DNA from: Prorocentrum cordatum
Lineage: Eukaryota
DNA length: 64,000 nucleotides
Direction of reading: 5' to 3'
Assembly (NCBI GenBank): GCA_963575745.1
Contig: CAUYUJ010000002.1
Span: 1,860,001 to 1,924,000 of the forward strand
In this document: one piece after another, positions 1 to 64,000 of the stretch
Numbering within the stretch: position 1 is the first letter of the stretch
How the letters are laid out: every line of letters starts with the position of its first letter
The notes under the pieces: generated by a model
Seen by the model: only the letters and a program-made list of their open reading frames with translations
Databases searched by the model: none
Told to the model about the DNA's origin: nothing
Translations under genes and position numbers: made by a program

Positions 1-1434
1 TTCAGCCTGGCGCTCGACCCCATCCTTCGCATGATGTGCCTCAAAATTCCGCGGCCGCTTGGGACTATCCGAGCATTCGCCGATGACGTTGGCCTCGTTG
101 CTCGGGATGTGTATCGTGCTCTGGGTCTCTCTCTCTCTCTCTCTCGAAGTTTGGGTTATCGCTGCCGGTGCTGCCGGCCTCGTCCTGCACGTGAAAAAGG
201 CCGTCGCGGTGCCATATTCTAGGCTTTCCAGGAGCGAGTTCGAGCAAAAACTGCGGACGCTCGGGATCAGGGGATCCAACTTCTCTCTCGCCCCGGCCGC
301 CAAGTACTTCGGAGTTTTTTTGGATGGGACGCACGGGCACTGAGTTGGGAGGGGCCGACCAGGAAAATGGAGGGGAGGGCGAGGATCACCAAGAGCCTTG
401 ATCTCGGCCTCACCAAGAGTATTGCCAGATATAACATGTACGGTTTAGCTGTCTCACGTTCACTGGCCAGTTTCATTACCCATCCGAGCTTGCTGTCTCA
501 AGGCGTCGAGAAGCTGGCCAGTGCATGACGAATGCCCGTAGGAACGCCCTCCCAACCACTCTCTTGTGTCAGCTCAAAGAGATCGGCGGAGCGTGTCAGA
601 TCTGCGACCTCGTCTGCATGTGCAAGGCCGCTATGTTTCGGATGTTTTTTTTCCCCCCCAGCCTTCTTCGAGCTCAGGCGGCAAATCTTCGAATTTAACG
701 GGGGCGACGAATGCGCCATCCTATGGAAGAGGCACCCGATCGCCAAGTCATCGTCCATCATAAGCCTGGTTAAGAACTACGACGAGATGTTGGCCCTCCC
801 ACGTGCTCCGTCTCATGACCCACCGCTCCAGCGGAAAGTGCACCAACATTAACCAGCCCCGAAAACCCCGAGCTATAGGACCACCTTGGGCAAGCGCATC
901 AGGTATTTCACTCGTCTCCCCTCGGCGGCTGCCCAGGTTGATGCTTGTGTTTTGTACCTTCGGCGGTTGGGTCAGAATGCCCCTTCCTGGATGTTTATGG
1001 TCGCCCTGAGGGCCTTGTGCAATAGCTGGTGCACGACGCGAAGGTTCCGAGAGCCCACCCGTAGGTGTAAATGGTGCCAATTCGCAGTCGGGGGTGATGA
1101 CATTCTACATGATTATTCATGTCCTATTTCCGATATGTTGTTCCTTGCTCTGCCCCTGCTTCCCCCGTCCTTTCTCACTGCCTCTGCCTCGTCCCGCCTC
1201 CTCAACTTCCCTCTTGGGCCCCTGCCCGTCCCTGCTTTGCTCTCTGTTGGCCTCGTCCATGACATGCTTATTGTCTGCATTGTGCTTCTCGGGAGCGGGA
1301 GCGGTCGACAACGCAGCTCCGCCAGCTCATCCGAGCTCGCCTGCGATGGGCCAGCCGAAGAGGAGGCCCGACGCTGGCAGCGCTCACGCGCCCAGGCCAG
1401 GTCTAGCCCTCTGACGAACGCCCCTGAGGTTTAG
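1..1434 (+). mobile_element. 3' part of a degenerate non-LTR retrotransposon (RT core, thumb, C-terminal Cys/His finger), cut by the window edge
   Basis: Frame 1 from base 1 reads FSLALDPILR...IRAFADDVGLV (RT FADD motif). After a frameshift come AGLVLHVKK (GLxxNxxK-like) and AAKYFGVFL (KYLG-like). CKWCQFAVGGDDILHDYSCP near 1066-1125 is a CxxC..H..C finger. Stops and frameshifts are present. Confidence 0.85.
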
Positions 1435-1477
1435 GGATAGGGTCGGGTCGGCCTATTCCCTCGCCTCTCCGAAGCCC

Positions 1478-1683
1478 GCTCCCTCCTCTTCCTCCTCCTC
1501 TTCCTCCTCCCCCTCCTCCTTCTCCCCTTCCTCGTCCTTCTCCTCCTCCTCCGTTTCCTCCTCCTCCTTCTCCTGCCTCCTCCTCCTCCTCCTTCTCCCC
1601 CTCCTCGTCCTCCTCCTGATCCTTTTCCTCCTCCTTCCTCCTCCTCCTCGTCCCCCTCTTTTTCCTGCTCCCCCTCCTCCTCT
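1478..1683. repeat. Imperfect (CCT)n microsatellite
   Basis: Directly visible. Confidence 0.95.
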
Positions 1684-1811
1684 TCGATCACTTATCCTCA
1701 TACATAATTTATCCCTGTCGCACCTCGGGGCAGGTTTTTGGGGCGGGCTGGGCGCTTCTCCTGAGAATTCTTCACCGCTTATGATTCTAAAGTTTAAAAA
1801 AGTGATCAGTT

Positions 1812-2260
1812 TCATGGAGTGAGGGCGGGTCGTTTTCAACATGTGGTTCTTGTCTTAGCGCCGCGCGCACTCGTTGTCATTATTTGCAAGTTTTTCACGG
1901 ATTGCGGGCGGGCCGTTTTTTTTTTATGTGGTCTACGCCTTAGCGCCGCGCACATTCATTGTCAAACTTTGCAGCACGGATTGAGGGCGGGCCGTTTTCA
2001 AAATGTGGTTCCCGCCTTGGCGCCGCGCGCATTCGTTGTCAAACGTCGCAAGGGTTTCACGGATTGAGCGCGGGTGGTTTTCAACATGTGGTTCTCGCTT
2101 CAGCGCGGGGCACATTCTTTTCTAAACAAAATTGCAAGAGCTTCACGGCTTGAGGGCGGGCCGTTTTCAACATGTGGCTCTCGTTTAGCGCCGCGCACAT
2201 TAATTTTAAGCATGTTCATTCAGTAGCTTCACGGATTGAAGTCGGCTCCTTTTCACGGGT
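1812..2260. repeat. Minisatellite, ~83-bp unit, about 5.5 copies
   Basis: The anchor TGAGGGCGGGCCGTTTTCAACATGTGG recurs near 1820, 1903, 1982, 2065, 2151 and 2237. Degenerate relatives occur at about 18255-18640. Confidence 0.9.
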
Positions 2261-2367
2261 TGAAGTCGCCTCCATGATCCACGAACCAAGAATTGCGATT
2301 GGGAAGGACTCGGGATTATGCGGGCGCAATTCTTTTGTTCATTCGCGATGCTGAATTCCCCAAAATG

Positions 2368-3441
2368 ACCTCCTCCTCATTTCAATATCCCTCCTCCTTC
2401 CCACTCATCCTCATCCTCATGCTCGTCCATCCTCCTTCTTCCTCCCCCATCGTCCTCCTCCTCCTCCTACTCCTCCTTATTCCTCCTCCTCCTCCGTTCT
2501 GTTCCTCGTCCTTCTCCTCGTCCTCCTCCTCCTTTTTTTCCTCTTCCTCCTTCTCCTCCTCCGCCTCCTTTTCCTCCTCCTCCCCCTCGTCCTCCTCCTC
2601 CTCATTTTCCTCCTCCTCCGCCTCCTCCTCTTCCTCATCCTCCTCTTCCTCCTCCTCCTTTTCCTCCTCATCCTCATCCTCAACCTCACCCTTCCTCCTC
2701 ATCAGCATCCTGCACCATCAGCATCAGCAATAACAGCAATGGTAGTACCATCATCATCAGCATCATCATGATCATAATCCTCATGACCATCAGCACCTAC
2801 ATCATCACCATCATCATCAGCATCATCATCAGCAGCATCATCAGCATCCCTCCTCCTTCCCCCTTCTCCTCCTCCTCCACCTCCTCCTCGTCCTCCTCCC
2901 CTTCGTCCTCTTACTCCTCCTCCTCCTCCTGCTCCTCCTCATCCTCCTCCTCCTCTCCTCCTCTTCCTCCTTGTCCTCCTCCTCCTCCTTTTCCTCCTCC
3001 TTCTTCCTCCTCCTTGTCCCCCGCCTCTTCTTCCTCCTCCTCCTCCTCCTCCTCCTCCTCCCCCTCCTCCTCCTCTCCCTCCGTTTCCTCCTCTTCCTCT
3101 TCGTCCTCCTCCTCCTGCTCCTCCTCCCCTTCCTCCTCCTTCCTCCTTGTTCCTCCTCCTCCTCCGCCTCCTACTCTTCTTCCTCTTCCTCATCTTCCTC
3201 CTCGTCCTCCTCCTTTTCATCCTCCTCCTCCTCGTCCTCCTCCTTCCCCGCCTCCTCCTCCGCCTCCTCCTCCTCTTCCTTCTCCTCCTCATGTTCCTCC
3301 TCCTTTTTAATCTCCTCCTCCTCCTCCTCCTGCTCCTGCTCCGGTTCCTGCTTCTCCTGCTTCTCCTGCTCCGCCTCCGCCTCCGCCTCCTCCTCCTTCT
3401 CCTCCTCCTTCTCCTCCTCCTCCTCCTCCTCCTCCTCCTCC
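2368..3441. repeat. Long (CCT)n tract with an internal (CAT/CAG)n block
   Basis: Directly visible; CATCAT/CAGCAT block at about 2700-2850. Confidence 0.95.
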
Positions 3442-3632
3442 AAGGCGATGACCGTGGCGCAGGAGCTGCAGGAGGCCCTGGACGCGATCGCTTGGCTACG
3501 CCGCGCGGCATGCGCGAACGAGGGCCTGAGGCGGCAGTTGGCGGAAGCGCGGGAGCACGGCGGCCAGCTGCGCCAGCGCTTGCGCGAGGAGGGGCGCCCG
3601 ACCAGCGAGCAGCAGGAGGGGGGGTGGCGGGC

Positions 3633-3806
3633 GGGGGGGGGGGGAGGGGGGAGGAGGAGGAGGAGGAGGAGGAGGAGGAGGAGGAGGAGGAGGAGGAGGA
3701 GGAGGAGGAGGAGGAGGAGAGGAGGAGGAGGCGGAGGCGGAGGAGGAGGAGGAGGAGGAAGAGGAGGAGGAGAAGCGCTGAGCAGGGAGCGGGGAGGAGG
3801 GGGAGG
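3633..3806. repeat. G run plus (GGA)n tract
   Basis: Directly visible. Confidence 0.95.
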
Positions 3807-4234
3807 ATACTGGCACACAGGCACAGAGAAGCGTTGAGGCCCAGGGAAGTGTGGGGAAAAAGTGAGGAAAGTGGGGGGGGGAGACGGGCATCCCGGACAT
3901 CCAACTTAGAAATAATTTCGAGCACCAAGAGGGTGCCGAACCCGGGCCCTTCGAGACGATACTCGTTCGACACTTTGCCACCGTGTCGGGCAGGCACTGT
4001 TTCGGTAATGTTGGGAGTGTTCGAAATCATGTTTGGAATGTGGCCCGTAAGTACGATGGGAACCCCATAAAGCGACGGGACATCCAAAGATGTGTGTCTC
4101 ATTGTTTTTGTTTCCCTGGGCCCCACACAGAGCAGGCGGCAGGCGCTGCCGCTGGCGGGCGGAGTCCAGCGCGCAAGGGGAGACGGAACGATGACGAGGA
4201 CTTGCAGGTGATCAGGGGCAACGATAGGGGCAGA

Positions 4235-4392
4235 TCCTTCTCCTCCTTCTCCTCCCTCTTCCTCCGCCTCTTCCTCCTCCTCCTCCTCCTCCTCCTCCTC
4301 CTCCCTCCTCCCTCCTCCTCCGCCTCGTCCTTCCTCCTCCTCCTCCTCCTCCTCCTCCTCATCCTCATCCTCATCCTCATCCTCATCCTCCA

Positions 4393-4428
<36 letters not shown>

Positions 4429-4478
4429 TCCTCCTCCTCCTCCTCCTCCTCCTCCTCCTCCTCCTCCTCCTGCTCCTC
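4235..4478. repeat. (CCT)n/(CAT)n/(CTG)n compound microsatellite
   Basis: Directly visible. Confidence 0.95.
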
Positions 4479-5950
4479 ACGCCTCGGGGGCAACGTTAGG
4501 GTTCGAAGTCGAGTTTTCGTATGTTTTCGGTGGTTCTCATCAGTTTTCCAGCCTCGGGCTGCTCTCCAGTGGCTGCGCCTCGCTGGGAGCGTTCCTTGGG
4601 TGCCCAGATCTCTTCGAACGGCCGCTGGACAGCGTACGCAGTCGTGGCCCGGAAACCGGGGGGGCAACGGTAGAGGGGGATACGTTCAGGAGGGAACGCA
4701 ACGACCCCGAATCGCCCACTGATCCGCAGGAGGGGCCTGATAGCCCCACCCAGCTCAGAAATGCGCGGATTCGCTATCGGGGGCATCTCGCCGATCTATC
4801 GGCGATGTATCGCCGATTCCGGGTCGATGGTTCCCCCCTATGCCGGTTCCCCCCCATTATTGCCCTTCAGGTGAGCGACGTAGGAAGGCGTGGTCGGTTT
4901 CGCCAACGTTCGCGCGCGAGCTGCCCGCGTAAGGTCGCGCGTAAACGCCCTCGTTTCCAACGTGGCGTGCCGCGCGGGCGGCCCGTGCAGGTCGCCGCGC
5001 AAGGTCGCTGCGCCATCTCGCGCAAGACCCTCCTCCTCCTCCTCCTCCTCATCCTCCTCCTTTTCCTCTTCCTCCTCCTCCTCCGCCTCCTCCTCATCCT
5101 TCTCCTTCTCCCAGGTGCCCCTCGTGAACGGCGCGCTCCATGTCGGCTGGGAGCTCGAGACGCAGCAGCTGCGGTCGGCGCTGGGCAGCCTGTGTGCCAT
5201 TCGGGATCCCGCAAAGGGGGGGTGCCCCGGGGGTGGGGATTCAATCGGCTTTTGCACCGAACCAGCCAAACAGATGCTTCCCAGCCGCAGGCAGCTCCCG
5301 ATAGCTGCCGATGGGTGGGGCATGCGGGGGGCGTCTGTTTGCGCTGGTTCGGTGCACCAGCGGATCGAACTCAGGCTCCCCTCAGGGTCACCCCCTTTCT
5401 GGTGGATCCCGAGCCATGCAGGGCTGCGTGAGCGAGGTCCAGAAGCCGCTCGTCGGCCTCCGGGAGACCGCACGCGCCTGGCGGGAGGAGCTCTTGCGCC
5501 TGGGCTGCCGGGAGGCGGCGTTGCCGCCGGTGCCGCAGTGTTCCATTTGGAATTTTTGGTACGATCGAAATGGGTACAGTCTAGAGGAGGAAAAGGTACC
5601 CCTACCGCTACCCTTCCCTCGTTTTCCTCTTTTTGGGCCTCCTGGGCGGCTCTCATCGCCACCGCTGGATTCGCCTCAAAATTCTGGTCAGAACGCACCC
5701 TGGGAGAGGTCCGGGGAGTAGCGGTATCGGTATTTTTTGGTTTCCCAAACAGTCGGACCGAGGTGTAAAATCGAGGTCGGTTCGGGAAGGGTACCCTGGT
5801 GATCGTGTGCTGCTGGACGTTGTTGTGCACCCTGGGGAGGGCACAATGGGATGTTCCGTTTGTTTTGGCCGGCGGAGGGTCTCGTGTTCTTGAAGGAGGT
5901 TCTTCTGGTTTAGGTCCGACTGTATGGAACGAATTCGGGTGTTGCCAGAA

Positions 5951-6088
5951 GTACCCCTGGCCCAAGGTGCCCCCGGGGATTTCCAGGGATGCCCCCGCGG
6001 CCTCCAGAGCACCCCTCACGAGGCCCAGAGGCCTCCATGGGGCTCCAAGATCGAACGAAAAGCTGGGGGTACCTTGGGCCAGGGGCAC
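5951..6088. mobile_element. MITE-like element with 21-bp inverted repeats
   Basis: CCCCTGGCCCAAGGTGCCCCC (5954-5974) and GGGGGTACCTTGGGCCAGGGG (6065-6085) are complementary at 20/21 positions. Confidence 0.5.
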
Positions 6089-7339
6089 CTGAAGCAACCC
6101 CTGGCGAGTTGGCACGAAGACCGACAGCAGTTCCTGTCCATGTTGAAGAGGGTTCGATGTCGCGCGTTGCCGCGGACGCTGTCCATTCGAGGCAGGAGGC
6201 CGCCTGCTCAACAGCGGCCGCTGTCGGTTTGGGACGGCATGTGTTGTTGGGCATCGAGCCAATTTTTTCCGCACACGTCTTGGGCGTCCACAGGAATGCG
6301 GCTGGCGGCACGAGCGCCGTGGCCGAGGCACTCAACGAGTGCATTGAGGCACTGATGGTGGAGACCTCGTTCCAACTGGCAGTCGCAGACGGTGCTGCGG
6401 CAGCGGGGCAGGAGCTGCAGGCGCACGATCCGCGGCCACCCTCTCTTCGATAGCACCGGGTCGCGACGCTCACCCGCCGACGGCCAGCACCCCCAGGACG
6501 TGGCCCCCGGGGCAAGGAATGCCCCTCGTGGACGGACGGCCTGTTCGGGGGCCGAAGCTGCTTACGCTATAACGGAGGCATCAGCGCTTCCTAGCTTGCG
6601 TGTGCAGACGGCGAAGAAGGAGCACGCGGAGCACGCGGATTGGAACTCGACGGGATCCAGCTGGCGAGGGGAGGTATAAGTAATGACGTCACGGGTCGAC
6701 AAGCTCAGGTCAGGAACTTCACGGCAAGGTATATCAGCGGCCCGCAGGCGAGCATTTGCGCGAACGACGCCCATGGAGAGCTGGGCGGAAGACGCAGCCC
6801 TCGCTCGACCAACATGCAGGCGCGACTTTCGAGGGCAAGAACAGCATGAGCAGCCAACGAGAAGGACTATACGGCAGGTGTTGCCTGAGTTCTTTGCCCC
6901 CGCCCGTCGCGCCCTCCAGCGGTCCACGGCTACGCCCGGCGTTGGCAGAATCGGAGGCCAGGCAGCGCAGGGTGGGATGACGGTCGGAAATGATCAGCAG
7001 GGGACGTTGTAGTTTCAGAGGGGGCAGTGGAAAGCTACCCAGGCGCCCGGGGGGGTGAGAAATATGCGGTTGACTTGGGGGAAGCCTGGGCATACCCAGG
7101 CTGTTCTGTCCTTCAGCGGCGAGCGAGGGGGGGAAGTGAGAAGGAGAAGGCCCGAACGAGTTCCCATGCTACCAGCGGGACCCAGGGTCCAGGACCCGTT
7201 CCCTTAGGACCCGCTGCCCCCATGCTACCAGCGGTCCACCGAGCGCACGGAAGGCGTCTTGGATGGACGGCTCAGCTCCGAGGATGACTTGGAGCCGAGC
7301 CCAATCTGGAAGGCTTGGGTTGGGCTCGATTCTTTCCTT

Positions 7340-7872
7340 AGTGTTAAGTCGGGCATGTCCCTCTAGCGGGGGAATATTCAAAAAGAGTCCCCCAAAAATG
7401 GTGACGACTTTGTCTGCTTGTTTTGACTTGTTTTGAATATGTTTGATTATTTGTAATGTTTCTTCAAAAATCCGCTTGTAAGACAGCCCCCCAGATCGGC
7501 GGCCCAGGAGGGACAGAAGCATCCCTGCCGCGGTCACCCGCGCCGCGGCCCGCGCTGGGCGCACTGCCACTGGGCCACCACGCCCGCACTGCCTGACGCG
7601 CGAAACCCCCAGCCCTTTGGCCGCCACGTCGAGCGCTGGCCGCCCTCCAGCAGAGGGGAAGGCAGCAAGCTGTGCAAAGTGTTGCTCGTGGGAGGCTCTG
7701 GGGGCCTGCTCATGGGGGCCTCTGGGACAGTCTTGGGGTTAAGTCGGGCGCGTCCTTCTACAGGAGGGATGCTCCAAATTTGCTACACACAAGAAATGAT
7801 AGTCTGGGGAAGATGTTTCTATTATGTTGCATCATCTTTGACTCTGTTTGATTATTTACAATGTTTCTTCCA
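7340..7872. repeat. Diverged local duplication (~130 bp; about 7340-7470 and 7735-7872)
   Basis: Shared blocks TTAAGTCGGGC..GTCC.TCTA and TGTTTGATTATTT..AATGTTTCTTC. Confidence 0.7.
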
Positions 7873-8431
7873 CTATTCGTCTGTGGGAGGACATGCCCGG
7901 TCTAATCTTAGAGGCATCTTGGTGGCCTCTTGGGCCGGCGCGGATGTCTTGTTGGATCGTGTCGGGGGCCTCGGGGGCCGCATGGAAAGCTTCCTGGCGG
8001 CAGGGGAGAAGTAGTGGCGGAGAGTGCCGTTCCTGTGGAAGTTCTTTTTTCCCCCTCCCTCCTCCCCCGCCTCCTCGGCCTTCTTCCCTCCCTCCCTCGC
8101 TCCCTCTGTCGCTCCATCTCTCCCCCCCCCGTCTCCGCCTCACTCCCTCCGCCCCCCCCCCCCCCCGATGGCTTGATATGTTCGCGTCTCGGGCCCCCGA
8201 CCTCTCGACCCCTGCCCTGGGACCAGCTTCTCGTCCTGGGCCGCCGTTCTGTCGACCGTCCCAGAGCCCAGACGCGGCCTCCAGCTGCTCAAAAAACGGT
8301 GGACCCGCTATTCTCGAGCCTCTGAAAGTCCAGATCCTTCCCTTCCTCCGCATGGCAGCTCCGAGATCCTCGGCCTCCCTCGGGCCGAGCTCGCAGTCCT
8401 AGAGGGCCCGCCGAAACCACCCACAGTCCAG

Positions 8432-8492
8432 GTCCACCCAGCACCAGCTGCTGCGCGGCGGCATCCTCACCGAACTCCTGAAGCAGAAGCAG
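8432..8492 (+). CDS. ATP1: Mitochondrial ATP synthase F1 subunit alpha, internal exon (STQHQLLRGGILTELLKQKQ)
   Basis: Matches the F1-alpha segment xTQxLLxRGxxLTELLKQxQ that follows FGSDLDA. AG acceptor at 8430-8431, GC donor at 8493-8494. No upstream exons were found in the window. Confidence 0.92.
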
Positions 8493-8677
8493 GCAGCACC
8501 TGCTGGGGGGGTGGGTCGGAAGAGGCACGGCGTTGAGGGGTCGAGGTTCGAGGTGTTTGGGCGTGTTTCGTTTTGTTGTTGCGCTTCCGGGAGACATCTC
8601 GTCGCAGCGGCTGCACTACCCTCAAATAATCATACCGTATCTTCGGGAGGTCCAGGGAGTGATCGAGGATCGATGAG

Positions 8678-9253
8678 GGGGCAGGAGGAGGAGAGGGAGG
8701 GAGGGAGGGAGGGAGGGAGGAGGAGGAGGAGGAGGAGGAGGGAGGAGGAAGAGGAGATGGATGAAGAGGAGGAGGACGAAGAGGAGGAGATGAGGAGGAT
8801 GACAACGAGTGCAGAAGCAGGAGGACGAGGGGGAGGAGAAGGAGAGAGGAAGGGGGGAGGAGGGAAGAAGAGGGGAGGAGGAGGAAGGAGGAGAAGGAGG
8901 AGGAGGGAGGAGGAGGAGGAGGAGGAGGCAGGAGGAGGACGGAGGAGCAGCAGCAGCAGCAGCATCAACAGCAGCAGGAGAACAAGGAGAGGAACAGGAG
9001 GAGGATGAGGAGCAGGGGAAACAGGAGCAGCAGCAGCAGCGGACGTGACCGCAAGCGTTGCCACAGCAGCAGCAACAGGAGGAGGAGCTACAGGAGACGA
9101 ACAGGCGGAGGAGGAGGAGGAGCAGGAGGAGGAACATGAGGAACAGGAGCAGCAGCAGGGACAACAGCATGAGCAGGGGGGTGGAGGAGGAGGAGGAGGA
9201 GGAGGAGGAGGAGCAGGAGGAGGATGATGATGATGAGGAGGAGGAGGAGGAGG
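8678..9253. repeat. (GGA)n/(GCA)n tract within an ATP1 intron
   Basis: Directly visible. Confidence 0.95.
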
Positions 9254-10069
9254 ACACCACGGGCTGCGGATCGCCTGGCATTTTCAGGGTGGCATCCTTG
9301 CCGTCTTGGTGTTCGACATGTGCGCCCGCTGCCGTTGGCCCAGGCAGGGCGCAGGATCGCGACCCTCAATACCTTGAAAGCCCGAGACCCCCTCTGCCGC
9401 AGTGTATTATATGCTTCGCATTGCATGTTCTTGTACGCAGATTCCGTAGTGTACGCAGTTTAGCATGGCACGATTGTTGTGTATCGTTCTGAGGTTTGAT
9501 CGAATTCGCAATCTTTGGAATCGATTATGCGGGTTCGCTCGATAACCAGAGAATGCCGCGATCGTGTGTGTGTGTGTGCGTGTGGGTGGTTGTATGGTTT
9601 CGGGCATGATGCGAAGGCATTGTCAGCATGTGCGACTACATGCGATCAAGTAGTGTGCATTCCTGAACCTGAGGTAGTGTGAATTGGGCCGCGCATGGCT
9701 ATGCGTGGGAGAGAGGAACCACCAAACAAAAGATGCGATCCAGCTGGTGTTTGGGTTGTTACGTTGTCCATGTGTTCATATGCACGTGCGTAGGTCAGCT
9801 TGCATGCGATTCCATGCAATGCGTTCATGTGCCATCACCCGCATGCTTGCGGATGTTCAAAAATACATGCACAGGAAGGTAACATTGACAATTCACCGAT
9901 ACGCGGTGTTGCATTTTCCAGGAGGAGGAGCGAGAATCCAAGACACAGGAGGGTAGGGAAGTTTCCCGAGACGTACCCACGCCTTTTTCCATGTCCGGCG
10001 ACTATCAAACAAGTGTTCCTTACCAGAGAAAACATTGTGAGTTGCGCAGCACTCTTGCCCAGGAAAGTA

Positions 10070-10890
10070 TCAGCGAGGTCTCGATTGGGTCAACGTGACC
10101 CCCGACTCCGCCGGAAGTCCCAGGATCCCACGACAGCGGCAACAGTTGCGACAGCTGCGCACTTCGCAGGCACCCAGGAAACCGTGTGCGTGGGTGCCTG
10201 CCAGGAGCCCCAGGAGCCCACGAAAGTGATGAGGGTTGCGCAGCTCGTAGCCACCCAGGGAGGAGCGAGGTCTCGGCTGGGTTCACGTACAACTCCACCC
10301 CGCTAGACCTCCCAGGGGGGCAGCGAGGTCTCAAATGGGTGCGCGTGGCCCCTGACCCCGCTGGACCTCCCAGGAGCCCACGAAAGTGGTGACACTTGCG
10401 CAGTTGGCAGCCACCCACCCCGCTGTGCCTCCCAGGAGGCCACGACAGTGGTGACAGTTGCACAGTTTGCAGCCACCCGAGAAGCCGCGAGGTCTCAGAT
10501 GGGTACGCGTGGCCCCCGACCCCGCTGTGCCTCCCAAGAGCCCACGAAAGTGATGACAGGTGCAATTCGCAGCCTCCCATGGAGCAGCGATGTCTCAAAT
10601 GGGTACGCGTGGCCCCCGACCCCGCTGGACCTCCCAGGAACCCACGACAGTGGTGACAGTTTCGCAGTCCACCGCCTCCCAGGGAACAGCGAGGATTCAA
10701 ATGGGTACGTGTGGCCCCCGACCCCGCTGGACCTCATAGCAGCCCACGAACGTGGCGACGACGCAGGTCGCAGCCACCCAGGGAGCAGCGAGGTCTCAAA
10801 TAGGTACGCGTGCTCCCCCCCGACTCCGCGGGACCTTCCAGGAACCTACGAAAGTGGTGACAGATGCGCAGTTCGTAGCCACCAGGGAGT
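10070..10890. repeat. Minisatellite, ~100-bp unit with partial units, within an ATP1 intron
   Basis: The anchor GCGAGGTCTCAAATGGGTACGCGTGGCCCCCGACCCCGCTGGACCTCCCAGG recurs near 10073, 10265, 10324, 10487, 10587, 10689 and 10788. Confidence 0.92.
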
Positions 10891-11347
10891 ATCGCAGGAC
10901 GACGCAGAAGGAGGGTGGAGGCAGCAAGAGGACAGGAGGAGGATGGGGAGGAGGAGGAATCGCGACCGCAGTGCTCCACTCCAAACGAGAAGCCAACACA
11001 GGAGAGACGAGAACACATGAAGAGAACATGACACATTTGCAGGGCAAGACGAGAACGAGGAAGAGAAAGAGGGAGCTCGAGGTACTAACAACGAACACAA
11101 ACTAGAACAGTAACGACGAAATATGCAACAAGGACGTATTGATATTTGAATGCAGTTGCTTGTATATCGTTTCGCCCGCAGTCCGAGAGTGAAGGACCAA
11201 CGTGCATGACGCGAAGCGCCAATACTGTGTACATGTATAATACATGCAAATGTATATATCTATGTATATACATACACATGTTTGTGTGTATGTATACACA
11301 TGTGTGTATGATTATGTTGTTCTGCGGTCTGCTTCGCCTGCCCGCAG

Positions 11348-11428
11348 TTCGTGCCGATGACTACGGCAGAGATCATCACGTCGTTGTGGTCGGGCACCCG
11401 CGGGTACCTCGACAAGGTGGCAACGAAG
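11348..11428 (+). CDS. ATP1: Mitochondrial ATP synthase F1 subunit alpha, exon (FVPMTTAEIITSLWSGTRGYLDKVATK)
   Basis: Matches the F1-alpha YxPMxxxEQVxxxxxGxRGYLDK segment. CAG acceptor ends at 11347 and the exon is in frame with the previous one. A GA donor at 11429-11430 keeps the conserved GYLDK-x5-IxxFE spacing. Confidence 0.92.
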
Positions 11429-13495
11429 GAGGGGAGAGCAATTGCCGCCGAACCCCCCTCCGTGACAGTGCTCGGCGGCCCGAATTGCCCTGGGGCTTTG
11501 GCTTCGGCAGCTGCTGCGCTATAGATATCTCCACGGCCCCTCAAGCTCCGAAGTGCTGTGCAAAGGACGGCTGTAATGTCCAGGCGAAGATGTAGAGCAC
11601 TAGAAAACACAGGTGCACTACAGGTCGAATCAATCCATCGGTTTCGCAAACGAGGTGCCAGCGTTGATGGGCAAATTGCTTGTAGTCGGATCCCGTGTTG
11701 TCGCTCTTCTATCGTTCCGCTCCAGAGTCGGTTTGCCCAGGACAACGTTGTTTATCCAGGTTCTGACCGGTGACGTCCCCTGCCACTGCCAGCAAATGGC
11801 ATCCGTAGCCATACCCTCGTGGATTTCACCTTTCCTGTGATGATTGCAAGGCTTCCGCCGCACCGCCGACCCCTTGGAGCCCTTGGGATTTGTCCGACTG
11901 TGGATTGGAAGCGTCCCAGGGCGTCCAGCAACATATGTTCCTGGGCTATGGTCCTGCCCACGGTGAGACGTCTTTGGCCGCTTTGGGGTGACATTTACGG
12001 CCTGGGGCTGTTTCGAGCGCCCTGACGTTCGGAAAGATTTTTGATTAGGAAATCTGAAAAAGAAGAAAGTGCGAATCTGCGATTCTGGCCTCTGAGGCTC
12101 TGGGGGCCCCCTTAGGGTGGTTTGTGCCTTCTTCGTTGTCTCTTGAGCCCTCTTGAAACCATCTTGGGCAGTCTCGGGGCCATATTGGGAAGTCTTGGAC
12201 TGGGATGATTTGAGTGCGCTCGGGACCTTTTCCCGGCCAGACGAGTGCGCCAGCTTTCGCCCACCCGCAGTCCAAATCGGCCATATCCCCCCGGGGAAGG
12301 ATTTGGGGCAGTTATCTCACACGCCGAGGAGTCGCAAGGGGTCGGCGATCTGTCCGGGGAGACGTCAAGGTCGTTCGGATATGTGGGTGCAGTTCAGCCC
12401 AGTTTGAATGATTGTTGCGTTCGGGGTGGGGGTCTGGAGTTCTAATGGAGCCTTCGCGGATCAAGCAAGAACCTTGAGCAAGGACGTGGCCCGACTGGCT
12501 CGCAAGACTGGGGGGGCGTTGGCTGTTATTTTCACCCCTCCAGAACGGCAGTCTCATGTCGGCCCGCTGTAGGATCAACTTGCCTCCGTGTTTCACCGCT
12601 AGAAGGCAGGTAGAGCGTCTCCATGAATCTACTCATGTTACTCCCCCCTCCCAATCAACCCTCGATGATGGCAAGGAGGCGTTCCACCTTGCACGTGCTT
12701 TGAATATGCGAGGTACCGAAAAGTGTTTGTTGAAACGGAGATACCAAAGACTGTCGAGAATTCACAGCCGCGGTCGCGGCTGAGTGCACATTGAGTTCGC
12801 ACAGCAGCATCTTGCACATGTGCATCATGTTTTAGGTGTAGGATTACGGGGCGGCCACAGATGCCAGCCTTGGTTTATGCATGCATGCTGCGAATTGCCT
12901 CGTAAAGGCAGTGCTCTGTCGCAGGCGTGGAGAGTGGTTCGTTCGTTTCTCGTCATTGTCATTGCCGCGGCTCTGCTGCTCCACTCCAGGTCCCAAATTC
13001 GGATGCATGCATGCGAAGTGGCATAGGCAAATCTCTGGACAACACTGTTACGTCTGAGCAGATGGTGGCAAAACCTCCAACCTGTGCCATAGCATCAGAC
13101 CCATGCAAGCAACAAGTCGATCCGCAGAGTTCCGCCAGCTCTTGCCCAAGGCTGTACCTGTCGCCCAAATATGGGCAGCTTGCCGCTTGATCTCGCTATG
13201 TCTACCTGATTGCGACACGGCGCACCGCCGTGACAGGGAGATTCAATTGCGCACAAGCAGCGACCACAGCGATGTTGAGCAAGACTGTGACGAGCCACTG
13301 CTTCCGCACATGCAGTACCTCTGCGCGCGTCAGGATCCCTACACCTATGTACAAGGAACGATCGCTTCTCCACCTACATTCGTTCACTGCTCCCAGGCTT
13401 TTCTATCCCTTTACCTTTTCTCGGGATCCTTTCAATTATCCTTTCTTTCTTCAGCCAAGCCACCACCAGTACGTACCACAAGCACCACCACCCAG

Positions 13496-13594
13496 GAGAT
13501 CCTCCGCTTCGAGGCCCTGTGGCTCGATTTCGTCAAGGGCAGCAAGGGCGAGATCCTGGACACAATCATGACCAAGAAGCAGATCACACCCGAG
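13496..13594 (+). CDS. ATP1: Mitochondrial ATP synthase F1 subunit alpha, exon (EILRFEALWLDFVKGSKGEILDTIMTKKQITPE)
   Basis: C-terminal helical domain of F1-alpha (IxRFE...L..I.....IT.E). CAG acceptor ends at 13495, GC donor at 13595-13596, strongly GC3-biased codons. Confidence 0.92.
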
Positions 13595-14597
13595 GCCAGA
13601 CAGGGAAGTGGGAGTGTAGCGACATACGCAGGTGGTGTTCTTGGGAGGGATCCCAAGGGGACCATGGAAGGACAAAACTACGATAACCAGCGCGTGCGTG
13701 TTGACGGGGCACGGCAGGGGGAGCGGAAGGAAGAGAGGGCAGGGGGCTGTAGCGGCGGGAGGCGAGCAGAGGGAGCACCGAAGCACCGCGTCGGGACAGC
13801 AGAGAAGTTCAATTTGGGGCACGACCTGCACGTCGCGGTGACACCGTTCGGGAACAGTCGGAGCGTAGTCGAAGTTTGATCGAACCACGAGCAGAATACC
13901 ATCAGCACGTGAAGCCCGAACTCTCCCCTCATCTTCCTCCTGCGCAGCCCTTGGGCAATGATTTGCGGTCGTCCAAGCTCGATCAATTTCCTTCTTTCCC
14001 TCTTCATGTTCCCTCTGTCTCTTTCATCGCTCCTGCTCAGCCCCCTCCTCCTCCTCCTCCTCCTCCCTTAAATGAAGTGCCCAGCATCTCACAGACTACA
14101 CACAGTCAACCATATAATAAGGATGGGCAGCCTTCTAAAGGGTACCCTGTGCATCCTTGCCTCCTCGGTCCATCCTTGGCCACTTTCGTTGGCCGCGCCC
14201 CGCTCGAAAAGCGTCGAGATGGGCGCCCAAGGCCCTTGCATCCTTAACGCGCATCCTCACTATACGGGTTGACTGTAGAGCCTTATGCGCAAGCCCTCCC
14301 CGTACTCGTCCACCCCATCCTGCCCTCCGTCTTTCTACTCCCGCCCTCCCTCCGTGCTCCTCCGTCCCGCCCCCCCCCCCTTTCCTTCCCACGCCCCCCT
14401 GGAGGTGTCCCAAGCCCCCCTTCCCTCCCTCGCCCCCCTTCCCTCCCTCCCTCCCTCCCTCGCCCTCCCTTCCCCCCTCGCCCCCTTCCCTCCCTCGCCC
14501 CCTCGGGGTGATGCCCAGAGCGTCAGGAAAGAGCGCTTTGTCTTGAGCGGCGAGGTCGCAGCCCCTGGAGGCGAAGGAGATGCCCCCCCCCCTCGAG

Positions 14598-14669
14598 GTG
14601 GAGTCCGGGCTCAAGGCCGCCATGGACGAGTTCCTGGGCATGAACGAGTTCGAGGGCCGCGCGACGTAA
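14598..14669 (+). CDS. ATP1: Mitochondrial ATP synthase F1 subunit alpha, probable last exon (VESGLKAAMDEFLGMNEFEGRAT*)
   Basis: In frame after an AG acceptor at 14596-14597. LKAAxDEFxxMNEF resembles the alveolate mitochondrial F1-alpha C-terminus as I recall it. TAA at 14667-14669; a further short exon cannot be excluded. Confidence 0.88.
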   Translation: MESGLKAAMDEFLGMNEFEGRAT

Positions 14670-15534
14670 GCGGCGAGGGCGCTTCTCTCCTCCTCGCGCT
14701 CGCCCGCGTCCCCCCCTCCCTCCGCCCTCCCGCGCGCAGTCCTGGGAGGCCTAGAGGAGGGAGGAGGGCCAGGGAGGGGATGCTATCGGGGGCAGCGTTC
14801 GGGGGGGGGAAAGGTGCAGGAGGGAGCGCATCTACCCCTAATCGCCCATTCATCGCCGACGGGGCCGGCCCCACAGGCCCACACCCGCCCAGGAACGTGC
14901 GAATGTGCTATCGGGAGCCTATCGCAGATCTATCGGCGATGCATCGCCGATTCCAGGTCGCTGCTTCCCCCCCGAGCCAGAGAGCAGGAGGGGACGTTAG
15001 AGGTCGTTGGTTGGACGGCGGTGGCGGCCGAGTAAGGGAAATGACGAAAGCCTCACAGCAGCAGAGGCACCAAGAAGGAGGGCGAGGTCATCGGCCGCGC
15101 GTGTTTGGGTAGAGACTCTTCCGCCAGCAGTTTCCAGTGGTTTTCCAGTCTTCATGCTAGCAGCACCCTGCAAGGCTGGTATTGATTTCTTGCGTTCACT
15201 TCATGGTGTTCCTCCCCTTCTGACCCCAGCAAGATATGAGGGAGGAGATAGCTTCGGCCGAAAAACAACGGTCGCGCAAGTACCACCATCGACCATCCGC
15301 TCAGCTGTCTTGCAGATTGTGCCAGGTACGATGCGAAGGTGACTGTCTCAAGTAGGTCAGACATGGATGTTCAGCATTTCCCACGGGATAAAAGGCTGGT
15401 CATTATTTGGACAGCATGCTTGCAAACGTCATGTAACTACGCATGTGTCTACATTCATGGTCCTAGACGATGGCAAGGGGTGATACCCTCTGAATATGGA
15501 ATCGGCGGCTCGTGGTCTCTTGCATGGTGTCCCA

Positions 15535-15715
15535 TAGGGTCTCCCGCATTGTTGCCTTTATGGCTTCCCGTCTGGTCTCCTGTATGGCTGTCGTCCGATA
15601 CCCTGTACGGTCTCCCGCAGGGTCTCCTGCATGGTCTCCCGTGTGGTCTCCCAGGTGGTATCCAGGGTGGTCTCCAGGATGGTCTCCCGTATGATATGGT
15701 ACATGGTATGTCGTG
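15535..15715. repeat. Degenerate 12-bp tandem repeat (TGGTCTCCNNNN)
   Basis: GGTCTCC recurs with 12-bp period at about 15609-15690. Confidence 0.8.
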
Positions 15716-17687
15716 TGTCGTTTCGGATAGTTTCCCCCGCATGGCGCTCTGTAAGTTCTCCCGTCTGGTTTACGTTCAGTTCCCCTTTCGGTATTATTTA
15801 GGGTATTCTCCGTATTATTCTTCACTCTCCCTCGTAGTATATATAGTGTTCTACGTAGCATCTTAATGGATTGCGAAGAGTATGACGCATCCAAGGGTGT
15901 AATGTAATAACACCTCGTTGGTGTAAGAATTGGTCACGCGATAAGTATGCAAAGGATCTGATCTAAAGTTAAGAGAGCCTGGCTCATAGACAAGCATTGG
16001 GCGAGGCGCAGGGCAGTCGAGGCCGACGGCTTTGGGTGCAACTGAACTGCTGACCTTCAACAGCGGCTTTGGTGGGACAGGTTGGAATGATCTCGTCAGC
16101 GCACGGTCTTGTTTGCGAAATAGGGCGCAGCAAGCCCGAATTGTTGCTTGCGCGTGGAGTTCCGTCTCTGTGTACATTATATAAGCGCCTCATGACCAGG
16201 AATTCTCAGCTGAACACTCTGTGAACGCCGCGCTGGACGGTCGAAATACGCGGTCAGAGGGCACCAGGACCCTTGATATACAGCGTAATGCGAGGGCGTA
16301 CGACGCATCTTTTTGTCTTGGCAGTTTTCCTTGGTTAGACGCTCTGAAAAGCAAGCTACTTGGTGGAACAGGTGCGTGCGCAGTTCAGGCTGAGGTGTTG
16401 GCCATCGAGGCAGGGCTCGATTGGGTAATCTCGTCAGCGACGCGATCTCACGCACGGGCGACCTACGCGCAATGCGAATAAAGTCGAACATGGCGCATGG
16501 ACGCACTCATGGTTTCGATATGGATAACAGGGAGCGCCAGTTGTTCCAAATTGCGTTCGGTACAAAGGGTCTCGCAGGGTCGCCGGTGCTCCCTCAGAGC
16601 CTCTGGGACACACGCCTCAAGCTTCCTAATTGTTTTGGGCCGCTCTCGGATTTGTTCAGACCTCTTCTAGCGACCTCCTTGGGAGCATTCTCATCGCTTC
16701 TAAGATTCTAAGACACTTCCGAGCTCTTCGGAGCTCTCGGACCCATGTGGCGCGTTTTGAGCATATTTTGTTCTGTTCGGTTTCGGGCCCTTCGTGGATG
16801 GCCTCCAGAGGCCCTTTCGGTAACGGCGCAGCGGTGTCGGGATCTGACGCTTGTTCAAACGCGAGCGACTGGGCCACGGCCGTGTAATTCCCCCTCCCGC
16901 TCATGCAGGCCGCACGCCGATGCGTCCGCGGCTGTTTCAGTGACATCGAGTGAGAGGAATGGACTGACATCGAGTGAAAGGAATGGAGCGTGGAACGGAG
17001 CTATTTCAGCCGAGAGGCAGATTCTGCATTATTTCTCGCCCGAAGGCGTTTTAAGTCGAGTGGCTGGGACATTTCTCCGCGCCGCCTGCAGCCACCGCAA
17101 CGACGGAGCGTCCACGCCGCGGCAACCGCCGCCAGAGCAGGGCGGGTGGGCGCAGAAGTCCGACGCGAGGAGCTGGGGCTGGAGTGCGAAGCGTCGACCC
17201 CCCGTGCCCAGATAGCCTGATATAGATTCGGGGCAGTAATTACACCCCAGCATGGAGTTGAGAAAATTCGAAGCTAAAGAGTCGACTTCATTCGAGGCTT
17301 CTGAAACAGTAGTCCAGGCCCAGATATACGAAAGCTCGACGCCCAGACTCTGGTCCAGAGCCTTGGTTTCCTTGAAACGAAATCCAGAGTCCATGAACGT
17401 TGATGCGTTCTCTCTGGATTTCTGGTTGGTGCAGGTCGGCCCTGCCAAATCGCGGGTGCCCCCGTGTCCTGTATGCCGCGACCCACGGCCTTGCACATTC
17501 CTATGGCAGCAGCGTGGCCTTCGGAAGTTTCTTCTCGCGTGTCCCCTCCAACCAGCCTCGATTGTACAGGCGTCACGGGGTAACCAGGCTGGCTGACGAG
17601 GTGGGGAGGGAGGTCTTGCGCCCTGACCGCCCGGGCGTCTCGTCGGTTGCGAGGGCAGCATTCTTGGCCGCGGGGCGTGGGCTTCTT

Positions 17688-18062
17688 GCTCCTCCTCCTC
17701 CTCCTCCTCCTCCTCCTCTTCCTCCTCCTCCTTCTCCTCCTCCTCGATCCTCTATCCTGCGTCTCCTCCTCCTTTCTCCCCCCTCCTCCTCCTCCTCCTC
17801 CTGCTCCTCCTCCTCCTTCTCCTCCTCATCCTCCTCCTTTTAGGGTACCTTACTTCCTCCTCCTCCCCTCCTCCTCCTCCTCCTCCTCCTGCTCCTCCTC
17901 CTCCTCCTCCTCCTCCTCCTCCTCTCCTCCTCCTCCCCTCCTCCCCTCCTCCTCCTCCTCCTCCTCCTCCTCCTCCCCTCCTCCTCCTCCTCCTCCTCCT
18001 CCTCCTCCTCCCGATCCTGCTCCTCCTCCTCCTCCTTTTCCTCCTCCTCCTCCTCCCTCCCT
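17688..18062. repeat. (CCT)n tract
   Basis: Directly visible. Confidence 0.95.
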
Positions 18063-19496
18063 GAACCTCAGAACCCGCCTCTCCTTCCCCCGAGTTTGAT
18101 AAAATTCCGAGTCATGCGAATACCATCCTCCACCTCCTCCTCGTTGCACCACCAGACGTCTCGGTAGCGCGGGCCAGCCGGTTATCCTGAGATTTCTTTA
18201 CCGCCGATGATGTCGAAGTTAGAGTCCGAACAGTTATACAGGCAAAGGGCGATAGTTTTCAAGATGTGGTTCTGGCTTCAGCGCCACGCTCGGGCGTCTT
18301 AAGCGTGTTCGTCTTGATGAAGGTCGGGTGGGCTTCTAAATGTCCATGCCAACATAATTCTGTGCATATGCGTGTGTTAACGGTTTTCAGCAGGTATGCA
18401 GATGGGGGCAGGTCGATTTCAAAATGTGGGTGTCGATGGTGCCACGCATTTCGCAAAGCATCGAAAGCATAACTCCACAAGTTCATAATGCATAGGAGAT
18501 GCAAGGATGAAGGGTGGTTGCTTGGATGTGCGGCTCTCGTGTGAGATGTCTTCGTAAGCATTGGCAGACGTCGAAATTGTGGTTAAAGCTACATGGATAG
18601 ACGGCATCTCTGTTCAAAAATGGGGTTCTCGTTGGATTGTGAGTTGCACCTTCTGATCCTACATCCTGGTACCCCTTCATAGGTAGAAGGCAAAAGGATG
18701 GAAGGCGGCTCATGTTCATAACGGGGTTTTCTCCTCCATGATAGGCTCATGGCGCACTCGTATGTCAAGGGGGTGCTTCCAGCAATTAGTGCAGCGGGAC
18801 TGTTGTGTGGATGTATGACGGGGGACGGGGACTTGAGATGGGAGGGTTCATAGCATCATTGATGCACGTTGGATCTGTGATTGTCCTCTTCCTCCCTCCT
18901 CCTTGCCATTTTCCTCCATATCCTCCTTACCTCAAGTCAAGTCAAGTTAACATCCTTCAAGCTCCCCGTCCCCGTCGTCCCCCCTACAGCCAAAGAATCC
19001 CGCAGACCCCCCCCTGACACGCTCCGCTCGAAACCCCTCCCCCTCCTTTCCCCCCGCTCTCCGCCTCGCAGCACTTCCCCCGGAATCCCCCAGAGCTTGC
19101 CCGATCCCCACCCCCCCAAACACCGCCCGAAATGTCGAAGGGTGAACGTTTTTCATGCATTCTTTTGCCGATCGGCGCGGGCCCTCGCGCCCCCCCCCCC
19201 TGCGGAGTAGATCTAGGCTGTTTTGGGTGCTGGTTTCGAGTCGAGCCAGTGGGTTCTCCCCCATAATGGACGCCTTTTTTGCAAACACTCGCATTAAGCA
19301 GAGGTCTGGAGCCAGACCCCCCCCGTCCCCCCCCCTTCCGCCCAGCGTTCAAACGCCGAATACAAAAAACGTTCAAATGTCGGAAACCGTGCTCGAAGAC
19401 AACCCACCCCCACCCACCTTCCAGGCCCTAGCGGCCCCCTCCAGGCCCTCGCCCTCTCCTCCTCTCTCCTTCCCCGCCCCCTCCTCGAACCACCGG

Positions 19497-19802
19497 CTCC
19501 TCCTCCTCCTCCTCCTCCTCCTCCTCCTCCTGCTGCTCCTCCTCCTGCTCCTCCTCCTCCTGCTCCTCCTCCTCTTCATCCTCTTCCTCCTCCTGCTCCT
19601 CCTCCTGCTCCTCCTCCTGCTCCTCCTCCTCCTGCTCCTCCTCCTTCTGCTCCTCCTGCTCCTCCTCCTGCTCCTCCTCCTCCTCCTCCTCCGCCTCCTC
19701 CTTCTCCGCCTCTCCCCCCTCTTGCTCATCCTTCCTCCTCCCGCCCCCCCTCCTCCTCCTCCTCCTCGAGGAGGAGGAGGAGGAGGAGGAGGAGGAGGAG
19801 GA
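19497..19802. repeat. (CCT/GCT)n tract switching directly to (GGA)n
   Basis: Directly visible; the switch is at CTC|GAG, 19767/19768. Confidence 0.95.
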
Positions 19803-22399
19803 TTAGGTGCAGGACGGGGCAGCGGGAGCCACGCCGCCCGTCCGCCTCCGGGCCTGCCATGCTGTCCTGGTCCGCGTGCCTCGTGGAGAGCGAGGCGCCC
19901 AGCGCGGGGAAGCCGAGCGGCCTGGGCGACGAGGACCCGCCAGGCCGCGTCGTCGCCGCTTTTCGACGACGCCAGGGTGGGGGTTCGTCGCCGCTTTTCG
20001 ACGACGAACCCCCACCTTGACACGTCGATTAGTGAATGGTTCGTCCTCGGTTCTCGAGAAGGCGCCGCGGCCGTCGTTTTCCAGGCCTGCGCCCGCCAGG
20101 TTTGGGCCCGAGGTTTTCACTGAACCACATTTGACTAAAGGGGGCTCTGTCCATCCGCGAAAAAGGGGAAGTGACAGAAGGCAGGTCTTCTCAGAAGGCC
20201 GCAGGGCTTCTCAGAAGTCCTCCAGCCTTCTGGGAAGCCCCCTGCGGCTCCGGAGAAGCTCGGGAAGCTTCTCAGATGGCCGGAGACCTTCTAAGCCGTC
20301 GGAGAAGGCCCGAGCGCGCCGCCGAACAACGTCGACGGCTAGGGCTGGAAAGCTCTTCGCCCCTTTTGGGCCTCCTCTTCGTTGCCCTCTCCGTCGCTCT
20401 CTGGCCAGGACTCACTCTTGGAGGGGCCCAGGGCTCAATTTTGAGGAGGAGCGCCCAAAGCCCTGGCGACCTAAAACATCGCGCTGGAGGGGCGTCCACT
20501 TGCTGGCCGTCTGGTGGTCATCTCCAGGCTTGGAGAGCGCAAGGAATTTCCGTGGATGGAAGACCGACCTTGGGGAAGGATTCCAGAGTTCTATGGACCC
20601 GCGGCCCGACGAAGTCGGTTTCGGAGGGCCCCCATCCTCGTCATCCTTTTCTTGGAGAGAGGAGGGAGGCGAGGGGAAAGAGGAGGGGAGCAGAGAGGGA
20701 GGGGGAACAGAGGAAGGAACGGAACGGGGAGAAGGGGGGAAGTGGGGCGGGGAAGGAGGAAGACGGGAGAGGGAGGAGCGGAAGGCGCGCAGAGATTTAG
20801 AGCAAGAAGTTGACGCGTGTTGGACTCGGCCAATGTTTCGCGGTTCCAGGTCCGTCGTCCGCTGTGTGAGGATGGCGGGGGCTTGGACGGGACAGCGTAT
20901 CAGTTCTTGGTTGTCGTATTCGTATTTGTTGGGTTGCGCATCCCAAGGGTTTCCCAGTGGCCCCATAGAGTTCGAGAAGCAGAAGGTTGCGTGAGACAAC
21001 TCCAACGTAACGCGCGCCATATGCGTAGGCTGGCCTGAAGCGATGGCAGGTTGCCCGTCAGAAGCCGCACCCCAGCTCTAAGCGTGCACGTTGCCTTGGG
21101 TCGCCATGAAGCGCTGCACTGCGATGTACGGTGCACCGAGCTTCAGGCAGGCCGCTGGCGCAACGTCAAGCAGTGTGGCGGGTTGTTGTCGGCAATGGGG
21201 GAAGCGTGCGCTGGAGGCCCGTGGCCGCGCCCCTCAAGCCGACCACCCCGTCCTAGGCACTGCGCCCTGTCGGCCCTCGCTGTCGCCGTCACTGTCCGTT
21301 GAGATCCCGGGCTTGCCGGGCACGTCGGCCGATCTCTTGCAGAAGGCCCCAAGCGGCAGCGCGCCCGGCCTCTCGACACTTCTTGCGGGGGGTCTGCGCC
21401 TCGACGGCCTATGCTTTCGGGGGCGGGGGGGCTGCCTTGCGCCCCTGCGTCGGCGGCACTGCCGCGGTCGCGGCCGCAGCAGCGCCGCAGCTGGCCGAGG
21501 TCCCAGCGGATAGGCGTGCTCGGCCATGCCGCCGCGGCAGCGTGCTCCGACGTCTCAGTCAGATGCCTCGCTGGCCCCATCTCTCTAGGCCTCGCAGATG
21601 TGCGATCGAAGAGGGTACGGAAGAAATGGTGACGAAGACCGACAGCAGTTCTTGCCCATGTTGTACAGGATTCGCGGTCGGCGTCGCCGCGGGCGGTGTC
21701 CGTTTGAGACAGAAAGTCGTTTGCCTAACAGCGGCCGCTGTCGGTGTTCGACGGCATGTGATGTTCGACATCGTACCGATATGTCTTGCCTCCTGCCAGA
21801 GGAGGGGGCGGCAGCAAAGAGGGGAGTGTGCTCGGAAAGCGAGGAGCACGGCGACGTGCTGCTTGTCCGCACCATCAGCGACGCAAGCACAGCAGGACGG
21901 GGTTTTGCAGCTTTGCACCAGCGGGTAGGCAAGATCGGCTGCCGCGATTCGCCGCTGAAGGGGCCAGGGCTGCGGGGCAGGCGGGCCTGGAGAGGGCGGG
22001 CCCAGATGGGGCGGAGCTGTGCATAGGGATCGTTTCTTGGCTGTACACTGGATCTGACCAGGCGCATTGCCGTCCTGAGGTGAGCGGCAAACCGTCGCCC
22101 CCGATCTCCATGACCCGTTGCGGCTACAACAAATTGCAGCGGTTGGGGCTTACAGATACGGAAACGCATGTCGGGTGGGTATTGGTAATGTTGAAGACGT
22201 GCAGTTATTGTCCGTAAGGGCTTCGCCCCCTGCCACCGGCCCCCTCTCTCGGATAATGGGCCATGGAAGAGCGAAGAGCGAAGGCATGAGGCTTTGGCTT
22301 CACCGTGAAGCAGCGTCGGAACTTCATGCGAAGACGATGGGTAATTGGCAAGACGAATGGAGATTCCGAGTCTATTGTTGTACTCGCTGTTGTGTGCAT

Positions 22400-23192
22400 T
22401 TCAGCAATGTGGCAAACCCCAAATGTTTTTGGACCTTGACCCTACGGATCTGCATGAGGGGTGCCGCCGAATTTCATAAATGTGGCGAATCCTCTGTGTT
22501 TTTGGACCCTGACCCTGCCGATCTGTGTGAGGGTTGCCACCGAATTTCAAACATGTGGCAATTCCTTAGTGTTTTTGAACCCTGACCCTGCCGATCTGCG
22601 TGATGGGTGCCACCGAATTTCAGGAATGTGGCACATCTTTTTTGTTTTTGGACCCTGACCCCGCCGATCTGCGTGAGGGGTGCCGCCGGATTTCAGAAAT
22701 GTTGCAAATCCCTTGTGTTTTTGCACGCTGACCCCGCCGATCTGCCTGAAGGGCGCCGCCGAATGTCAACAATGTTGCAAATCCCTTGCGTTTTTGGACC
22801 CTTACCCTGCCGATCTGCATGATGGGTGCCATCGAGTTTCAGAAATTGGCAAATGCTTTGTGTTTTTTGACCCTGACCCTGCCGATCTGCGTGAGAGGCG
22901 CCACCGAATTTTAGAGAATGTGGCAAATCTGTGTTTTTTTAGACCCTGACCCCGCCGATCTGCGTGAGGGGTGGCACCGAATTTTAGAAATGTGGGGAAT
23001 CTTTTGTGGTTTTTGACCCTGACCCCGCCGATCTGCGTGAGGGGTGCCACCGAGCTTCAGAAATGTGGCAAATGCGTTGCGTTTTTGGACCCTTACCCTG
23101 CCGATCTGCGTGATGGGTGCCACTGAGTTTCAGAAATGTGGCAAATGCTTCGTGTTTTTGGACCCTGACCCCGCCGATCTGCGTGAGGGGTG
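22400..23192. repeat. Minisatellite, ~73-bp unit, about 11 copies
   Basis: The anchor TTTTGGACCCTGACCCCGCCGATCTGCGTGAGGGGTGCCACCGAATTTCAGAAATGTGGCAAAT recurs near 22428, 22504, 22578, 22650, 22725, 22796, 22869, 22942, 23015, 23087 and 23160. Confidence 0.95.
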
Positions 23193-25974
23193 TTAGTTTT
23201 TACCCGCCCCAGGAATTCAGACAATACGATTTCTCCGTTGTAAAAATGTCAGTTTTGGTTCTCCCCCCCTCGCGCGGTCCATCAACAAGGAACAGTAAGC
23301 AGCAAGAAGTCAACAAGGAACAGTAAGCAGCAAGAAGCAGAACTGTCACAGTGGAAACTGGAAGCTGCAACTGACACAGGAAACTGCGAACCTCCGGCCT
23401 ACAGCCTGGTGGCCCCACAAGGGGGCCGGCGGATCATATACCGTTTGCGTGGTATTGAGGGTTATCATGAGAGTGTTAGAGTTGTGCGCATTCTGCTTGG
23501 AAATGCCCTTCAGGAAATCATCCCCCCTCCCTACCGAAAATTGCTTGGCAGGCTTCTCGGCGGCCACTTGCGCGGAGAACGAGGAGGCCGTTCTGTATGG
23601 AGACGAGATCATCGAGGTGACGGTGGGCAGAAGGAGAAGTAGTTGTAGAGCCCGCATTGGGTAACCACCGTCGCAGATAATACTTGAGACAGGGAATGAG
23701 AAGATCGGTTGACGACCATGGGGCCAAACATCAGCGTCCGCGTCCCAAGAGCTAGCAGAGGACGATCGGCTGGCTCACTCAGAAATGTCAGCGGTAGCGT
23801 CGAAAAAAGCGGCGTGCGTAGTATCGTCCTTACCTTTTTTCCTTTGACAAGAAACGACGCAGAGTTGTGGTCGGTGTTGGTGGGTGTTTCTGTAGGCGGA
23901 TCCAGAATTTTGGCCCAAGGAACATAGCTAGACTGGTTGCCAGTTAAGGATGACGTGACATGTTCGAGAGCATTGTTTTGACATCGCATGTGGCAGCCCC
24001 AGCTAGCCCCCGGACATGCCGTCCTCATTGTCGGTGAGTTGGTTTGTAGGTGATGGCCGGTGTACTTTATGGGAAGTTGCCGAGCCAATGATACAGTCAA
24101 AGCCAGCGGAAGCGAGGAAGAGCATGCCGACATCAAGGAAGGGCCTGCCGATTGTTTAGAAAGTGCCTTGGCACAGTGCTTGCCAAAAAACAGAGGCACC
24201 GGGCTCCAACTCCGACGGGCAAGGCAAGGAAGGAGGCGGCATTTCGCAGTCACAGAATCTGGGTTGTCTGTGGGATTGTGGGGGCTGCGCTATGTTCTCG
24301 CCCACGCGCTTTCCTGCCCCGCATCATCGGCTCTTTCTCCCCATCCTTACCTCCTTAACCCTCGACGACCCCAATTCCAGTGTAACCAGGGTCATGGATC
24401 CTGCTTCCTGGAATGAGCGGAGCATAGCATATATCATCCTGGACTTGAACGAAACGGGACCCACTGAAATTTGAATCTGCAAACTAATGTTATGATGTTA
24501 CGGGGGACGGGGTGTACCTCCCGGAGTGGAGACACGGGCATCGGGGACTCAAGAGGAAAATGGTTCCTCTCGCGGAAGGAAAGCGTGACAGCTCCGATCA
24601 GTACTATTTGAGCGCAGCCATGTTGCATTTTCTCCAGTTAGCATTGGAAGCGGCTTGGCGTCCCGCCAGAATTTGGCACCTCGCCTTCACAGGAACGCTG
24701 ACAAGCATACATATCTCTACGTTCACCGCACGAAGAATTGCGAGTCGGAGAAGTTGGGTTGCCTTCTTCCTCTTTTCCTCATCGTCTTCTCTTGTTCTTC
24801 TTATTATTTTTCTTCTTCTTCTTCTTCTTCAACATTGTCCGCCAAGACCTCCGACGTTGTGTTTTCTTTCTCCCATGGGTGGGACCCCGGGGCTCCCGAT
24901 CCCATCCCTGGACCAATTTTCGGTCGTCGGCCGTTCTGTGATAGTCCTGGCGGCCCAAGAGCGGCCTTCGGAAGCCAGGGTTTTCGAAACAATCCGCCGT
25001 GAAATATTTGGTCCGAAGCCTCGGGGCGGAGTCTTTCCTCCTACCCCTCGACCCCTGGGCGCGAACCCCGAAGATATCACCAATCGTAGGCGACGACTGT
25101 GGAGGATGATGACAGAGTTGGTTGACGATTGCGTGTAGGCATCTCTGATTCATCAGTTGCGCACGCGACCGGGACAAAAATGGGCCACGCGTGGTTGTCT
25201 CATTGTGCCCTCGGTTGTTTCACCTTGCGTTGCCCTTTTTCCCGTTTTTTGCGTCCTGGGGCGTCGTCGGATGATCTTTGGCGGAACCCAAAGCGACACA
25301 GAAAGCGGCCTCCAGAGACTCTGGGAGGTCTGAAGAAGTACATTTTTTTTTTTACCCTCCATTTCCGGAACTCAATCTTCATCCTCCTTCCTCATCTCCC
25401 CCTAGATGCTGGTGCTGCTGCTGCTGCTCCTCATCATCCTGTTGCATGTTGCAAGGCCAGTCGCAGCTTTAGCTGCACGGGTAGATTTAGACTGGATCGC
25501 AAGTGCAATTGTCTTGTCTTGTTCTCCTCCTCCATCCTCCGCCCTTTTTCTCTCTATCCTCTAAGGTAGGGCGCGGCATGCGACTCCTAGAGTTCCAGGG
25601 CCGCATCAGCAAGATCGTGACGTGCTTCACGCGTGATGCGCTTCATCACTACAAGTGTCACGCGGTATTATACGCTCCGAGTCTGGCCCCCGCCCCCATC
25701 GACGCCTCGGGCCTCCAACTTTGCGACCCGAGAGATTCGGGCAGTGGTGATCATGTTTCTCGGTTTCACGTTCTACGCCACTGTAGAGTGCAAGGAGGAG
25801 AGGGAGGACGACGGGCATACAGCAGCGTGTCCGGCAACGTGCCATTACGCATATTTCCGCAGCGGCACGGGACATCCGATGTCAGTTGGATTTGGTTCCG
25901 ACACAGCATGCTTCAGCAATGTTGGACAGAACGACGTCGCAGCATGTTTCGCAGGCGATCGGGACGCATAGCAT

Positions 25975-27030
25975 TGCCTTTCCAACTCCAGTTCCACATC
26001 CACAGTTCCCACCCCACAGCTCTCGACCTCAACCTCCAGCTCGCGACCTCACCTGCGACCTCCAACCTTCCACCTCCAGCTTCCAAACTCCACCTATCGA
26101 CTCCGAACTTCGACCACTCGACCTCCAGCGCCCAGACTCCGACCCTCAACGTCCACCGCCAGTTAACGATTTCCAATATCCCACGTCACATGTTCGACCT
26201 CCACTGATCGACCTCCAACCAGAACTGACCCACATCCAGCTTCCAGCCCCCGGCTTCAACATCCACCGCGGGCTTTCGACATTCGATCTTTCGACCTCTC
26301 CAAATCGATTGTCAATTTCACCCACTCGACTCCCAGCTTACAAATTCCAATTGTCAGCATCGACCGCCAGCTGTCGACCTCCAATCGTCTACCTCCAGTG
26401 TTCGACCTCCAGCGATCGACCTTCAACCTCAACTGACCGACCTCCGACTTCCCACCCCCAACTTTTAACTTCCTGCAATCGACTCCCAACCTGAACCAGT
26501 CGACATCCAGCATCCAGATTCCGAATCCCAACGTCCACCGCCAGTTTGTGGCTTCCAATCTTGCATTTCCAACGTGCGACCTCGACCTATTCACCTCCAA
26601 CTTCAACGCTGACCGACCTCCAGCTTCCAGCGGCAGGCGCCCACCATCCCCCGCTGGCTTTCGACATCCGACGTTGCACCTCCAGCTTTCAACCTCCCCC
26701 AGTCAATTTTCAACGTCGCCCTATCGACTTCCAGCTTCCAGATTTCGACTGCCACGATCCACCGACCGCTGTCGACCTCCAATCTTCCACCTCCACCTGT
26801 CGACCTCCACCTATCGACCTTCAACCTCAACTGACCAACATCCAGCTTCCAGCTTCCGACTCCCAGCGCCCACCACTCTTCGACCTTCAACTTTCTAGCT
26901 CCAACTTTCGACCTCCGCCTATCGACCCCCAGCCGCGCATGACCGACTGACCGACTTCCAACCTCCGGCCTCCGACTCCCAGCGCTCACCTTTGCATCTC
27001 CCTGGCTCTGACCTCGCGCGTCCTACCACG
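25975..27030. repeat. Degenerate short-period satellite built on TCGACCT/CCAGCTT/TCAACCT heptamers
   Basis: Dozens of TCGACCTCCA-like words, all on one strand. Confidence 0.88.
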
Positions 27031-27279
27031 TGACCTACTCAACCACAGAGCTAAGTCAGAGTAGATTCCGCCACCCGTCGATCTAGCAGCACCGGGAATA
27101 CTCCGCATAGCTCCGCAATGCATTGTTGGCGGGGAAAAAGCACGACATTATGAGATGGGTGGCGCCTTGCCCGCAAGCACTCTACAGCATCTGCGGCGCA
27201 CGCAGCGCCGTCGCGACGCAGCAGTCACAGACGATTAGAACACATACCGCCAAACAGCATCTCAAGACACTGGCTGCTT

Positions 27280-30200
27280 TCTTACGATCATGCACAAGAA
27301 CGCACGGTCATTGAGCGACGACCGCATAGATGAGGCCACCATCGAGTTGCGAACGGCCCATTGGGATATGATTTTGCCCAGCGAAACTTGGAGGACAGCG
27401 GGGGGCCACGGATGGCACGACCATCCCACGGAGTTGGGATGTTTGCGCATAGACGGCGAAGGAACACACACACACACACACATCAATTTCAAACAATCAG
27501 CCACAGGTTAGCAGCGCTACGCATGCGACGAGGTTCTGTCAAGCTGATCCTGATTGCCGCGTATTTCCAGCATGCGGGGCACTCCGATTACCAAGTGCAG
27601 AGTATGTGCACACTGATATCTGCACTACACGCCGAAGCATGCAGTCAGAAGTACAGCACGGTCTTGACATGCGATGTCAAGGCACGAGTTGGGCACCTAG
27701 AAGGAAACTGGCTGACAAACGCCGACGATGACGACAAGCACGAAGATAAGCAGATGGTCGACTTCAGGCATGTCGGTAATCAGCCGCGCGGGCAGTGCGA
27801 CTGGAGAGAGGACTGGCTACGCGCGTGGCCGCCCCAAAAGAGTCGGATTGTTGTCGATGCATTCGTCCGCAAGCAGACTGCGCAGCTGGCAACGTGCACT
27901 CGCAACAACGACAATGAGAAGCCAATGGGCTTCATTTTGACCTCCAGGCGCTGGTTCTGGTGCTGCCGCAACGCAAAGGCAACTAAAGCATTGGATTTGA
28001 TGTCGGACCACAAAGTTGCAATCGCGCAGTTTTGTTTGCCGCGACATCCAACCAGCAGCCGACGGAATCAGCGACATTCGAGAGCACCACGAAGCACGTT
28101 TCCTGGTTGATGGACCGCGAAGCCGGCGCGCACACGACGACAGTTACGGACAAACTCACGATTGCAGATTTGCCTTTACACCTCGGGGAATTCAACGAGC
28201 ACGCACTACAAAACACAAGTGGAAGCAGCATCTTCGAGCAGGAAAGCGCCCGACCAACCGTGCCCTTACCGCCCGTCCCAGACGCGCCTGCGAGAACCCA
28301 TCTAGCCATGACAGAGCACAGCCAACCAAAACACGAGAGAAAGAGAGAGAGGGAGAGAGAGAAAAAAAAGGGAGTGAGCGCATCGGCAGGCAAACCCGCC
28401 AAGAGGGTCGACAGAGCAAACGGACTTCAAGACGAGCATAGATTTGTAAATTATTGGACGCGCGCCGCGGTCTCAAATTAACCGCTGCGATCAAATCGAG
28501 ACGGGGATGCGCCCATCGCAGAAATGCGCGGCGCGGATGGCAACGCGCACTCAGGCAGGGGGGTCATTGCAAACGTTTTTGCAGATTTCTACTCGCAGTT
28601 TTACCGCACCATTTGATCAGGCGCGCCTCCAGGCCACCGCGACGACAGCACATCGCCGCATACCTTCCAAGAGCTCGACAACGCACTATCAACTCTCAAG
28701 CGTAGCAAAGCACCAGACCAGAGCGGAATACACGTGGAAATGTTGAAACGCGCACCGCCAGAGCTGAAGCAAGTTATCGTTCGACTCTCCAACGCCAATC
28801 TCCGACCAGACACACCGACCTTGCAGAGCTGTCGACGGACAGTCATAACAGCCATACCTAGAGCAGGGGCCCTGACGCAACCCGCAAACTCTTGACCGAT
28901 TTGCAGTATACTTGGTTTTGCACAGGCACTTCAGCAAACATCTTTACGAAAGATCACAACCGCAAGTAGACGAGCACCAACCCTCAGATCGAGCTGGATT
29001 GCTCTCGTCGGCCCGCGCAAGACCATTTATTTTTGTTTCCCACATTTTTCGTGAACGAGCGCGTGAGTGGAACCAGCCCCTGTGGACATCAGCACTCGAT
29101 TTCGAACAAGTTTTCAACGCAGCAGAAGCACGAGAGGCGTTGGGCGACATTGGAGGGTCAAGGTACCGCAGCAGATTACATCCACTTTCTAACGCAATTC
29201 GACTCTTATCAAACAGCGGCAGCGCAAACAGACACGACCAGTCGCCCATGACATCTCACGAGAGGCACGAAACAGTGTGACCCCCTCAGCTCAATTCGTT
29301 TCAAGAGCACGTCATGGGTTCGCCCGTCACCACATGGCAACCACGCGCCCAAGGAGTCAAAGTTTGATTCCCCTTGGCTGCTGCCTGACGAACCTCCGCC
29401 TCGCTGACGACGTTCTCCTTGTGAGCACGACTCTTTTTCCTCTCGACATCACGCTGGAGGACGCGGCCGCGGCAGCGCGCAATCATGGTTTTCACGCGCA
29501 CCCCGACAACGAAGATATTGCCCAATCTGTCTGAACAGACGGGGGGGGGGGCGCGGCAGCGCGCGGTGAACGCCGACGATTTGGAGATCGAGGCGCTGCC
29601 ATGCGCCAGTTCGGCCAAGAACCTGGGCCAACGCAGTGGTTTGAGCGACGCTGCGTTACGTGAAGTAAGCAACCGCTTGAAGGCAGACTGGGCAGCTTTC
29701 ACCATTCGCAGTCAAGGGCCACGGAAGCACTGGCCACTAAAGCAAGGACTCCAGCTTATAGACGGCAAGGCCACACCGGATATATTTCTGCGGCGCATAT
29801 CCAAGATTTGAAAATTGATTGAGCCCCTTTCGACAGATGCTGCGACGCACACAGCGGCGCATGTTGCGCATGGTCATCGGCGCCTTTCGACGACGACGCG
29901 CCGACGTCATATTAACGTCTAGAGCGACCAGTCCACAAGGCACGTTCGGCGCCAGTTCCAGGTCTTCGCGCGGACAGCACTGATGGGGGGGATGTAGACA
30001 ACCGCCCTCCAACCACCCAGTTAAGCAACATAACCAGCGACGCAAAACGCGACGCCATGGGCGATGAGGTTAACCAGCCTGGGAAGCGGATTTGAATCAT
30101 GGGCACAATGCATCAAGCGAGCCACCCGACGCGCAGAATCTTTCGTGCACGAGCAAAAAAACACGACCGGGCGACAACACAGCGAGAGATGGCATGGAGA

Positions 30201-30414
30201 TGCGCAGCCCGGCTTGCGACTCAACTACCACGAGACTTGCCGCGGCGCGGCCTTCAATGGCGCCCGAGCCGACCAGAATGGACAGCGTCGCCCTGGAGGA
30301 CAGTGGAAGGATGGGACGATGATCTCCGCGAGTTTCACCGCCATTTCCACGCTGCCGACAACCGACGCCAGACGGCGCACAGGCAGAATGACCTATGACA
30401 CCACTTGGCTATAA
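27280..30414 (+). mobile_element. Degenerate non-LTR retrotransposon, AP endonuclease plus RT (RTE-like)
   Basis: Endonuclease motifs: HKNARSL..DRIDE..EL...WDMILPSETWR, GVGMF, IAAYF, CDVKARVG (GDFNA-like) and MSDHK. RT motifs: KAPDQSGIHVEMLK (~28706), ERAREWNQPLWTSALDFEQVF and LTNLRLADDVLL (~29385). Many stops and frameshifts. Confidence 0.9.
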
Positions 30415-30747
30415 TCTACTCGAACAGATAAGGCAGAAAAGTTGGATACATATTCGCTATTAGTTCGGCGCCCAGCGCCCCAGCGACAACGGCGCCTGCT
30501 ATCGATGCTCTTGGCTTTTTCCTGCGAGGCCATGGCCTCGCGCGTTCCGTCCATAAGGGGCCCTGGCGATTACGCGCATGAGCGTTCTGGTTCGTTCCGT
30601 TATTGGGTGGGGCTTTGACGCGCCGAATGTGAACCGGCAGTGTTTCGGACAGAATATGAAGGACACCGGACGGCATTTTCGTGTCTCGTGTTCCCAGAAT
30701 TCTCCGCGAAGCGAAGATCGAAAAGGTCATTCGACATCCTCACTTTT

Positions 30748-31081
30748 CCGCCTCCTATTCCTCCTCCTCCTCTTCCTCATCTGCATCCGCATTTTCCTTC
30801 TCCTCCTCCTCTTCTTTCTCTTCTTCCTCCTCCCTCCTCATCCTCATCCTCATCCTCGTCCTCCTCCTGTCTCCCTTCTCCGCCCCTGTTCTTCCTCCTC
30901 CTCCCCTCCCCCTCCTCCTCGTCCCTGCCCCTCCTCCGGGCGCGCTCCACCTCCTTCTCGTCCTCTTCCATGGTCCTCCATATTCCTCGCCTCCACCTTC
31001 TTCCCCCTTCTCATCCTCCTCCTCCTGCCCCCCCTCCTCGCCCCCCTGTCCTCCTGCCCCTACCCCCCGCCCTCCTCCCTC
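30748..31081. repeat. (CCT)n-rich tract
   Basis: Directly visible. Confidence 0.92.
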
Positions 31082-31149
31082 GAGCCAGTTGGGCTGGAGC
31101 GCCAGGCCCCGCGCCCCGCGCCTGGGCAAGTGCCCGCAGCCCCCCCCCC

Positions 31150-34100
31150 TGCACTTCCACGCAGCGCTTGGGGGATTTTGCCGCGGGCGCGCCCCATCAC
31201 CTGCATGCGTCAACGAAAGCAGGGGGGACTTTCGCGATGTCAGCCACTCGTCGCCCATAGAGCAAGCGTCAGCTTTGCCAAACATGCGAATGCAATGACA
31301 AGCTCCTCCTCGCAGATTGCCGCCGCGGCAAGCGCTCCAAGCAGGCGCGGCTACTCTAGCCACGCACCCGCTCCAAGTCGGCTGAACGAGGCGCGCATTT
31401 CGAGGGCGAGACGGCGTCGGGAACCGCGACCCCGCGCAGCGGGGCGAAGGGCGGCCTGAAGAAGAGCCAGGACATCTCGGCGCTGCTCGAGCAGGCGCTG
31501 AAGGCCACCCAGGACACTGAGCTGGAGCAGGTGCTGCAGCAGCAGTCGAGGCGGTTGGCTAGTCAGAACACGAACGCCACGAACAGCGACGCCGCCGATG
31601 CCGCCAAACGTGCTGGCGGTGCCTGGAAGGCCGCCAGGAACCGACGCCGGCAGTTGGTGGACAAGGTGATGAGGTTGCGGCAGCAGCTCAGCATCGCGGA
31701 AAGCAAGGAGAGCGAGGCTGCCGCCCAGCTCGCTCGCGCAGCGGCGGCGAAGACGGCGGCCACGAGGGCTTCGGTGCAGGCCGATGGGAGTCAGCGTTGT
31801 TGCCGCTTCCAACGAGCAAGAGACCAAACCCATGTTCAGCACCACGACGAGCATGGATGTGTTCAGCCCCTTCGAGTCGCGGGACCGCGAGGGGGCGGGC
31901 AAGCGGCAGCTGCGGCCCCTGAAGGCCAAACTAGAGCAGCACAAGGCAGCCATGGAGGAGAAGAGCTCCGCGCGGCAATCTTTCGTCGACAAGGCGAAAC
32001 AGGCGGAGAAAGAGGTCGCCGAGAGGATGGCCGAGAAACGCAAGGGGAACGACGGCGGCGCTCAGGACAGCTCGAGCGCTGCCGCTCCCGAGGCAGCGGC
32101 AGTGGCGGGCCGCGCAGGTTTTTGCAGCGCCGCTAGCCCCGACACCGTCGATCCCGCACAGGAGAAGGCCATCAATAAGGAGGTGGCGAAGATCTCACAG
32201 GCGAGGTTTCAGGCAGCCGCAGCGACCAACAAGGGCAAGGGCACCGAGGGCGGCAAAGGCGCGGGCGCGCTTCCTGCTGCCGACAGCCCAGGCCCCTCCA
32301 GATGACTAGGGGACTCTACGTCGACTACGCAGGCCACGGGTGCTGTGAGTTCGGGGACCACCAGCGCGTGTGCTGGTGCCAGTTCGGGCAGCTTGGGGGC
32401 TGCCATATCTTCGGCTACTTCGCCAGCTACACCTTCTACCTCTGCGGGTGCTGCTGCCGCGGGTTGTACTGCAACTACGACGAGCAGCGACGAACAAGTG
32501 TCGTCACTCTTGTTTCTCGAACATCACGTGTATGGGCGACAGAGCTTGGGGGCATGCCGGCAGGCTCTTGAAGGAAGGGCATTCGTGCACCAGCTTTGGG
32601 CGAGACGCGCACCGACCAGCCGTCGATCAGCAAGTGGCGGCGAAAAGCTCGCGATGGCAATCTCAATCTCTATGACAACGCTGCTCGGTCGAAGAGCAGG
32701 TGGATCAGTTCTACAGGCAGCGCATTTGTCAACGATGGCGGCGAGTTTTTCCTGGTGGCTAGGCACAAGCCAGCTTGCATCTTGGACGAGGCGCGGGCTG
32801 CCCCAGGACTCCGATGGAGCGAGGCAGCTCTTTCGGCGGCTTCGTAGCAGTCTTGCTTGAGCTAAACGGATATTCAGTTGTCGCTTTCACTTGTTTACGG
32901 TCACTCAGCCATAGACATGAAAGATCAGAATGTCACCAGATTTCGGAAGCTTGCGTCTCTCGTAGCTGCCCTCCAGCTTCCGCGGTTAGTTGTTGCAGAT
33001 TGGAATTGCACCCTTGCCCCCTCAACAAGACTGGCTTTCTCGAAAAGACGGGGGACCAACTCTTGCGTTGCGAGGCTGACTTTGCTTGTGCGCCTGGAGG
33101 GGGCCATAAGCCCTCTCACTTAGATGTTGTAGTTGCCGGTGCCGCCGCGCGGCCTTACATTCGCTCAGCGTGTGCCGTGTGCGACGCGTCGTGGCGCCCT
33201 CGCATCGGGCTCCACGTGAGGTTTGTAGGCGCCAGCTCTCAGCTCTATACTCGCGTCTTAGAGTTGCCCCCCAGGCTCCCCAAAGTGGTCCGCCCTGGGA
33301 AGCAGCCAACGGAAGGTTCAAAACCGAACCGTAGCAATGCCAAGCGCGAAGTAGACCGTAGGATAGGCCTAGAGAAGCGCAGTCCGAGAATCCAGGAGCG
33401 GTTCGGAGATGCGCCCACCGTGGATAAACATGTCGAGAGCGACGGGGAGGCGTCGGGGTCAGAAGGGCTCGAGGCCAGCAGCGTCCTTGGCGACAGCAAC
33501 TGGCTGGACCAGTATAACTATGACCCGTGGGCCGACAAGCCCAACTTCGACCCCCTCTAAACCGCGCGCGCCGCCCAGCCTGTCTTTGTTGCTCCTCTTG
33601 CCAGCTCGTCGCAGTCAGTCGCTGAGCCAGCTCGTGCTAATTCGACCCCTTTTAACCCCGAGAGCCCCGATGCGCCCGACAGCGCGGACGCAGGCGCCGT
33701 CCACCCCCGGCAGGCGAGATCGCAGCCCCAGGCCCCTGACACCGCAGGCTCCATCTCAACTGTTGCAGAGAATGAAGCTGAGAAGCCGAATTGCACCGAT
33801 GTCTCGTTCGATGTGCCCGTGGAGACTTGGAGCCAGGCCAGGAAAAGCGGTCGGTTCTCTCCGAACTCTTCCAATAGTATTGCCCTTGCTGTTGCGTCGC
33901 CCGTAGCCTTTCGACTCAGGGCACAGTTGCCCTTTTCAGCGCACATCAGTTCACTTTACTGTAGTTGGCTTCGGTCTGTTGAGTTGGCTACCGACTCACG
34001 CCATCAGCAGGCCCCACCTGCGCTGAGCCGAGGTCAAGCAGTGCAGTTTCGTGTGTGTGTGTGAGGTCCTCCAGTCCAAGCCGCAGCGTATTCAACCTCT

Positions 34101-37100
34101 TCGGGATCGAGTCGCAGGCTGGTGGGCCCGTGCATCGACCATTGTTCATAGCCTCGCCAGTCACCGTCAGCGGCAAAACGGTGATAAGCAGCAGCAAATT
34201 ATCATCGCGGCCGCGCGTGACCTCTTGTCGCAGGACCCAAGGAGAGCCACAGAGTTCTTCGCAGAGGTGATCGTCTCAAGTGGTCCCAATGGCAACCAGC
34301 CCTCAGCCAATTGGGTGAGACCGCGCTGGGCGAACATATGAGGCTTGACAATGACGCAGCACGCATCGCCCGTCGTAGTCAGCAGCGTGCCATTCAACGC
34401 TCACTGCAGGAATTTCGAGAGTGGGCTGAGACAGCACCAGCAGTAGGAGCAGTTCACAAGGCCATTCGTGACCCGGTGCTGCCAGCCGACACTCTTGAGA
34501 TAGGCCCCAGGACGCTGATGCACCCCAAGGATATCATGGACGCTAAATCGGAGAAGTGGGAGCGTCTCTGGGGTCCAGCAGATGATGAGCTTCAGCAGTT
34601 GCAAGGGTTGTTTGTTGACATGCGGCAGCGTATACTAGGTGAGTCGCTCATGCCTCTTGGAGTCCAGGAACTTCGGGAGGCGCTCAGGAGTATGAAGCCC
34701 AAAACTGCCATAGGAATTGATCGAGTCAGCAGTCACGACTTCGACAGATTTTGCCAGATGCAGCTCTTGCAGAGTTAGGCGAGATCCTCACGCTCTGCGA
34801 ACTGCACCAGGTGTTGCCCCATCAGGTGCCCCTCGCGTTGGGCGCCCTCTTGCCCAAGAAGGTGACTGGCGACCGTGTGATCGGGTTGCTATCCCACCTC
34901 GGGCGCGCCTGGTCTCGCGCCCGCGAAGTGCACGTCCGCACTTGGGCGGGCCTGTGCGAGGCGCACTGGGGCGCAGCGGTGCGCGGCAATGCCGCACTTC
35001 GCGAGGTCTTTCTTCGCGCGGTGGACGAATAACTTGCTGTGTGGCACGGCGCTTCAGTTGGCAATGGCATGATCTGATTGACGCAGCGAATTTTTATGAT
35101 ACGGTGGGCTGGTATCGCATGGACAAGGCAGCTCTTCGTCTCCTTTTCCTCCTGAAGTATTAGGCCTCGAACTCCGGAAATGCAGTGCTGCTCGTTGCGT
35201 GCAGTAGTCAGGATCATGCGGCGCCCAATTTTGCGCCGTCGCGGTCCACTGCGCAGGGATTGCGAGGCGGCGCTCGTGTTGGGAAATGTTATACTTATTT
35301 TGTTTTGCAGAGAATCCATACCGCACATGTCAGCATGTTTCATCGGATTAGGGTGGGCGACCTGAGCCAGACAGCGCATGGTTCTCGGGTTGCAGCGAGC
35401 GCGTAATCGCTTAGTTTCGTGCTTAGCAAAAAATTGTGCCGAGCTTGAGCGACATGGCATGGCTGCGTCGCCCAAGTCCGTGGTGCATTGCACTCGCACT
35501 GCGGATGCGCGCGCTGTGGTTCGAAGACTGGCGGCCGAGGGGTACCGCCTCAAAGTGGCCAGTCAGGCAGCTTATCTTGGCGGCGACCTTTCTGGAGGCC
35601 GCCGCCATGGACGCGCCGCGCGCCGTGCCCGAGCGGCCAAGCATCAAGCTACGTCCAAGGAGAATGTGGGCTTCGCACGTGCCACCCGTCGATATCGAGC
35701 GCCATGTCGCTTGGAGCTCCAATGCGCTCAACCCGCAGGCATGCGCGGGCATCAGCTGCATGGGGCGCGGGGTGATCAGTTGCAACGCGTGCGGCGCAAG
35801 TTTGCCAATGGTGCCGGACCCAGGTTGACAGGGCGGTGTGCGACGACATTGCTAGACCTGAAAGCCCCCGACCGCGATCCGCAGTACAAGCTGCCGATGG
35901 ACGCGTTGCGTACGTGGCTGGCTATGTGGTCCTCTCGCCCATCCGTGCATGCAGGAGTTGCCATGCAATGGAAGCAGATAGCCACCGAGTTGGCTGGATT
36001 CACACCCGAGGCACGCTGCCGCAGGATTCGAGGACCCCAGGGAGCTGTCATTGCCTACCTACCCCAGGCAGGCTGGACTCCAGATTCACCTTCAGAGTGG
36101 ACAACCCCTGGCGGCAGCTCGGCCTGGCAGTCCAAGTTCGACAAACTCACTGGCCATTCCGTCCTCGACGTGCCCGAGCCCCTCTTCCTCTAGCACAGGC
36201 AGTCAGTCCAGGCGCAGATGTGGCAGAAGGCGGCTCTACACCACGGTGGTGCTGGCATGGATAACGGAGCGTGCAACTTTTCGTAGAGGAAGCTATTGGC
36301 TCAGTTGGAGCAGGCGCCTGGTGGATCCCGGCTCTCTGGTCAGCTGCTGGCGGCGGCGGGCGCGGCGTGGCCGCGGACGCGTCGCCAGACGCGCTGCCGC
36401 CAGACGTTCCCTGTCCTCTGTCCTAGGTGCAAGCTTGTACCAGAAACAAGTTTTCACGTAATTTTGGGGTGCAGCTGTCAGTCGCAACATCCGATTTTTA
36501 AACTTAGCGAAGATTTAGTTCCCAAGGCCTACGCCCAAGCCGAGGCCGAATAGCGCTTTTGGACCCGCGGTTTAATTCCCAAGGCCTGGATGGAGGCATC
36601 CCCTCCGCCTGAGACGGAATTGTGGGCGACCAGCGACAATTGCAGTTTCGAGTGTCTAGGCACACGTATTTTTGATAGGCCTTTGTTTTTGCTTGGTGAA
36701 GCGAGTGGGGTGAAGATGCCCACCACCCCCTGCTCCGACGAGTAGGCCTCGGAATTGTGTCGTTTCAGCAACTTGACGAACGAATGGAGATTTCTGTAGG
36801 TGCGTGGGGGCACCTCCCTGGCGCCAGGCAAACGATCGCTAGGGGGGAGATTTGGTGCCTCCTAACGTGTTTGCAGCATGTATCAGGGCAGTGTGTGTGT
36901 GCACACCACAGATAGTGACGCAGTCACTGTAGGGTGGTATCAGCGTAAGTGGCTCGACCCCTCGGGCCCTGACGCTGACCTCTGGTGGCGAATAGGGCGT
37001 GTCTTACAAGAGAGAGGGTTCTCGCTTTCTTGCACTGTGTTTTTCGTCCATTTGCACCTTGAGGGTGCCGATATTGTGCGAGGTATAGCGCCCCGCCTCC

Positions 37101-37790
37101 TTGTACTAGGTAATACCATAGCAGATAGTTTCGCAGCGGCTGGTGCAGGTGTTGCCAGGCTTGCCGAGTCCGACCGTGCACGCATACACAGTACCGAGCA
37201 GCAAACTTTCGCAGTTCGCATGCGCATCCTCCAACGCCAACGCACACTCGAGGCCATCCAGGCCGGAAAGCGTATCTTAGCTGATCAGGGTGGTAAGCGC
37301 AGGCGCAAGCAGCAAGTTCCAGATGTTGTTCGGCCTCCAGCGGCCAGCGTGTGTACCATGTTCAGTAGTTATGATAGCCTCAAGGAGAATGCAAATAGCT
37401 GTTCCAGGTGTCAGGGTTTCACATCCTTGGCTCGTAGAAGCGACTGGCTGAGCTCCCCTTGTTTTTCCATAGCTTACGTGGACGGGATTTAATACAGGCC
37501 TCCTCCTGGGCAACGAGTGCATCTTGGGGGGGGGTCACGAATCTCACATTCTGAATAGCCATTCGGGTTTAAACCTAAGTGTGGTTGTTACGCCTCGCAA
37601 CAGCTTCGAGCGTTAGCCGCCAAGTGCGAGGGGGTCGTGTCTGGCAATCGGAAGAATTACGTTGGCAGGATTTCCCGAGGCCTTTGGCTTAAGGTTCGCA
37701 GTACAGCCGAGCTGGCCAGCGGGAAGCGGCAGGGTTTGTAGCCGCTTCAGTCTCTCGTAAGCGACACTGTCGCCACACCCAGAACTCCAG
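31150..37790 (+). mobile_element. Degenerate near-full-length non-LTR retrotransposon: coiled-coil ORF1-like region, AP endonuclease, RT, Cys/His finger, RNase H, C-terminal Cys module
   Basis: Ala/Gln/Lys-rich coiled-coil frames at 31450-32305. VVADWNC (GDWN-like, ~32990). RT: ALRSMKPKTAIGIDRV, LLPKKVTGDRVIGLL, WGAAVRGNAALR, IDAANFYDTV, RVGDLSQ and YLGGDL. Finger: CPRCKLVPETSFHVILGC. RNase H: HTTDSDAV...DADLWWRI...VHLHL...LGNTIADSFAAAGA. C-terminal: KCGCYASQQLRALAAKC. Boundaries are approximate. Confidence 0.9.
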
Positions 37791-37796
37791 AACTCC

Positions 37797-37882
37797 CCGT
37801 CCTCCTCCTCCTCCTCCTCTTCCTCCTCTTCCTCCTCCTCCTCCGCTTCCTCCTCCTCCTCCTCCGCTTCCTCCTCTTCCCC
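37797..37882. repeat. (CCT)n tract between two convergent LINEs
   Basis: Directly visible. Confidence 0.95.
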
Positions 37883-40800
37883 GAGGGTAGCGCGCGCGCG
37901 CGTCCGTGCACGCGCCGCTGACTAGGGGCCCAGGGCCACCACTGAGGTGCGCACCTTAGCCCCCTTCACGTGAGGGACGTAGCCCCCCTCCATGGCCCTT
38001 ATGGCCCGAGCCCCGTGGACCCCTGGCTTTGTGCAGGGTCGGGACAACGATTTGAGCTGCACAGACGTGGCAGCCCCGCAGACCTGGCACCCGACCACCG
38101 CAAAGTGGTGGCGGTCGAACGCCTGGTCCATCACAAAACGCACAAGCTTGTGGCCATTGAGTCCGTCAGCAGTGATCCGACGGTTGGCCTCCACGGCCCG
38201 CGACACGACGGCACCAGGGCACTCCGCCTTCGAGGGCGAAAGAACACGGCACCGCATGCACTACCTGGCCCCCTCGGGGCCGATCAGCTCGCGGCCATGC
38301 TTGGGCAACACCAACTGCAGCACAGGCGCCTTGTTGGGCCTGGCGCCAGGCCTCAACATAACGGTATCTTGAGAAACCACGGAGGCCCCAGCTCGCGCAA
38401 TGAAATGAGCCACGTCCTCGACCAGAACTTGCGCGAGCTGGAATATCTCTCGATCTGCTGCCGCCAGCCTACCTCGGCTGGCCGCGAACTTCGCCCAGAT
38501 GTCGGCCGAGAAATGTCCGAACCGATCGCGGCGAGAAATCCGTCCGCGCTCGACGTCAGCTTCGGAGAGATGGGCACGGACCCTCCGAACCTGGAGCCCC
38601 TGGGGCCCGATCCCTCCAAAGTCCTCCAGGGCGGCCCAGAAAGCACGCCAGAGTTTGGCCCAAGCCGCAGCATAGGTCGTCGTCCCTTGAGGACCACGCT
38701 CTATGCCATCGGTAACAAACTTCGAATCCGTGACCGCACATATGGGTGGAACAGAGACTCGCATCAACTTGACATGTGCGAACAGCTCTGCGCCATCGAT
38801 GTCACGATAGGCGAACGGCAACCTGCCGTGCACCACATCGCTGATTCCCAGCGGGTCAGCTTCATGCAAAGCCACAATCGCCCACCCCGCCGAACTCACG
38901 CCGTCCCACCCCCCATCGAATTGCGAGCCGTCCAAGAAGGCTTCGCAGGCGCACAGGATGCCGCCTCCAGCATGCATCTGCCACGTCTCGCAATCATCAT
39001 CGGGGACTCTGAATGAGTCTGGCACGGGGGGCGATGGCCACAGCCCGCGCTCTAGCAGGCACTTTACCTGCGGGCACGGCAGCCGCGCAAGCAACATCTG
39101 AAACCTGTCGGGCATGGGGGGGCGCTCGCCTTCCGCAAGCTCCCCCTGACACTCGCAGTGACGGTGGGCCCGGGACCCGACCCCAGGGCAGAGGAGACAA
39201 CCAGACGACGCTACGAATCCAGCTTCGCGCTTCCTCGCCATCGGCCACTGCCCATTAATCAACACACTCCTAAGATACGCACGCTCCTGCAAGGCCAAAC
39301 TGCCTAGGTCTCTACACTGGTGGCCCTGGGGCCGCGAACCTTTCAGAAGTCGAAGTAGAGGCGCCATCACAGCACCTTTGCCCAGATGTTCGCACCCTTC
39401 AGCACCAGCAATCTCGGCCCACTGCCAGGCCTCAATCCCGCGGACCAGGAGTTTCCTGAGGTACCAGACCGAGACGTCCCGAATATCCACAGAAACTCCA
39501 TTGTGCGTAACCCAGGTGAGCGCATCATGGTCCGAGAACTTCCAGGAGATCCGATCGAGGGACAGCTTGACGGCCCCGAAGGGCCCCTGGACCCGGGACC
39601 ACATCTGAACCTTCTTGGCCGCCAGGAGCCCGTCCGACACGACCTTCACGGGGATCCAAGCTTCCCACAGAGCACGCGCGAGAGCAAGGACTGGGAGCAG
39701 TGTGGCCCGAAAAATCGGATCGAGCTCCTTGCCCAGCATGAGCGCCATCGTCCTGGACTTACCTGCGCCATGCCTCTCGATCGCCGAAAACATGAGACTT
39801 CGAATCGAATCCAGCTCCGTAGCCGAGGTACCTGTCACCGAAGCCCCATAGGACTGCACGCGCCACAAGCTGAGCCGCCACTCTCTTACGGGGTCCACAG
39901 CAAAACCTCAGAATACGACGTATTTTCGACCGCGCCGAACGAAGTCGTTTATGTCTGACCCGTCGAAGCACACGACGCCCACAGGTGAAATCAACTCCGA
40001 GGTTTCTTTCATGTCTGGGCGCCTGGGCTCCGATGCGAGCAAGTTGCCGAGCAATATCCGAACGCACCTCGCTGCTGCTTGACATCACACGCGTCTTGTC
40101 ATCATGTAGCTGTAGTTGACACACATCCAGTTCACGTTGTAGCGCCTCGGACGCCTGAACTATTTCTCGAGTGACGACCTTACTCGACCCAATTCTATGT
40201 ATAATGATAGCATCAACCACCACACACGGAGCCACCGACCGTCCTAATAACCATACTCGATCGAGAGGTTGGCGTAGGGCAAGCTTGAGGAAAGTGGTGG
40301 CCCATCCGTCGCCAGACAAGATGGTCTGATCGACCTGCAGCTCGTCCGAGACCACGGTGCCGAGGGTGAGGAACCTCGGCGCTCTGAACAATAGAACCTG
40401 GAGCCGCAACTGCCAGCGGGGGAATCCTGTTCTCAACGCCGCCTCCAGGAGCCAATGGCGCTGAACCTGTTCGAATGCTTTCAGGAGGTCCATCATCACC
40501 TGGGCCGACGTCCATAGGCCCGCCTGGGCCCCTTTGCCTTTCACCCTGGTCCATTCGGACCACGCCGACTGTTGCCACGCGGCCCGCTCACACGACTTCC
40601 CAGGGGCAGCCCAGAAATAATGCCGAGCATTCTTCACCTCCCACTCTTTCGCGATGGGCATTCTCAATCTGGCTTGGACCCTGGCGACGACATGGAGCAG
40701 CGCGATGGGGCGGACCCCGCCCAATCGCTTGGCCAAAAACGCAATCTTCGTAACCAGCATCGGCCACTCGGCCGCGGCCTCGATGGCCGTGATCAGGTCG

Positions 40801-43800
40801 ATCAAACCGACCGCGGAGTCGCACAACTCGCGTAGCTGCCTCGGCCTGACGGCGCAGAACCCCATTCCAGACATGGCCTTGAAGGACCTCAGGACCCTGC
40901 GCATGTAGTCGAGCGTCGGCCGAGGGGGCCTCTCCCCAAGATCCCCAGGCCAGCTAAATATGGGATGCTTCTCCCCCAGCTTCCACCAGCGACTCCAAGT
41001 TTTCTGCAACTTGTCAACCTCTTGCTGCTTATTGAGGGGCTTGGTGGGGTCCTCAGGGTCCACGGAGCTACTCTGCCAGCCTTGGGGGTCCTTACAAAGC
41101 GCGTGGAGCCCACCGGCACCTCCCGCAGACTGCTCCGAGACCCACCTCCTGAATTTATCAGCACGCCGTTGCAAATCACGTCGGGCCACGCGTGAGGCAC
41201 CTCTCTTGATCTCCTGACTCATGACGTAGACCACCTTCGGGTCCAGGTCCCAGACGGGGAGGAAGGTAACCAGGGCCCACCAGAGGTGCCAATGGAAGGG
41301 CCGCCCAGTCGAACACATCCAGGAACATCCCGAACCAGTTTGCCCACCGCTCGAAGCGCATTGACCCGTGTAATTGGTTGTCCCACCTGAGAGGCAAACG
41401 ACATCGATGCACCCTACTTCCGCAACCAGATGGCCTCGGGGGACACCTTCGGGTACTTCGGCGGCAGGGGGGGCTGAGAGCGAACCCACTTAGGACGAGG
41501 AAGCTGCGCTCTGCCGAGATGTTTCGAGCGGTCTTCTGCAACTTGGTATACGTCACGCCACTCGTGCTCCGCTGCACTGATGAACATCTCCCATCCCTTG
41601 GATAATTCCCCAGCTCCTCCTGATCCCGTAGGCATGCTCTGACGAACCTGCTCCCACAGATCGTTGAAGTCGGCCGAGGCACACCCTGACGGGTGAACTG
41701 CTGGAAACGGTCGTGGCACCGGCATGACACGCATCCACGGCTGGCTCAAACCCGACTTCAAATCCAAGGAGACAGCCGTGTGGGGACTCATCGGGATTGA
41801 AGGCTCCGTCTGCACTTGGGTCGGTACCAGGTGGCTGGAGACGAGGAAGAAATCAATCACACGACAAGCTGGTGCACATGTGCCCACCTGTGGGGCCCAC
41901 ACCGAAAACGGCAGAAAATCAAAGATATCAGCCTTTTGCAACTCCTGCGGGGTGGCATTGAAGTCGCCTCCGATGATGAACGGCTTGCCTATACATCGCA
42001 CACGCTCGGCGATGTCCAGCAGAAGACTAACATTGTCAGGCGACATACCCTGCCCCGCATGCAAGGAGACATTCACCACGACAATGCCCTGCTTCGCAAA
42101 GCCAGAATGACATGATATTGATGCTCTTCCTGGTGCAATATGGCCGTTCTACCATCTTCCACGAGCCCAAGGCCATGTCGAGCAGGTACAAGCGTGAGCA
42201 GCCCGCCAGATCCAGGTAGACCATGCTCACACCCGACTGCAGGGAGAGCGAACGCATGCCATCCAGCTTTGACTAACTTACCGACTGCGTCGTCGCCCTG
42301 GCGCTGCCCCAAGTGGGTTTCTTGCACAAAGATCAAATCTGCCTGTCTAACCAAATCCATCTCCAACAGCGGTTCGAGACTGGAGTAAGCATTCACGTTC
42401 ACCGTCAGCACCTTCCACTTGAACTCACGCTGGAAGCCGTCCACCGACACTGGGCCTGTCGTTCCCGAAGGAGGCTGAGCATCAGTCGACGACCTCCCCT
42501 GGGAGGCGCGGGGGCTGGCCGTCGCTCCCCCCTCCCCCGCCTGGCCGCTGCAGCCTGGCGGTTTGAATCCATCACGAAGCGGAATCCCGTGTACATCGTC
42601 GCCTGAGCCTGGGGCAATGTCAGCAGGCGGCTGCCCCCAACGCCCTGACCCAGAAAGACGCGGTCCAACAAAGCTTGCCTTCCCTCGAGTGCGACAGCCC
42701 CGCGTGAACGCAGCGCCCGATGGGATGGTGCAGTCAGGGCGGATAGAACCTGAAGGCCCCTAGTGGTTCAAGCTGGATTGTCGGAAAGACCGAGGATATT
42801 CTCCAGCAAAGAGGGAAGATGACAAACTACCCCCTCTGAGCAAGGGCTAACCTACTCATGCTTCGCATAGTCACCCACTGTGCCACAAGGCGGGCCTGAG
42901 GACAAAGACGAGGCCAGCGGGCCCAAACAACCCTTGCAACACTAGACTTACCTCTCATCCCGATACATCGCTCAAGCTCTGTGCGGGGGAGGCGGTGTCC
43001 CTCGAAACCCATAGAGATAGGGTCCGGGACCTCAGAATGAAGGAAACTCAAGTAATCTTCCTCTCTTCTGAGCAGGGGCTAACGTACTCATGCTTCGCAT
43101 ATCCTTTTTGGGTTTCTCTTGGGACCCGCTCGGGTCCTCCCATTGCTGGGTGGGGAATGCCCATACCTGTCCATTGACAGGGATGGACATTTTAGCTTTA
43201 GGTTATTTGGCACCGTCAGTGCCGTAGGTGAAGAAAGGGGATGCCCATGCCTGTCCATCGACAAGGATGGGTAGCCTAGCTTTCGGCCCTGGGGTGGAGA
43301 CCAACACCTGTCCATCGACAGCGGTCGGCATCCAGATCCTATTTGATACCGCCATTGCCAAAGGCTGCAGTTGTCGCTATGTTAGCATGGCCTTTTTCGC
43401 GGCCATTGCGCGAGCCATGACCTTCCCACGGCGACCCTGCCTTCGAGGGGCCAAGCCCGCACCAGTGCACGCTGTGCACGCGGCCGGGGTCAGAACCCTC
43501 GCCGCTGAACCATACTAACACAAGTGTCCGGTGGCCTTGTTTACGGGTCCCCTAATGCCGAATGGGCCCGCGCCCAAGCAGTAAACACCCCCGCCGGAGC
43601 CCTTGACCCCCGCCGATGTGCTAACGCCTGAACTCGTGGCTGCAGCCGGGCCCGTGCAACTCCGCGAGACCCGAGTTTGAGCTCTTGCCGCGGCCGAAGC
43701 ACGCGGCACCACTCAATCGGGCTTCGCACCATGCACGACCAGGGCCCATGACCCCACCGCTATGCCTGTCCCTCCCCCAGTCTGCTGCGGTCGGCGGCCA

Positions 43801-44047
43801 TGGAGTGCGCCCTCGCCTGTGACCAAACAAAAGCCTGAGTGGCTGTTAGGAGAAGGGAGGGGTTGGAAGGCTCCTCAGCTCCTGGAGATGGGGTCGAGAG
43901 CCATGACAGACAGTGCGCAGGCACCGTCTTGCGACCCACGCCCAGCCGAGCACCGCTGGGATTTGCACAGCCGTCAAACACCACCCCTCTGTCAGGTCTT
44001 GGCACCGAGGCCAAAACCTCGCTCTGTCAGAACGCGGCATGTGAGAC
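37883..44047 (-). mobile_element. Relatively well preserved non-LTR retrotransposon (AP endonuclease-RT-Cys/His-RNase H-Cys module) with a ~1.6-kb non-coding leader
   Basis: Overlapping minus-strand ORFs give the domains in order. The unit lies between two (CCT)n tracts. Assigning 42451-44047 to the element is inferred from position. Confidence 0.88.
37922..42450 (-). pseudogene. Frameshifted pol ORF of the minus-strand LINE
   Basis: 42450-42073: VLTVNVN, DLIFVQETHL, SGGL. 42079-41414: IIGGDFNATP, IDFFLVS, SPHTAV. 41489-39759: FLAKRLGGVRPIALL, DLLKAFEQV, TILSGDGWAT, VVDA (YxDD position), RNLGVDF. 39898-38261: CLLC..HRHCEC, FLDGS, GAELFA, VTDSKFV, VRAHL, GHFSADIWAK. 38257-37922: GHKL...CQVCGA...LSRPC. 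Confidence 0.93.
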
Positions 44048-44945
44048 TCCTCTGCCTCCTCCTCCTCCTCCTCCTCCTCCTCCTCCTCCTCCACGTCCAT
44101 GGGGGGGGGATGGGGAGGAGGGAGGGATTGGAACCATGGGGGGGTGGGATTGGAGAGGAAGGAGAAGGTTTGTTGAGGCTGGGGATGATGCCGCCGAAGC
44201 GGTTTTCGGCCCTCTGAGGGCTTGAGAGGGAACCAAGGAGAAGGAGGAGGAGGAGGAGGAGGACGAGGAGCAGAGACGGCGACGACCGATGACCGACAGA
44301 CCCCCGACAGCGCAGGTCAGCTCCCCCGGGCGGCGCGACGCGCCCTTCGGCCAGTGGCCCTCGTCCAACGGCCGCGCGCAACGCGCCCGCCCTCTCGGCA
44401 CCGGCGGCCCTCCCTCGTCATCCTCGCGGTCGCCGCCGTCCAGGATGGAAGACTCCAGCTATCAAGATGGAGGACTTTCGTCCTCGTCCTCCTCCTCCTC
44501 CTCCTTCTCCTCCACCTGCTTCTCCTTCTCTTCGTGCTCTCCCTCCTCCTCCTCCCGCTCCTCCTCCTCCTCCACCTCCTCCTCCTCTTCTTAGTTGATG
44601 CCCCGGTCCGATTTTGTCCTGGCCCTGGCTTCGTTTCGGAGGCGCGCGCCCCTGGCTTCGCGGTTGGCGGCAGGTCGAGGCTCCTAAACGTTTGGCAGCG
44701 TCTTTTAGTGCCCAGCCTCCGGGGCACCCGCGGGGGCCCCCTGCTCTGGACGGGGCAAAGTTCGCCCCCCCTTAGCTCCGCTGGGGGGGGGTTGGGCACG
44801 TGCTGTCGGAATGGGTGGAGGGGTTGGAGGAAGAGGAGAAGGAGGAGGAGGAGGAGGAAGAGCAGGAGGAGGAGGAGGAGGGGGAGGAGGAGGGGGAGGA
44901 GGGGGAGGAGGGGGAGGAGGAGGAGGAGGAGGAGGAGGAGGATGG
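44048..44945. repeat. Alternating (CCT)n and (GGA)n tracts separated by short unique spacers
   Basis: CCT at about 44048-44093, GGA 44238-44270, CCT 44478-44591, GGA 44826-44945. Confidence 0.9.
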
Positions 44946-45229
44946 AGAGGGGCGAGATTCGGGCAGTCAGAAGGTGAATCACCCCCCCCTTGATAGATAA
45001 CCCATTCACAGTAGTGTGACAGCCGTCTTCCATTCGGAGGATGATCGAATCTCCACCCTGCCAAGTCGACCAGCGAATCGTCCCGCTCCGGTTCCCGAGG
45101 GGGCGCTGCGGCCACATTCTTTGCAGGACTGCGCCCGCCAGGTCTGGTCCGGAGTCGTGTTCTCCAGACGGGTGGTTTGGTCAAGGGAGCTCTGTTTGCG
45201 ACCCATATAACCGAAGTTTATCCGACGAT

Positions 45230-45377
45230 GGCATCTATACACCACCCCCGTGCCAGGCCAGGGCCATCCTGGGCCCTGGGATGGTGCATAGACCCTCCTG
45301 GCCTCTGCCAGGGGGCTTATACATTATGCCAGGGCCAGGATGGCCCTGGCTTGACACGGTGGTGGTGTATAGATGCC
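45230..45377. mobile_element. 148-bp fold-back (MITE-like palindrome)
   Basis: The left arm GGCATCTATACACCACCCCCGTGCCAGGCCAGGGCCATCCTGG... is the near reverse complement of the right arm ...CCAGGATGGCCCTGGCTTGACACGGTGGTGGTGTATAGATGCC, with a CTCT loop. Confidence 0.75.
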
Positions 45378-45964
45378 TCATGCGTAAGGTGTTGCCGATT
45401 CTCAATAATCCCCAGTAGTTCCAGGAGAGCTTACCATGTGATGGGCGTCTCCCTCCGAGCCCGTGGGGCCGCAGCACGTGGAGCGAGCCTCCCACGGGGC
45501 GCACAGCCCTGTGACAGCTTGCGTTGCGTCAATCTTCCTGTGCCGAAGCGGGCTGCGCGTTGAATCCGCAGCGCGCGTCGCTTCCTTCCTACTGCTTGCC
45601 TTCCCATTCCCCTCCTCCTCCCCCAGCCATTCAACTATTCAACTTCAACTATTTGGCCAAGTACTTCGTTCTAGGGCAGACCCCATCCTCTACGAGCATG
45701 CTCAGTCGCACCTGGTGCCCTTGTGCCGCTCACGAGCAAAGAGGTCCCGCGTATGGGAGGGAGCTCGTGCCCGAAATGTTGGAGCATCGTGGTCGCATTT
45801 TTGGACGCATTGTGAAAGGCGTTGACGTTGCATCTTCGCCTGTGGCGTGGGGCCACGCGTTGAAGAGGGCCTTGCTGTCCTGTCCACGCACCGCCCGGTG
45901 TACGACTAGCCAGCCAGTCCCCCAGCTTTTTCACTCCGCGTGTCCATGTCGTCACACTCCTCAA

Positions 45965-47190
45965 TCGTTTCGTGCCCCCGTCAGTAACTCAACCTGCGGT
46001 CTCAATGCGCGCCGATGCATGGCGCCACCGCCCCCATTTCGGCCCACCCCTCACGAAAAGCGCGGCACCAGAAGGGGCTCCACCTGCGGTATCAGTGGTC
46101 GCCGACGCATGGAGACACCGCACAATAGTTGGCACACCCCGCACAAGGATCGCGGCCCAGCCCAGTAGGGTGCTCCCCCTACTGTCCCAGTGGGCGCCTA
46201 CGCAAGGCGCCACCGCGCCCATGTCGGCACACCCCTCACGAAGAGCGTGGCATCAGAGGGGGATCCACCACCGGTCCCAGTGAGCGCTGACGCATGGCAT
46301 CACCCAGCCTATTTAGGCACCCCCCGCACGAAAACCGTGGCCCTGCAGGGAGCCCCCCCTGCGATCTCTGTGGGCTCCGACGAATGACGGCACCGCACCC
46401 ATTTCGGCACACCTTTCACGAGGACTGTGACCCTACGGGGAATTTTACCATGTGTATCAGCGGGCGCAGACGCATGGAAGCACTTCGCCAAGTTTGGCAC
46501 ACACCGCACGAGAACCGTGGCCCCATATTGAGTTCCACCCACGATCTCAGTGGGCGCCGACGCATGTCGGCAATGCGCCCAGTTCGGCACACCCCTGACT
46601 GGGATCCTGGCCCCATAGAGAGCTCCACATAGGGTCCCAGTGTGCTCAGACGCTCGGCGCCACCGCGCACATTTCGGCGCACCCTTCACGAGGACCGTGG
46701 CCCCCATGGGGAGTTCCACCGACGGCCTCAGCGGGCGCAGACGCATGGCCGCAGCGCGACCTTTTAGGCACGTCCCGCAAGAGAACCATGGCCCCATAGG
46801 GAGCTCCATCTACGGTCTCAGAGGGCGCCTGCGCATGGCGGTACCGCGGCCCTTTCGGCACACCAGGATCGTGGCATATGGAGTTCCACCTACTGTGTCA
46901 GCGGGTGCAGATGCATGGAGACACCGCGCAATAGTTGGCACCCCCCTCGCGAAAACCGCGGCCCCATTGGGAGCTCCACGCCCCCGTCGCGAGCTCCACG
47001 CGTGGCTCTAGTGTGCCAGTTCGCACGGCGGCGCCGCCCCGTCAGGACCGTGGCCCCATAGGGAGTTTCACCTACGGTCCCAGTGGGAGGGTCCGCACGG
47101 CGGCACCGCGCCCATCTCGGCACACCCGTCACGAGGGCCGTGGCGCCATTGGGGGCTCCACCTCGGGCGTCAGTGGGAGTCAATGGATGC
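45965..47190. repeat. Minisatellite, ~90-bp unit, about 13 copies
   Basis: A unit like CGCCGACGCATGGCGCCACCGCGCCCATTTCGGCACACCCCTCACGAGGACCGTGGCCCCATAGGGAGCTCCACC..TCAGTGGG recurs near 46010, 46099, 46195, 46285, 46376, 46465, 46555, 46645, 46736, 46826, 46906 and onward. Confidence 0.95.
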
Positions 47191-48624
47191 GGCCCCGAAC
47201 CCCGTTGACGCCCCCCTCATTCATCGGTCACCACAGCGCCAGGTCCGCCACCCCCAACATGTGATAGGTACCTTTCTGAGTTATTCGGGGCCCAGCGGGC
47301 CGTCACATGTGGCGCCTCTCTAGCCCAGGACCTTCGGGGCGACAGCATACGCGATCGCGCTCCCAGCCTGGAGGGCCGTGGCATGTGAGAGCTGCATTGG
47401 ACGGCCCAATGCCCAGAGGACCATACGGTCAGGAGCATGTGCTTAGCGTGTCGCCGCGGCGGCCCCGGCGACACCCCCCTCGCGTTGCGAAAAAAACGCG
47501 ACGGGAAGATTTTCTCTGTTTTCGGCTTCTGGGGGCCCTTCCTAGGCCTCAGGACCGTCAAGAAACCATTCGGCATGAAACACACGTCCCTGGCAAGGGG
47601 TCCAGACCTCTAGGGTTCGACGTTGCGACAAATTATGACGTCGGGGGTCTGGGCACGCTATGCCTTGCGAGCGGATAGCGTGTCGCTCTGCAGGGACGCC
47701 TGTGGACCCGGAAGTGGATGGCGTGTCGCGCTAAAGCGTGGTGGGCCAGAATTGGCGGCGCGATACGCTATCCCAGAGTTCCCGACCGTAATGTATGAAA
47801 GGTTTCCTCTCCGGGCCCCAGCAGTGCGCCTGAGATATTTCTTGGGAGTCTCTCGAGGGCCGTCTTTGGCCGATCAGGATCCTTGTAGGGGCTTCTCGGA
47901 TGTCCCGTGAGGCCCGTCGTGGGACTTTGGGGTTGTATGTGGAAGTTGTCTGGCCATTTGGAAGTATCTGGGCCGTGAATCAAGAACGGTGCTGTGGCCG
48001 TCTTGGGTCAGCCTCGGGCAAGTCCTGAGCCGCTTGGGGAGCTCATGGGGGGTCCTTGGGCCATCCAGGTCCGCTTTGGTCTGGCCTTGGGCGGCTTTTG
48101 TGCGCCTTGGGGACTCCTCGGAGCCGCTTGGTGGGAGTCTCGGAGGCATCTTGGTGATGGTTGCAGCCTCTTGTGGTGAAAAGGGGCGTGAGGGGAAATC
48201 TTCCCTACCACCCCACCTGGTCCTTTCTTCCGGCTTTTGTCTCTCTCCTTCCCTCTCTGATTATCTTTCTTTCTCTCCTGTTCTCTGGCTCTCCTTCTCT
48301 CTCTCTCTCTCGTTCTTCCACTCTCTGTTACTTTGCGGGTCGCTGCTCATCATGCGCACCACCGAGTGCCGTTGTTTCCGTGGAAAGGCTCCCCCTGCGT
48401 CCTGCACCTGAGCGGCGAGCAGGACCGGGCGGAGGAACCGCAGGTGCCGGCGCCGGCAACTGCAGAGGAGCTGCTGGAGGAGGGTTCGATACGATCGAAA
48501 CGGGTACGGAAAGATTGGGTGCGAAGACCGACGGCAGCTTGTGAATATCTGGCACAACTTTGTGGTTAGGTTTAGCTTTTAGTTTCCTTGACCCGGGCCC
48601 AGGGGATTGGGCCCTCTCTGCTCC

Positions 48625-48646
48625 TTGTACGCCTTACTGGCTCAAG
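48625..48646 (+). other. Possible degenerate dinoflagellate spliced-leader relic
   Basis: GCCTTACTGGCTCAAG (48631-48646) matches GCCATTTTGGCTCAAG at 13/16, with the last 9 nt exact. Confidence 0.45.
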
Positions 48647-48796
48647 TCCAAAACCATATGCTGCTGCTCCTGCTGCCACAGTTGGTAGCGGAGCCGTGTG
48701 AGCTCCAGGGCCAAGGGTGCCCGCCCGTCGCGCATGGCGCGCGCCGGCGGCTGCGCTCAAGGGCTCTAGGAGGACGCACGGCTTCCATCAGCCGAC

Positions 48797-50958
48797 GTGC
48801 GTGGGAACCACGGCTTGCCCGCCGACGAGGAAGGCGGGGAGCCCCAGAGGACCGAGACTTTCGCGACGCTCGCCAGCTCCCAGGAGACGCAGGAGGGCGC
48901 CGCGAGCCAGAACCAAAACCATAACCAGAGCACTGGCTCCAGCGTGGTGCGGCTGGAGGATGTTCGGGACATGGTTGCCAGCATGATCAGGGAGGCTGGC
49001 CAGCTTGCTCCCGCGGCGTCCCCACCCGCGCCGCCCGCGGTTGCTGAGACGGCCGCCCGCATTCCGCGGCCTGGGCGAGTGGGCGAACGGCAACGATTCC
49101 TGGGCGAGAGGTCGTGCTCCGGTTGGGACTGGACGCCAGCGCGGCCAGCCCTCCGACGATCGCCCGGCGGCCCGGGCTTCGTGGGACGCAGCAGCTGCAG
49201 ACGGGAGATGGAACGACCAGTCCAACGGCCAGGACTGGAGCGAGGACAAGCAGCGCTGGCACGACGACGACAAGCAACACCTTCGCTCGAACGATGGAGA
49301 TAGGTCGTGGTGGTCGTCGGGCGGGTACACGAAAGGAGACTACAGCGACCCACCAGCCTGGCCCGGCTGGCAACACTACCGTACTTGGAAGAAGGCGATG
49401 CAACGATGGGACCCACAGATGTGCCGACCTACAAGCGGCACGAGAAGTTCATCAAGCTGTTCACGTGGATGATGCAGACGCCCGTCGAGGACATCCCCGA
49501 GATCGACCTGGAGAGTAAGTCCTGGTTCAGCCACCTGCTCACCCGCCTCGACCGGATGGCCAGTGAGCGAGAGGGTGACGAGATCAGGCGTATCGGTCGC
49601 CGTGCACTGTTCGAGTGCCAGCGAGAGGTCAAGGAGACGCTGCAGGCCTTCGTCGATCGCCGAGAGAGACACTTCCGGGAGGCCGAAGGCGACGACCTCT
49701 GGATCTCGGACAAGCTCAAGGGCTTCATGATGGAGGAAGGAGCCTCAATATCACCGCAGGGGACGCAGAACATGAGGACCCCCACCCGCGGCGATCTGGA
49801 GTACATGAGTGCGTGTTGGGCCATCCGACAGCTGGACTTCTCCACGTCTGAGCGTCTGCTGCCGGGCCGTAGCGCTGGCAATTTCGCCGACGGGCCAGAA
49901 GCGACTGGCGGCGCCCCAGATCCCTCCTCCTCTGCCTTCCCCCACTCCACGCAGGAACAAGGCTGGGCCGAGGACGACGGTGCCGGACTCGAGAACGACG
50001 ATGAGCAGTCCGACGACGACTCCGATGACACCGAAGATATGTCACAGGACGAGAACAACGCCGTGCTGCTGGAGTTGCAAGAGATGGATCTCGACGAGGA
50101 CGGTGTCGAGAGCTACTTGGCCGGCCAGAAGAAGCGGACGCGGGGGGATTGCGAAGATTTCAAGCGGGCGGCTAAGAAGGATACCAGAGTCTTACCGCGG
50201 CTCGGGCAGGGACAGGCCTTCCGGCTCCAGCGGCCACCGGCCGCCGCCACCGCCCCGGGGTCGTTTCCCCGAGGCAGGAGCCGCAGGCTCGGCGGCCTTC
50301 CCCTCGAAGAGTCACCAAGGTCACCAGGGGCAAGAATTGCGGCGAGAAGGGCCACTGGAAGGGCGAGTGCCCGAAGCCGAAGGAGGACGACCCGACCAGG
50401 ACAGCAGGCGAGCAGCTGGCGTCCTGCGCGTTCTCGGGCTGCGCGGCGCCACCCGCTGACGACGCCTTGGCATCGCTTCGAGAACTCCGGGGCCAGATCT
50501 TCGAGATCTACCTGGCCGCTCGGCCGACGCGAGGGCTGGTGGGCCCACGCGCCGGCGGCGTTTTAGTAGGACTGGCTACCCTCAACCGCGAGGCGCTGGC
50601 GCTCGGCGGCCTCGGGATGACATGCGCGGCGGCGCCTCCAGGAGAGGGGTCGCCGAGCCGACCCGCCCGCGGAGTCGGCGGCCAGGCCAAGATCGCGGGG
50701 TGGATCCTGCCCCCATTGCCTCTGGGAGGCGCCCTCGGGCTCGTGGAGACCGCAGTGCTTCTCGAGGGCGTGCCGCGCATCATCAGCGTGAACCTCTTGG
50801 ATTTCCTGGGATGCGTCATCGACCTGCCGCAGAATCGCACGAAGGCCGGCAGGCTCGACGCTCGGGCGCCGCTTCACATGCTGTCGTCAGGACACAGGGT
50901 GGTGGACGTCGTGCGCCGTTGCCCCAGCCTGCGCGCGTCTCGCCGCATGCCCTCCTGA
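48797..50958 (+). mobile_element. Degenerate LTR-retrotransposon gag-protease remnant (no RT, integrase or LTR pair found)
   Basis: Gag-like: DPPAWPGWQHYRTWKKAMQRW...QREVKETLQAFVDRRERHFREAE...KLKGFMMEEGASIS..AIRQLD. Zinc knuckle GKNCGEKGHWKGEC at 50329-50370 (first Cys lost). Retropepsin-like GLVGPRAG (VDTGA position)...GVGG...VPRIISVNLLDFLGCVIDL...SGH. Confidence 0.85.
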
Positions 50959-51444
50959 AGTTCCTTTCTCTGCGGCCAGACTCTTTCTGCCTTGCCGTGG
51001 GCGGGCGCCCTCTCGAGATGGCCGAGGGCGGCTCGGTGTGCGCTGCGGCTAAGTAACTGCATGCCCCGACTTTTCCTTTTCCTCTTCCCCATGCTCAACC
51101 TCGGGGCCGCCATAGGGGGCAGCCCCAGGAGGAACCAGAGCGGGGTCTACTATGCCGTAGAGGACCCTGTCGGGATCCTAGGGGCCATGCACACGATTAG
51201 CGAGGCCCTCTTCTGCATCATGAGTCGGGCCCAGGGCAGCGAGGACACCCTCAGGGACCAGGAATGCGAGGCCGCGGGCGCCAGGGGCTGCCAGCCGGTC
51301 GCGTTGCGGTCGCGAGCTCAGAGGCCCCCTGGATCGGATAGGTATCATCATGTTTCGTGCAGAGCGATCCCCGATCCACTAAGGTTCAGGACCGACATCG
51401 GCGGGGGGCCGAAACTGACAGGACAGCCGCGGATAGCCTCGGAC

Positions 51445-51466
51445 TCTGTAGCCATCTCGGCCCAAG
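51445..51466 (+). other. Dinoflagellate spliced-leader relic
   Basis: TCTGTAGCCATCTCGGCCCAAG matches DCCGTAGCCATTTTGGCTCAAG at 18/22; all four differences are C/T transitions. Confidence 0.75.
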
Positions 51467-52167
51467 CAGTATCAGTTGGCTACAGCTCGCCGACTCAGCC
51501 ACGCCCCCCCAGGACGCTCCATCAGCCAGTGCTACCGATGTGGGTCCGTGGCGCAGCGTGCCTGGCGACGCTCGTCTCGACGGTTCTCAGCGTGGCCGAC
51601 GAGACCCCGCCGCCCCAGCCACTGGGTCGGGAGTCTGGCCCGCACCCTTGGACGAGGAGACGCCGGCGCTGACGCCGGGGAGCGTCGCCCACGACCCGCA
51701 GATTGCGGCGGCGGCAGCGCCGGGCCAGGGGCAGCAGGCCGCTCCAGCAGTCGACCCGGCGCAGTCAGCAGCTCCACGCGCGGGAGGTCGCGCCAGCGGC
51801 CCCCGCCCTCCATACAAGCCACCTCCAGGGCTGCGGACGTCAGGCAGCCGCGGTCGCCGGCCCGGCGCGGCCAACGCCGTGGAGGCGATCGCGGCTGTGC
51901 GTCAACGCCAGGTGGGCATGCCAGCACCGCCGGTCAAGCCGCCACCGCCGACTCTCAAGGCACTGCAGACGGCTAGGCCAGCGGGGGCGCCGCCCGAGGC
52001 GATCGTCGCCTACATGCAGGACGGAGCTCCAGTTGTCAACCAGGCCTGCATGGGCGCCCTGGCTCACGGGGCGACGCGACGCGGACTAGTACCAGCAAAT
52101 TCAGGACCTCCGAAGCCTCAGCCGGAGGTCCCGCCGCCGGGGCGGGCGGCTGCCGACCCTGAGGTTT

Positions 52168-52462
52168 GATGTGTCCAAAAATAGTACCTGTGAACATATG
52201 CAAAAAAGTACCCAGTGAACATATGTCCAACACATCGTACCTATTCAAATTGTTATGTTATGTTGAAAATGTGGTCAAATTCTTCAGCTTACGCCAGAAT
52301 ATGTACAACAAATATGACCTATTTTAAATAGATCCAAAAAATAGTACTTATTGAACATGTGTCCAAAAAAAGCAGTACCAATTGAAACTATGTCCATAGT
52401 CCTTATTTTAGAAAGGTTGTCAAACATGTCAAAAAACAGTACCAATTACATGTTGAGCCATA
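52168..52462. repeat. AT-rich degenerate tandem repeat, ~27-bp unit (ATATGTCCAAAAAATAGTACCTATTGAAC)
   Basis: Recurring ATGTCCAAAAA.AGTACC...GAAC words; abrupt drop in GC content. Confidence 0.85.
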
Positions 52463-52466
52463 TGGA

Positions 52467-52657
52467 GCCGTCTTGCGCCGTGGGCCGCAGGTGCAAAGAC
52501 CCGCGCAGCGCGCATAGCCTGCGCTGTACCATGTCATCGGGTATACTTGACACGCGTTCCCGATGAGTTTCCGAGTTTCCGATGAGTTCTTTCCGCATAG
52601 CGCAGGTTTTGCGCATTGCGCGGGCCGTTGCACCTGCAGCCCGCGGCCCAAGACGGC
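52467..52657. mobile_element. MITE-like element with ~61-bp imperfect inverted repeats
   Basis: 52467-52527 (GCCGTCTTGCGCCGTGGGCCGCAGGTGCAAAGACCCGCGC...) is the near reverse complement of 52597-52657 (...GCGCGGGCCGTTGCACCTGCAGCCCGCGGCCCAAGACGGC). Confidence 0.7.
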
Positions 52658-53747
52658 GTCGGCTCAAGATGGCCCAGAGACGGCTCAAGATGGCCCCGAG
52701 ACGGCGGGTTTGAATAATTGGGGCCGCGGTTCGTTAAATCAGCGGGCGCCGCGTTCAAACTTGCAAAGTTAGTGGGGCGAGAGCGTCATTTTGAACGCGA
52801 CCCGCCCTCCACCCGTGGAATTGTTGCCCTGAATGCCCCGAACCTCACTGAGGAGGAGGAGGGCGGGGGAGGGGGAAATGACGGAGGAGGAGGAAAGGGG
52901 GGGATATGTTGCACGTGTTCGGAGGAGAACGGATGGCGCGGAGGCGCCTCGCGCGATCAAGGTTGAACGCGCCGCGGGGTCCCATCTCGGGCCCCAGTGC
53001 TCGCAGGCACGGGGTCGCTGCGCGAAGTCTCCATCTTCGGGATCGAACGCTCCGCGCGGTGTCGGAAACCGCCGTCCGACGATCGGCGTTCTGGATCGAG
53101 CATGCTGGACTTCTTTGAGGCTGTCAAGAAGATAAACCAGCCTCCGCGGAGGCAGTTGTCGCGCTTCGCGATGGCGCAGCTCCCGTCGGCGGCGCCGATC
53201 GCGAAGGATCTCGAGGCGCAGCCGCCCGCGGCGGCGACCACGGCGGCGGCGTCGGGCGCGGTGAGCGTTGCCAGTTCGGCTGCGCCCACGCCGCAGGCCG
53301 CGCCGCCGCGGGCAGCCGCGCCGCCGCAGGCGGCCGCGCCGCCGCCCGCGGCCTCGCCGCCGCCAGAGGCGGCTGCGGCCTCGCCGCCGCCTGCACAGGC
53401 GGCGGCCACGCTCCGAAACGGCACGTCGACGCAGGCCATCTCCATTCGTCGCCGTCGTCGTCGTCGCCCTCCCCCGTCGTTCCGGCCCCGAGAACGAAGA
53501 CGAGATCGTCGTCGTCGCCGTCGTCGTCGGGGCCGCGGGCGGCGGCGAGGCCGCCGCCCGCGGCTCCGACGCCGCCCGCTGCCCACCAGGCTGCCGACGA
53601 CGACGCGCCCGAGCCCGAGCAGAAGCGGGCCAGGGTTCAGGAGACGCTCGAAGAGGCGTTGGCGCCCCTGTTGGACCGCCGCCGCCCCGCGCGCGGAGGG
53701 GGTCTCAGGGGTGGGGGGCTCGCCGACATCGCCCCCGTCATCGACGC

Positions 53748-54050
53748 GATTCCGATGGGTTCCCGATGAGTTTCGATGAGTTTTCGATGCGTTTCCGATG
53801 AGTTTCCGATGTGGTTTCGGTGATATTCCGATGAGTTGCCGATGGGTTTCCGATGATGTCGATGAGTTTCCGATGATTTCCCGATGAGTGTCCGATGAGT
53901 TTCGATGGGTTTCCGAAGATCGCCCCGATGAGTTCCCGATGAGCTCCGATGGGGCACTTGATGGGGTCTTGGATTTCTTGGAGGGATGTCAGATGTGTGA
54001 TGAGCGCTCATGTGCGATGACATTCAGATTCCGATGAGCTTCGGTGAGTT
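53748..54050. repeat. ~11-bp satellite (CCGATGAGTTT)n
   Basis: Directly visible; the same motif occurs at 52556-52590 and 55995-56140. Confidence 0.92.
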
Positions 54051-54193
54051 TTGCATCCGCAGCGCCCCGATCCATCCTTCCGTAAACACGTTGGCTCGAG
54101 AAGGCCCGATGGGGTTTTAGTTGCCCGACGCCATGCCCGACGCTCGGCCCTGCCCGACGCTCGGCCCTACCCGACGCTCGGCCCTGCCCGACG

Positions 54194-55830
54194 ATGTCCG
54201 ATGATGAAGGCGACGACGACTCCTTGTCGCATCGCGCTGCGAGCACGGACGTGGAGTTGCTGATCAAGGTGCTGCGCCCGTCCATGACGAAACCCGATTT
54301 CATAGCGCACAGAACCGACCTCTCGAAGCACCCAGTACCATTCGACAAGGCTCCATTATCGACCGAAGCAGCGATCCATCTCGCGCAGTCGGTCAGGACG
54401 CAGGCCGCGCCGGACTTGTCCATCGGCAAGCTCGCGTGCGGGAACGCGATCGAGTACTTGATCACCGAGATGGCAAAGTCCAACCAGCCGCCCTTGAATT
54501 TGATCGAGGGCGAGTCCAAGGTGCGCTACGTGAGGGACACAACGGCTAATGTGCGCACGCTGTGCAAACTCGTGGGGTCGCACTACCGCCGCAAGCAGGG
54601 CCCCCCGCGGTGGTGCAAGATCGCCATCAAGAAGACCGACGGCAACGAAGTGGGCGACGACGAGGAGGGCGATGACGACGACGAGGCAGAGGAGGAATCG
54701 CCCGTCTTGCGAAGGCCAGCAGGCCGCGGGGGCACAGCGGCAGAGGAGGACGACGATGGCGAGGACACGGTCGCGAAGAGGAAGCCCGCGCGCAAGCGGC
54801 CGGCAGGTGACAGCGCAGGTTCCGAGGTTCCGAGGTGCAGTACGTCTACAAGTTCAGTGAGGCTAAGCACTCGGCGGCGCGCATCGACCCGATGACGCGG
54901 CGGGAGGAGGTGTGCGACAGCTCGCGGCCAAGCCCGAAGGGCGGACTCATGATTGCCGCGTGGGCCGATGGGCAGGGGCGGCGCTACCCAGAGGCGCTGC
55001 AGCAGAAGGCAGGGAAAGCGGCGACGGGCAATATTGAGCTTCCTTGCAAAGAACTACCTGGCGGCTCAAATGTCTATATCGAGCTGAGGAGGGATCGGGG
55101 CCCAGACGACAAGCTTATCCTGATCATGCGCAAGTTCAAGGACGGCACCAAGGAGCAGCAGACGCAAGCGACCACCAGGCACTTTGAGAGCGAGGAGGCG
55201 GGCGTCAAGGCGTTGACCGAGCGGATCCTCATGATGTTCGTCCGCGACCCGACTACTACGAAGCAGCAGGCGATGGCGGCAAAGCTGGACTTCCTGAAGA
55301 AAATCGAGAAGGCGGTCGAAAAGGAGTGCCACAAGGAGGCCGAGAGGTTGGTCAAGCAGGAAGCAGGCACGGCGGCGGCGGCGCCCAAGCGGGGCGCGGC
55401 AGCTCGCAGGAGGCCCGCCGCCGCTACGCCCGCCGCCGAGGCGGCGGCGGCCTCCGACGCCGAGGTGGCTTCGGGCAGCGGCGAGGGCGAGGGCGCCGAG
55501 GCGGCTTCGGGCAACGGCAAGGGCGAGGACACGGCAGACGAGGAGCAGCCGACGGTCGAAGCAGCAGACGCTGCTGCAGGAGGCACCACGACCACGCCCG
55601 AGCAGAAAGGCAAGGGCAATAAGCGCCCCGCAGCGAGGGAGGGCCCGACGGCGAAGACCCCCATCCTGCGCATCGGCGTCGAGAAGGGCATCATAGGCGT
55701 CAAGGCTGCTAAGTCCGCGATGGCCACCTCCCCGCACAAGGCCATCTCGGGGCCGACGGGCACGCGCATGGGAGATGCACGCAGGCAGCTGGCGTCGGAC
55801 GACTCGTCGGACGATCGCGATGCCAACTAG
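54194..55830 (+). pseudogene. Intronless orphan ORF (~542 aa when repaired) split by an 8-bp tandem duplication
   Basis: ORFs 54194-54895 and 54835-55830 have protein-like composition and GC3-rich codons. AGGTTCCG is duplicated at 54817-54832, and removing one copy puts both ORFs in the same frame (offset 641-8=633). Confidence 0.65.
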
Positions 55831-55994
55831 CCTGGTGGGCCAGCCCGCGCTGTTCCAAACTTGATGGGGCACATGTGACACACTCCGCCTCGGCCCATCC
55901 GACCCCTCGCCATCCGCGGCGGCCCGACTCCCTCGGCTCAGCGATTGCGAGGGCCGCGAGGGCAATTCAGCGCATGATGCGACGTGGCAGCAGA

Positions 55995-56140
55995 GATAAC
56001 CGCGACGAGTTTCCGACGGCGCGATGATAATTCTTGCGCGTGGCACGATGTGGGCGCGGGGATAATCGCGATGAGTTCCCGATGAGTTCCCGATGCGTTT
56101 CGGTGGGTTTTCCGATAGGCCCCGATGCGCTTCCTATAGA
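55995..56140. repeat. Second block of the (CCGATGAGTTT)-type satellite
   Basis: CGATGAGTTCCCGATGAGTTCCCGATGCGTTTCGGTGGGTTTTCCGAT. Confidence 0.85.
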
Positions 56141-59100
56141 TCTGTCGGCGAGCCCACCCCCCACCCACCCCGCCATAACCATCGTGGGCAGAACGGGCGG
56201 GAGGGCGTCAGCTAGGATGATTGAGGAGCAGGGTAAGGATGGAGGTAAGATGAGGATTGTAAGAGTGATGCGGATGATGAGGATTGGGAGGGTGATGATG
56301 AGGAGGACGAGGGCGAGGATTGAGAGGGCGATGAGGAGGATGAGGGCGCTGAGCAGGATGGCCATGCGGAGGAGGGGCGAGCGTGGGGGGGGATCAGGAG
56401 TCGGGGCAGAGGAGAAGAGGAGGGCGGCGCAGAGGCGACGGCGATCGGGGCGGTGATCGGGGCGCATCTGAGGAATATGGTAAGGTTTTTTTTTGGTTGC
56501 GGGGGGGAGGGGGGGGGGGGGGGGGGGGATGGGGCGCGCAGATGAGGGCGGTGGAGAATATATCAATCGATGGGGGGGGGGGGGCGTCGCAGGCGGAGAA
56601 GGCAGGGAAGTCGGGCGAGGGCGAGGGCGCGCGCGGGGCGCGGGAGTGGGGGCGGGGGCCAGGGGGGGGGGTGAGACAGGGAAGTCGGGGGATGACGAGG
56701 GGAGGGCGAGGAGTTGGCGTAGAAGAGAATCTGAGGATGGGGGCATGGGCGATGGCGATCAGGGCGATGGGGAGGAATCTGACCAGTGGATGAGCAGGAG
56801 TTGTGGCGGATAGCGGCGGAGGAGGGCGTGGAGATGAGGGCGATGAGGGATGTAAAGCGGGCTGGGGCGGAGCGGGCGGCGCCAGCGACAGGGCGACCGC
56901 ATGGCGCGGGGCGCGGGCGCGGCAGCCAAGCTGCTCGGGCTCGTCGCGCAGACGGCGGACGGGGGCGCGATCTCGAGCGGCTAGGAGACGCACGGCTGCG
57001 AGGGCCAAGAGGGGGTCGTCTATGGGGAATACGCGTTGGGGGACACGCGCGCGCATAAGATATAGCAGTCTGAAGCATATTGATGACCGATTGCGGTTGG
57101 CTTTCAAAGTTCAGCTCGCGCCTGAGCGCCGCGCGCATTCAAACTAGAATCTCGCGACATCTTCACGGATGGGGATACTTCTGGGCGTAGGTCGGAGGAG
57201 GGAAGATGATACCATCGATTGAGGGTGGGGGGAGGGATGGGGTGGGGGAGGATCGGACAGGCACATAACTACACTTCGGGCGAGTGGATTAGCTTCCTGC
57301 GCAGATCCCCATATTCCAAACTTGCTGTTGCGACGTCGTCTTACGTATTGGTTCGCCCGCCGTTCGAGGGGGGCGATCGCGCCTGTCGGATTTGCCGGGG
57401 CCTCGACGTCGCTGGACAGCGTCAGCGTGGAATCAAGACTTGCGCCTCGCGAGCGAATTGGAGGATGAGCGCGAGGTGAGTCTTTTAGCTGCGGGGGGGC
57501 GCGGGCGTTTGCCGCCGCGCAGGGGCCCCGGGCAATTGGGAAACGCCCCGGGAAACGGAGGGCGGCAGGTCGAGGAAGAACGGTGGATTGGGAGGGCAAA
57601 GCAGCGGGCGGGAATGGGGGACATAGCGACCAGGCGAGATGTTCTGACAGGGGGGGCGACGTGGGCGGAGGCCGCAGTTGGAATTCCTTCGGATAGCCCT
57701 GGGACGTCCAGACACCTCCGCCCAGAGGTCGGCAGGGGGTTCAGCGGCCCTTGCCTTCCTGACTCTGCGGGCGGGGCGCGACGACGCACCCGACCTGTGC
57801 CCCGCCCCTTTCGCCAGGTGCCGGTCTGCACGTGCTCGCCCCGCGCGAGACATCCAGCGCGTTCAGAACTGCACTTAGCCAGGCACTAGGTGTAGTTATG
57901 CACGCGCTGGTTTCGCCGGAGACATCCCCACAAAACGGAGCACTTATAGAACTACACCCAGCCAGCGGGGCGGGGCGCATGTCGGGCGTCGCGACTCGCG
58001 CCCCCAACGCGTGCCGCGCCCTGGCCGCTAAGTGCAGCCCTGTGCGCGCCCCCTTTTCGCGAAGCATCGGCTGCCCACGCTGCCCATCGCCGCGGCCCCG
58101 CCCCCTGGGCCGCTTCCCGCCGACATCCCACGTCCCCTGGTTCAGCGAAGCCAGCCGTATGGTTGGGGGCCTCGAAGTCGCGCAGCCCGCTTCCCTCCCC
58201 CGCCTGTGCCCCGGCAGCGCATCCGCGATCCGATCCCCCGCGCTTTCGAGTTCTTCTTCGTGCTGGATCCCCCGTCCGAGGGTGAAACGCATGTTCGCGC
58301 TATGATTGTTTTTCGCGGCAGCCGCCAAGCCTCGCCGTGAAAGGTGGCGATCGCTTCCACGCTCGGCGCGCAACGTCGTCGGCGCGACCATCGCCGCCCA
58401 TCGTAGGTCGCGAGGCGGCGTCCGTCCACCCAGACCGACCGACGCGCCAAATCTAATCATGATTGCCGCCCCTGGCCCCCGCAACAAGGCGCAGTTTGCC
58501 TGCGCGCAGTTGTAGATGCGTTCGAAAGGAGGAGGGGCAGGACGAGAGTGGACGACGAGGGGGGGAGGGGGGGGGATGAGGGCAAGGGGGAGGAGGGAGG
58601 GAGAGGGGGAAGATGAGGGGGGGCGAGGGGAGGGGTGGGAAGGGGGATGAGGAGGAGTAGGAGACCGAACGCACCAACCACCATTGTCTCCGTCCCATCC
58701 TTAATCGATGTAGATGCTGTCGCCCTCATCGCTGCTCCCGATCGTTTCGACATCGTTGTCCGTCTCGGAGCTCGCGATGCATTCGACGTCATCGAGGGGC
58801 CTCGGGGGGGCCCTGGGCCGAACGGCGATCGATCGATCGATCGATCGCCAATCGGTCCACGGATCAGTCCCATCGGGGACGGGGGCCCGCAAGGGCCACT
58901 AAGTCCGCGACGGCGGCTGCGGCGGCGGCGGCGGCCTCCACCACCGCGCCGCCCACGTGCGACGCATTTCAAGTCTGATCCATCGGATGGGGGGGGGGCC
59001 ATACCCAGTATCCAAAAGGCTTTAAAGCGAGCGCCACCTCTACGCGCATGCCTGGCCAAGCTGCGGATGGGGAGGAGGCGGAGAAATAGCAGGGCGAGGG

Positions 59101-61152
59101 GGGGGGGAGTAAGGAGGAAGAGGAGGAGGGCAAGGGGCCCTCCCCCCCCCCCCCCTTCCGAGCGAGGGCGGCAGCGGCATCAGGAACCGAACCGACGAGG
59201 GGAGGGCGTGAGAGACCAGCGAATGAGTTCCTGCGTGCGAAGAAACAATACGCGGGGACGACGGAGCACTCTCTGGACAGACTTGGGGGTGAGAGGAGGG
59301 CAGTGCTCGCAAGTGTGGATGGAGGGGAGGGGGCGCCCCCCTCGCCGATATAGGACATCTTGAACCTGCCCGACCGCCTGGGCAGCTGGCCAGATCGCTG
59401 GGCCCGCCGCAAGGGCGGCGCAGTCGAAAGCGGCCGGGGGGGGGGGGGGGTGCGAGGATGGAGGAGGCGGGGGAGGGGGCGATGGTGGCGATGAGGGGAT
59501 TGGGGGGACTTGACGCGCATGAATGAAGCAGAACAGGCTGACATCTTGCGGACGCGACAGGTTTTCCCGTCAGGGCCTCCGTTGTCTCTCAACCCGCTCA
59601 CGCACTTCCTACCGCACCTTGTGCCTGAGGAGGGCGACTGCGTCGGCACCGACGGCCTGTGCCCGCCTGACGAGGACAACCGCAGCGTCGACATCGCTGG
59701 CTACCCGGAGCCCACGGACATGGACACGGAGCACATGGAGGCACCTCCTGGCGATGGCACGGAGATGGCGGCCGATGAATATTCACATCATTTTGGGTCG
59801 ATATTAACGGGCGAGGAATTCGAAGCTCAAGTGCAGGCTGCCGTGCGTCGCTCGAGGAAGGACAAAGATGGGCCGTCTGACCCTACGGCCTCATCCTCGA
59901 GGCCACCACCCGCTTCTCCTCTCTCTCTCTCTCTCTCTCTCTCTTTCCTGAAGAACTGCGCGAGACCACCTCGTCCTGCTGCGCCGACGACGGCTTCAAC
60001 GAGACGGTGGCGGCACATGGGCTTGGGGGTATCTACCCAGATGGGTCAGTGGGTGCTGCGAAACGGACAATGGCAGGCCCTACGATGGTCGCCTCCCCCA
60101 CGGGGCCCATTGATGCGGCTTCCTCGTCGGCTTCAGCTACAGCAAGTGCAGATACCTTCAACAGTCTTCGGCGTTGGAACGCTCTGGTGCGTGATGCCGT
60201 GATCGCCGCTCGGTTGGCCGCGGGATCTTCAGAGCTGCTCTCAGGCCGACAGATGGCGCACGCGGTGGACATCCTGAACGAGCACTTCGTGCTTTCCGAT
60301 GAGCAGCGGTGCCTGGTGATCTGGATTCTTCAGAACCCTGACAGTGCTCTGGGCGGTGAAGAAGGCGGCGGTCTTTACCTCGAGCTGCAGGGGGCGATAG
60401 GCGTAAGTGACAGCCAATCTGGAACAGGCTCTGCTCAACCATCCCATATGGGGACACAAGGTTCAAGTGATTCTCGCCCGCGGGTTAATGGACACCAATC
60501 GCGCCCGCGTCTCCTGGCCGACCAACCCTACAGGAGTGCCACCGCTACCTGCAGAGGCTCCACATGGTTTCGGACAGCATGATGAGGCTTGTGATGCGGA
60601 TGCCCAACTACCAGGCAGTGCTGCTCTTGATGATGATGTACCTCCTGACAGCGCTGCTACAGCCTCATTCTCGCCGCCTGCTGTTGCGGCCTCTTCTGAC
60701 AATGGCGCCTCGAGCATGAGCGAGGACGATGGCGATGTACTGCTTCACCTCCTGGAAGCAGAAGAGGACGCGGACAACGAATTCGAGGCGGCCCACTCTG
60801 CGGGCATGGTTTCTGCTGATCCTCTTGCGGACACAGGAGATCCTGATGACCAACATGCGGAGATTACTGCTCTGCTTCTGGCAAATCCTGGAGAAGTGCC
60901 CACTGTGGACAGCGTCGGCGACGTTCGTCCTGCTGGCTCTGTTCCAGAAGGTTGCGCCTTTCTGCTTGACGGCGCTGCCGTCGCTGGCGCGTCGTCCGTC
61001 TTCGCCAGCTTCCACCGCGACGACCTCGACGACCAGCTCGACTCCTCGGAGGAGGGCCTGAGGACAGGCCCCGCGCGGGCCGCGGGCGGAGCGCCCCGAG
61101 CTGCCCAGGGCAGCGATGCGGCTGGGATGGGGACTCCTCTCGAGGCGTGGGC

Positions 61153-61325
61153 TCCTTCTCCTCCTCCTCCTCCTCCTCCTCCTCTTCCTCCTCCTCCTCC
61201 TCCTCCTCCTCCTCCCCCTCTTCCTCCTTCCCCCTCCTCCTCTCCCTCCTCTCCCTCCTCCTCCTCCTCCTCTTCCACCTCCTCCTCCTCCTCTTCCTCC
61301 TCCCCCACCTCCTCCTCCTCCTCCC
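61153..61325. repeat. (CCT)n tract
   Basis: Directly visible. Confidence 0.95.
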
Positions 61326-61747
61326 AGGTGGCCCCCCAGCGTGGCCCCGCGCAGCCGTGGCCCGTGCACGGGGGCCCCCAGGCGCCGAGGGCGCGATGGG
61401 ACTCGCGCGCGGCCTGCGCCCAGCGTTGCGCCGCCCGAGTCACCCGTGAAAGAGGACGTGAGCGCCGCACCACGCTCGGCGGCGGCGCGGCGGAGGGCGC
61501 GCCTGCGGCGCGCGACTGCGCGGTGGGCTCAGCAGCGCGCCGTGGAGGCCATTCACCTGCTGGACCCGCCCGCGGCTTCGCCGGCAGCGCTCCCCGGCCT
61601 CGCCGACGCCTTCGGGGAGGGCCTGGCGGCGGGCTGGCGGCTTGCGGACACGTGGGCCACAGCTGCACTCCTGTCGGAGGCACCTTGGTTGGGCGGGCAG
61701 CGGATGCAGGCTTACTCAGAAGAAGGCTGGCCCGAGAAGGCGAGCCC

Positions 61748-63530
61748 TTGTGAGAAGCGGGAGGCGAAGATAGAGCCCAACATGACCAGCTACAGCGCTG
61801 CGATCAGGGAGTGCGATGAGGGGAAGGCGATGATAGAGCCTGCCACCACCACCCGACTCAGCTCTGGGATCTGCGCGCGCGAGCTGCGGGAGGCGAGGAG
61901 CGAGCCCGACACGTTCAGCCACAGCGCGGAGACCAGGGCTCGCGAGAAGGGAACGGCGAAGCTGGAGCCTAACATGCCTATCTCCTCGACACCCCTCGTC
62001 GCCACGGTTGGATCATGCGAGAAAGGGAAGGCGAAGCTGGAGCCCGATAGCCCTTCCCACGACTCGGAGAACAAGGCAAACCTGGACTCCGACACCCTCA
62101 GCGAGAAGTGCGAGAAAGGGGAGGCGAAGACGGAACCCGACATCATCAGCTACAGCGCTGGGATAAGGGCGCGCGGAAAAGGGGGGGCGAAGCTGGGGCG
62201 CGAGAGGTGGGGGGCTCAGACAGAGCCCGACATCCTCAGCTACAGCGCTGAGATCAGGGCGAGCGAGATGGACAAGCTGGAACCAGACACCGCTAGCCAC
62301 AGCACTGGGCACAGCACGTGCGAGAAGAGCGAGGCTACATGGTCGTCCCCGTTGCTGCGGCGCTGGCCCTGGTCAGAGCTGCGCGCGCGCGCGCAGAGGG
62401 AAACCGACGCCATCAGCTACAACGCTGGAACCAGGGCGTGCGAGAAGGAGCAAGCGAAGCTGGAGCCAGATACCCTCCGCGAGAAGTGCGAGAAGGGAGA
62501 GGCGAAGATAGAGCCCGACATCATCAGCTATAGCGATGAGACCAGGGAGCGCGAGAAGGGCGACGCGAAGCTGGAGCCCGACACCGCCAGCCAATGCAGT
62601 GGAAACAGCGCGTGCGAGATGAGCGGAGACACGTTCAGCTGCAGCGCAGAGACCAGCGCGCTCGGGAAGGGGAAGGGGAAGGCGAAGCTGGAGCCCGACA
62701 CCCCAGATCACAGCTCTGAGAACAGCGCGTGCGCGAAGTCGGGAGCGAATGTGGAGCCCGACGTGCGGGCGCGCGCCGAGGCTGAGGCCAGCGACCCTGA
62801 GAACAGCGAGAGCGACCAGTGGGAGGCGAGGAGTGAGCCCGACACGGTCAGCTACAACGCAGCAGCCAGGGCTCGCGAGGCCCATGAGGCGGCGGAAGTC
62901 GAAAGGTGGCTCATTGGCCTGTGCGGCCACACGTGCGGAGTACCCATGGTGGGCGTGGTACGGCAGCTGGAGCGAGACGGAGTCGACATCGAGTCCGTGG
63001 AAGCCTACTTGGCTTCCCGCCACTCCAAGAGCAAGAAGACGTTCCTCCTGGAAGGAGAGGGGCTCGTCTTTGCGCAGGCGCGCAAGGGATGCGAGAAGGA
63101 GGGGGGTGAAGCGGTCAGACACACGACACAGCGAGAAGTGCGAGAAGAGGGAGGCGAAGACGGAACCCGACATCATCGGCTACCGAGCTGGGAACAGGGC
63201 GTGCGAGCGAGACGCAAGAGTCCAAGAACGGCCTCGAGAACTACTGCTTCACCATGCGCAACACGCTGAGGGAGAAAAGGGTCAACGAGACGTTCGAGGC
63301 CGGCGTAATGGAGCAAGGCGAGAAGCCAGTCCAGGACACCCTTGACAGGTTCGACAAGAACCAGCTCGCCGAGAGGGACGAGTTCGAGAGCAAGCGGAAG
63401 GAGCTGGAGGGCATGGTAAACCTTCTCACGCGGCAGCCGCTGACGAGAGAAGTGCGATAAGGGAAGAGAGCCTGACGCAACCAGCTACAGCGCTGCGATC
63501 GCGCGGGCAATGGAGAAGGGCGGACCTGTG
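61748..63530 (+). pseudogene. Mosaic of degenerate pentatricopeptide-repeat (PPR)-derived half motifs
   Basis: More than a dozen units like EAK(L/I/T)EP(D/N)xxSYSAxxRACEKG, e.g. EPNMTSYSAAIRECDEG, EPDIISYSAGIRARGKG and EPDTVSYNAAARAREA. These match the first half of dinoflagellate PPR motifs (PDVISYSAAISACEKG). Confidence 0.75.
63218..63427 (+). pseudogene. HSP70: Diverged intronless fragment of cytosolic HSP70 (C-terminal lid helices)
   Basis: ESKNGLENYCFTMRNTL...FEAG...EKPVQDTLDRFDKNQLAERDEFESKRKELEGMVN matches the HSP70 pattern AKNGLENYCFxMRNT...LDWLDKNQLAEKDEFExKQKELE. Confidence 0.9.
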
Positions 63531-63644
63531 AGAAGGACGCCCGAGGGCGCTGCGGGAAGCGCCAGCCGCCCCGCGCGCGCGCGCGAGGCCCGCGCGCGCG
63601 AGGCGGGACGCCAGGAAGCTGGCCGCTCGAAAGGGTCGAAAGGG

Positions 63645-63708
63645 CTCCTCCTCCTCCTCTTCCTCCTCCTCCTCCTCCTCCTCCTCCTCCTCCTCCTCCT
63701 CCTCCTCC
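63645..63708. repeat. (CCT)n tract
   Basis: Directly visible. Confidence 0.95.
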
Positions 63709-64000
63709 AGGGCGGTTTGGGCGAGGCCGGGGGGGCATTGGGCCATGCCTTTCGGTAGGGTGGTCTCGCACAGCCCAGCCCGTAGGGCGGGGGCCGCCGG
63801 GTCTGCTGAATTGCGCCCCCCTTTGCTGCTGGCCCCCCCGGCGCTGAGCCATCGCGTGAATTCCCTGCGCTTCGCGCTCTGCTCGTCTGGGGCGCGCAAA
63901 GTCTGAGCGTTGCAAGCGCCCGCTCCCCTCCTCCTTTTCCTCCTCCTCCTCCTCCTCCTCCTCTCCTCGCTTTTCCCCTCTCCCTCTTCGCCCTCTCCCT

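What the first reader, a model, noticed from the sequence alone, without database searches (positions are those of the whole stretch)
42451..44047. LINE with no recognisable ORF1 but a ~1.6-kb densely structured RNA leader
Seen on the element's sense (minus) strand: no long protein-like ORF, but many hairpins. These include TGCCGCG-T-GC-TTCG-GC-CGCGGCA (cUUCGg loop, 43686-43708), TCC-TTCG-GGA (~42463-42472), GTC-GCAA-GAC (GNRA, ~43926-43935), GGACCCG/CGGGTCC (43122-43137), ATGGCC/GGCCAT (~43387-43406) and CCCAGC/GCTGGG (43941-43960), plus the repeated motifs listed separately. Several mismatches read as G-U pairs only on the sense strand. The related plus-strand LINE has a coiled-coil ORF1-like region at this position. 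Established: some LINE leaders hold HDV-like ribozymes or IRES-like elements. Inference: a large, possibly undescribed structured RNA (translation, self-processing or RNP scaffold) standing in place of ORF1. I could not fit it to a known ribozyme fold.
Basis: partly seen in the sequence, partly recalled or inferred. Interest (0 to 1): 0.7.

Follow-up and report, generated by a model that had tools for sequence, protein, structure and literature searches.

The report
Noncoding leader of a dinoflagellate LINE
The stretch is the non-coding front end of a broken copy of a jumping gene (a LINE) of dinoflagellate type; it holds a few real local hairpins, one of them repeated three times, but shows no sign of being one large folded RNA.

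Summary
The element on the minus strand is a degenerate non-LTR retrotransposon. It has one pol ORF (endonuclease, RT, RNase H) at 42759-37922, broken by three frameshifts and one in-frame stop. Its closest relatives carry Prorocentrum/Polarella (dinoflagellate) names. The leader 42760-44046 is non-coding: stop density is as in random sequence, there is no codon periodicity and no Pfam hit. The proximal 42466-42759 is probably an N-terminal extension of pol, not leader.

"Densely structured" holds only in part. Simple stems are not more frequent than in shuffles (28 against 22.4±3.3). 776 of 1597 nt fold like shuffles. Only 43040-43860 folds better (z -3.5 and -3.2 on the sense strand), a level that 4 of 46 control strand-blocks of this window also reach. 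Real local features are a 28-38-nt hairpin present three times, with three double changes that keep pairing, and a 66-nt cUUCGg-capped hairpin. Neither is clearly strand-specific. Rfam gives no ribozyme or IRES match.

Leader segments occur in several non-identical copies in another data set. Their DNA could not be fetched, so covariation across copies and linkage of the distal leader to pol are untested.

Verdict: an ordinary LINE 5'UTR with local stem-loops.

The parts
44046..44099 (-). (GGA)n-type microsatellite directly upstream (5') of the leader on the element's sense strand
   Evidence: TRF 44047-44092, period 3; minus-strand GGA tract 44046-44099
42760..44046 (-). Non-coding leader, the presumed 5'UTR of the LINE. 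There is no ORF, no codon periodicity, and stop density is as in random sequence.
   Evidence: Several non-identical copies of parts of it exist in run X1: 2-4 contigs carry another letter at each of 42763, 42802, 42821, 42871, 42875 and 43322 (table 3).
43663..43728 (-). 66-nt imperfect hairpin of 26 bp capped by a c-UUCG-g loop.
   Evidence: -41.4 kcal/mol, z -3.72 on the minus strand; -36.1, z -5.21 on the plus strand. It is therefore an inverted repeat that is not strand-specific.
43296..43333 (-). Repeated hairpin unit A (core CUGUC-GAUG-GACAG with an outer stem)
   Evidence: -19.9 kcal/mol, z -3.89. At 43322 all 4 covering X1 contigs and the 1 covering X2 contig carry the letter that restores the sixth inner pair (table 3).
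43244..43271 (-). Repeated hairpin unit B
   Evidence: -16.9 kcal/mol, z -2.14; the plus strand folds slightly better, -17.8
43156..43191 (-). Repeated hairpin unit C
   Evidence: -21.5 kcal/mol, z -4.77
43067..43101 (-). 35-nt direct repeat, copy 1 (94% identical to 42835-42869)
   Evidence: It does not fold better than shuffles (z +0.48).
42835..42869 (-). 35-nt direct repeat, copy 2
   Evidence: z +0.37
42466..42759 (-). Probable N-terminal low-complexity extension of pol. The frame is continuous with the endonuclease, with 98 codons and no stop (about 3.3 expected). This copy has no in-frame ATG.
   Evidence: A transcriptome-derived protein, P0027, translates the same frame (aligned to 42759-42589).
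41650..42465 (-). Apurinic-type endonuclease domain of pol, split by a frameshift near 42139
   Evidence: (Exo_endo_phos, E 1.5e-5). An extra C after 42139 is present in 2 of 2 covering X1 contigs (table 4). P0015 reads through the break in one frame.
39771..41255 (-). Reverse transcriptase region of pol
   Evidence: (46% and 44% identity to P0001 and P0002). RVT_1 is only weak in the window copy (E 0.0031, below the Pfam cut-off).
37922..39850 (-). C-terminal part of pol, including the region aligned to the RNase H of relatives. There is an in-frame stop at 38261-38263 and the final stop is at 37922-37924.
   Evidence: RNase_H in P0001, P0002 and P0006
37792..37880 (-). (GGA/GAA)n microsatellite beginning 41 nt after the pol stop. 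It is either a 3' tail or the other half of a microsatellite target site.

Best explanation
42760-44046 is the non-coding 5' untranslated leader of a degenerate copy of a single-ORF non-LTR retrotransposon (endonuclease, RT, RNase H) of a dinoflagellate-type family. 42466-42759 is probably the N-terminal extension of pol.

The leader is not one large fold. It holds a handful of local stem-loops within 43040-43860: a hairpin unit present three times and a 66-nt UUCG-capped hairpin. By inference, they act as ordinary LINE 5'UTR elements. They could be repeated units of an internal promoter or protein-binding palindromes in the DNA, or local RNA hairpins that affect translation or recognition of the transcript by its own pol protein.

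Shown: non-coding nature, the local hairpins, the broken pol, and that leader segments are multi-copy. Inferred: that the whole leader up to 44046 belongs to the element, and any function.
For: Element and family. Pol homology runs from 42465 to 37952 in frames -2, -1, -3, -1. Exo_endo_phos is found in the window copy. Relatives carry Exo_endo_phos, RVT_1 and RNase_H. Members of the relatives' clusters are named Prorocentrum cordatum / Polarella glacialis. P0001's called product starts at the endonuclease and P0002's has about 50 residues before it.

Non-coding. Stops are 14/13/8 per frame against 14.4 expected. Codon-phase GC is flat. There are no Pfam hits. Searches with two leader ORFs found no protein.

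Proximal part is linked to pol. The frame is open from 42759 into the endonuclease, and P0027 is in the same frame.

Multi-copy. At each of six leader positions 2-4 X1 contigs carry a letter other than the window's. An X2 contig is identical over 42764-43003 (tables 3 and 8).

Both ends abut (GGA)n in the same orientation: 44046-44099 and 37792-37880. Such tracts cover 3.7% of the window.

Structure is local only. Sense-strand block z-scores are -0.14, -3.51, -3.18 and -0.07. The stem count is not above shuffles. Rfam gives nothing.
Against: No contig or protein seen here bridges the distal leader (upstream of about 42820) to pol, so its membership in the element is inferred.

P0032 shares 42576-42430 (69% amino-acid identity) but has unlike sequence on both sides. 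This could mean that this segment also occurs away from the endonuclease.

Block 43540-43860 folds better on the sense strand (z -3.18) than on the antisense strand (z -0.50). The three hairpin units keep pairing through 3 double changes, with 89.6% of 48 cells paired against 33-44% in slid controls. Both hint at selection on RNA structure, more than 'ordinary UTR' strictly requires.

A Prorocentrum gene model, P0016, has 357 residues (Cys-rich, then coiled-coil-like) before a related endonuclease. Some relatives may therefore have an ORF1-like part.
Confidence: 0.6

Rival explanations
1. A functional structured RNA domain of about 0.8 kb (43040-43860, sense strand) acts in cis in an ORF1-less LINE. 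It could be a binding platform for the pol protein, or it could allow translation of pol far from the 5' end. It would consist of the tripled hairpin and the UUCG-capped hairpin.
For: Sense-strand z is -3.51 and -3.18, with 0 of 100 shuffles as stable. Antisense z is weaker, -2.31 and -0.50. Three pairs of the repeated hairpin change on both sides and still pair. 4 of 43 paired cells are G-U, which would be mismatches on the other strand. In other copies the one broken inner pair of unit A is restored (43322; all 4 covering X1 contigs and the 1 covering X2 contig). Only 4 of 46 control strand-blocks of 400 nt reach z -3.1 or lower.
Against: With three sequences the shuffle control is weak: 50-64 of 500 shuffles reach the observed values. 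Unit B and the 66-nt hairpin fold as well or better by z on the antisense strand, as plain DNA inverted repeats would. The leader's z-scores do not differ from those of pol (p 0.25), and the strand asymmetry over the leader is not significant (p 0.27). No Rfam family matches. No alignment of copies was available.
Confidence: 0.15
2. The distal leader is not part of this LINE. The LINE copy is 5'-truncated or begins near 42820, and what lies upstream is another repeat family or target DNA, possibly a short hairpin-bearing repeat array.
For: No bridging record was seen. GC drops from 0.67 (42750-42451) to 0.53-0.55 (43350-42751). P0032 shows the proximal segment in another context. Other repeated DNA lies close by: many X1 and X2 contigs lie at 45236-45500 and at 37000-37567.
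Against: The leader is bounded on the far side by the same microsatellite, in the same orientation, as the 3' end, as expected for one insertion. Leader and pol segments both occur as diverged multi-copy contigs in the same run. The hairpin motif occurs nowhere else in the 64 kb: 3 good matches, all in the leader, against 0.1 expected.
Confidence: 0.2
3. The leader is a decayed ORF1.
For: The copy is decayed: three frameshifts and one stop in pol. A related gene model, P0016, has an N-terminal Cys-rich and coiled-coil-like part.
Against: Pol keeps long open pieces (189-576 codons) and, in most 300-nt windows, codon periodicity despite its lesions. The leader has stop density as in random sequence in all three frames and no periodicity. 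tblastn of P0016 finds nothing in 42450-44050 at E 0.01 or better. Pfam finds nothing.
Confidence: 0.03

Closest known systems
Single-ORF endonuclease-RT-RNase H LINEs of dinoflagellates (proteins P0001 and P0002 found here; cluster members named Prorocentrum cordatum / Polarella glacialis)
   Same: 44-46% identity over the RT ORF. Same domain order. The called pol product begins at or about 50 residues before the endonuclease.
   Different: The window copy is broken by three frameshifts and one stop. The relatives' upstream DNA could not be fetched, so it is unknown whether they share this leader.
R2 elements: a single-ORF LINE whose protein binds structured RNA at the 5' and 3' ends, with an HDV-like ribozyme at the 5' end (recalled knowledge, not from a call)
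   Same: No ORF1; RNA structure in the untranslated parts has been proposed to serve the pol protein.
   Different: R2 has a restriction-like endonuclease and a site-specific target. No HDV-like ribozyme model matches here.
Mouse L1 5'UTR monomers: tandem repeats with promoter activity (recalled knowledge)
   Same: Short units repeated in the 5' leader of a LINE: 3 units with start-to-start spacing of 84 and 57 nt.
   Different: The units here are much shorter, only three in number, not a clean tandem array (TRF finds none) and palindromic. Promoter activity is untested. L1 has an ORF1.
Stem-loop recognition signals of 'stringent' LINEs, e.g. the eel UnaL2 3' stem-loop (recalled knowledge)
   Same: Short conserved hairpins in a LINE untranslated region as possible handles for the RT.
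   Different: Those lie at the 3' end, where reverse transcription starts. These lie in the 5' leader.

Membership tests
Non-LTR retrotransposon (LINE) with endonuclease-RT-RNase H pol | Apurinic-type endonuclease domain | tested here: met
   Exo_endo_phos, E 1.5e-5, 25.3 bits against a cut-off of 24.5, on 41414-42148
Non-LTR retrotransposon (LINE) with endonuclease-RT-RNase H pol | Reverse transcriptase domain | tested here: met
   RVT_1 is only weak in the window copy (E 0.0031, below the cut-off). However, the ORF is 44-46% identical over 80-86% of its length to P0001 and P0002 (E 7.5e-119 and 8.6e-107), and P0002 and P0006 match RVT_1 weakly (18.9 and 27.5 bits, below the 29.6 cut-off).
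Non-LTR retrotransposon (LINE) with endonuclease-RT-RNase H pol | RNase H domain after the RT | tested here: inconclusive
   RNase_H was found in P0001, P0002 and P0006, and the window aligns through that part. Pfam gave no family on the window's own ORF 38261-39907.
Non-LTR retrotransposon (LINE) with endonuclease-RT-RNase H pol | Defined ends: 3' tail and target-site duplication | tested here: inconclusive
   (GGA)n lies at both ends in the same orientation. No unique duplication was identified.
LINE ORF1 protein (coiled coil/RRM or zinc-knuckle type) | An open reading frame upstream of pol with protein-like features | tested here: not met
   Stops are 14/13/8 per frame against 14.4 expected, and the longest open run is 97 codons. 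There is no periodicity, no Pfam family and no homologues.
Self-cleaving ribozymes of retrotransposon 5' ends (HDV-like, hammerhead, twister) | Match to the family covariance model | tested here: not met
   cmscan of 36000-46000 at E up to 1 gave no match within 42451-44046; all 21 matches lie outside it, 17 of them on the flanking microsatellite at 44047-44274. cmscan of 42400-44050 at E up to 10 gave 6 matches, all far below gathering scores and none a ribozyme. No hand-made descriptor search was run.
Self-cleaving ribozymes of retrotransposon 5' ends (HDV-like, hammerhead, twister) | Self-cleavage | not testable with these tools
   Needs in vitro transcription and a cleavage assay.
IRES-like leader elements | Match to a curated IRES family, or internal initiation in a reporter | tested here: not met
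   No Rfam IRES family matched. Reporter activity is not testable here.
Conserved structured RNA (any new family) | Folding energy beyond dinucleotide shuffles | tested here: inconclusive
   Met for 43040-43460 and 43540-43860 (z -3.51 and -3.18). Not met for 42451-43039 and 43861-44047. 4 of 46 control strand-blocks reach the same level.
Conserved structured RNA (any new family) | Covariation across homologous copies | tested here: inconclusive
   Only three paralogous units inside the leader could be compared: 3 of 16 pairs change on both sides, and 50-64 of 500 shuffles do as well. No other copies could be fetched.

The most novel reading that the evidence does not exclude
The central 0.8 kb of the leader (43040-43860) is a sense-strand RNA domain built from a tripled hairpin and a long UUCG-capped hairpin. 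In a dinoflagellate LINE family that lacks ORF1, it would do part of ORF1's job. It would hold the transcript for its own pol protein (cis preference), or let pol be translated from a long leader in an organism whose normal mRNAs receive a trans-spliced leader.
Probability: 0.1. Interest if true: 0.6.

Novelty: new member of a known kind. Interest (0 to 1): 0.25.

Why it matters
If the ordinary reading holds, this adds little: one more LINE with a long non-coding 5'UTR that carries repeated units and hairpins, in a group (dinoflagellates) whose retroelements are poorly described.

It would matter if family-wide alignments showed that the tripled hairpin and the UUCG-capped hairpin are conserved with covariation. 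How single-ORF LINEs secure their own RNA without an ORF1 chaperone is known in detail only for R2. Dinoflagellates also have unusual mRNA biology (spliced-leader trans-splicing), so a cis RNA element in their LINEs would be a testable handle on both questions.

Tried and rejected
Own genome: none is held.

Other copies of the element or leader:
- The search for related loci with the RT alignment found no confirmed locus in metagenome contigs (593 pattern matches) or in viral contigs (46 pattern matches).
- Exact-pattern scans with leader motifs gave 0 matches in metagenome contigs, viral contigs and prokaryote genome contigs.
- Protein searches with leader ORFs 43088-43381(-) and 43681-44217(+), residues 1-122, gave no hit.

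Sequencing runs. No RNA holder is listed. All four runs laid are contigs. Their summed word depth falls along the leader towards 44100, but the tool states this is no copy number, so I did not use it. Thin cover at 43816-44667 is no evidence. One X1 contig skips 43876-44134 with 28 letters on the shorter side (table 5). That is too weak to place the 5' end.

Other searches:
- Spliced-leader relic: 0 matches with up to 3 mismatches in the window.
- tRNA or SINE head: none in 36500-45500.
- Bacterial promoter/terminator scan: not applicable to a eukaryote and ignored.
- The 2-mismatch motif match at 54415 has unrelated flanks.
- The 35-nt direct repeats do not fold better than shuffles.
- Earlier findings of the scan: nothing by place, sequence or words.

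Literature. Two searches listed no paper on the 5' regions or ORF1 of dinoflagellate LINEs among the 15 and 8 papers shown. Of PMC11453091 and PMC10666404 I read only the passages returned by term search. These gave the 59.7% G+C of Prorocentrum cordatum and the abundance of inverted-repeat 'introner' elements, and nothing on LINE leaders. Their supplements were not opened.

One script call returned no answer. Its saved results were read.
Full report
WHAT IS THERE

The window is about 60% G+C and no genome is held for it. On the minus strand lies a non-LTR retrotransposon. tblastn of the two closest full-length relatives, P0001 (1479 aa) and P0002 (1545 aa), aligns them from 42465 down to 37952 in four pieces in frames -2, -1, -3, -1. 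The RT ORF is 46% and 44% identical to them, with E 7.5e-119 and 8.6e-107.

The window copy therefore has three frameshifts, near 42139-42157, 41255-41348 and 39771-39850. It also has an in-frame stop at 38261-38263, and the final stop is at 37922-37924. The first frameshift is a lesion of this copy. 2 of 2 covering contigs of run X1 carry an extra C after 42139 (table 4). A transcriptome-derived protein, P0015, reads through the break in one frame.

Pfam finds Exo_endo_phos in the window copy (E 1.5e-5) and only a weak RVT_1. The relatives carry Exo_endo_phos, RVT_1 and RNase_H in that order. Members of the relatives' clusters are named Prorocentrum cordatum and Polarella glacialis by NCBI. 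The window's G+C equals the 59.7% reported for P. cordatum (PMC10666404, passages only). This is a dinoflagellate-type LINE. That the window is dinoflagellate DNA is an inference.

THE OBSERVATION

Two of them are only 3-bp stems.

The leader has no ORF. In 42760-44046 the three sense frames hold 14, 13 and 8 stops per about 429 codons, against 14.4 expected from composition, and the longest open run is 97 codons. Pol, although broken, keeps open pieces of 189-576 codons.

GC by codon phase differs by 0.08-0.35 in the 300-nt windows within pol (0.13-0.35 in all but two) but only by 0.04-0.07 in the windows between 43950 and 42751. Pfam finds nothing in 5 of 5 sense ORFs that overlap the region. 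The leader is therefore non-coding and does not look like a decayed ORF1.

The proximal 42466-42759 is different. It is open in the endonuclease's frame (98 codons, no stop, about 3.3 expected). A transcriptome-derived protein, P0027, translates the same frame and starts with M about 20 codons further upstream. It is probably an N-terminal extension of pol.

IS IT 'DENSELY STRUCTURED'?

Simple perfect stems of 6 bp or more (G-U allowed, loops of 3-10) number 28 on the sense strand, against 22.4±3.3 in 200 dinucleotide shuffles; 16 of 200 reach 28. For 7 bp or more the count is 12 against 11.3. The antisense strand gives 21 against 16.8±3.1. The list of hairpins is therefore about what chance gives.

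Folding energy by block, sense strand:
- 42451-43039: z -0.14; 43 of 100 shuffles as stable.
- 43040-43460: z -3.51; 0 of 100.
- 43540-43860: z -3.18; 0 of 100.
- 43861-44047: z -0.07; 89 of 200.

On the antisense strand the two middle blocks give z -2.31 and -0.50.

In 200-nt windows, 4 of 14 leader windows reach z -3.4 or lower on the sense strand and 0 of 14 on the antisense strand. Elsewhere, 5 of 94 strand-windows do (33 background and 14 pol windows, both strands).

The leader's window z-scores are marginally lower than background (Mann-Whitney p 0.04; 0.07 and 0.12 using every second window). They are not different from pol (p 0.25), and the strand difference is not significant (Wilcoxon p 0.27).

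Among 23 control blocks of 400 nt, 4 of 46 strand-blocks reach z -3.1 or lower. They fall in 3 blocks, 2 of which overlap microsatellite tracts.

So about half of the region (43040-43860) folds better than shuffles, at a level seen in roughly one tenth of control blocks. The other 776 nt do not.

THE LOCAL FEATURES THAT ARE REAL

(a) A hairpin unit occurs three times, at 43296-43333, 43244-43271 and 43156-43191, with start-to-start spacing of 84 and 57 nt. Its 16-nt core has 3 matches with at most 1 mismatch, all in the leader, against 0.1 expected in the whole window. A 2-mismatch match at 54415 has unrelated flanks.

Each unit folds into 11-15 bp (-19.9, -16.9 and -21.5 kcal/mol; z -3.9, -2.1 and -4.8). 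When the three units are aligned and scored for a 16-pair hairpin:
- 43 of 48 cells pair (89.6%), against 33-44% when the partners are slid.
- 3 pairs change on both sides and still pair.
- 4 paired cells are G-U.
- With three sequences the shuffle control is weak: 50-64 of 500 shuffles reach these values.

The one broken inner pair of unit A is a lesion of this copy. At 43322 all 4 covering X1 contigs and the 1 covering X2 contig carry the pairing letter (table 3).

It scores -41.4 kcal/mol, z -3.7.

Neither feature is clearly strand-specific. Unit B folds slightly better on the antisense strand, and the 66-nt hairpin has z -5.2 there. As far as these data go, they behave as DNA inverted repeats that would also fold in RNA.

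(c) A 35-nt direct repeat at 42835-42869 and 43067-43101 is 94% identical. It does not fold above chance.

KNOWN RNA FAMILIES

cmscan of 36000-46000 at E up to 1 gave 21 matches, none within 42451-44046; 17 lie on the flanking microsatellite at 44047-44274. None reaches its gathering score. cmscan of the leader alone at E up to 10 gave 6 matches with E 2.7-8.5, none a ribozyme or IRES. No tRNA-like head was found, and no spliced-leader relic.

DOES THE LEADER BELONG TO THE LINE?

Evidence for:
- The frame is continuous from 42759 into the endonuclease.
- Parts of the leader are multi-copy and diverged, like pol, in the same run. Of the X1 contigs, 565 were laid at 80% likeness or more. At 42763, 42802, 42821, 42871, 42875 and 43322, 2-4 X1 contigs carry a letter other than the window's.
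- A contig of the metagenome run X2 is identical over 42764-43003 (table 8).
- Both ends of 37881-44045 abut (GGA)n tracts in the same orientation, at 44046-44099 and 37792-37880. The latter begins 41 nt after the pol stop. Such tracts cover 3.7% of the window. This fits one insertion into, or tailed by, that microsatellite. The 5' limit was itself chosen at the microsatellite, so only the 3' tract is independent evidence.

Evidence against or open:
- No record seen bridges the distal leader to pol.
- The 278-aa protein P0032, from a 1087-nt contig, shares 42576-42430 at 69% identity with unlike flanks.

I put the leader's membership in the element at about 0.75-0.8.

ORF1 IN THE FAMILY

P0001's called product starts at the endonuclease, and P0002's has about 50 low-complexity residues before it. 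Their starts are gene-caller calls on contigs of 5796 and 4852 nt and may not be the true starts.

The all-against-all representative search with the junction ORF 42073-42759 gave 23 hits. 21 of them align only from about query residue 98 onwards, that is, to the endonuclease. Two (P0027, P0032) align to the upstream part.

One Prorocentrum gene model, P0016, has 357 residues before a related endonuclease: Cys-rich, then coiled-coil-like by eye. It may be a spliced gene model, and it has no match in the leader.

It shares no detectable similarity with this element.

CONCLUSION

The best reading (0.6) is the non-coding 5'UTR of a decayed single-ORF dinoflagellate LINE with a few local stem-loops. 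Their role is inferred only: internal promoter units or protein-binding palindromes in DNA, or local RNA hairpins.

A functional structured RNA domain of about 0.8 kb remains possible (0.15). It has small points in its favour: the sense-strand bias of block 43540-43860, the double changes in the tripled hairpin, and the restored pair in other copies.

That the distal leader is foreign to the element has 0.2. A decayed ORF1 has 0.03.

The decisive test is an alignment of many family copies with R-scape and a count of leader-pol linkage. It needs the source genome, which none of the collections searched here supplied.

Noticed in passing
window 34353-35029 (+), with 31360-32305 (+) upstream: A second, distant and heavily decayed LINE. 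An RT fragment matches P0004, P0005, P0006 and P0011 at 26-38% identity in two frames. ORFs rich in charged and heptad-like sequence lie 2-3 kb upstream. There is no similarity to the minus-strand element.
   Followed up: partly
window 45236-45500: A short stretch on which very many contigs of runs X1 and X2 lie, with many loose ends at 45230-45386. It is probably a high-copy repeat just upstream of the microsatellite-rich flank.
   Followed up: no
window 37000-37567: DNA just beyond the element's 3' microsatellite is also covered by several diverged X1 contigs. A weak plus-strand match to the LINE protein P0003 lies nearby at 37580-37681 (E 0.009). Possibly another repeat.
   Followed up: no
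whole window: (GGA)n-type microsatellites are very frequent and strand-biased: 2379 nt in 35 tracts read as GGA on the minus strand, against 654 nt in 12 tracts on the plus strand. They produce spurious miRNA-family matches in Rfam at 44047-44274.
   Followed up: partly
proteins P0015, P0027 and P0013: Transcriptome proteins filed in EukProt under a Pyramimonas (green alga) label are 77-83% identical to this dinoflagellate-type LINE, or cluster with Prorocentrum/Polarella proteins. The label or the culture may be mixed. It also shows that the family, including the leader-proximal part, is present in RNA-derived data.
   Followed up: no
protein P0016 (Prorocentrum cordatum gene model): 357 residues precede a related endonuclease. 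They begin with a Cys-rich stretch that looks like a small zinc finger (judged by eye and recall), followed by a coiled-coil-like part. This could be an ORF1-like module in a sister family or a fused gene model.
   Followed up: partly
window 3300-3700, 17100-17500, 19400-19800, 53200-53400, 14100-14300, 7300-7500: Control blocks with folding z of -3.4 to -5.4 outside the element. Some overlap microsatellites and others do not. Inverted repeats seem common in this genome.
   Followed up: no
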